Positions 1 through 29,468 of a stretch of 29,468 nucleotides of DNA are shown here, piece after piece. The notes beneath the pieces are model-generated. The model did no database searches, had not been told where the DNA came from, and worked only from the letters and a program-made list of their open reading frames with translations. The DNA is from Okeania sp. (GTDB lineage: Bacteria; Cyanobacteriota; Cyanobacteriia; Cyanobacteriales; Microcoleaceae): the NCBI RefSeq assembly GCF_035285525.1, contig NZ_JAYKGW010000147.1, positions 1-29,468 on the forward strand, written 5' to 3'. Both the position numbers and the translations under genes were made by a program. Position 1 is the first letter of the stretch. Each line of letters opens with the position of its first letter.

Positions 1-430
1 CAGTAGAAAAATTTAGGAAAGTTTTCCTGTAGTAGAATTTCTCAAACTCAAACAAACAAATATTATCTTTCCATAACCACTCAAAACTATCACCTTGGAA
101 AATTCCCAATTTAATCAGCAGAAAAACTTCAGAGAATTTTCCTGTAGTAGAATTTCTCAAACTAAGACAAACAAATATTATCTTTCCATAACCACTTCCA
201 ACTACCACTTCAGAAATTTAGTCTCAACTCTTAATCAAATTAAAATTTCTAATTTAATCAGTAGAAAAATTTAGGAAAGTTTTCCTGTAGTAGAATTTCT
301 CAAACTCAAACAAACAAATATTATCTTTCCATAACCACTCAAAACTATCACCTTGGAAAATTCCCAATTTAATCAGCAGAAAAATTTCAGAGAATTTTCC
401 TTCAGTCAAATTAAAATTCCAATAATCAGC
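1..430. repeat. Complex tandem repeat at the window edge. A ~258-bp unit (1-258) restarts at 259, with nested related sub-repeats starting at 1, 116, 259 and 374.
   Basis: Bases 1-115 and 259-373 read identically (cagtagaaaaatttaggaaag...ttcccaatttaat). The sub-repeat at 116 shares the core ttttcctgtagtagaatttctcaaact...caaatattatctttccataaccac, and the 374 copy is truncated. No ORF. Confidence 0.85.
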
Positions 431-511
431 TACGATAGTCTAATTATTATAATTATTATTTTGTAAACAAAAAAAAGCTGAAAGCTGATACCTAATTCCC
501 ATAAAAAAACT

Positions 512-1774
512 GTGAACTCGATAGACTCTTTCCTCAAACGCTTTGAACATTTCGGGGTTGAACTTGGCCTCCAACGCATTTATCAACTTCTAGATAACTT
601 AGACAACCCTCATTTCCAAGTACCCATAATTCATGTTGCTGGAACTAATGGTAAAGGTTCCGTCTGTGCTTACCTCTCATCCATCCTCAAAACAGCAGGA
701 TATAAAGTCGGACGTTACACCTCCCCTCACCTGGTTGACTGGACAGAACGTATTTGCCTCAACGAACAAAAAATTTCCTCCAATATATTAGAAGAATTAT
801 TAGAAAAAGTAGAAGCAGCTATTCAACCAGAACAACCTTCACCCACTCAGTTTGAAGTTATTACTGCTGCTGCTTGGTTATATTTTGCCCAACAAGAAGT
901 AGATGTAGCAGTTGTAGAAGTAGGTTTGGGAGGTAGACTAGACGCTACGAATGTTTGTCACCAACCAATGGTGACAATTATTACTTCTATTAGCTGGGAA
1001 CATTGGCAAAGATTAGGTTCTACTTTGAGTCATATTACTGGGGAAAAAGCGGGTATCCTAAAACCAAGATGTCCTGCCATCATTGGAGTATTACCCCCTG
1101 AAGCAAAAAAAGTAGTAGAAAAACGTGTTACCAAACTAGAATGTCCTGTTGTTTGGGTCGAACCCGCTGAATTATTACAAGAAAGTCAGGAAAATAACTC
1201 ATTCCCAGTAGCTAATTATCAAGGTCTTGAATATAAAGTACCATTATTTGGAGATGCACAATTAATAAATTCAGCGATCGCTATTGCCACAGTTCAAGTG
1301 CTAGAAACTCAAGGTTGGGAAGTCCCTACCGCAGCAATAAAACAAGGAATAGCTGCAACTAAATGGCCTGGACGCTTACAATGGACTACATGGAAAAATC
1401 GCCAATTATTAATTGATGGTGCCCATAATGCTGCTGCTGCTCAAGTATTGGGACGTTATGTCAGAACACTCAATTATCCATCTATCAGTTGGGTGATGGG
1501 AATGCTTTCTACTAAAGAACATTCGGCAATTTTTCAAGCACTTTTGAGACCAGGCGATCGCCTCTACTTAGTTCCTGTACCAGACCATAGTTCGGCTGAC
1601 TTGGAGCAACTTAGGACTATGGCTCAGGATATATGCACAGAATTAGAATTTTGTCAAGTTTATTCCCATCTAACAGCAGGTTTAGAAAAGGCTATTAATG
1701 ACAGTGAAAATTTAATTGTTTTATCTGGTTCTCTATATTTATTAGGTCATTTTATCGCCATTAGCAGTCACTAA
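512..1774 (+). CDS. folC: Bifunctional folylpolyglutamate synthase / dihydrofolate synthase (Mur ligase family)
   Basis: 420-aa ORF with a GTG start. It has the P-loop HVAGTNGKGS, the motifs YTSPHL and EVGLGGRLDATN, and DGAHN in the C-terminal domain, all typical of FolC. Confidence 0.93.
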   Translation: MNSIDSFLKRFEHFGVELGLQRIYQLLDNLDNPHFQVPIIHVAGTNGKGSVCAYLSSILKTAGYKVGRYTSPHLVDWTERICLNEQKISSNILEELLEKVEAAIQPEQPSPTQFEVITAAAWLYFAQQEVDVAVVEVGLGGRLDATNVCHQPMVTIITSISWEHWQRLGSTLSHITGEKAGILKPRCPAIIGVLPPEAKKVVEKRVTKLECPVVWVEPAELLQESQENNSFPVANYQGLEYKVPLFGDAQLINSAIAIATVQVLETQGWEVPTAAIKQGIAATKWPGRLQWTTWKNRQLLIDGAHNAAAAQVLGRYVRTLNYPSISWVMGMLSTKEHSAIFQALLRPGDRLYLVPVPDHSSADLEQLRTMAQDICTELEFCQVYSHLTAGLEKAINDSENLIVLSGSLYLLGHFIAISSH

Positions 1775-1786
1775 AGTATCAGCTTT

Positions 1787-1926
1787 AACTAGGGTCTACT
1801 GATTAAATTTCACAGTCTTTACATACTAATGTTTTTAGCCTTTTGAGGTCGTGAAAAAGAACCTGTTTTTTAGCTTTTAATAGTCCTCAAGTTAGGATTT
1901 TAGACATCATTGAGCAAAAAAAATTA
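1787..1926 (+). repeat. Dispersed ~140-bp MITE-like element (family B), copy 1, ending in an STRR tail
   Basis: Aligns by eye with 6683-6826 (same orientation) and 7568-7688 (inverted). Shared blocks are tagggt.tactga, ctttaca.ataa, ttttagcctttt, gaaaa.gtacctgtttt.agct, ctcaagttaggatttt and gcaaaaaaaat. Confidence 0.75.
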
Positions 1927-1993
1927 CCCCCCTACTCCCCTACTCCCCTACTCCCCTACTCCCTACTCCCTACTCCCTACTCCCTACTCCCTC
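1927..1993. repeat. STRR-like short tandem repeat: four 8-mers (CCCCTACT) switching to about five 7-mers (CCCTACT)
   Basis: Direct reading gives cccctactcccctactcccctactcccctactccctactccctactccctactccctactccctcc. It lies between the convergent 3' ends of folC and the 2003-2827 gene. Confidence 0.95.
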
Positions 1994-2002
1994 CACTTCC
2001 CT

Positions 2003-2827
2003 TCAGCAAGCCCTAACTACAGCTAATGGAGGTAAATCAGGTAAAATAGTAAGTTGAATTAATCCTTGATTAACATAATATATTAATTTTTTAGTTAGAC
2101 TTAATAAATCTTGCTTTAAATAAAAAGCCAAATCTCGCAATGTCATTTGTTTACTTATTAATGCCTGAAATTTTTTGTAGATTGAAGTAGACGCCTGTTG
2201 TTTAAGAATCTCAGGTTTATTCAATACAGGTGCTAAATTAGGAGAAAATTTGTGTAAATTTGCATCACACCAATTTTCCCATATTGGCTTTACCTTTTCA
2301 AAAGCTTCATAGATGCTCAAACGAAAGATAGGTTGGAGCATATCTGCTCGTAGATGACAACTTATAGAAGTAACCTGTAAAATCTCTAAATTATCTTTCT
2401 GAATTAAATCAAATAATATTTCTATCAAAGTATTTTTAATTATAGAAATAGCTTGGGAAGGTGAAATTTTTTCCTGTTTGAGTAAAACATTAATTATGTA
2501 ATATTGCCAGCTTTGGCAAATATCATAAGTTGAAAAACTTAAAGTTTCTAGAGAAATAAAAGGGCAAAATTGAGCAAAAATTCTACGCCATCTTCGCCAA
2601 GAGCTATTACCACCTGTTGCCCAAGTTAGAGAACCCCGATTAAAATATAATTGCCACTGTTGTTCTTGGTTTTGAATTTCTAATTTACCACTAAATTTTT
2701 TAGGTATTAGACTAATTAAATGATTAAAAAATCTCGCTCTAGTCTGTTTGGTTGTAGTAATCATTTTTAATACTTCATCAATGCAGTTCTGACTTATAAT
2801 ATTCTCAGTTTTTAGGGAACAGTTCAA
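2003..2827 (-). CDS. Standalone PATAN (PatA N-terminal, DUF4388) domain protein with no receiver domain
   Basis: The block QWQLYFNRGSLTWATGGNSSWRRWRRIFAQFCPFI matches the W-x-LYF-x-G-x-L-x-WA-x-GG...RRW-x-R...CP signature of PatA/PixG-type PATAN domains. The ORF-track start is TTG at 2827. An ATG (MITTTKQ...) at 2764 is a plausible true start. Confidence 0.55.
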   Translation of the reverse strand: MNCSLKTENIISQNCIDEVLKMITTTKQTRARFFNHLISLIPKKFSGKLEIQNQEQQWQLYFNRGSLTWATGGNSSWRRWRRIFAQFCPFISLETLSFSTYDICQSWQYYIINVLLKQEKISPSQAISIIKNTLIEILFDLIQKDNLEILQVTSISCHLRADMLQPIFRLSIYEAFEKVKPIWENWCDANLHKFSPNLAPVLNKPEILKQQASTSIYKKFQALISKQMTLRDLAFYLKQDLLSLTKKLIYYVNQGLIQLTILPDLPPLAVVRAC

Positions 2828-2910
2828 TAATTAATAATGAATAATTCTAATAAGAAGACTTGCTCAAAGGAAATTTTTTCTTTTCTCTCTATTAATAGAG
2901 AGGTTTTGTA
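2823..2910 (+). repeat. Dispersed AT-rich element (family A), copy 1
   Basis: The core aataattaataat...aattttttctt...agagaggytttgta is shared with 6453-6555 (same orientation) and 26481-26592 (inverted). Confidence 0.65.
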
Positions 2911-3366
2911 TCCTTGTTTTCGGCTAGAAATTTCAGTCTTTTGATTTACTTTTTGATTTTTTACAATCAATTTAGGATTGCTATTATATTAGTTTTTTCT
3001 TTAATTTGTTTATCTACATTATTTATTTAGTCAATTCTGTATAATGTATAATTTATTTATTGGAGGTAGATTAACTTCTGCCTGCTTTAATAATAAAGCA
3101 ATAAAAATTTAGACACAACTCAAATAAGATTACTAAGTACATCAGCAAAATTAATTACACATTCTCTTTAGATATCTCCCATATTATCCAGAAATAATTG
3201 ATAATTTCTGCCTATTCCCTGTTATCTGTTCCGTCCCTCAGCTAGGAAATTAATTTTGCATGACTACTTAATATATATAATTTATAGGTAAGCATTCCAC
3301 AGGAAATGCTTATATATAGTAAAGCAACAAAACCAAATTTTTATTAAAATTAAAATCGGGAGAAAA

Positions 3367-4464
3367 ATGGTTAATTACTTAAAAAACTTCTTTAAAAGAA
3401 AGCAGCCGGGAATAGGAATAGAACTAGGTCCAGAAAGAATTAATATTGCAGAAATTCATCAACAAAAAGACAAATTAAAATTAGTAAATTTTGCTACAGC
3501 AGAAGTACCAGAAGATGTGTTCTTTGAAGGTCAAATAATTGATGCCCCCACAATGGCAGAACTAATAGAGTCAATTATGACAGATAATAATATCAAAACT
3601 CGCAGAGTAGCAACAGCAATTTCTGGAAGAGAAGCTGTCACCCGTGTAATTCCTGTACCAACAGAATTAAACGACCAAGAACTAAAAGATTATATGAATC
3701 AAGAAGCAGGTTTATACTTACCATTCCCCAGAGAAGAAGCAGATGTAGACTATCAAAAATTGGGAGTAATAATAGACCCAAATGATGACTTAGAAAAAGT
3801 ACAAGTAGCTTTAGTAGCAACGAGAAAAGAAATAACAGATACCTATATAGAAGTTTTTACACAAGCAGGACTAGCAATAGACGTTTTAGAAGTAAGCAAC
3901 TTCGCCCTCATCCGCACAGTAAAAGATATACTTCAACAATATGGACCCCAAGAAGCAACAGTAATTGCCAATTTAGAATTTGACAGTACCGAACTTTCCA
4001 TTGTAGTAGATGGAATACCCCAATTTAATCGGACAATTCCGATTGGTACTTATCAAATGCAATCTTCCTTAAACGAAGCAATGAATTTACCTCCAACCAG
4101 AGATACTGCTGAATTAGTAGGGATGACTGTTCCAGTATTAGATACAATGGGGGTAACAGGAGGTGATTCAAATCCGGGAACTAATGCTCTACTAAAAGTA
4201 TTATCAGAATTAGCAGATGAACTCCGACGCTCAATAGATTTTTATCTCAACCAATTTGAAGATTTGGAAGTCGCGCAATTATTATTAACAGGGTCAGGAG
4301 CGGCAATAGGGCAAATTGATGACTTTTTTATGCAACGTTTAAGTTTACCCGCGTCTAAAGTCGATCCAATCGAAACTTTAGCCTTAGAAATAGAAGAAGA
4401 AATTATGCCAGAACAACGTTTTGGTCTAGGAATCGTATTAGGTTTAGCATTAAGAGAGGTATAA
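3367..4464 (+). CDS. pilM: Type IV pilus assembly protein PilM (actin-like ATPase fold)
   Basis: 365 aa. The N-terminus has IGIELGPERINIAE and the C-terminal part has LLLTGSGAAI. It is followed immediately by pilN/pilO-like genes. Confidence 0.92.
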   Translation: MVNYLKNFFKRKQPGIGIELGPERINIAEIHQQKDKLKLVNFATAEVPEDVFFEGQIIDAPTMAELIESIMTDNNIKTRRVATAISGREAVTRVIPVPTELNDQELKDYMNQEAGLYLPFPREEADVDYQKLGVIIDPNDDLEKVQVALVATRKEITDTYIEVFTQAGLAIDVLEVSNFALIRTVKDILQQYGPQEATVIANLEFDSTELSIVVDGIPQFNRTIPIGTYQMQSSLNEAMNLPPTRDTAELVGMTVPVLDTMGVTGGDSNPGTNALLKVLSELADELRRSIDFYLNQFEDLEVAQLLLTGSGAAIGQIDDFFMQRLSLPASKVDPIETLALEIEEEIMPEQRFGLGIVLGLALREV

Positions 4465-4471
4465 ATTAATT

Positions 4472-5287
4472 ATGTATGGCCTAGATATAAATTTTCTTAA
4501 TGATCGCCCAGAATATAAGAAAGATATTCCTAAACTAGAAAGTAATGGACTATCACTAGAAGACCCAAGGCCAATTCTAATTGGGGCAGCAGTGGCAGTA
4601 GGAGTTAATGGCCTAGTTGCAGGTGGGTGGTTATATCTAAATCAGGTAAACACTAGACTTCAGACAGATTTAGATAAATTAAATGGAGAATTAAGTGCAT
4701 TAGATGCTAAAATTAAAGACTTGGAAGCCATCAAAGAAACAACTAAAAAATTTGAGGCAGAAGCCAAAGCTTTAGCTACAGTTTTCGACCAAATCAAACC
4801 GTGGTCAGCACTGTTAGGAGAGTTTGGTTCTTTAGTTCCTAGGGGAGTAACAATTACTAGCATAGAACAAAAAGAAGTGGCAGTAACAGCTCCTGCTCCA
4901 CCCCCAAAATCTAATGAAAAGGAGAACAAAAAAGAGACTCCAGAACCCCCAAAACCAACAGCAACTTTATTATTTAGAGGAACTTCAGATTCTTACGGTA
5001 AAGTTAATGACTTTTTATTATTATTAGAAAGTTCTCCATTTTTCCAAGGAGAAAAAACTAAATTAATTTCTGCTTCAAAAAAGCCTAATCCAGCTACATT
5101 AGAATTAAAAGAATCTAATAGAACATTAGCACCAGAAATACCAGAATTACCTGCAGTAGTTGAATATTCAATAGAAACAAATCTTAGTCCTTTAGGTGCA
5201 TCAGAATTACTGTCTCAGTTAAAAAGTAAAGGAGCAATTGGATTAGTAGATAGAATAGAAACACTAAAAGAAAAAGGAGTAATTTAA
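4472..5287 (+). CDS. pilN: Type IV pilus assembly protein PilN (long cyanobacterial form)
   Basis: The start motif is INFL-x-DRPEY, followed by one TM segment (ILIGAAVAVGVNGLVAGGWLYL) and then a coiled coil. It begins 7 nt after the pilM stop. Confidence 0.82.
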   Translation: MYGLDINFLNDRPEYKKDIPKLESNGLSLEDPRPILIGAAVAVGVNGLVAGGWLYLNQVNTRLQTDLDKLNGELSALDAKIKDLEAIKETTKKFEAEAKALATVFDQIKPWSALLGEFGSLVPRGVTITSIEQKEVAVTAPAPPPKSNEKENKKETPEPPKPTATLLFRGTSDSYGKVNDFLLLLESSPFFQGEKTKLISASKKPNPATLELKESNRTLAPEIPELPAVVEYSIETNLSPLGASELLSQLKSKGAIGLVDRIETLKEKGVI

Positions 5288-5289
5288 AA

Positions 5290-6078
5290 ATGGTAGGAAC
5301 CAGTGAGGAAAATCTAGAAGAAGAACAATTAGAAGAGGAAAGAGAGGGTCTGAAAATTTTTGGGTTATCCCTTAAAGACCCAAGATTAATAGGAGGAACT
5401 ATTGGGATTTTAGGCTTAGGGGTAGCAGGATTATTAGGCTATAATCAGCTCAAGCCAACTATCGAAAAAGGTGTCGAATTAAGAACAGAAATAAAAGCAG
5501 CAGAAGTTAAAATAAAAGAGCTAGACAAACAAATAAAAGAACGACCAAAAGCAGAAGCAGAAAAGAAAAAAGCTGAACAGCAAAGAGAAGATGTAACTAG
5601 CTTATTTGCTACAGAAAAAACCATGAAAACTCTGCTGTATGATATGAACAAACTCATCGACCAAATTAATATAGGAATTACAGATGAAGACCAACAAGCT
5701 AAAATGACAAGGTTTCAACCACTGGATCCAAAAGATGGTAACTACATTGTCACCGATAATTCATTAGGACCACTGGTAAATGGCAAATTAAAGCGACGAG
5801 AATTTCAAGTAGAATTTGAGGGTAGTTATCTGCAAACCAGAGCTTTTATGATTGCTTTGGAAAGGATGCAAACATTATTAGTAGTTAAAAATTTAAGAAC
5901 TACACTGGAACAAGACAATCAAACTATAGAAGTTGAATGGAAACAAAATAAGTTCATACCAGTTAGTAAGCCAGAAAGTAGACTAATAACATCCTTTGAT
6001 ATGCACGCTTTATTGGCCTTAAGTGAAGAAGAAGCATTAGGTAAAGAAGATTCTACAAAAGAAGAAGAAACAAAGTAA
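5290..6078 (+). CDS. pilO: Type IV pilus assembly protein PilO
   Basis: It starts 2 nt after the pilN stop. It has an N-terminal TM segment (IGGTIGILGLGVAGLLGY), a coiled coil and an alpha/beta C-terminal domain, and occupies the third position of the pilMNO unit. Confidence 0.78.
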   Translation: MVGTSEENLEEEQLEEEREGLKIFGLSLKDPRLIGGTIGILGLGVAGLLGYNQLKPTIEKGVELRTEIKAAEVKIKELDKQIKERPKAEAEKKKAEQQREDVTSLFATEKTMKTLLYDMNKLIDQINIGITDEDQQAKMTRFQPLDPKDGNYIVTDNSLGPLVNGKLKRREFQVEFEGSYLQTRAFMIALERMQTLLVVKNLRTTLEQDNQTIEVEWKQNKFIPVSKPESRLITSFDMHALLALSEEEALGKEDSTKEEETK

Positions 6079-6452
6079 GGATTTAGCTGCCAGCTATCAG
6101 TTATGATTTTGATTTGTGATAAAAACCATATTATTAAGCTAGAATTAAACCTTACCACAAAAGTCGAAAATTCGGCTTCGTATTCATTTAAAGATAAGGT
6201 ATTATTGCTGTTAGCTGACATCTAATACCTGAATGCTTACGAAGCAAAATAACATAGTTTGTTAAAAAGATGTTATTTTATTAAAAAAAGTAGTCTAAGT
6301 GCTATGTATAAATTTTCCTAACTTACAAAATTTAGGAAGTTCTGAAAATAACTTTTTCATCCTGATGGGGATAAGCAATTGTATTTTTGTATAAAGTTGT
6401 GAACCACCTGTCTAAAAAACTTTGTGGAAAGTAGAGGACTGGGAAACAAGGT

Positions 6453-6555
6453 AGTTAATAATTAATAATTTAATTACCTCTTTTGTTTGATAAATAAAGG
6501 ATTTGCTAAAAGAAATTTTTTCTTGTTTCTAAATGAATGGAGAGGCTTTGTAGTT
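6453..6555 (+). repeat. Family A dispersed element, copy 2
   Basis: gttaataattaataatttaattacctc...aaattttttcttgtttct...ggagaggctttgtag. Compare with 2823-2910 and the reverse complement of 26481-26592. Confidence 0.65.
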
Positions 6556-6682
6556 TAATTTTTTGGTTGAGGAATAGAAAATATAGTAGTTAGAAAAAAC
6601 TACTTAAATTGTCAAGAAAGTTGATTTTTAAAGAGACTTTACTTTCCTAGACAAGCATCTCAAAGACTCAATCATAAGCTTT

Positions 6683-6849
6683 CTATTTAGGGCTTGTCTA
6701 TGGGATATTCAAAGTCTTTACAGATAATTTTTTTAGCCTTTTTAGTCTAGAAAAAGTACCTGTTTTTGAGCTGCTTAAGGCTCCTTAAGCTAACATTTTA
6801 GACAGATAGTTGGGCAAAAAAAATACTTTCCTACTCCCCCCTACTCCTT
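6683..6849 (+). repeat. Family B MITE-like element, copy 2, with a short STRR tail (cctactcccccctactcc)
   Basis: Collinear by eye with 1787-1993, including the A-run followed by a CTACTCC-type tail. Confidence 0.75.
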
Positions 6850-7567
6850 AAAATAAAGACTTTTACGGTTCCCGATAAATCAGGCAACCCTATTTAGGGT
6901 TTGTTGATTAAATATCAAAGGATTTATGGGTAAAGATTTGAGAAATTTTAGGTCAGCAAAAAGTAACAGCTTTTAGCTCTTGGAGCTACGGTTCGCGAAC
7001 AATCAAAAAGCTCGCATTTTTTGCTTATGGGAGGCAGAAAAATCAAGGGATATTTCATCTCACTACCTTCTTACTTATTACTCACTTATTACTCATTTAT
7101 TCTGACTCCTCCCCTCTACTAAAAGACTTTTTCAGCAAACCGTATTTAATCAAGATTAACCAGAATAAAAACAATTTCAAAAGCCTTCTTTATATATTCC
7201 CAAAATCCTCTATTACTATTATTTTTTTATTTGAAATTTATTTTAACCAGAAATGGCACTACCTTTTACTAGATTAGAGGTATACTGACAGCAAGAACCT
7301 TAATCTTAATCTAAAAAGCTAAAGAGAGATTTTTATTTCTAGTTCAAAAATACGGGTGCATATAAATTTTTAATAAAGCTAAAAAAATATCACTTTCAGG
7401 AAAAAGAGAACAGGGAACAAGTATAGAGGAAAAAAGTATTTTTCCAAACATTGAGATACACTAAAAATACCTTTTTCTAATCTTGTTTTTTGTACAAACA
7501 AAAAGGAATGGGAATTTATAGAACCAGTAGTCAAAATATCATCCCTTAATTTTCTGTCCCTATCTTT

Positions 7568-7688
7568 CCCAAAATCCTAACTTGAGGAGCATGAAGCAGC
7601 TCAAAACCAAGTACCTTTTCATAACCTAAAAAGGCTAAAACTTTTATCTGTAAAAGTTTTCATACTTTTTCAGTAAACCCTAACTAGG
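7568..7688 (-). repeat. Family B MITE-like element, copy 3, inverted
   Basis: The reverse complement reads cctagttagggtttactga...cttttacagataa...ttttagcctttttag...gaaaaggtacttggttttgagctgcttcatgctcctcaagttaggattttggg. Confidence 0.75.
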
Positions 7689-7741
7689 AAAAAATTATAT
7701 TTTTTAGCAAAATACTAATATCTTACAATAAACAGTCAAGT

Positions 7742-10123
7742 GTGGAGTTAAAGAAATTGAAACAGCAAATACAATTTGGTAGTGGACTTTTAACTGGAGT
7801 TGCAGCAATAATAATAACCCAAACTCCAGCCTTTGCCGTAACCAAAATCACTAAAGTCCAGCTAAGTTCAGGAGACGGTGGGATGAATATTGTCCTAGTT
7901 ACAGAAAATGGCGATCGCCCCGAAGTATTCTCAGTTAACAAGGACAACTCTTTCATCGCTGATATTATCAATGCTCAACTAAGCTTACCGGAGGGTAACA
8001 AATTTAGGAAAGATAATCCAGCCCCTGGTATAAAATATGTTGAAGTAACCCAGGTAGATGCTAATAGCGTGCGTGTAAATATTCGTGGCCAAGAAAGTCC
8101 TCCCAGAGGCAGAATTATCCAAGGAGCAAAGCAAGGAATTATCCTCAGTGCAGCAGTAAGTTCAGGAGAGATAGCTCCAGCTCCTGAAACTAATAGTTTT
8201 CCTCCACCCTCAGCACGTCCAACTCAGGGAGTACAACCTGAAAAAAGGTCAGAAACAACTACAACCAAAAAACCAGAAGTATTATTACCAGACTCAGGAC
8301 TAACCGGAGATGGTTTCCCTACTTTACCAGGACAACCATCACCAAGTGAAGTGCCACCATTTTTACCACGAGCCGTAGCACCGCCAGTAGGGGATATAGC
8401 CATATCAAATATCAACCCTTCAGTAGAAGTTATAGATTTAAACACCCAAGAAAAAATACCTCGTTTAGTATTGCGAGAGGCTCCAGTTAGAGATGTTTTG
8501 GCTTTATTAGCTAGAGCAGCAGGGTTAAATGTTGCTTTTAGTTCTAGTGAAGAAACAAAAGAGGGACAAACTATTTCCCTAGATATTGAAAATGAGCCAG
8601 TCCAAGATGTTTTTAACTATGTTTTACGTTTAAGTGGGTTACAAGCAAATCGGGTAGGTAATACAATATTTGTGGGACAAGAGTTACCAGCGCAAGCTAG
8701 AAATGTGGTAGTTCGTTCCTTCCGTTTAAATCAAATTAATGCCCAAGAAGCTGCGGGTTTTTTGGTTAGTTTGGGAGCTGAAAGTGCTATTGTTACTAGC
8801 CAACCTGTAACTCAGGTTAATACAGTTAATATTCCTGGAACTAATCAAGCAATTACTAATACGGAAACAATTACCAGAACAGTTGTGCAACCGCTACGTT
8901 ATAATCCCCAAGACGCTCCCCCAATATTGAAAGGTTTACAAATAGCAGTTGATAACCGACTCAATAGTATTACTTTAGTTGGTTCGCCACAAAAGGTAGA
9001 TGTAGCAGCAGCTCAATTAATTCAATTAGATTTACGACAAAGACAAGTAGCTGTAAATGTTAAAGTTATAGATGTAAATTTAGCAGCAAATGAACAGTTT
9101 AATAGTAGTTTTTCTTTTGGAGTAAATGACACATTCTTTATTAATGATAATGGAGCAGCATCTCTAAATTTTGGTAGTCTTCAACCAGCTACTCAAGCAC
9201 AGCAAAATTCTAGTTATCCCCTAGCTCGTCCTGTTACTCCTAATCCAATTTCTGGAGACCCATTCTTTGATAGTCAACGTAGATTTGATGTGCCATTTAC
9301 AGGTATCCCTAATGTTAATGGGGGTGCAGGTACTTTCCTCAGACCAATATCTCCCACAACCAGCGAACCTACAAGAGTTGGAGTTGCAGATTATGATCCC
9401 TCAGAGGTAACTGCTAATGATGATGGAACACTGGATATAACACTAGGAGAAGCAACATTTGGTTTGTTTCCCCAAATTTTGTATCCTAGGAGATTTTTGG
9501 CACAGTTACAAGCTAATGTTGTAAGTGGTAATGCGAAAATTCTCACGGATCCAACTTTAGTGGTTCAAGAGGGGGAACAAGCTAGTGTAAATCTGGTGGA
9601 AAATGTTGTGAGAAGAATCCAAAGTACCTTTACAGATGATGGTGGTACAACTAGAGAAACTAGAACTCCTCAGTTTGAAGATGTCGGATTAATTCTTGGT
9701 GTACAAGTAGAGAGAATAGATGATAATGGCTTTATTACTTTAACAGTCAGTCCAACAGTAAGTTTTATTTCTCAGAGGGTACAAACAAATAGTAATAATA
9801 CAGATGAATTTGCAACAGAAGTTTCCAGGCGTGAGGTACAATCAGGTAAAATTCGTCTGCGAGATGGACAAACTCTGATTCTTTCTGGGATTATTCAAGA
9901 ACAAGAAAGAACAACGGTAAGTAAAATACCTATTTTGGGAGATTTACCAATTATTGGTACTCTGTTCCGTAGCAGTCAAGATGAAAGTCAACGAGCAGAG
10001 ACGATTGTTTTACTGACTCCTCAAATATTGGATGATGGCGATCGCTCTTCTTGGGGATACCGATATAATCCCAGTCCAGATGCTTTGCAATTGATGGAAA
10101 GAGGTCAACCAAGACCACGCTGA
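7742..10123 (+). CDS. pilQ: Type IV pilus secretin PilQ (N-terminal AMIN domain, C-terminal secretin domain)
   Basis: 793 aa with a GTG start and a signal-like N-terminus. It has an AMIN-like block (KVQLSSGDGGMNIVLVTENG...FIADIINAQL), a Pro/Ser-rich linker and a secretin C-terminus (ILTDPTLVVQEGEQASV...GQTLILSGII...VSKIPILGDLPIIGTLFR). Confidence 0.93.
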   Translation: MELKKLKQQIQFGSGLLTGVAAIIITQTPAFAVTKITKVQLSSGDGGMNIVLVTENGDRPEVFSVNKDNSFIADIINAQLSLPEGNKFRKDNPAPGIKYVEVTQVDANSVRVNIRGQESPPRGRIIQGAKQGIILSAAVSSGEIAPAPETNSFPPPSARPTQGVQPEKRSETTTTKKPEVLLPDSGLTGDGFPTLPGQPSPSEVPPFLPRAVAPPVGDIAISNINPSVEVIDLNTQEKIPRLVLREAPVRDVLALLARAAGLNVAFSSSEETKEGQTISLDIENEPVQDVFNYVLRLSGLQANRVGNTIFVGQELPAQARNVVVRSFRLNQINAQEAAGFLVSLGAESAIVTSQPVTQVNTVNIPGTNQAITNTETITRTVVQPLRYNPQDAPPILKGLQIAVDNRLNSITLVGSPQKVDVAAAQLIQLDLRQRQVAVNVKVIDVNLAANEQFNSSFSFGVNDTFFINDNGAASLNFGSLQPATQAQQNSSYPLARPVTPNPISGDPFFDSQRRFDVPFTGIPNVNGGAGTFLRPISPTTSEPTRVGVADYDPSEVTANDDGTLDITLGEATFGLFPQILYPRRFLAQLQANVVSGNAKILTDPTLVVQEGEQASVNLVENVVRRIQSTFTDDGGTTRETRTPQFEDVGLILGVQVERIDDNGFITLTVSPTVSFISQRVQTNSNNTDEFATEVSRREVQSGKIRLRDGQTLILSGIIQEQERTTVSKIPILGDLPIIGTLFRSSQDESQRAETIVLLTPQILDDGDRSSWGYRYNPSPDALQLMERGQPRPR

Positions 10124-10126
10124 TGA

Positions 10127-10166
10127 AGGGTGGGAAGATGGGGGAGGGTGGGAAGATGGGGAGGAT
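10127..10166. repeat. G-rich 18-bp tandem repeat (AGGGTGGGAAGATGGGG x2) just after the pilQ stop
   Basis: Direct reading. It is the complement-type counterpart of the C-rich STRR arrays. Confidence 0.8.
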
Positions 10167-10280
10167 GAATCCTGTCTATAGATATATAGTAATTCTGGTT
10201 TAGACTAAGACAATAATTTATTGCTGTCAAAGGATTTCAGCTCAAAAAATATTTCATTCTTATTCAGAATAACTATAAAT

Positions 10281-10310
10281 GTAGGTTGGGTTGAGGAACG
10301 AAACCCAACA
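10281..10310. repeat. Hairpin repeat GTAGGTTGGGTTGAGGAACGAAACCCAACA (family C)
   Basis: An 8-bp stem GTTGGGTT/AACCCAAC. The same 30-mer with one substitution recurs three times at 29345-29468. Confidence 0.9.
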
Positions 10311-10588
10311 ATAATGATCTCCCCTAACCCCCCTGAAGAAAGTTATGCTTTATAAACATTTTTCTTAACAGAAAACTTGACAAAATAGACACATTATGTA
10401 TAAATCTGGGAGCAACTTTTTGAGGAGAATAAATGTAATGAGTGAATACATTTTCTTGAAAACTTTAAGTAGTTTTACATACTTATATAGACTGTTTCTC
10501 CCTTCTCTCCTACTCCCCTCCTCACAAGGGTTTCAGGAGTTCCTCATCAAGCATAGCTTCAGAAAGAAGGGGGGACTTTGATAACTTA

Positions 10589-10676
10589 GAAACCCGGTTT
10601 CTTAAAGAAACCGGGTTTCTCTGTCTCCCTACTTCCTACTCCCTACTCCGAAACCGGGTTTCTCTGTCTCCCTACT
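10589..10676. repeat. Perfect 13-bp-stem hairpin (gaaacccggtttc ttaaa gaaaccgggtttc) plus a 27-bp motif directly repeated with a 43-bp period
   Basis: The arms at 10589-10601 and 10607-10619 are exact reverse complements. The motif gaaaccgggtttctctgtctccctact occurs at 10607-10633 and again at 10650-10676. Confidence 0.9.
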
Positions 10677-10690
10677 CTCTCTAGTAGATT

Positions 10691-10748
10691 AGGGCGGGTT
10701 TATATCAATCTTAAGGTAAGCATAAAATTTCTGCTAAAACCCGCCCCT
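10691..10748. repeat. Long-loop hairpin repeat (agggcgggttt ... aaacccgcccct)
   Basis: Inverted arms at 10691-10701 and 10737-10748 with one bulge. This is the GGCGGGTTT/AAACCCGCC type of element. Confidence 0.7.
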
Positions 10749-10829
10749 ACATATTGCTGAAAAGAGCGATCGCTTTTTGGCTGAAACTGGGAAAACTGGA
10801 AAAGGTAGGTATTGAGAGAAAACTAGCAA

Positions 10830-11234
10830 ATGCAAGGAACAGAGAAAGAATATATGGAAGCTCGTCAGCAGCGCAGTAAGATATTGAAAAAGATAATGTC
10901 CTTAGTGGGGTGTATATCTTTTGGGGGTACTGCTTTGTTTGGAATAGCAAATATGTTCAAAAGTGGTTTACAGCAACCGCAACAGTTAGAGACGTCAGCA
11001 GTTGTGTCTGTAGAGGAGCAGTTGCAGAAAACAGCAAGGGGATATGAGATTGTCTTGGAACGGGAACCAGAAAATGTGACTGCTTTGGAAGGTTTGGTTA
11101 GAGTGAGGTTGGAGATGGGGGATAGGAAAGGGGCGATCGCTTCTCTGGAAAAGTTGGTGGAGTTTTATCCTGAGAGAGAGGATTATAAAGTTGTGTTGGA
11201 GCAGGTGAAAGTAAAGATTAAAGATAGTAATTAA
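10830..11234 (+). CDS. Small membrane-anchored TPR-like protein
   Basis: 134 aa with one TM segment (IMSLVGCISFGGTALFGIANMF) and then a helical TPR-like C-terminus (YEIVLEREPENVTALEGLVRVRLEMGDRKGAIASLEKLVEFYPEREDY). Confidence 0.65.
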   Translation: MQGTEKEYMEARQQRSKILKKIMSLVGCISFGGTALFGIANMFKSGLQQPQQLETSAVVSVEEQLQKTARGYEIVLEREPENVTALEGLVRVRLEMGDRKGAIASLEKLVEFYPEREDYKVVLEQVKVKIKDSN

Positions 11235-11400
11235 TCTTATCAATTTTCTGAGATTTAGACAATTATTTTTAGGATAATTTCATTATTTGGGAAAAAAACT
11301 AATCTGATTCATCATTTTTTATATTATGGGTTCATAAAAAGTTATTGATTATGGGATAATTAGTATTTATGGCAATTATCGAATTGATGAGGTATAGCAC

Positions 11401-11470
11401 GATCCCCCTAAATCCCCCTTCAGAAGGGGGACTTTGAAGTTCCCCCCTTCAGAAGAGGGGTTAGGGGGGA
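11401..11470. repeat. Nested palindromic repeat (gatccccctaaatcccccttcagaaggggga...ccccccttcagaagaggggttagggggga)
   Basis: The inner hairpin is cccccttcagaaggggg. The outer arms are tccccctaa and ttaggggga. Fragments of the same motif occur at about 10321-10345 and 10562-10580. Confidence 0.75.
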
Positions 11471-11520
11471 GCTAATATCTGTAAGATCGCAGATTAAAAA
11501 ATTGCTATGAGGTAGTTTTG

Positions 11521-11788
11521 ATGATGCAGTCAATAAAAGGTATTTTTAAAGATGGTCTGATTCAACAAGAGTGAATCTGTTTCTGATCGAGAATATCATT
11601 CAGTTATTATTACTTTATTAGACGTACCAACGAGTTTTAAAATAGTAGGTTTGTCAGAAGAAAAAAATAAAGCTGAGTGGGATAGATTATTCTCTGTTAT
11701 AGAAAGTTGTGAGATGGAAACAGGAATAACTAATTTAGCAGATCAACACGATTATTATTTGTATGGTACACCAAAACATGATGATTAA
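11521..11788 (+). pseudogene. Frameshifted antitoxin-like gene (small cyanobacterial partner of PIN toxins)
   Basis: MMQSIKGIFKDGLIQQE then a stop at 11572-11574. The reading continues in another frame as SVSDREYHSVIITLLDVP...NKAEWDRLFSVIESCEMETGITNLADQHDYYLYGTPKHDD. Its stop overlaps the start of the next ORF (ATGATGATTAA). Confidence 0.5.
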
Positions 11789-12267
11789 TTCCCAGAAAGT
11801 TTTTGTGGATACATTACCTTGGATAGCTTTGATTAATAGATGAAAAGAGGGAGTAGGGATTAGGGAGTAGGAGTAAATAATTGATTATATTGGAGGTGTC
11901 TAATAGTAGTGATAATTTATCGGCTAAAGCTAAACAAATTTTGGTTAGACTAAAGCAACAGCAAGTTATTTTAGTAACAAAATAATTGATTTTGTTAGAA
12001 GTAGCTGATGCTTTATGCAAAACTCATCTACGTCAAAAAACTTATGCCTAGATTAATGAAATTAAACAAGTTCCAAATATTATTAAAATTATCCCTTTAG
12101 AGCAAAGTTTATTAGAGGAGGGTTGGGCAATTTACCATCAGTATTCTGACAAAGATTGGGGATTAACTGATTGTATTAGTTTTGTTGTAATGACGCAAAA
12201 AGGTATTACTGAAGCCTTTACATCTGACAGGCATTTTCAGCAAGCTGGATTTACTAAATTAATGTAA
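11781..12267 (+). pseudogene. Disrupted PIN-domain toxin (VapC-like)
   Basis: The N-terminus MINSQKVFVDTLPWIALINR ends at a stop at 11841-11843. After an STRR-like insert the frame resumes as DNLSAKAKQILVRLKQQQVILVTK*LILLEVADALCKTHLRQKTYA*INE...DKDWGLTDCISFVVMTQKGITEAFTSDRHFQQAGFTKLM. It therefore has at least 3 stops plus a frame change. Confidence 0.7.
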
Positions 12268-12307
12268 TTAGTATTTCTGTATCCGAAAAAAATTAGCTGA
12301 TAAAAGT

Positions 12308-12395
12308 GGCAATCACTCCCCTGGAAAAGTTAGTGGAGTTATATCCTGAGAGAGAGAGTTATAAAGTTGTTTTGGAGCAGGTAAGATTAGAAATT
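12308..12395 (+). repeat. Diverged duplicate of the 3' end of the TPR gene (compare 11132-11225)
   Basis: ggcaatcactcccctggaaaagttagtggagttatatcctgagagagagagttataaagttgttttggagcaggtaagatta compared with ggcgatcgcttctctggaaaagttggtggagttttatcctgagagagaggattataaagttgtgttggagcaggtgaaagtaaagatta. Confidence 0.85.
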
Positions 12396-12475
12396 TAGAA
12401 ATAAAATTGACAATTTGAGATACAATTAAAATACAATATAATAGACATATAACCCTCTATATAGGAGATTTGGGT

Positions 12476-13280
12476 ATGCAATTTAGTGAAACAGAAATTA
12501 TAGAAAAAATCAAAAATTATGGCTGGTATCATACAATACAATTAACACAAACAATTAAGACTCCTGGTCAGGATTCATATTTACCTATGCAGGAAGTTCC
12601 TCTACAAGTTTTAAGAATGCTAGAGCGAAAGGATGGAAAAGTTTTGGATATTGGTTCTCGAGATGGTTTATTCTCTTTTGAAGCGGAAAAGTTAGGAGCA
12701 AAAGAAGTAATAGGTATAGATAACGATTTGTCTCCAGCAGCAGTTGAGTTTTTAATTCCTTTTTTTTGAGTCAAAAGTGAAAATGTATGAACTTAACCTA
12801 TTTGATTTAAAACCTGAAACTTTTGGTACTTTTGATTTAATAATATTGTGTGGTGTTTTATATCATTTAAGATATCTATTTTGGGCATTAAAAGTTCTGA
12901 GAGATGTTTGAAATCCATTAGGAACAATGATTATAGAAGCAGGAGTTATTTTGAATCAAAATAACTTACCTTTATTGTTTTGTCCTATTGGTAATGAAAG
13001 TCCTTATGAACCTAAAAGTTGTACTTTCTGCAACTGAAAAGGATTAGCAAATACGCTGTTCAGCATAGGGTTTACTCTAGAGCATATAGAATGGTTAGGA
13101 AATGCTTCTGAGGAGCAATGGTAAAGATAAATATGGCATCTATCTTAATACATTGTCAGGGAAAACGGTAATTGATGGAGCTACTTTACTTTGCACTTAT
13201 AGACCAGAAATAATAAATCAAGAAGTTAGTACTTATTGGGATAATATTCACAAATTGAGCACTAATAAACAAAAAAAGTA
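12476..13280 (+). pseudogene. Class I SAM-dependent methyltransferase pseudogene
   Basis: The N-terminal part is intact (YGWYHTIQL...VLDIGSRDGLFSFEAEKLGAKEVIGIDN). There is a frameshift at the T-run near 12758-12766. The reading then continues as SKVKMYELNLFDLKPETFGTFDLIILCGVLYHLRY...RDV*NPLGTMIIEAG...SCTFCN*KGLANTL, and a further frame change leads into SNGKDKYGIYLN... Confidence 0.75.
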
Positions 13281-13632
13281 GTTGTATAGCAATCTTATTT
13301 GAGTTGTAATATTTTAGTGGCAGTTAGAATTCAGGTCTGAAAGCTGTGGGATTTTTCAAGTAGATAATCTTAAAGGTTTTCAGTGAAAATTAACTGTTAT
13401 AAAAATTGGTACTTCTCTATAGTAATGGTATATAGGAAAAAAGAATACTTGGTACAGAAGAAAGATGTTCTTAAAGGCATTATTCGTCAAGCAAAATAAT
13501 GAGAATCCACTACTATTACAATGCACCACAACCTAAAAATTATCACAACTAATTTAGGATTGCTATATTTTAGATAGAAAAAATCAAGTTGAAGAAAAAT
13601 AAATTTGAAAATTACAAAAGGAGCTAAATTAA

Positions 13633-16600
13633 GTGAAATCTTTTTCATTACAATCAGGAGATTATGTATCTCCTGGAATGTTAGTTGTTTTACCAGATGA
13701 ATGTTTTCCCAATATTATTATAGGCGATAAAAAATATTCGACTTGGCGTTATTCAAGAAAAGAAATTCCTCATAATCGTTATGTAGATAAAAGGTTTCCA
13801 GGAGTAGGATTTAATAATAGAGATGAAGTACATATTCTCTACAATACTGCTCTAAAATTTAAAGGAAAAAAAGCTCTAGAAATAGGTTGTTGGTTAGGAT
13901 GGTCAGCTTGTCATTTAGCATTAGCAGGAGTAGAGTTAGATGTCATAGATCCACTATTAGAAAATCAGGATTTTTATGAAAGCGTTAGTAGTTGTCTAGA
14001 AGCAGCTAATGTACTAGAAACAGTTAATTTAATACCAGGATATAGTCCGCAAAAAGTAGAAGAGTTAGCAGATACATTAGACTATAAATGGTCTTTAATA
14101 TTTATTGATGGTAACCATGAAGCTCCAGGACCTTTAAATGACGCGATCGCCTGTGAGAAACTGGCAACAGAGGATGCTTTAATTCTATTCCATGATTTGG
14201 CTTCCCCAGATGTATCACAAGGGTTGGATTATTTTAAGCAAAAAGGTTGGAATACAATGATTTACCAAACAGCTCAAATAATGGGAGTTGCTTGGCGAGG
14301 AAATGTGGAACCAATTAAACATCAACCAGACCCAAAAATACAATGGTCTCCTTTACCAGAGCATCTCAAAGACTATTTGGTTAGTGGTTTATCAACAGAG
14401 GAGTTGAAAAATAAAACTGTAGAAATTAAAGAAGCATTTGATAAATTTCCTCTTATTCCTTTTAAGTTGAATCTAGTTAATTTAATCTGTTTTCCAGATT
14501 GGGAACAAACAGAAGAAAACCTATTTTCTGACTTAGAAAAAATTGTTAGAGCTATCTTAAATTATTCAGATAGAAATGAAATATGTTTGTTAATAGGTAT
14601 TGATAAAATTGATGAAGAAGAAGCAGATAATATATTATCTTCTGTGGTAATGAAGATATTTATGGAAGAAGATGTAGATGTCACAAAAGAGCCTCAATTA
14701 TATTTATTAGCAGATTTAAGTTCCAGGCATTGGTCAGCTTTATTACCTCGGATTCAATTTAGAATAGCAATAGAAAATGAAAATGTAGGAATGGTAGAAA
14801 AAACAATAAATTTACCATCAATAACATTAGATTTATTGACAAGTATAAAGTTCAATAATTTCATTCCATCATTAAGTAAGTATAGTAATCAAATTATTCA
14901 GTTAGTAAATAGTAATCCTGGTCAATTATCTAGAGCTGAATATTCTTATATAACTGATGTAGTAGTTAATAGAAAATCTTGCAATTTCTTGGTTTTTGGA
15001 GTTGGTAAAGATAGTAAGTTTTGGATGGAAGTAAATCAAAATGGAGAAACAATATTTGTAGAAGATCATCCAGATTGGTTAAATCAGGTAAAGGCAAACT
15101 GTCCGAATATACAAGCTTATGCAGTTGAATATGGCACTAACAGAAAACAATGGCTAGATTTACTGGTGCAATATAGTCAGGGAATAGACAGTTTATTAAT
15201 GAGTTTACCAGAAAAAATTCTTCAGACAAAATGGGATGTGATTTTTGTGGATGCACCTGGTGGATACTCTGATGAAGTACCGGGAAGAATGAAAAGCATA
15301 TTTATGGCAGCAAAGTTAGCTTTTATTAATGGTAATACAGATGTGTTTGTCCATGATTGCGATCGCCTAGTAGAAACAATTTATAGTGGATATTTTCTAC
15401 ATGATAAAAATTTAATTACTAAAGTTGATAAATTGAAACATTATCAAATTATCAATCAAGACCAAAAACCCAAGATAAATTATCTGTTTCCTAGAGAAAA
15501 AAGTTATCAAACTGAAATAATTAAAGATAGTTTATTGTCGTCTCAAAATAATCTTCTCAAAACAGTTTTAACTTTGGAAGAGGTTCTTAAAGAAAACCCG
15601 GAAAATGTAACCACATTAGTAGAACTTGGTAAACTATCTCTTAAGTTAGAAGATTTACAGGTAGCAAAAAAATTATTTGCTAAAGCAATCAGTTTAGAGC
15701 GTCGCAACTGCATAGCAATTGAACTTTTAGGTAAAGTCTTGATAGATTTAAACGAGTATCAAGAAGCAACAAATATTCTAGAACATTTAGTAAAAATTCA
15801 ACCTCAAAATTTATCAACATTATCCTTACTAGAAAAATGTTATCGACAAATAGGTAAACAAAAAGAAGCAACTTCAGTTATTAATTATTACCGCGACCTA
15901 GAAACAGGTAAAAATGTTGCCAGCCTCCCCACAAATTTGTCAGAAAAATTTATATCCAAGACCAAACCTAAACGCATTTTAATCATCAATAATCTCTACC
16001 CTCCACAAGAATTAGGAGGATACGGTCGTCGTATTTGTGATTTTGCTAATGTACTTGATAAACGTGGTCATACTATTCATACGCTTGCTTCCGATGCACC
16101 TTACTTGGGAGAAATTAAATCCCCAGAAACAAACGTAACTCGTGAACTATTGTTGTGCGGTACTTATGAAAAACTGCCTCCAAGGCAGTTTACAGATGAG
16201 TCGGAAGTTCAATCGGTGATTGCCCATAATGATGCACTCATCAGAAAAACAATAGAAAACTATGCTCCAGATGTTTGCTTAGTGGGAAACATAGATTTAT
16301 TGAGTAACTCCATTTTCCTCCCTCTTTTAGAAAAATCTATTCCAGTCATTCATTTATTAGGGTTTGCTCAACCAGGGTATCCTGTTGACTGTACTCCCAA
16401 TAGTCCTCTTTACTTCGTTGGAGCAAATAGCGAATATGGTAGACAAGGTCTCATTAAACAGAAATATCCTCTTGATGAGATAGGTGTGGTTTACCCAGGA
16501 GCTTTTATTCAGCAGTTCCAAATGTGCTGCTTCCCTAATCTAGATAAACTCCGTATTGTTTTCGCTAGCTTAGTTTTACCCTACAAAGGTCCGCAAACAT

Positions 16601-17574
16601 TAATCGAAGCGTTAGCAATTTTGCATTATGCTGGAATAGACTTTGAATGTTCTATTGCAGGGGATGCACCAAATACAGAATTTTTAAACCATTTAAAAAA
16701 TGTTGCTGAAATTCGCGGTTTTGATAGTAAAGTGCATTTTCTGGGATATTTACCCCGTCAAAAATTAATTGAACTTTTTGCCAATAATAATGTCTTAGTT
16801 TTCCCTTCTGTTTGGGAAGAACCTTTTGGGCGATCGCAAGTTGAAGCAATGGCAGCAGGTTTAACTTTGATTACCAGTGGTACTGGTGGTTCTGCTGAAA
16901 TTGTAGAACCAGGGATAAGTGGGTTGACTTTTCCCCCAGGAAATGCTTTTGCTCTCGCTGAAGTGTTAATGGGTTTGACGAAAAATATTGATAAATGGCA
17001 GCAAATGTCGGTAGCGGGTCAAAAGCGTGCTGAACTGTTTGATATTAACTGTTCTATAGATTTTTTGGAAGAAAAGTTTGAGGAACTTTTGCGGATTAGA
17101 GATGGTGATCTCAAGTTTTTAGAGGAGAAGTATTTACCTTCTTTACAAGAAAAACTGCGGTTAAGGGAAATCAATTTCATGATTTTCCCAGACTGGTTGC
17201 AATCAGAAGAAACGGTGGGATTAGAATTACAAGAAGTTATCAAAAGTATGGTGACTCATCCAGATAAGAATAAGATAACTTTATTAATAGATAACAGTAA
17301 TATTTCTGCGGAAGATGCAGATTTAATTTTATCTAGCGTGGTGATGAATTTGTTAATGGAAGAAGAATTAGAGATAGATGAGGCAGTAGAAATTGTTTTA
17401 GTTGGGAAATTAAGTCAAATACAATGGTTAACTTTAATACCTCAGTTGCAAGGTCGGATTAAATTAGATAATGAGAATCAGGAGGCGATCGCTCAAGTTA
17501 AAGCAGAAAATATTCCTGTAATTGAACTTGATTGTTTGCCAGAGAAAATTCATAGTTTTCCAACCCAAGAATAG
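13633..17574 (+). CDS. 1313-aa mosaic polysaccharide-modifying enzyme: class I methyltransferase, tail module X, DUF579/GXMT-like methyltransferase, TPR repeats, GT4 glycosyltransferase, tail module X
   Basis: The aa 80-190 region has ALEIGCWLGWSACHLA...IFIDGNHE...LFHD. The aa 449-590 region has CNFLVFGVGKDSKFW...WDVIFVDAPGGYSDEVPGRMKSIFMAAKLA...TDVFVHDCDRLVE. TPR-like helices span aa ~645-755. The GT4 region has EPFGRSQVEAMAAGLTLITSGTGGSAEIVEPGISG. Module X is repeated at aa 279-390 and 1178-1290. The start is GTG. Confidence 0.85.
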   Translation: MKSFSLQSGDYVSPGMLVVLPDECFPNIIIGDKKYSTWRYSRKEIPHNRYVDKRFPGVGFNNRDEVHILYNTALKFKGKKALEIGCWLGWSACHLALAGVELDVIDPLLENQDFYESVSSCLEAANVLETVNLIPGYSPQKVEELADTLDYKWSLIFIDGNHEAPGPLNDAIACEKLATEDALILFHDLASPDVSQGLDYFKQKGWNTMIYQTAQIMGVAWRGNVEPIKHQPDPKIQWSPLPEHLKDYLVSGLSTEELKNKTVEIKEAFDKFPLIPFKLNLVNLICFPDWEQTEENLFSDLEKIVRAILNYSDRNEICLLIGIDKIDEEEADNILSSVVMKIFMEEDVDVTKEPQLYLLADLSSRHWSALLPRIQFRIAIENENVGMVEKTINLPSITLDLLTSIKFNNFIPSLSKYSNQIIQLVNSNPGQLSRAEYSYITDVVVNRKSCNFLVFGVGKDSKFWMEVNQNGETIFVEDHPDWLNQVKANCPNIQAYAVEYGTNRKQWLDLLVQYSQGIDSLLMSLPEKILQTKWDVIFVDAPGGYSDEVPGRMKSIFMAAKLAFINGNTDVFVHDCDRLVETIYSGYFLHDKNLITKVDKLKHYQIINQDQKPKINYLFPREKSYQTEIIKDSLLSSQNNLLKTVLTLEEVLKENPENVTTLVELGKLSLKLEDLQVAKKLFAKAISLERRNCIAIELLGKVLIDLNEYQEATNILEHLVKIQPQNLSTLSLLEKCYRQIGKQKEATSVINYYRDLETGKNVASLPTNLSEKFISKTKPKRILIINNLYPPQELGGYGRRICDFANVLDKRGHTIHTLASDAPYLGEIKSPETNVTRELLLCGTYEKLPPRQFTDESEVQSVIAHNDALIRKTIENYAPDVCLVGNIDLLSNSIFLPLLEKSIPVIHLLGFAQPGYPVDCTPNSPLYFVGANSEYGRQGLIKQKYPLDEIGVVYPGAFIQQFQMCCFPNLDKLRIVFASLVLPYKGPQTLIEALAILHYAGIDFECSIAGDAPNTEFLNHLKNVAEIRGFDSKVHFLGYLPRQKLIELFANNNVLVFPSVWEEPFGRSQVEAMAAGLTLITSGTGGSAEIVEPGISGLTFPPGNAFALAEVLMGLTKNIDKWQQMSVAGQKRAELFDINCSIDFLEEKFEELLRIRDGDLKFLEEKYLPSLQEKLRLREINFMIFPDWLQSEETVGLELQEVIKSMVTHPDKNKITLLIDNSNISAEDADLILSSVVMNLLMEEELEIDEAVEIVLVGKLSQIQWLTLIPQLQGRIKLDNENQEAIAQVKAENIPVIELDCLPEKIHSFPTQE

Positions 17575-17604
17575 AAGGTTAATAATGCAGAAAAAGTAGG
17601 CAAA

Positions 17605-17758
17605 GTTTACCTTTGATTAATTAGGTAATCTGAGGCAGACACAGATTTGAGTAGAGATAAACAAGGTAATCATTTTGTATACTAATTATTTTGTATATCT
17701 GTTCCAAAAATCTGTGTCGTGCCCAAATTCATACCAATTTTACCTAATTATGATAAAC
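17605..17758. repeat. Imperfect inverted-repeat element (MITE-like, or a large hairpin) at the 3' boundary of the 1313-aa gene
   Basis: Two pairs of perfect complementary blocks occur in collinear order. aattaggtaa (17619-17628) pairs with ttacctaatt (17740-17749), and gacacagattt (17638-17648) pairs with aaatctgtgtc (17708-17718). The outer gtttac/gataaac ends also pair. Confidence 0.4.
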
Positions 17759-17786
17759 TTGATAAATTATTAATCAAGGTATTTTA

Positions 17787-18086
17787 CTAATTTTCCTCAG
17801 AGGAATTATCTGGAATTAACTCCTCAAACTCTGCCATAGAATTAACCCGAATTGTTTCTAATAGGAGTTGTTTTAGGGAAGCTAAATCCTCAATATTATT
17901 CAGAGTTTTTACTAGAGTTTCTGGAACTGATAAAAATCGTACTTGGAGTAAGTCGAGAATATTTTGTCGGAAAGTTTTTTGCATACCACGGTCTTCCATT
18001 GTACTTAATAATTCCACTTTCTGTTCCTCCTCATATTGATTTATTTTAGTTTCAAGGTTTTGTTGTAATTCTGCGGGCAATGCCAT
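17787..18086 (-). CDS. Free-standing DUF4351-type protein, homologous to the C-terminal 103 aa of the Rpn-family protein at 22349-23299
   Basis: The 99-aa ORF MALPAELQQNLETKINQYEEEQKVELLS...IRVNSMAEFEELIPDNSSEEN aligns end to end with aa 214-316 of the 316-aa protein. It begins at the residue equivalent to that protein's internal Met214. Confidence 0.5.
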   Translation of the reverse strand: MALPAELQQNLETKINQYEEEQKVELLSTMEDRGMQKTFRQNILDLLQVRFLSVPETLVKTLNNIEDLASLKQLLLETIRVNSMAEFEELIPDNSSEEN

Positions 18087-18101
18087 TTCAGTTATCAGTT
18101 A

Positions 18102-18260
18102 TCAGTTGATTAATTCTAATTGATTAATACATTGAAAATCTTCTACATTTCGAGTTACTAAAATCAAATTATGAACTAAAGCAGTTCCAGCAATAATAGC
18201 ATCTCCTAATATCAAAAGATAAAAATCATACTTTATTAGCTCAGGATTTAGAAAGAATAC
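18102..18260 (-). pseudogene. C-terminal remnant of a PIN-domain (VapC-like) toxin
   Basis: The minus-strand reading gives ...LILGDAIIAGTALVHNLILVTRNVEDFQCINQLELIN*. This is the D-x-IIA-x-TA...LVTRN-x-x-DF signature of PIN toxin C-termini. There is no N-terminal half and an upstream in-frame stop. Confidence 0.5.
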
Positions 18261-18328
18261 TTAAATCAAGTTATCCTATTCTGCTATGTTATGGTAAAAT
18301 AATATTATTTGTTTAATTAATTTATAGA

Positions 18329-20332
18329 ATGCAACAACTATCTCTACCCCTAAATATACCAAATACTCAACTAAATACAACTTCGCAATTTCGAGAAATG
18401 CTAACAGCTTTAAATATAACAGATAGTTCTGGTTGGCCTGATAAATTTGGGATATCAATTCATAATTGGTTCACAAAAAATTCCTATTCTCCTATTAAAA
18501 CTATGAGTCTATTTGCTGGTGGTGGTGGACTAGATATTGGCTTCCATGATTGCGGTTTTAAAATAGTGAAAATGGTCGAATTAGAAGCAAAATATACTAA
18601 AACTTTAGAAGTAAATTCTCAACCAGCAAAATACTTAGAAAACAGTGAACCTCTCTGCATAAATATTCAAGAATATTTTCCCTCTCCAGAATTAGAAATA
18701 GACTTTATTATTGGGGGTCCGCCATGTCAAACATTTTCAGCAGCAGGTAGAAGAGCATCTGGTGTTTCTGGAACAAACGATAGTAGAGGAACGTTATTTT
18801 CGGAATATGTTCGCATCTTAAAACAACTACAACCAAAAGGATTTTTGTTTGAAAATGTTTATGGAATTATTGGTGCGGAAAATGGCAAAGCATGGCAAAA
18901 GATTAAAATAGCATTTCAAGAAGCAGGTTATACAATTTACCATCGCATACTTGATGCAGCAGATTATGGTGTACCACAACATCGAGAGCGACTATTTATT
19001 GTGGGATTAAAAAAAGGAAATTATTTATTTCCTGCTCCAACTCATGGACCTGATTCTGTTAATCAAGAACCTTTTTATACAGCATTAGCAGCAATAAAAG
19101 ATATTAATGTTTCAGAAAAAGAATTAGGAATTAAAGGTAAATATGGGCATCTTTTAAAAGATATACCACCTGGATTAAATTATAGTTTTTACACGGAGAA
19201 AATGGGTCATCCTGAGCCGATTTTTAGTTGGCGTTCTAAGTTTTCTGATTTCCTTTATAAAGCAGATCCAGAAATGCCAGTTAGAACTATTAAAGCACAA
19301 GGAGGACAATATACAGGACCTTTCAGTTGGGAAAATCGACGGTTTTCAATAGCAGAATTAAAACGACTTCAAACATTTCCTGATATTTATGAAATTATTG
19401 GTAATCGTTCGGTTTGTATAGAACAAATAGGTAATTCTGTACCACCACAATTAGGAAGGATTTTAGCATTGAGTATTTTGGAGCAAGTTATGGGAGTTAA
19501 GTTACCATTTTCTCTGCAATATTTATCTCCAACTCAACAATTAGGATTTAGACAACGAAAGCGTCAGTTGACAAAAAGATATGCAGAAAAAGCTAGGCAA
19601 GCGATCGCTAAATTATCTACTCAATCTTTAGATAAATTAAAAGCTATATCTCTACCAACAAATAGTTATGTAAATCAAAAGAATATAGAAAGGTTTTTAT
19701 CTACAGATTTTGGCTGGTATAATTTGCAAAAAAATAATTCTGTAAAGATTTACATTAGTTATGATTTAGGTAAAAGTTGTTGGTTAATAGATGCAGGTAT
19801 TAGTCAGTTGGAAGAGAAAAAAAGTTTATATTCTATAGATATAATACCTGTCACAAATTCTCAAGATTGGGTTTTAAATACAGAGAGAGTAAAATTAATT
19901 GCTCGTGATGATAATTTGCAAGTATTTACAGGATTATGGAAAGCTTTTGAAGAAAGGTTGAGAGAAATAACTGGTAAAGCAGATTTAGTTCAATTATCTG
20001 GATATTATCAGTATCAACCAAAGATTAAAATGACAATGAATTTTTCTATGGAGTTAAAGACTAATTCTATTTGGAAAATAGTTGAATTTATTGTTAGAGG
20101 TGTAGGAGTAAAAACTCAATTATCTGGTCAAGAATTAGCATTTTTATGGGGAGTAAATATTGAGGATATTTTTGATTATCTCCAATGTTTACGAAAAATA
20201 GGTTATGAAGTTAGGAATCACAATACAAATCCTCAAATTACTCCAGGAGAATATTTAATTCCCTACTGTTTTCCAACTTTAACACCTAAAAGTGTGCAGT
20301 TAAGAAAGAATTTAGGAGCATCTAATGAATGA
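18329..20332 (+). CDS. DNA (cytosine-5)-methyltransferase with a ~278-aa C-terminal extension of unknown function
   Basis: The motifs occur in canonical order: LFAGGGGLDIGF (I), GGPPCQTFSAAG (IV, catalytic Cys133 at 18725-18727), FLFENV (VI), QHRERLFIVG (VIII), RRFSIAELKRLQTFPD (IX) and GNSVPP (X). Residues 390-667 lie beyond the methyltransferase core. Confidence 0.93.
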   Translation: MQQLSLPLNIPNTQLNTTSQFREMLTALNITDSSGWPDKFGISIHNWFTKNSYSPIKTMSLFAGGGGLDIGFHDCGFKIVKMVELEAKYTKTLEVNSQPAKYLENSEPLCINIQEYFPSPELEIDFIIGGPPCQTFSAAGRRASGVSGTNDSRGTLFSEYVRILKQLQPKGFLFENVYGIIGAENGKAWQKIKIAFQEAGYTIYHRILDAADYGVPQHRERLFIVGLKKGNYLFPAPTHGPDSVNQEPFYTALAAIKDINVSEKELGIKGKYGHLLKDIPPGLNYSFYTEKMGHPEPIFSWRSKFSDFLYKADPEMPVRTIKAQGGQYTGPFSWENRRFSIAELKRLQTFPDIYEIIGNRSVCIEQIGNSVPPQLGRILALSILEQVMGVKLPFSLQYLSPTQQLGFRQRKRQLTKRYAEKARQAIAKLSTQSLDKLKAISLPTNSYVNQKNIERFLSTDFGWYNLQKNNSVKIYISYDLGKSCWLIDAGISQLEEKKSLYSIDIIPVTNSQDWVLNTERVKLIARDDNLQVFTGLWKAFEERLREITGKADLVQLSGYYQYQPKIKMTMNFSMELKTNSIWKIVEFIVRGVGVKTQLSGQELAFLWGVNIEDIFDYLQCLRKIGYEVRNHNTNPQITPGEYLIPYCFPTLTPKSVQLRKNLGASNE

Positions 20333-21647
20333 TTTATATTTAAGAGTCTTTAAAGATCAAAGTGAACTGGTACAGAGCAATGGCAAAAAACAGATTTTTT
20401 TAGAAGGTAAAATGAGCCATGAAGCTAGAATCAGATATCATAAAATCACCAATGAACTAGCAAATAATTACTTAGAAAAACAAATTCTTGCTTGTCGCGA
20501 TCGCAATGTTATGAGTGATGGATTTCAACTTGAACAAAGTCAAATAAATACTTTGAATAAACTTGTTAATTCAGTTACCAGTGAGGTTGGTAGAGCATTA
20601 GTTGGTTTAACAATTTTACAGTTGTGTATAAAAAGTATTGAACCGAAACAAAGTATTAGACTACATAAAAGCAGCACAAATAGAAATGCTTTTTCATGGC
20701 AAGAAGGAATACCAATGCGTTCTTTAGACAAACAATATATTACTCCTATTTTGCGCAAATACGAATTATTAAAACTAAATGCAGATGGATTTATGATGAC
20801 GCGCAGTTTAGCAGAAAATTATCCTTATTCACCTGTTTATAAAGCTAATATTAGAGGAGCGCGTCTGGAGTGGCTTAGTCTCGTAGAATTAATTGAAGAA
20901 AATCAAATAGACTCAAAAAATTCTCTACATTATTTAATATCGCAATTACTCAATAATGCTAGAGAATTTCAAAAATTAGCTACAGAAACTCTTGATTATG
21001 TTCAAAATTTTTTAGATTCAAGTGAAGTTATAAATCAGAAAATTATTACTAATTTGATATGGAGACATATAGAAGAATCTGATTATGCTGCACGGATTAT
21101 GGAAATTGCTATACATAGTCTGATGCAGGCAATGGAAGAAAATCAACTATTTCCAGATTGTGAACTTAAGCCTTTATCGCAAATGCGGTCTGCTAATAAG
21201 AAACATGGCAATATTGGCGATATTGAAATATTAGAAAAGGGTAATATTATTGAAGCTTGGGATGCAAAATATGGTAAGGCTTATTTACGAGATGAAATTG
21301 AAGAGTTAGCTGATAAATTATTGAGTCATTCTCATGTTAAATTAGCTGGTTTTGTGACAAGTGTTAAACTCCAGCGACAATCAGAGTTAATATCTCGTTG
21401 TGAAGAACTAGAAGAAGAATTTGGAATTTCTCTGGAAATATTGACATTTATAGATTGGGTTCAAAACAAATTTAATCAAGCAATAGAAAAGGGTTTTTTG
21501 ACAGAAGAAAAGTTAGCAGGTGCATGGTTAATTGCTTATGCTGAATCAATAGCACAAAAACGTCGCAATATTGCACCTATTGATGAACCTTGTCAACAAT
21601 GGTTAGTTACTTTAAAAGATATTTTAGAAGATGTCATATCCATTTAG
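20325..21647 (+). CDS. Putative type II restriction endonuclease (C-terminal PD-(D/E)xK-like core), partner of the methyltransferase
   Basis: The ATG overlaps the methyltransferase stop by 8 nt (ATGAATGA). The candidate catalytic layout is GD299IEI-x9-IIE310AWD313AK315 (21219-21269). I did not recognise a named REase family. Confidence 0.6.
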   Translation: MNDLYLRVFKDQSELVQSNGKKQIFLEGKMSHEARIRYHKITNELANNYLEKQILACRDRNVMSDGFQLEQSQINTLNKLVNSVTSEVGRALVGLTILQLCIKSIEPKQSIRLHKSSTNRNAFSWQEGIPMRSLDKQYITPILRKYELLKLNADGFMMTRSLAENYPYSPVYKANIRGARLEWLSLVELIEENQIDSKNSLHYLISQLLNNAREFQKLATETLDYVQNFLDSSEVINQKIITNLIWRHIEESDYAARIMEIAIHSLMQAMEENQLFPDCELKPLSQMRSANKKHGNIGDIEILEKGNIIEAWDAKYGKAYLRDEIEELADKLLSHSHVKLAGFVTSVKLQRQSELISRCEELEEEFGISLEILTFIDWVQNKFNQAIEKGFLTEEKLAGAWLIAYAESIAQKRRNIAPIDEPCQQWLVTLKDILEDVISI

Positions 21648-21801
21648 TTTTAGGTATAGCTGTTGCCAACTTTTATCCTTGTTATTTTATTATTTAGAAC
21701 GAGGCAAAAACCGGGTTTATTAACTAAAATTGGTGCTTTAATAGACAACAATTAAGGAATAAACTCGGTTTCTTTGTTGGTTTGCTTAAGCTCCGATTTT
21801 T

Positions 21802-22070
21802 CTAATTTCCCCCAGAGGAATTATCTGGAATTAACTCCTCAAACTCTGCCATAGAATTAACCCGAATTGTTTCTAATAGGAGTTTTTTTAGGGAAGCTAA
21901 ATCCTCAATATTATTCAGAGTTTCTACCAGAATTTCTGGCACTGATAAAAATCGTACTTGCAGTAGGTCGAGAATATTTTGTCGGCAAATTTTTACCATA
22001 CCACGTTCTTCCATTGTACTTAATAATTCCACTTTCTGTTCCTCCTCATATTGATTGATTTTAGTTTCAA
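21802..22070 (-). pseudogene. 5'-truncated DUF4351 (Rpn C-terminal) copy
   Basis: It reads ETKINQYEEEQKVELLSTMEERGMVKICRQNILDLLQVRFLSVPEILVETLNNIEDLASLKKLLLETIRVNSMAEFEELIPDNSSGGN. Homology stops abruptly at about 22070, where the duplicated REase tail begins. Confidence 0.7.
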
Positions 22071-22074
22071 TATG

Positions 22075-22194
22075 TTAATTGCTTATACTGAGTCCATAGC
22101 ACAAAAACGTCGCAATATGGCACCTATTGATGAACCTTGTCAACAATGGTTGGTTACTTTAAAAAGTATTTTAGCAGATGTCATATCCATTTAG
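22075..22194 (+). pseudogene. Duplicated 3' fragment of the endonuclease gene (last ~39 codons)
   Basis: LIAYTESIAQKRRNMAPIDEPCQQWLVTLKSILADVISI* compared with aa 402-440 of the 440-aa protein (21528-21647). The intergenic sequence after it (22195-22348) also duplicates 21648-21801. Confidence 0.85.
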
Positions 22195-22348
22195 TTTTAG
22201 GTATACCTGTTGCCAACTTTTATCCTTGTTATTTTATTATTTAGAAGGAGACATAAACCAGGTTTATTAACTAAAATTGGTGCTTTAATAGACAACAATT
22301 AAGGAATAAACCCGGCTTCTTTGTTAGTTTGCGTAAGTTCCGATGTTA

Positions 22349-23299
22349 CTAATTTTCCTCAGAGGAATTGTCTGAAATTAATTCCTCAAATTCTGCCATA
22401 GAATTAACCCGAATTGTTTCTATATGTAACTGTTTTAAACGAGCTAAATCTTCAATATTATTCAGAGTTTTTACCAGAGTTTCTGGCACTGATAAAAATC
22501 GTATTTGCAGTAAATCGAGAATATTTTGTCGGAAAGTTTTTTTAGATCCTTTCTCAATACCACGTTCTTCCATTATACTTAATAGTTCCACTTTCTGTTC
22601 CTCCTCATATTCATTGATTTTAGTTTCAAGATTCTGTTGTAATTCTGGAGGCAATGCCATCATTTTATCTATGAATTTAAACAAGTTAATAATCTCCAAC
22701 TTGCTTAATCCCTTTTCATATAAACTTCTGACTAATTGCCATTTCCATTTTTCTCGTTCTGTTAAATCCCTGGTGGTACTCTTAGTTCTTAAGTGTGCCA
22801 TTACCATTGTAGCAAAAACATTGTTACTTGCTGATAATTCCTCCCACTTATAATCTAAGAGTTTCACGATGTCAAAATTTAATTTCATGCGACTTTTTTT
22901 GAACTTATATTTATAAGAACTGGGTCGCCAAGATGGGTTCTCATCTCCAAGTATAGCTAAACTAGCTACTTTTTGATCGTATAGGTCGAATGCTCGATAA
23001 TTATAGATAAACATTCGTTTGGGAAATTCTTTGTCGTATTGACTTTGAACTTCTATATGAATTAACAGCCATTTTTTTCGGTTGTTTAATAACCAAACTT
23101 GAAATAATTTGTCAGCATAACGTTTTTTTGTTTTGGCTGAGGCTGTAATTTCTTCTAGTTCTTTGTCTAGAGAAATTGGTGTTTTTTCCCAGTTAATAGA
23201 CTTGTAAATTTCTGGATAGAAAAAGCTGAGGAAAGATGGCAAATATTCTCCAATTGCTGCTTTCCATGGTTCGTCATAGTTGGCGGTTATTTCTGTCAT
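22349..23299 (-). CDS. Rpn-family (YhgA-like, PD-(D/E)xK 'putative transposase') nuclease with a DUF4351 C-terminal domain
   Basis: 316 aa. The N-terminus has YDEPWK...YLPSFLSFFYPE, then YADKLFQVWL...WLLIHIEVQSQ (a D...E-x-Q nuclease core) and ...RMFIYNYR. The C-terminal domain is identical in type to the free-standing copies. The internal Met213-Met214 lie at 22658-22663. Confidence 0.8.
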   Translation of the reverse strand: MTEITANYDEPWKAAIGEYLPSFLSFFYPEIYKSINWEKTPISLDKELEEITASAKTKKRYADKLFQVWLLNNRKKWLLIHIEVQSQYDKEFPKRMFIYNYRAFDLYDQKVASLAILGDENPSWRPSSYKYKFKKSRMKLNFDIVKLLDYKWEELSASNNVFATMVMAHLRTKSTTRDLTEREKWKWQLVRSLYEKGLSKLEIINLFKFIDKMMALPPELQQNLETKINEYEEEQKVELLSIMEERGIEKGSKKTFRQNILDLLQIRFLSVPETLVKTLNNIEDLARLKQLHIETIRVNSMAEFEELISDNSSEEN

Positions 23300-23303
23300 T
23301 ATT

Positions 23304-23665
23304 TTACTGACTTTTCCAGATAAATTATCTGGAATTAACTCCTCAAATTATCCCACAGAATTAACATTATTTGCAAAAGCTTTAATTTCAGCTAGTTTTT
23401 CTAGTGCTTTTGCCATTTGTTCGTCACGAGATTTTTGATTTAACTCTGGTTTTTTTCTAAGAAAGTAACATAGACTTCCTGGGGGCGATCGCTCAATTCT
23501 GGAGTATCTTCTGTCCACTCTAAATGCTTTCCTGTTAATACAGCATTATAGGTGCGTAAAATAGTGTTTTATTGATTATTTGTTATAACTAATTCTACAC
23601 ATATTTTGGTAGTAGAAAGGTAGAAAAGATTATCATTAGGATATGCTTTAAATACCACAATAAAC
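23304..23665 (-). pseudogene. Debris of small genes: another DUF4351 tail fragment plus an antitoxin-like ORF broken by an in-frame stop
   Basis: The minus strand has AGGAGG, 6 nt, then GTG-VFKAYPNDNLFYLSTTKICVELVITNNQ*NTILRTYNAVLTGKHLEWTEDTPELSDRPQEVYVTFLEKNQS*. It then reads ...DEQMAKALEKLAEIKAFANNVNSVG*. The stretch 23320-23360 repeats the ...ttatctggaattaactcctcaaa... tail sequence. Confidence 0.35.
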
Positions 23666-23675
23666 CTCCTACATT

Positions 23676-26372
23676 TTAATCAGAAGATAAATCGCGCAAT
23701 TTACTCTGCCGTAATTTTGCCAACAAAGAGGTAGGATCAATTCCTGCATCTTGATAAGCTTGAATAGCACGTTTACGCCAATCAAGATTCTCTTCTCCTG
23801 GAAAGCTACGCCTTAATTCTCTAACTGTAGATATTGCATTAGTTGCCCACTTTTTGAAGTCTTCTAAATTCCAGTAACATACGTCTTCTGTATAAGGTTT
23901 AGCATCAGGTTCTATTTTTGCACAAGGTGTAATGAGGGCTGGAATAATATCTGCGGATTGAGATAAAGAGGTATCTTTATTTTCTCTAATCCATTTTGGG
24001 TGCGATGCTGCCTCTCTAACTTTGACAGACCCGAGGGTAGTTTCTGTATTGCCTTCTGAGTGGTCTTCAAATACTATGCACAAGTCATCTCCAGCAATCC
24101 ACCAAGGGTCTGGAGCGCTATGGGTTGTGGAGTTACCTGAGTCATAACCCAATAGTTTTCCTAATCTTTCATGGCCGTCCTCAAATTTTTTACTTAGCTT
24201 GTTACGCCCCTCATCTGTCAGATTTTGCCGATCTTTTATTGGGGGATTTAGATTATCAAAAATTGCTCTTACCTCTTTATCAAATTTTGTACTATTCCTT
24301 GTACCTAATTTGATTAATCGCTGCTCTAAACCTTCTATCACTTTGCTAAGTCTTGGATCGACTTGAGGAACTTCATCTTCTAATGACAATCGAGCAAGTC
24401 GTGAAAACCATGTAACCTCTGGAGCAACTTTAGCAGCACGTTTAAAATAATCTCTTGCCTTACTTTCCATAGAGGTAATTCCATCTTTGGCTCCCATCCA
24501 TGCAGCACTTCCTGCAAGATAGTACCAAAAAGCGATGTAACCTCTAAGCTCTGGATCATTTGCTTGGTTAAGCTGACTAAAAACACTTTCGCACTTAGCT
24601 AGAGCTTCTTCAAAATTGCGATGCCAAATACAATACTGATATTTTACTTCATCAGAAACAGTTTCTTTCAGCTTTTCTATTGCAGGTAGTTTAGCTTGCT
24701 CTAATCTTCCTCTATGATAAATTATGTCTTCCTCAGCTTGATTCCATTTTTCTCCATGTTCTAAAAAAATATTAAGGTTTTCAAGAAAATTCCTCTCTTT
24801 TTCTTCTTCTTTAGATTGCTCAATTGTATCTTCAATTTCCGCAAAATATGTTTCTTCTTTTTCTGCTTTAGATTGCTCAATTCCATATTCAATTTCCGCT
24901 TGTAATTCAGGATGTAAAAACTTTTGTTTGTCAGGATTAAGTAAAAGATTTCTTAACTCATCTCCTAATATAACTACTGCTGCATAATCAGTATCAGACC
25001 TTGTACAACGCCCCACTGCTTGAACCATTCTAGTTATAATCCGGTCATTGAAAATTACAGCAGCACACAAACGGGTAACTAAAAATTTTTCTTGAATATT
25101 TGTAGCTCGCTGCAAATCTTTAACTATTAGTAACCGACATTCATCTTTTGGTAGATCGATTCCATCATATCTATTTGCTAGGACAGCAACAGCTCCATCT
25201 TTGGAAATAAAATCTTGTTTAGAAGTTTCAATTTCTTTACTTTCAAATATTTGATATTTTGTCTGCTCTTCAATCTTCTCTTTTACTTTCTTTGCTTGCT
25301 CATCATCTGGAACTAAGAAAAGAGAGCGAGGAGTTGAACGGAGCATTTTCATTACTAAATTTAAGGATGATTCTTGATTAAGCGAGCTTTCAGGAAAAAA
25401 GAAAAAACGACGACCAATACCTTGCTTATCCCAACCTTCTGGTACTTTTAAACGAAAAATATTTTCTATTCCAAAAAGACGCTCTATTTCTCCCCCTTCT
25501 CCTAAAGTTGCAGACATATATAAACGTTGTTTTGCTTGTGAGAATGGTGGATGGGTTTGAGTAGGAGGTATTACAGGTCTAATTAATATAGCGTTAAAAC
25601 TCAAATATATATGGCAGGCAAAAAGATGATTTCTTAGTACAGACCAAGGATACTTAATTTCATCAGAAGTATCTTGATCTAGTAGTTCTGTTAATTCTGT
25701 TCTTAATTCATATAAATCTGGTGTAGGAATTGTTTCAACCCAACTTAAATCTGATTTATCTGGATATTTAAAAAACCTTAAATAGTCTGATTCTGATATA
25801 ACCTTCTTTAAAACAGATATAATATTATTGAAAAGTGAGTCATGTTCTTTTCGTTTTATTAAGACAGACCAAAATTTAGCGACATAGTTTTCGGCAGCAT
25901 GAGCATCATCAAGTATGATTATATTTGCATCCTGAAAAAACGAGTTTGTGTTAAATAAACCACTATATGTAGTAACAGCTAAAGTTTCTCCACGCAGATA
26001 TTCTGTCTTAATTTTAGGATCATATTCCTTTTGTTTTCCAGTAAAAGCATTTGCTTTGATTCCATACTCATTAATAGACTTTTCAACTACTTGATTAACT
26101 AATTGACGAGTAGGGCAAAGATATACTACCTTTTCTTTAAACTTTCGTCGTCGCCATTCCCCAATTAATAATCCAACTAGAGTTTTACCACTGCCAGTAG
26201 GAAGTTGCAAAGCTACATCAGATTTGTTCAAAGTTTCTTCTTTTTGATATTCTCGTAATATGTCTGCTTGATGAGAAAGAAGACCTTCTATTTTTCGATT
26301 TCTTAAGTCGCGGAAAAGTGCTTCTGGAGTTTCAGGTATTATGGTTGAATGCCTAGTCTTTTTTAGTGCCAT
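23676..26372 (-). CDS. SF2 helicase (DinG/Rad3-like C-lobe flavour) fused to a ~420-aa C-terminal region with a helical-repeat segment and a restriction-endonuclease-like module
   Basis: The helicase motifs are PTGSGKT (aa 58-64), LDDAH (154-158), MSAT (286-289), NRYDGIDLPKDECRLLIV (400-417) and QAVGRCTR (451-458). The C-terminal module is FEDGHERLGKLLGY...APDPWW...LCIVFEDHSE (aa 730-773). Confidence 0.85.
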   Translation of the reverse strand: MALKKTRHSTIIPETPEALFRDLRNRKIEGLLSHQADILREYQKEETLNKSDVALQLPTGSGKTLVGLLIGEWRRRKFKEKVVYLCPTRQLVNQVVEKSINEYGIKANAFTGKQKEYDPKIKTEYLRGETLAVTTYSGLFNTNSFFQDANIIILDDAHAAENYVAKFWSVLIKRKEHDSLFNNIISVLKKVISESDYLRFFKYPDKSDLSWVETIPTPDLYELRTELTELLDQDTSDEIKYPWSVLRNHLFACHIYLSFNAILIRPVIPPTQTHPPFSQAKQRLYMSATLGEGGEIERLFGIENIFRLKVPEGWDKQGIGRRFFFFPESSLNQESSLNLVMKMLRSTPRSLFLVPDDEQAKKVKEKIEEQTKYQIFESKEIETSKQDFISKDGAVAVLANRYDGIDLPKDECRLLIVKDLQRATNIQEKFLVTRLCAAVIFNDRIITRMVQAVGRCTRSDTDYAAVVILGDELRNLLLNPDKQKFLHPELQAEIEYGIEQSKAEKEETYFAEIEDTIEQSKEEEKERNFLENLNIFLEHGEKWNQAEEDIIYHRGRLEQAKLPAIEKLKETVSDEVKYQYCIWHRNFEEALAKCESVFSQLNQANDPELRGYIAFWYYLAGSAAWMGAKDGITSMESKARDYFKRAAKVAPEVTWFSRLARLSLEDEVPQVDPRLSKVIEGLEQRLIKLGTRNSTKFDKEVRAIFDNLNPPIKDRQNLTDEGRNKLSKKFEDGHERLGKLLGYDSGNSTTHSAPDPWWIAGDDLCIVFEDHSEGNTETTLGSVKVREAASHPKWIRENKDTSLSQSADIIPALITPCAKIEPDAKPYTEDVCYWNLEDFKKWATNAISTVRELRRSFPGEENLDWRKRAIQAYQDAGIDPTSLLAKLRQSKLRDLSSD

Positions 26373-26423
26373 ATTTATCTGAATTTGTGGAAAAATACTA
26401 CTTCATTATACTGCTTTAATTTC

Positions 26424-26455
26424 AAAATTGAGGGCGGGAGTTAACCCCCCCTCAA
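26424..26455 (-). terminator. Candidate rho-independent terminator downstream of acnB
   Basis: The minus strand reads ttgaggggggg-ttaact-cccgccctcaa followed by tttt. This is an 11-bp GC-rich stem with one mismatch, ~140 nt after the acnB stop. Confidence 0.45.
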
Positions 26456-26480
26456 TTCACTTAATTTACTGAATAATTAA

Positions 26481-26592
26481 GGTTTAAAGCCTCTCCTTTA
26501 AAGGAGAATAAAAAAAATTGTTTTTAGTCAATCTTCTCCTTAAAAAGAAGAGGTAATTATTAATTATTCATTATTAATTATTCATTATTGAA
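26481..26592 (-). repeat. Family A dispersed element, copy 3 (inverted), abutting the acnB stop codon
   Basis: The reverse complement reads gttcaataatgaataattaataatgaataattaataattacctc...attttttttattctcc...ggagaggctttaaacc. Confidence 0.65.
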
Positions 26593-29202
26593 CTACTTCC
26601 CAACACCAACTGGCATTCCCAAAATCTCCTCAATCTTGGGCATCTCCTCCAACGGAATCACTCGCCCTTCATCTTCAAAACCAGCAATCTGATCGAAATT
26701 CAAATACCGATACAAATCACCCGCAAACGGATCGACTTTCTCTTTCATAATATCCAAATACTCATCCACACTAGGTATCCGTCCTAACAGCGCACACACG
26801 GCTGCCAACTCAGCAGAACCCAAATAAACGCGAGCGCCTTTACCCATACGATTATTAAAATTCCGTGTTGAAGTCGAGAACACAGTCACACCATCTTTCA
26901 CCCGCGCTTGATTTCCCATACACAAAGAACATCCAGGCATTTCTGTCCGCGCACCAGCAGCAGCAAACACGCCATACATTCCCTCTTCCCGCAACTGTTT
27001 CTCATCCATACGAGTTGGCGGACAAATCCACAAAACACCTTGCACTTTTCCAGCACCTTCCAACACTTTCGCAGCAGCACGATAGTGACCAATATTTGTC
27101 ATGCAGGAACCGATAAATACTTCATCAATTTTATCTCCTGCACATTCCGACATCAATTTAATATTATCCGGATCGTTAGGTGCTGCCAGAATAGGTTCCT
27201 TGATTTCGTTCAAATCTACCTCAATAATTTCGGCATATTCTGCATCTGCATCTCCTGACATCAATTCTGGATTTGCTAACCATTGTTCCATTTTGGCAAC
27301 CCGACGCATAATTGTCCGCGCATCGGAATAACCCCGCGCTACTATATTTTTTAACAAAGCAATATTTGAACGCAAATACTCAGAAACTGTCTCCGTACCC
27401 AACTTGATTGTGGAACCAGCACAGGAACGTTCCGCCGTCGCATCCGTTAACTCAAACGCTTGTTCAACCTTCAAATCTGGTAAACCTTCCATTTCCATGA
27501 TGCGCCCAGAAAAGACATTTTTCTTATTCTCTAGCGCTACAGTTAACAACCCTTTTTGAATCGCCACATAAGGAATAGCATTCACAATATCTCGCAATGT
27601 CACCCCTGGTTGCAACTCACCTTTAAACCTTACCAACACAGATTCTGGCATATCCAACGGCATCAAACCCAAAGCTGCTGCAAACGCTACCAAACCAGAA
27701 CCCGCAGGAAAAGAAATTCCTAGAGGAAAACGAGTATGAGAATCACCACCAGTTCCCACTGTATCTGGTAACAACATCCGGTTTAACCAAGAATGAATAA
27801 TACCATCTCCCGGACGTAAAGCTACTCCACCGCGAGCAGAAAAGAAATCAGGTAACTGTTTATGAGTCTTAATATCAACTGGTTTGGGATAAGCAGCAGT
27901 GTGACAAAAACTCTGCATTACTAAATCTGCACTGAAACCAAGACAAGCCAGTTCTTTCATTTCATCTCGCGTCATCGGTCCGGTAGTATCCTGAGAACCT
28001 ACCGTTGTCATCAATGGTTCGCAAGCTGTTCCCGGACGAACTCCTGGTAAACCGCACGCTTTACCCACCATTTTCTGTGCTAAAGTGAAACCTTTGCCGG
28101 TATCTGCTGGTGCTTGAGGACGAGTAAATACGGAACTGGTTTCTAATCCGAGAGCGTTGCGGGTTTTGTCAGTGAGACTACGCCCGATTAATAGAGGAAT
28201 CCTTCCCCCTGCTCGTACTTCGTCGAGAATGGTTTCTGGTTTCAGAGTAAAAGTGGAAATTATTTCTCCTGCTTCATTGGTAATTTCACCTTTATAAGGA
28301 TGAATAGTTATTACCATTCCTGTTTCCATTTTAGTAACATCACATTCGATGGGTAATGCACCAGAATCTTCAGCAGTGTTGAAGAAAATAGGAGCAATTT
28401 TTCCTCCTAAAATATAACCGCCAGAACGTTTATTCGGAATAAAAGGAATATCTTCCCCAATATACCACAACATAGAGTTACATGCAGATTTCCGGGATGA
28501 ACCTGTACCGACAACATCTCCAACGTAGGCGACTGGATGACCTTTTTGTTTGAGTTCGGCAATAGTTTGCAATCCTTCCGGCATTTTTGATTCCAGCATT
28601 GCTAATGCGTGGAGGGGGATGTCGGGGCGAGTGGTAGCGTGGGGAGCCGGTGACAAGTCGTCGGTATTAGTTTCCCCAGGAACTTTGAAAACAGTGACGG
28701 TTATGGTTTCTGGTAGTTGGGGGCGAGTGGTGAACCATTCTGCTGCTGCCCAAGAATCTACTACTTGTTTGGCGTAGGGGTTGGTTTCTGCTAATTCTAT
28801 AACGTCGTTGAAGGCGTCATAAACTAGCAGAGTTTTGCTTAATGCTTGAGCTGCTGTATTTGCCAGTTCAGAATTTTCGGATTTGAGGATGTCAATGAGG
28901 GATTGAACGTTATATCCACCCACCATTGTGCCTAAGAGTTCCACTGCGTAGTTGGGAGAAATGAGGGGACTGGTAATTTCTCCTTTAGCAATACCTGTAA
29001 GAAATCCTGCTTTGACATAAGCTGCTTCGTCTACTCCTGGTGGGACGCGATCGCGCAATAATTCGAGCAATTTTTCTTCTGTGCCGACAGGTGGACTTTT
29101 CAGGAGTTCACATAATTCTGATGTTTGTCCTGCATCTAGTGGCAGTGGTGGGATGCCTAAATCTGCCCGTTGTTGAACTTGGTTGTCATAGTTTTCTAAC
29201 AT
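26593..29202 (-). CDS. acnB: Aconitate hydratase B / 2-methylisocitrate dehydratase
   Basis: 869 aa with the AcnB-specific HEAT-like N-terminal domain ([24 protein letters not shown]...). The aconitase core motifs are [21 protein letters not shown] and [13 protein letters not shown]. Confidence 0.96.
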
Positions 29203-29314
29203 TAATTTGGGTGTCCTTCTAGTTTTAGATTTTCAATTCTATAATTTTAGAGGTTTTTTTACCACTAATTATAGAAAACTGAAATAACTAAAAAAACAGT
29301 GGTTTTTAATACTT

Positions 29315-29468
29315 ATTAAGTAATTTTTCTAATTTTCTAAAGGTGTAGGTTGGGTTGAGGCACGAAACCCAACAGATTAAGTAATTTTTCTAATTTTCTA
29401 GTAGGTTGGGTTGAGGCACGAAACCCAACAGATTAAGTAATTTTTCTAATTTTCTAGTAGGTTGGGTT
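29315..29468. repeat. 56-bp tandem repeat (family C hairpin plus an AT-rich linker), 2.7 copies or more, truncated by the window end
   Basis: The unit is gtaggttgggttgaggcacgaaacccaaca + gattaagtaatttttctaattttcta. Hairpins start at 29345, 29401 and 29457, and the linkers are identical. Confidence 0.92.

Follow-up and report, generated by a model that had tools for sequence, protein, structure and literature searches.

Direct repeats around a restriction-modification operon in a cyanobacterial defence island look like by-products of a duplication-prone rpn gene family

The window, the whole 29,468-nt stretch of DNA analysed here, comes from a Dapis/Okeania-like marine cyanobacterium and carries a type II restriction-modification (R-M) operon bracketed by two same-orientation copies, A and B, of the 3' part of an rpn-like gene. 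This bracket looks like a by-product of the rpn family. It is reasonably probable that the repeats arose by homologous and illegitimate recombination within this duplication-prone family, and that they are neither the termini of a mobile R-M unit nor a target-site duplication.

The locus occupies a variable island between a large glycosyltransferase gene and acnB. Since a helicase in it matches the defence candidate PDC-S28, the region downstream of acnB was taken as a defence island. Besides this helicase, the island contains an Rpn-like toxin/antitoxin gene and the intact type II m5C R-M operon, together with stubs of three other genes (a possible PIN gene, an AAA-ATPase and one more rpn). 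The features are the following:

17781..18086, minus strand: copy A, RpnS-type 3' portion of an rpn-like gene, standing alone (self-blastn, translation)
18099..18213, minus strand: possible C-terminal remnant of a PIN-domain (VapC-like) gene (translation; PF01850 E = 0.0044, below threshold)
18214..18280, plus strand: 5'-end remnant of an AAA-ATPase gene, 63-67 nt (blastn against the related loci L011 and L015; Pfam on L011 ORFs)
18286..18328, plus strand: left boundary of the R-M unit common to relatives (three-way alignment; -10-like boxes upstream of M)
18329..20332, plus strand: M, C5 cytosine DNA methyltransferase, 667 aa (PF00145 E = 2.5e-66; TIGR00675; PADLOC MTase_II E = 3.7e-76)
20325..21647, plus strand: R, putative restriction endonuclease, 440 aa (pairing with a long MTase)
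21527..22632, no strand: tandem duplication with a period of 547, each unit made up of R 3' end, spacer and rpn 3' end
21648..21795, no strand: spacer s1, separating R from the convergent rpn gene (93.2% identical to s2)
21796..22070, minus strand: copy B, 3' portion of rpn, cut off at 22070 (94.2% identical to A)
22074..22194, plus strand: R'2, pseudogene duplicating the final 121 nt of R (93.4% identical to 21527-21647)
22195..22342, no strand: spacer s2, duplicate of s1 (blastn, alignment)
22349..23299, minus strand: copy C, full-length Rpn-like gene, 316 aa (sub-cutoff PF04754 and TIGR01784; homologues)
23300..23365, minus strand: copy D, 66-nt rpn 3'-end stub, containing an in-frame stop and directly adjoining the C start codon
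23676..26372, minus strand: DEAD/DinG-like helicase, defence candidate PDC-S28 (PADLOC PDLC04987 E = 2.7e-116, full length; Pfam)

The first-pass annotation had described same-orientation repeats of about 300 bp beginning at 17776. A self-blastn of the window confirmed that the repeats are real and direct, with A (17781-18055) and B (21796-22070) aligning over 275 nt without gaps at 94.2% identity (E = 5e-121; 259/275 identical and 16 mismatches by direct count), so that the homology is somewhat shorter and starts at 17781. Perfect runs of 72 nt (17798-17869 = 21813-21884), 50 nt (17992-18041) and 38 nt (17871-17908) were found, the first and the last exactly as previously described, and the translations likewise contain LQV, ASL, LLLE and IPD in A and B versus LQI, ARL, LHIE and ISD in C. 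The remaining stretch of A (18056-18086) has its counterpart only in C, to which A is 86.2% identical over 318 columns with one 12-nt gap (blastn). The ORF of A (17787-18086, 99 aa) begins at an ATG that is the internal "MALP" Met of the full-length gene, includes an internal GTG behind a GAGGAGG, is without the 12-nt (4-aa) unit of C, and gives an all-helical AF2 model (pLDDT 86). Copy B retains the GAGGAGG upstream of a 76-aa ORF with a GTG start (21802-22032), and in C (AF2 pLDDT 86.5) an N-terminal PD-(D/E)XK-type core precedes an RpnS-type helical tail. A stub-plus-gene layout like that of D and C also occurs in Okeania L089 (4870-5897).

Judged from its sequence, the A/B repeat is the C-terminal RpnS-type (antitoxin) tail of an Rpn-like gene. 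Copy C scores below the profile cut-offs (PF04754, 19.0 bits with a cut-off of 21; TIGR01784, 22.2 bits with a cut-off of 52.1), and its 2,820 homologues include some named Rpn family or YhgA-like. In 68 homologous sequences D63, E83 and Q85 are invariant and the repeat region is only 13, 17, 21, 25, 29 or 37 long, with these strict 4-residue steps falling exactly at the 12-nt indel that separates A/B from C. Such hypervariability of 4-residue repeats is described for RpnS (PMC10400941) and bears out the proposed origin of the repeats in the Rpn C-terminal coding region; the DUF4351 label once attached to them is not supported, this domain being undetected in the window copies. According to Zhong et al. 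2023 (PMC10400941), rpn loci show tandem direct duplications, can carry rpnSs as a separate gene downstream, vary in their 4-aa repeats and are enriched in defence islands. Among the small ORFs called in Okeania, Trichodesmium and Xenococcus are C-terminal pieces of rpn of widely differing length, and a full rpn gene is followed by a C-terminal fragment in Microcystis L087. In Okeania L089 the rpn 3' end and flank were independently duplicated in tandem (436 bp, 94%), with the differences clustering in the RpnS core.

Copy B sits inside a tandem duplication in which 21527-22073 (547 bp) aligns with 22074-22632 at 88.7% identity with one 12-nt gap (blastn). The two copies of the R end and spacer are 93.3% identical (18/269 differ), and 7/8 of the differences between R and R'2 lie on the R'2 branch, as seen on inspection of a three-way alignment with L012 as outgroup. 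Spacer s1 contains a hairpin with a 14-bp stem, AAACCGGGTTTATT ... AATAAACTCGGTTT (fold -35.6 kcal/mol, z = -1.9). This duplication, the fourth rpn stub (23300-23365) and the AAA-ATPase remnant (18214-18280) are absent from the first-pass annotation.

Within the rpn part, 22 sites group A and B against C, 10 are unique to B and 6 to A. At least nine of the sites shared by A and B are derived when polarised with Okeania copies, and both copies share the rare 12-nt (4-aa) deletion, a state seen in 1/68 full-length homologues. The flank of B duplicates that of C, yet B itself groups as the sister of A, so that the copies must have undergone homologous exchange at least once. The divergence of A and B (5.8%) is about that of the R end and spacer (6.7%), and the separation of A from C (dS 0.36, dN/dS 0.16) is older than that of C from its Okeania orthologue (dS 0.24). 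The A branch has four synonymous and one non-synonymous substitutions and the B branch none and six, respectively (Fisher p = 0.015, on 11 polarised substitutions and open to distortion by gene conversion). Thus, copy A appears from its substitutions to be under selection, kept as a stand-alone RpnS-type small gene and presumably expressed, and B looks like a decaying copy. Rare states are common to A and C at 3-4 sites where B has the consensus of the family. Instead of A itself, an unseen A-type paralogue located elsewhere in the genome could have been the partner of B in the exchange.

The layout is not explained by assembly. A Logan contig of SRR19514071, an independent assembly, is 100% identical to window 18012-21578, so the junctions from the right end of A through the PIN and ATPase remnants to M and R are not artefacts. 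Around B, outside that match, copies differing by 6-14% cannot be assembler-made duplicates. The interval between A and B had been described as holding only a vapC remnant, the operon and its spacer, of which the last two stand. The AAA-ATPase remnant is also present, 90-94% identical to L011 20383-20321 and L015 17638-17577 (blastn), in a gene that is paired with an S8 peptidase in relatives. The PIN remnant is a tentative assignment, its sub-threshold PF01850 match covering profile positions 87-111 of 120; its end, directly before the start codon (ATG) of A, is formed by three tandem copies of a 7-nt unit (TCAGTTA on the plus strand). The homology shared with L010 and L012 starts at TATGTTAT, about 43 nt before the M ATG (three-way alignment). 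M has a C-terminal extension of about 280 aa, and the start of R overlaps it by 8 nt. No recognisable nuclease or other domain was found in R (zero matches in Pfam, NCBIfam, PADLOC and PDB), whose homologues in cyanobacteria (> 1,600) were next to a long MTase in 15/15 loci examined, a pairing that suggests a restriction endonuclease.

From an ancestral layout M-R-spacer-rpn, also found in relatives, two routes could have led to the present one. In the first, B would have arisen when the R 3' end, the spacer and the rpn 3' end were duplicated locally in tandem, the kind of event by which rpn loci make "downstream small homologues", and gene conversion from an A-type copy would then have homogenised B. 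In the second, unequal crossing-over between A and C would have doubled the unit from A to the spacer (4,015 bp) in full, after which a deletion of 3.5 kb would have removed most of one copy, the second, with R'2 and s2 as its remains. Through RecA, the repeats could still support loss or amplification of the R-M segment (3.7 kb), since their 72-nt block is long enough for recombination of this type.

It is less likely that the R-M operon is a selfish mobile module that uses the long direct repeats at its flanks in the way modelled by Kobayashi (insertion with long duplication, amplification, release). On this view R'2-s2 would be the scar of a second copy that amplification had produced. The 72-nt perfect block and the equal A/B and R-end/spacer divergence, which fits a single whole-unit duplication, agree with such a module. 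Moreover, R-M dS (0.09-0.14) is about four-fold lower than that of the adjacent acnB (0.46), from which we infer that the module moved between lineages, by exchange after speciation, and the M-R pair occurs in unrelated contexts in other cyanobacteria. The mobility claimed earlier thus stands, but the repeats are not the unit ends. The same R-M is present in the same acnB island on four related contigs, three of which extend to the upstream side. The upstream repeat is absent from L010 and L012, which reach upstream of M, and from L011, which reaches upstream of the island; L091 ends inside R and is silent on it. The unit common to L010, L012 and L091 begins near 18286 and extends as far as the spacer and an rpn 3' stub (R, spacer and an 84-nt stub in L012 and L091), leaving A outside. 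In relatives the R-M decays in place, through internal deletion, frameshifts and truncation, and not by clean repeat-mediated loss, and no rpn neighbour was found in the three R-M homologue contexts checked in other genera. The proposed search for an empty site with a single repeat, or for an amplified allele, found none in 80 genome loci and one metagenome scan, in which the relatives are species-level and not same-population strains, placing rare alleles beyond detection. [quoted passage not shown]

Still less probable is pure coincidence, with A and B as unrelated debris of a family that is abundant (> 2,800 full-length members) and rich in pseudogenes, as the fragments of varied length and the patchwork of D, PIN and AAA-ATPase stubs might suggest, since A and B share the derived substitutions and the rare deletion, are 94% identical, with a split between A and C deeper than that of C and its orthologue, and B needs an exchange to be A-like within a duplicated C flank.

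Recombination within the rpn family being the preferred reading, the observation as a whole falls under phenomena already known. One of them is the variable defence island at a conserved chromosomal anchor: the cassettes downstream of acnB differ in Dapis, Okeania and related MAGs (GmrSD-like; N6/N4 MTase and REase; AAA-ATPase and S8 peptidase; PDC-S28; m5C R-M), and the window is one further configuration with no unusual feature.

The closest likeness of the repeats themselves is to RpnL/RpnS and rpnSs (E. coli rpnE-ypaA; PNAS, PMC10400941). Both have a PD-(D/E)XK-type N-terminal domain and a small helical C-terminal domain, a number of 4-residue repeats (Gly, charged, hydrophobic) varying in strict steps in a long helix, about 10 residues past a conserved internal Met/Val with an upstream GGAGG, partial C-terminal copies with variable ends beside the full gene, arising from tandem direct duplications, and a defence-island location. 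Stand-alone RpnS copies beside rpn genes being already described there, the combination is less unusual than first thought. The present genes, known from sequence alone, differ in their sub-threshold Transposase_31 and TIGR01784 matches and undetected DUF4351, in a duplication that also took in 269 nt from the adjacent spacer and R, and in a stand-alone copy A across the R-M operon, 4 kb from the full-length gene. Copies A and B are also one 4-aa unit shorter than C and thus, by the E. coli rule, would not neutralise it.

With R-M insertions between long repeats, the locus has in common a type II R-M between same-orientation repeats far longer than typical sites of site-specific recombination, evidence for horizontal movement of the module, and a neighbouring scar compatible with past duplication. 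It differs in that no empty site was found where one copy aligns to both repeats, in that the left repeat is missing in relatives with the same R-M, and in that the repeats belong to a multicopy gene family and not to a duplicated target. The present case best matches the third class of Furuta et al., R-M between pre-existing repeated sequences, with secondary exchange.

The R-M unit lies between two long direct repeats, as the first-pass annotation had proposed. A repeat search (self-blastn of 17000-24000) aligned 17781-18055 with 21796-22070 over 275 nt without gaps, at 94.2% identity (E = 5e-121) and a repeat spacing of 4,015 bp. By direct counting, the two copies, hereafter A and B, differ at 16 positions and share perfect runs of 72 nt (17798-17869 = 21813-21884), 50 nt and 38 nt, the first and the last exactly as annotated. 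Their translations also have LQV, ASL, LLLE and IPD in common, against LQI, ARL, LHIE and ISD in the full-length rpn-like gene C, again in agreement with the earlier reading. The features of the region are as follows.

17781-18086, minus strand: copy A, rpn-like
between A and M: remnant of a PIN C-terminus, weak (PF01850, E = 0.0044)
between A and M: 63 nt left over from the 5' end of an AAA-ATPase gene (intact in relatives)
18329-20332: M, C5 cytosine methyltransferase gene (PF00145, E = 2.5e-66; PADLOC MTase_II)
20325-21647: R, putative endonuclease gene
21796-22070, minus strand: copy B, rpn-like
22349-23299, minus strand: C, full-length rpn-like gene
23300-23365, minus strand: D, a fourth rpn 3' stub of 66 nt that abuts the start codon of C

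Copy A reaches 18086, and against C (22343-22660) it shows 86.2% identity with one 12-nt gap. On the right-hand side there is a 547-bp tandem duplication (21527-22073 versus 22074-22632, 88.7%). Each unit runs from the last 121 nt of R across a 148-nt spacer into the rpn 3' end, which makes B one arm of this duplication; the duplicated R fragment and spacer are referred to as R'2 and s2. A Logan contig from SRR19514071 matches 18012-21578 at 100% identity and thus independently confirms the layout from the right end of A into R. Exact-protein look-ups gave no match for R or the full-length Rpn, and those with AcnB and M returned only short SRR19514071 Logan contigs without alternative junctions. 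The DNA homology of A to C stops at the ATG of A, which corresponds to the internal Met of 'MALP' in the full-length protein, and the ORF of A has 99 codons. Protein similarity 5' of this ATG (tblastn, to residue 196) was discarded, as it stems from reading the C-terminal end of the PIN remnant across two stops. Precisely where the PIN-remnant stop codons give way to the ATG of A, there are three tandem copies of the heptamer TCAGTTA (plus strand, 18087-18107), and further heptamer arrays (CTCCCTA-type) are found at 1945-1997, 10625-10649 and 11847-11871.

The 316-aa product of C falls below threshold for both PF04754 (Transposase_31/YhgA; 19.0 bits versus a cut-off of 21, E = 0.0011, residues 56-110 only) and TIGR01784 (22.2 bits versus 52.1). 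The DUF4351 label that the repeats had received in the first-pass annotation was dropped, as PF14261 gave no match in A, B or C even at E up to 10; among the 120 full-length homologues listed, only three carry this domain. C has 2,820 homologues, some annotated as Rpn family or YhgA-like, and the names of those at 59-63% identity are 'Rpn family recombination-promoting nuclease/putative transposase' or 'YhgA-like' (NCBI, JGI), which is annotation and not a test. The candidate PD-(D/E)XK residues of the D...E-x-Q/K type, D63, E83 and Q85, are invariant in 68 homologues. In the AF2 model of C, these residues sit at the start of strand 62-70 and the end of strand 75-83. The models of C and A (pLDDT 86.5 and 86.3) show a beta-rich N-terminal core in C and a helical tail that opens with a long helix, helix 242-268 of C corresponding to helix 26-51 of A. 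Foldseek of the C model against the PDB gave non-significant matches to restriction-type nucleases (E >= 0.26), and for A and C together nothing significant and no solved RpnS, small helical bundles being hard targets; PDB sequence searches with Rpn and with R likewise gave no significant match.

In RpnL/RpnS pairs, in which a full-length Rpn nuclease gene also encodes a small C-terminal product, the number of 4-aa repeats after an internal start is variable (Zhong et al. 2023, PMC10400941). In 68 homologues, the stretch between residues 244 and 260, after a conserved internal Met/Val, has a length of 13, 17, 21, 25, 29 or 37 only, that is, strict 4-residue steps, which are the hallmark of RpnL/RpnS. 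The units are GQQI, GQEK, GQER and GKEI, and the 12-nt indel between A/B and C is exactly one unit. All six copies read have GAGGAGG, followed by an 8-nt spacer, ahead of this conserved Met/Val codon (V239 in C; GTG in A, B and C), consistent with a predicted internal start for an RpnS of ~76 aa; the repeats begin ~10 residues after the Met/Val, and the reported range is 8-20 residues (PMC10400941). The C gene is treated here as putatively Rpn-like in function, its membership being backed by the repeat hallmark and not by curated HMM thresholds. Since separate downstream 'rpnSs' genes have been reported at rpn loci, along with tandem direct duplications with variable ends and an enrichment in defence islands (PMC10400941), stand-alone C-terminal copies beside an rpn gene are already known. 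One full-length homologue of 387 aa (P0170) has two tandem RpnS-type C-terminal domains fused in frame, which is the 'fusion of rpn with downstream rpnSs' mentioned by Zhong et al.

Within 17781-18055, 22 sites group A and B against C, 10 are specific to B and six to A. Polarised with the copies of Okeania sp. SIO3B3 (contig L089), at least nine of the A+B sites show a derived state, with the block TCCCTAAAACAACTCCTAT as a notable case, and all six changes at the A-only sites are unique to A. The 13-residue repeat state common to A and B was found in one of 68 full-length homologues. Left of B and left of C, the R fragments and spacers agree at 93.3% of positions, and the R-spacer-rpn junction is ancestral, as it is present in two related contigs with the same R-M (L012 and L091). 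The flank of B is thus paralogous to that of C, yet B is sister to A, which implies at least one homologous exchange. At three to four sites, A and C share rare states (KTFRQ, VKTL) while B has the family consensus, and given these sites the history of the copies is more tangled than a single exchange. The dS between A and C (0.36) is above that between C and its Okeania orthologue (0.24), so the lineage of A is old. A derivation of A from B was ruled out because A reaches 31 nt deeper into rpn, as was B being a simple mid-repeat crossover hybrid (C-like left, A-like right), because the A+B sites span 17783-18038.

The two copies differ in how they have changed. Polarised with C and two Okeania copies, the A branch has four synonymous and one conservative non-synonymous substitution, whereas all six on the B branch are non-synonymous (Fisher's exact p = 0.015); the neutral probability of at most one non-synonymous change in five on the A branch is ~0.01. 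This pattern suggests that A is being maintained as a stand-alone RpnS-type gene and that B is a duplicate in decay, with the proviso that substitutions are few and that gene conversion could bias the contrast. In E. coli, an RpnS with a different repeat number fails to neutralise its RpnL (PMC10400941). A is one 4-aa unit shorter than C, and by the E. coli rule it would not be the cognate antitoxin of C. Promoter-like sites were fewer than in shuffled sequence (25 versus 30.7) and no terminator was found in the spacer, a scan that is silent on the expression of A and B. The best sigma-70-like match in this region (TTGACA, 18 nt, TG-extended -10, 10/12 positions) is antisense in the R 3' end (21596-21567, minus strand) and is repeated in R'2 (22143-22114, minus strand), oriented towards B; as promoter-like sites are no commoner than in shuffled sequence, it is given little weight.

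Two routes to the bracketing arrangement were considered. Under one of them, unequal crossing-over between A and C would have doubled the 4,015-bp unit in full before a deletion of 3.5 kb left R'2-s2. Two observations speak for it: the divergence of A/B (5.8%) and of R'/spacer (6.7%) is nearly equal, and B is A-like right up to the R'2 junction. This route needs the crossover to lie in the first ~27 nt of homology, where any crossover forming B would fall and where a 24-nt block is identical in A and C. Alternatively, a 547-bp local tandem duplication of the C 3' end and its flank would have been followed by conversion of B by an A-type copy. Both of these steps have precedent in Okeania sp. 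SIO3B3, where the rpn 3' end has undergone its own, independent tandem duplication (436 bp, 94%) with differences clustered in the RpnS core; a Microcystis contig (L087), with a full rpn gene followed by a C-terminal fragment, is likewise a precedent. Both routes fit the sequence, and under either of them recombination within the rpn family would have produced the bracket. The orthologous SIO3B3 rpn unit (4807-6483 of L089; D-like stub, full gene and 436-bp duplicate) lies between a DUF433 gene and a DUF5615/PIN-like gene, with a 62-nt direct repeat on either side (4807-4868 and 6422-6483; 87%) covering the DUF433 stop and the DUF5615 start; this unit looks like an insertion with long target duplication.

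Regarding the enclosed operon, a putative type II system, R overlaps M by 8 nt, has >1,600 cyanobacterial homologues and is paired with a long MTase in 15/15 loci examined. No recognisable domain was found in R with Pfam, NCBIfam, PADLOC or PDB, and so we infer its role as an endonuclease from the overlap, the consistent pairing and the joint decay of M and R in two related contigs, L010 and L012. With M verified and R putative, both genes are inside an insert of <20 kb with flanking direct repeats of >30 bp, in line with the criterion of Furuta et al. 2010. In four Heteroscytonema/Gloeotrichia contigs (L092, L093, L095 and L096), a second, shorter C5 methyltransferase gene (328-344 aa) is located 5' of the homologous M-R pair; this combination of two MTases and a single putative endonuclease is possibly a sign that the recognition site is asymmetric.

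Right of R follow the full-length rpn-like gene, a helicase that is a full-length match to the defence candidate PDC-S28 (E = 2.7e-116) and acnB, the product of which is nearest to those of Dapis, Okeania and Trichodesmium (95-96% amino-acid identity). The cassettes downstream of acnB differ among relatives (GmrSD-like, other R-M systems, AAA-ATPase with S8 peptidase), which makes this a variable defence island. The same R-M is present in this island in L010, L012 and L091 at 94.7-96.5% nucleotide identity, and L011 and L015 (Okeania KiyG1) have other cassettes. For the same genome pairs (18329-21647 and 26593-29202 versus L010, L012 and L091), M has a dS of 0.12 and R one of 0.09-0.14, versus 0.46-0.47 for acnB; even though the relatives' R-M copies are pseudogenes, their synonymous divergence is still about four-fold below that of acnB. 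The module was thus exchanged between lineages after their split, always into the acnB island beside an rpn 3' end.

The view of the R-M as a mobile module is therefore supported by these dS values, but that of the A/B repeats as its vehicle is not. In L010 and L012, the left boundary of the R-M is at ~18286, just upstream of the -10 region, and neither has an upstream rpn copy; L091 ends inside R, short of the left side. The R-M decay in L010 and L012 takes the form of an internal in-frame deletion in M, a frameshifted R (L012) or a truncated R (L010); the unit was not lost there through clean repeat-mediated excision. Insertion with long target duplication calls for an empty site in a related genome and a target continuing beyond the right-hand copy (Furuta et al. 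2010, PMC2853133). Here the 31 extra nt of rpn (18056-18086) follow the left copy, B abuts R'2, and the related genomes gave no empty site with a single copy aligning to both repeats, so the arrangement does not conform to such an insertion. A metagenome scan with a 29-mer (R stop and spacer start) recovered a single contig, L012-like, and neither an empty nor an amplified allele; R'2-s2 would at most be an indirect scar of amplification. What stands of the earlier proposal is that the repeats are RpnS-type rpn tails that took part in homologous exchange, and that they would give the 3.7-kb segment the potential for RecA-dependent loss or amplification; their bracketing as a mobility device does not. 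A general linkage of this R-M to rpn was ruled out by homologues in Heteroscytonema, Coleofasciculus and Gloeotrichia without an rpn neighbour (three contexts).

Several other repeats were noted in the window. A 57-nt tandem duplication (77%) at 24779-24892 within the PDC-S28 helicase gene encodes a repeated acidic segment (EKEETYFAEIE... / EEEKERNFLENL...). Between helicase and acnB, a ~130-nt dispersed repeat (26465-26595), with three copies in L089 and others in contigs L090 and L013 (76-86%), could represent a small mobile or structured non-coding element in genomes of the Okeania type. In the region 29324-29456, just upstream of acnB, 56 nt are perfectly repeated in tandem (29345-29400 = 29401-29456); this short dispersed element contains the hairpin GGTTGGGTTGAGGCACGAAACCCAAC and has a related copy at 10260-10310. 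Left of A, 68 nt (17614-17681) match 12806-12873 of L015 (87%), ~210 nt downstream of acnB in Okeania KiyG1; this is either a dispersed element or the far boundary of the island, in which case ~9 kb of cassettes precede acnB in the window. Finally, a family of inverted/direct repeats (1784-1922, 6711-6822, 6891-7148 and 7550-7700), with arms 6717-6799 and 7571-7654 enclosing ~770 nt and homologous copies in L089 (4191-4446), looks like a MITE or IS remnant.

Overall, the most likely reading is that the bracket arose as a by-product of duplication and conversion, both known for rpn loci, within a decaying patchwork defence island. A wider scenario, to which we give little credence, is that rpn 3' (RpnS) segments would serve as portable homology for duplicating, deleting and exchanging defence cassettes in rpn-rich cyanobacteria. 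In that scenario, R'2-s2 would be what is left of a tandem amplification of the entire R-M unit through A x C crossing-over, for which RpnL cleavage may have been the trigger; the R-M would have spread among Dapis/Okeania-like lineages with an rpn stub attached, and A would be a selected orphan RpnS with a repeat number mismatching the resident RpnL. On the by-product reading, a gene family prone to recombination can produce an R-M bracket as a side effect, with no mobility device required. The four-fold gap in dS between R-M and acnB shows that a defence module was recently exchanged at a conserved island. The RpnS hallmark of 4-residue-step hypervariability is extended to a large family in cyanobacteria that largely escapes current HMMs, and A, a candidate orphan RpnS with signs of purifying selection, would be tractable for the 'matching repeat number' rule. 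This cyanobacterial example joins two published ideas, namely that rpn loci spawn stand-alone RpnS and that long direct repeats often flank R-M systems. It fits known categories, rpnSs duplication and R-M between pre-existing family repeats, and is a new instance and not a new kind.

What the first reader, a model, noticed from the sequence alone, without database searches (positions are those of the whole stretch)
23676..26372. 898-aa helicase with a non-helicase C-terminal half: candidate single-gene helicase-nuclease defence
The first ~475 aa carry an ordered, intact SF2 motif set. These are PTGSGKT, LDDAH, MSAT, NRYDGIDLP..CRLLIV (reminiscent of the DinG/Rad3-type C-lobe, though no Fe-S cysteine cluster is visible) and QAVGRCTR. 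The remaining ~420 aa (23679-24947) are not helicase. They comprise an acidic/Lys-rich linker, a helical TPR/Sel1-like stretch (aa ~575-660, e.g. RGYIAFWYYLAGSAAWMGAKDG...ARDYFKRAAKVAP) and a distal module. That module, FEDGHERLGKLLGY-x13-PD755PWW-x8-LCIVFE769DH771SE, is laid out like a PD-(D/E)xK restriction-endonuclease core, but has His where the Lys is expected. The gene sits in an island with an R-M pair, an Rpn nuclease and toxin-antitoxin debris, wedged directly against the housekeeping acnB terminator. Single-protein helicase-nuclease defences exist in concept (Hna- and Nhi-type), but I cannot place this architecture in a named family from sequence alone. It is my top candidate for an undescribed system.
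Basis: partly seen in the sequence, partly recalled or inferred. Interest (0 to 1): 0.75.

Follow-up and report, generated by a model that had tools for sequence, protein, structure and literature searches.

The report
Hna-type helicase-nuclease phage-defence gene

Summary
The ORF (23676-26372, minus strand, 898 aa) and its motifs are real. It is not an undescribed system. PADLOC models PDC-S28 match it full-length (E=3e-116). S. meliloti Hna, the validated helicase-nuclease abortive-infection protein, hits the same models (963 bits), and DefenseFinder calls PDC-S28 proteins "Hna".

A family profile aligns with the solved Hna structure end to end (E=6e-60). An AlphaFold model (pLDDT 89) has Hna as its top PDB match (E=3e-39), and so does the C-terminal half alone (E=2e-8).

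The window protein belongs to a third, divergent branch (22-26% identity to Hna). Its nuclease core keeps Hna's Mg ligands (P754/D755/E769) but has His771 where Hna has the essential Lys729. In 131 diverse relatives, Lys sits at either 771 (strand beta3) or 784 (helix alpha2), and almost never at both or neither (44/44 against 1/86). This is a PD-EXX-K "lysine migration", a documented PD-(D/E)xK variant.

The gene stands alone and is patchily distributed. It occupies a variable slot after acnB that holds a GmrSD-type restriction gene in the closest relatives.

Verdict: a new member of a known family, of modest interest.

The parts
23676..26372 (-). Complete gene for an 898-aa Hna-family (PADLOC PDC-S28) helicase-nuclease
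   Evidence: ORF. PADLOC PDLC04987 E=2.7e-116 over aa 10-894. Profile against solved Hna E=6.4e-60. Foldseek top hit Hna 9yhn E=3.4e-39.
25848..26282 (-). HEL1 core (aa 31-175) of the SF2 ATPase. It includes the Q-motif Gln35, Walker A GSGKT (26181-26204) and DDAH (25899-25910).
   Evidence: Pfam DEAD/ResIII aa 31-162. K63, D155, D156 and H158 are invariant in 118 window-branch and 120 Hna-clade sequences. Q35 is invariant in the 79-sequence alignment and aligns with Hna Q39.
24957..25328 (-). HEL2 (aa 349-472), DinG/XPD-type C-lobe, with motif VI QAVGRCTR (24999-25022)
   Evidence: Pfam Helicase_C_2. Q451, G454, R455 and R458 are invariant. After Hna, the next Foldseek hits are DinG, XPD and CasDinG.
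24216..24911 (-). All-helical middle region (aa 488-719) joining HEL2 to the nuclease, homologous to the same region of Hna
   Evidence: AF2 secondary structure. A single profile alignment runs through it to Hna 492-680. Resemblance to TPR proteins is weak and non-significant.
24795..24899 (-). Lineage-specific in-frame tandem duplication (aa 492-507 and 511-526), the 'acidic/Lys-rich linker'
   Evidence: 41/48 nt and 11/16 aa are identical between the copies. More than half of the family has a gap here. pLDDT is below 50 at aa 505-509.
23808..24215 (-). [quoted passage not shown] Residues: E731 (24180-24182), P754/D755 (D755 at 24108-24110), E769-D770-H771 (24060-24068), K784..H791 on helix alpha2 (24000-24023).
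   Evidence: AF2 strand and helix order. It aligns to the Hna NUC domain, with D713/E727/K729 matching D755/E769/H771. Lys is mutually exclusive between positions 771 and 784.
23679..23807 (-). C-terminal helices (aa 856-898) with conserved W865/R866, specific to the window branch
   Evidence: Conservation. The Hna clade has gaps at these columns.
26425..26458 (-). G+C-rich hairpin followed by UUUU in the acnB-helicase spacer, the probable acnB terminator
   Evidence: Fold dG -22.4 kcal/mol, z -4.3, 0/200 shuffles as good. The strict terminator scan missed it.
26405..26410 (-). TATAAT hexamer 33 nt upstream of the ATG, a possible own -10 element (unverified)
   Evidence: Read directly from the sequence. 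The consensus scan reported no full sigma-70 match.

Best explanation
The gene encodes a stand-alone Hna-type anti-phage protein. It has an N-terminal DinG/XPD-like SF2 ATPase without an Fe-S cluster, a helical connector, and a C-terminal PD-(D/E)xK nuclease.

By homology with S. meliloti Hna, the most likely mechanism is as follows. The ATP-bound protein is held in a nuclease-off state. A phage-derived cue (a phage SSB in the case of Hna), and/or exposed 3' single-stranded DNA, releases the nuclease. The nuclease then degrades DNA with Mg2+ and aborts the infection.

The nuclease site of the window's branch is rewired. The metal ligands (E731, P754/D755, E769) are kept. The general-base/phosphate-stabilising Lys has moved from strand beta3 (position 771, now His) to the start of helix alpha2 (Lys784), giving a PD-EXX-K site that is probably still active.

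Shown here: family membership, fold, conservation, Lys relocation, stand-alone and variable genomic occurrence.
Inferred: anti-phage role, exonuclease polarity, ATP autoinhibition, and the trigger.
For: Family membership:
- PADLOC PDC-S28 matches full length.
- Hna itself scores 963 bits on PDC-S28.
- The same B. cereus protein is 'Hna' in DefenseFinder and 'PDC-S28' in PADLOC.
- A profile of 79 relatives aligns with solved Hna 14-784 in one stretch, E=6.4e-60.
- The AF2 model (pLDDT 89.4) has Hna as top Foldseek hit (E=3.4e-39, TM 0.58/0.63).
- For the C-terminal half alone, Hna is the only significant hit (E=2.2e-8).

Active sites:
- ATPase motifs are invariant.
- Hna's experimentally defined Mg ligands P712/D713/E727 (PMC13381803) correspond to P754/D755/E769. 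D755 is invariant, and P754 (114/118) and E769 (117/118) nearly so.
- Lys relocation in 131 representatives: K771 in 86, of which only 1 also has K784; non-K771 in 44, of which all 44 have K784. Mirror pairs K/H (12) and H/K (24) occur.
- There are at least 5-7 coordinated switches on a tree built without the nuclease-core columns.
- Precedent: Pa4535, motif PD-EXX-K (PMC3424549).

Accessory and defence context:
- The gene sits directly after acnB in only 4 of about 54 informative cyanobacterial species loci, plus two further Okeania assemblies found via the protein look-up.
- In Dapis M172 and Microcoleaceae MO_207 the slot holds a GmrSD_N protein instead, next to the same R-M pair as in the window.
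- Distant members sit in unrelated neighbourhoods beside recombinases, IS110, Rpn, Mrr and a caspase-helicase fusion.
- The taxonomic spread is patchy.
Against: - Identity to Hna is only 22-26%, and pairwise the nuclease domains are not significantly similar (E=0.12).
- The residue equivalent to Hna K729, whose K729A mutation abolishes nuclease activity, is His.
- The Hna dimerisation-loop residues T30/D31/P34 align with K27/I28/L31, so ATP-driven autoinhibitory dimerisation and SSB sensing may not carry over.
- Hna R36 (ATP coordination) is not conserved either.
- No member of this branch is known to me to have been tested.
- I could not read model coordinates to confirm that K784 points into the active site.
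- No promoter was detected by the consensus scan.
Confidence: 0.72

Rival explanations
1. The C-terminal domain is a degenerate pseudo-nuclease. With the canonical Lys lost, the protein acts only through its ATPase/translocase, or as a sensor or scaffold, and not by cutting DNA.
For: His replaces the Lys whose mutation kills Hna nuclease. Position 771 tolerates H, Y, N and F.
Against: E731 and D755 are invariant and E769 nearly so (117/118) in the window's nearest relatives, and all three remain invariant or nearly so across the wider branch. Every sequence lacking K771 carries K784 (44/44; all 112 are K and none D), so a Lys is always retained at the site. Such strict compensation is not expected in a decaying active site. 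PD-EXX-K sites are a recognised variant.
Confidence: 0.1
2. It is a housekeeping or accessory DNA-repair enzyme of the ExoDinG type (a helicase-like 3'-5' exonuclease) and not an immune protein.
For: After Hna, the nearest folds are DinG and XPD. The Hna paper itself likens Hna to ExoDinG. The gene sits after acnB in four divergent Microcoleaceae-type lineages at 59-63% identity, which could reflect old vertical inheritance.
Against: It is missing from that position in about 50 of 54 informative cyanobacterial loci, including the closest genomes. A GmrSD-type restriction gene replaces it in the same slot. Relatives at about 47% identity occur in Firmicutes, Planctomycetes and Chloroflexi beside mobile elements. 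The family is validated (Hna) and catalogued (PDC-S28) as defence.
Confidence: 0.1
3. It is one subunit of a multi-gene system together with the neighbouring R-M pair or the Rpn-like gene, for example a Res-like motor for the methyltransferase.
For: Pfam ResIII matches the N-terminus. A C5 methyltransferase with an overlapping unknown ORF lies 2 kb away, and an Rpn-like gene lies directly downstream.
Against: The R-M pair is on the opposite strand and occurs without the helicase in L004 and L006. The helicase occurs without the R-M pair or Rpn in Okeania and in all distant loci. The ResIII match is the generic SF2 N-lobe. Hna works as a single gene.
Confidence: 0.03

Closest known systems
Hna (helicase-nuclease abortive infection) of Sinorhizobium meliloti pSymA; PDB 10UJ/9YHN/9YKJ; equals PADLOC candidate system PDC-S28
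   Same: Single polypeptide of about 850-900 aa. Same domain order: HEL1, HEL2, helical connector, PD-(D/E)xK NUC. Homologous over the full length by profile (E=6e-60) and by fold (E=3e-39). Same ATPase motifs. No Fe-S cluster. Same Mg ligands (PD...E). Stand-alone gene prone to horizontal transfer. Hits the same PADLOC models.
   Different: Only 22-26% identity. It forms a third branch that scores about 335-390 bits on both PDC-S28 models, against 963 bits for Hna. Nuclease core is E-D-H plus K784/R786/H791, against E-C-K plus E743/E745/S750. Dimer-loop residues T30/D31/P34 and ATP-contact R36 are not conserved. Extra C-terminal helices with W865/R866. Motif VI has Cys where Hna has Ser. No experimental data for this branch.
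Pa4535-type PD-EXX-K active-site variant of the PD-(D/E)xK superfamily (PDB 1Y0K; Steczkiewicz et al. 2012)
   Same: [quoted passage not shown] The window protein shows this same pattern: D755, E769, and K784 on helix 782-797.
   Different: An unrelated family. The resemblance concerns only the active-site layout. Here the relocation is inferred from covariation and not seen in a structure.
DinG / XPD / CasDinG (SF2 Rad3-like helicases), including ExoDinG
   Same: Closest helicase fold after Hna (Foldseek E about 1e-12). Helicase_C_2 C-lobe. PADLOC typeIV_DinG E=2e-15 over aa 261-471.
   Different: No 4-Cys Fe-S domain (a single Cys between Walker A and B). TM only about 0.35. These proteins lack the C-terminal PD-(D/E)xK nuclease. 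NCBIfam DinG/Rad3/YoaA scores are far below their cut-offs.
Other helicase+nuclease defences: Hachiman (HamAB), Nhi, Cas3
   Same: The general logic of an SF helicase/ATPase coupled to a DNA nuclease. Several are triggered by phage SSB or by DNA damage.
   Different: Only short N-lobe matches to HamB and Cas3 models (E 1e-5 to 1e-7, 50-80 residues). No HamA partner gene. No Nhi model hit. Different helicase class and domain order.

Membership tests
Hna / PADLOC PDC-S28 | Full-length match to the family's profile models | tested here: met
   PDLC04987 E=2.7e-116 (aa 10-894 against 14-843 of 846) and PDLC04986 E=1e-106. Hna itself scores 3.4e-290 on PDLC04986.
Hna / PADLOC PDC-S28 | Homology to experimentally characterised S. 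meliloti Hna across HEL1, HEL2, connector and NUC | tested here: met
   Profile A1 against 10uj_A: E=6.4e-60, one stretch, profile 11-794 against Hna 14-784. Foldseek 9yhn E=3.4e-39 over 928 columns. C-terminal half alone E=2.2e-8.
Hna / PADLOC PDC-S28 | Intact SF2 ATP-binding motifs (Q-motif Gln, Walker A Lys, DDxH, motif VI Arg) | tested here: met
   Q35, K63, D155/D156/H158, Q451/R455/R458 are present and invariant in the family alignments; the Walker A, DDxH and motif VI residues are also invariant in the Hna clade, and Q35 aligns with Hna Q39.
Hna / PADLOC PDC-S28 | DinG/XPD-like fold lacking the Fe-S cluster | tested here: met
   DinG, XPD and CasDinG are the next-best folds. Only C86 lies between Walker A and DDAH.
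Hna / PADLOC PDC-S28 | C-terminal PD-(D/E)xK nuclease with Mg ligands P-D...E (Hna P712/D713/E727) | tested here: met
   P754/D755/E769 align with them. D755 is invariant in both clades, E769 nearly invariant (117/118) in the window branch, and P754 is nearly invariant in the window branch. [quoted passage not shown]
Hna / PADLOC PDC-S28 | Catalytic Lys in the E-x-K triad on strand beta3 (Hna K729; K729A is nuclease-dead) | tested here: not met
   The window has His771. The Hna clade has K in 120/120 sequences. A Lys is present instead at 784 on helix alpha2, mutually exclusive with K771 across the branch.
Hna / PADLOC PDC-S28 | HEL1 dimerisation loop (Hna T30/D31/P34) for ATP-dependent autoinhibition and SSB competition | tested here: not met
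   The aligned residues are K27/I28/L31 (compared). The loop is conserved within the window branch but with different residues. Whether it still dimerises cannot be tested here.
Hna / PADLOC PDC-S28 | Acts as a single gene with no conserved partner | tested here: met
   The neighbours differ in every locus examined. Function itself was not tested.
Hna / PADLOC PDC-S28 | Abortive-infection phage resistance; activation by phage SSB; 3'-5' ssDNA exonuclease activity | not testable with these tools
   These are experimental properties reported for S. meliloti Hna only.
DinG/XPD/Rad3 repair helicases | 4-Cys Fe-S cluster domain and family-level (equivalog) score | tested here: not met
   Cys positions. 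NCBIfam DinG scores 13 bits against a 598 cut-off, rad3 13.6 against 247, and YoaA 10.6 against 680.
Hachiman (HamB helicase with HamA) | Full-length HamB match and an adjacent HamA (DUF1837) gene | tested here: not met
   HamB models match only aa 35-113 (E about 1e-5). There is no such neighbour gene.
Type III / type I restriction motor subunit (Res/HsdR) | Obligate co-occurrence with a cognate Mod/HsdM-HsdS partner | tested here: not met
   The neighbouring MTase is a type II C5 enzyme on the other strand. The helicase and the R-M pair each occur without the other.

The most novel reading that the evidence does not exclude
The window's lineage may be a functionally distinct Hna-like system and not a plain orthologue. 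Its rewired nuclease centre (His on beta3, Lys/Arg/His on alpha2) and its different HEL1 loop would give it a different regulation or trigger (not SSB competition at a dimer interface), or a different cleavage chemistry or substrate, from S. meliloti Hna. The repeated K/H to H/K swaps would then mark adaptive tuning of the nuclease, for instance against phage inhibitors.
Probability: 0.2. Interest if true: 0.45.

Novelty: new member of a known kind. Interest (0 to 1): 0.27.

Why it matters
It removes a false lead.

Three points of modest value remain:
1. It documents a large, divergent, untested branch of the Hna superfamily. The superfamily has 1,286 clusters at 50% identity with E<=1e-30, and the window's branch fills at least the top 150. 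The branch is common in cyanobacteria.
2. Within this branch the catalytic Lys has repeatedly swapped between strand beta3 and helix alpha2. This is a clean natural case of active-site residue migration. Anyone annotating Hna-like proteins by the ExK motif needs to know it, because they would otherwise score these proteins as inactive.
3. The slot downstream of acnB in Okeania/Dapis-type cyanobacteria is a defence hotspot where Hna-like and GmrSD-like genes alternate.

Tried and rejected
1. 'RecB/Cas4-like QxxxY motif' reading of Q787-x3-H791: rejected. Foldseek of the C-terminal half gave no RecB or Cas4 hits, only weak HindIII, Hjc and FAN1 hits.
2. TPR/Sel1 identity of aa 575-660: no Pfam TPR hit, and only non-significant Foldseek hits to TPR proteins. 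I describe it simply as a helical connector homologous to Hna's.
3. Tandem Repeats Finder did not report the linker duplication. Direct comparison of the two copies did show it.
4. The consensus promoter/terminator scan found nothing in the acnB-helicase spacer. Folding showed a strong hairpin, but the promoter remains unverified.
5. The original Hna paper (Sather et al. 2023, PMID 36893733) is not held. I therefore could not check whether its phylogeny already includes this branch, or whether any member of it was tested.
Ten members were scanned instead.
7. Link to the adjacent R-M or Rpn genes: rejected on independent occurrence.
Full report
**Observation**

The window contains a single uninterrupted ORF at 23676-26372 on the minus strand, encoding 898 aa. 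The two spacers in the distal module are 10 and 5 residues, not 13 and 8. Pfam recognises only the helicase half (DEAD 46-162, ResIII, Helicase_C_2 349-472) and nothing in aa 476-898. The gene is real: a search of 5.8 billion proteins found more than 3,600 homologues. The top 120 are nearly all full length (about 830-976 aa, with a few partial entries), and the best is 92% identical, from Okeania spp..

**Identity**

PADLOC-DB gives a full-length match to the candidate single-gene system PDC-S28: PDLC04987 at E=2.7e-116 over aa 10-894, and PDLC04986 at E=1e-106. A sequence search of the PDB found an 845-aa 'helicase ATP-binding domain-containing protein' (10UJ/9YHN/9YKJ, E=7.7e-34). The depositors' paper identifies it as S. 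meliloti Hna, the helicase-nuclease abortive-infection protein (PMC13381803).

I rebuilt Hna residues 14-784 from the printed alignment (numbering verified at K729) and scanned it against PADLOC. It scores 963 bits (E=3.4e-290) on PDLC04986 and E=3e-115 on PDLC04987. PDC-S28 is therefore PADLOC's pre-publication name for the Hna family. Independent confirmation comes from a supplementary table of PMC11811056, which lists one B. cereus protein as 'Hna' under DefenseFinder and 'PDC-S28' under PADLOC.

**Depth of homology**

Pairwise BLASTP between the window protein and Hna (P0121) shows 26% identity over aa 49-507 (E=2e-36). The nuclease region gives only a non-significant hit (E=0.12). A profile of 79 relatives, however, aligns with Hna in one continuous stretch: profile 11-794 of 861 against Hna 14-784 of 845, E=6.4e-60.

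An AlphaFold2 model of the full protein is confident (mean pLDDT 89.4, pTM 0.74). Its best PDB match is the Hna monomer (E=3.4e-39, TM 0.58/0.63, 928 columns), followed at a distance by DinG, XPD and CasDinG (E about 1e-12, TM about 0.35). A separate model of aa 476-898 (pLDDT 85.7) has Hna as its only significant match (E=2.2e-8, 422 columns). TPR proteins, HindIII, Hjc and FAN1 appear only as weak hits.

The non-helicase C-terminal half is thus the Hna connector plus the NUC domain. [quoted passage not shown] Only one Cys lies between Walker A and DDAH, so, as in Hna, there is no Fe-S cluster.

**A divergent branch**

The window protein and ten diverse relatives all score about 335-390 bits on both PDC-S28 models, against 963 bits for Hna on its own model. 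The window's lineage is therefore a third branch from which neither PADLOC model was built. A profile search of 1.84 billion representatives found 1,286 clusters at 50% identity with E<=1e-30. The window's branch alone fills at least the top 150.

**The 'His instead of Lys' puzzle**

Hna's Mg ligands P712/D713/E727, and K729 (whose K729A mutation abolishes nuclease activity), align with window P754/D755/E769 and His771. Among the 118 nearest relatives, E731 and D755 are invariant and E769 nearly so (117/118). Position 771 is H in 99, Y in 7, K in 6, N in 3 and F in 2. K784, R786, Q787 and H791 on the following helix are nearly invariant. In 120 Hna-clade sequences the pattern is E-C-K with E743/E745/Q746/S750.

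Within the near relatives, all three sequences with Asp at 784 have Lys at 771, and none of the 112 sequences without K771 does. The pattern is almost absolute across 131 diverse full-length representatives:

| State at 771 | Sequences | State at 784 |
|---|---|---|
| Lys | 86 | Lys in only 1; otherwise T, D, H, N, A, Y, E, S, V or Q |
| Not Lys (H 24, Y 12, N 7, F 1) | 44 | Lys in all 44 |
| Ile (one degenerate sequence) | 1 | Glu |

The mirror pairs K771/H784 (12 sequences) and H771/K784 (24 sequences) both occur. On a neighbour-joining tree built without the nuclease-core columns and rooted on Hna, parsimony needs at least 5 changes for K771 and 7 for K784. The sequences with the relocated Lys are not monophyletic.

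The simplest reading is that residues 771 (strand beta3) and 784 (start of helix alpha2) occupy one functional site, and that the catalytic Lys has moved between them several times. This 'PD-EXX-K' arrangement, with Lys migrating to the second core helix, is documented for Pa4535 (PDB 1Y0K) in the PD-(D/E)xK superfamily survey (PMC3424549). I could not access model coordinates, so the spatial proximity of K784 to D755/E769 is inferred and not measured.

**Genomic context**

The window's acnB is 95-96% identical to those of Dapis spp. and Okeania spp.. The organism is therefore a Microcoleaceae-type filamentous cyanobacterium, not a Nostocales member.

Among 80 species-representative acnB loci, the helicase lies directly downstream of acnB in four: Okeania hirsuta (91%), and two Microcoleaceae-type MAGs and Capilliphycus salinus (59-63%). 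Two further Okeania assemblies found through the protein look-up show the same arrangement. The helicase is missing from that position in about 50 loci with at least 3 kb of downstream sequence. These include the closest genomes: Dapis M172, two MAGs, and Okeania KiyG1 and SIO3I5.

In Dapis M172 and Microcoleaceae MO_207 the slot holds a 583-586-aa GmrSD_N (DUF262) protein instead (Pfam E about 1e-28). That gene is followed by a small HTH_17 gene and by the same R-M pair that the window carries at 18285-21879 (94-95% nt identity). Homology between the window and Okeania ends 32 bp past the helicase stop codon.

Distant branch members sit in unrelated neighbourhoods with no conserved partner. 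Nearby genes include serine recombinases, IS110, an Rpn (PDDEXK_2 + HTH_Rpn_C), Mrr and a caspase-helicase fusion. Relatives at about 47% identity occur in Firmicutes, Planctomycetes and Chloroflexi. This is the signature of a mobile, stand-alone accessory gene in a defence hotspot, and it argues against a core repair helicase. The recurrence after acnB in several lineages suggests either an old acquisition with repeated loss and replacement, or a favoured integration site.

**Local signals**

The 220-bp spacer after acnB contains a G+C-rich hairpin at 26425-26458 (dG -22.4 kcal/mol, z -4.3) followed by UUUU, a plausible acnB terminator. A TATAAT hexamer lies 33 nt before the ATG. The strict consensus scans reported neither element. 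The gene's G+C content (35.3%) matches the window average of 34.6%.

**Mechanism**

What is shown here is family membership, fold, intact ATPase motifs, retained metal ligands, a relocated Lys, and stand-alone variable occurrence. The rest is inferred from S. meliloti Hna:
- Mg/Mn-dependent 3'-5' ssDNA exonuclease activity.
- An ATP-bound autoinhibited state.
- Release by a phage factor such as an SSB.
- Abortive infection through DNA degradation.

The Hna dimer-loop residues (T30/D31/P34) and ATP-contact R36 are not conserved in the window branch (K27/I28/L31 and S33). Q39 is conserved as Q35. The regulatory details are therefore the least secure part of the inference.

**Comparison and verdict**

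The protein meets the architectural, profile, fold, ATPase-motif, metal-ligand and single-gene criteria for the Hna/PDC-S28 family. It does not carry the canonical beta3 Lys or the Hna dimer-loop residues. I file it as a divergent member of a known family with a known type of active-site variation.

Interest is modest. The useful by-products are the lysine-migration pattern in a large untested Hna branch and the acnB-adjacent defence slot.

Noticed in passing
L004:10702-12453 (Dapis sp. BLCC M172) and L006:3126-4886 (Microcoleaceae MO_207.B10): In the closest genomes that lack the helicase, the same slot directly after acnB holds a 583-586-aa GmrSD_N (DUF262) type IV restriction-like gene. It is followed by a 189-196-aa HTH_17 gene, which also flanks the helicase in Okeania (L001:13282-13851). 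Alternative defence genes therefore alternate at one hotspot.
   Followed up: partly
window 18329-20332 (+) and 20325-21647 (+): A 667-aa type II C5 cytosine methyltransferase, with the MTase domain in aa 56-383 and about 280 aa of unassigned C-terminal extension. It overlaps by 8 bp a 440-aa ORF with no Pfam, NCBIfam or PADLOC match, a candidate unclassified restriction endonuclease. The pair is 94-95% identical in nucleotide sequence in L004 and L006.
   Followed up: partly
window 22349-23299 (-) and 21802-22032 (-): The 316-aa gene downstream of the helicase is only weakly Rpn-like (TIGR01784 E=1e-4, below cut-off; no Pfam hit). The 76-aa ORF at 21802-22032 closely repeats its C-terminal about 75 residues, so it looks like a truncated paralogous remnant.
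   Followed up: partly
window 24795-24899 (-): A 57-nt in-frame tandem duplication (AEIEYGIEQSKAEKEE / AEIEDTIEQSKEEEKE) at the HEL2-connector junction. The Okeania orthologue shares it, most of the family lacks it, and the model has low confidence there.
   Followed up: yes
window protein residues C86, C253, C412, C456 (helicase half): Four Cys are invariant across the window branch. The first three are also conserved in the Hna clade, while C456 in motif VI is Ser in Hna. Whether they cluster in 3D or bind a metal could not be checked without model coordinates.
   Followed up: no
window 13633-17574 (+): A 1313-aa multidomain protein combining Methyltransf_24, an IRX15/GXM-like domain, TPR repeats and a group-1 glycosyltransferase. 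This is an unusual fusion, probably for polysaccharide modification.
   Followed up: no
L085:6874-9909 (Ferroacidibacillus organovorans): Directly upstream of the Hna-like gene lies a 1011-aa fusion of a caspase-like Peptidase_C14 domain and a DEAD/Helicase_C helicase, with Mrr and Rpn genes nearby. It is a possible defence gene in its own right.
   Followed up: no
P0056 (Dapis sp. BLCC M229): A 539-aa protein, 81% identical to the window protein over 62% of its length, is annotated as 'helicase C-terminal domain-containing'. It is probably a truncated or decaying copy of the same gene in a close relative.
   Followed up: no
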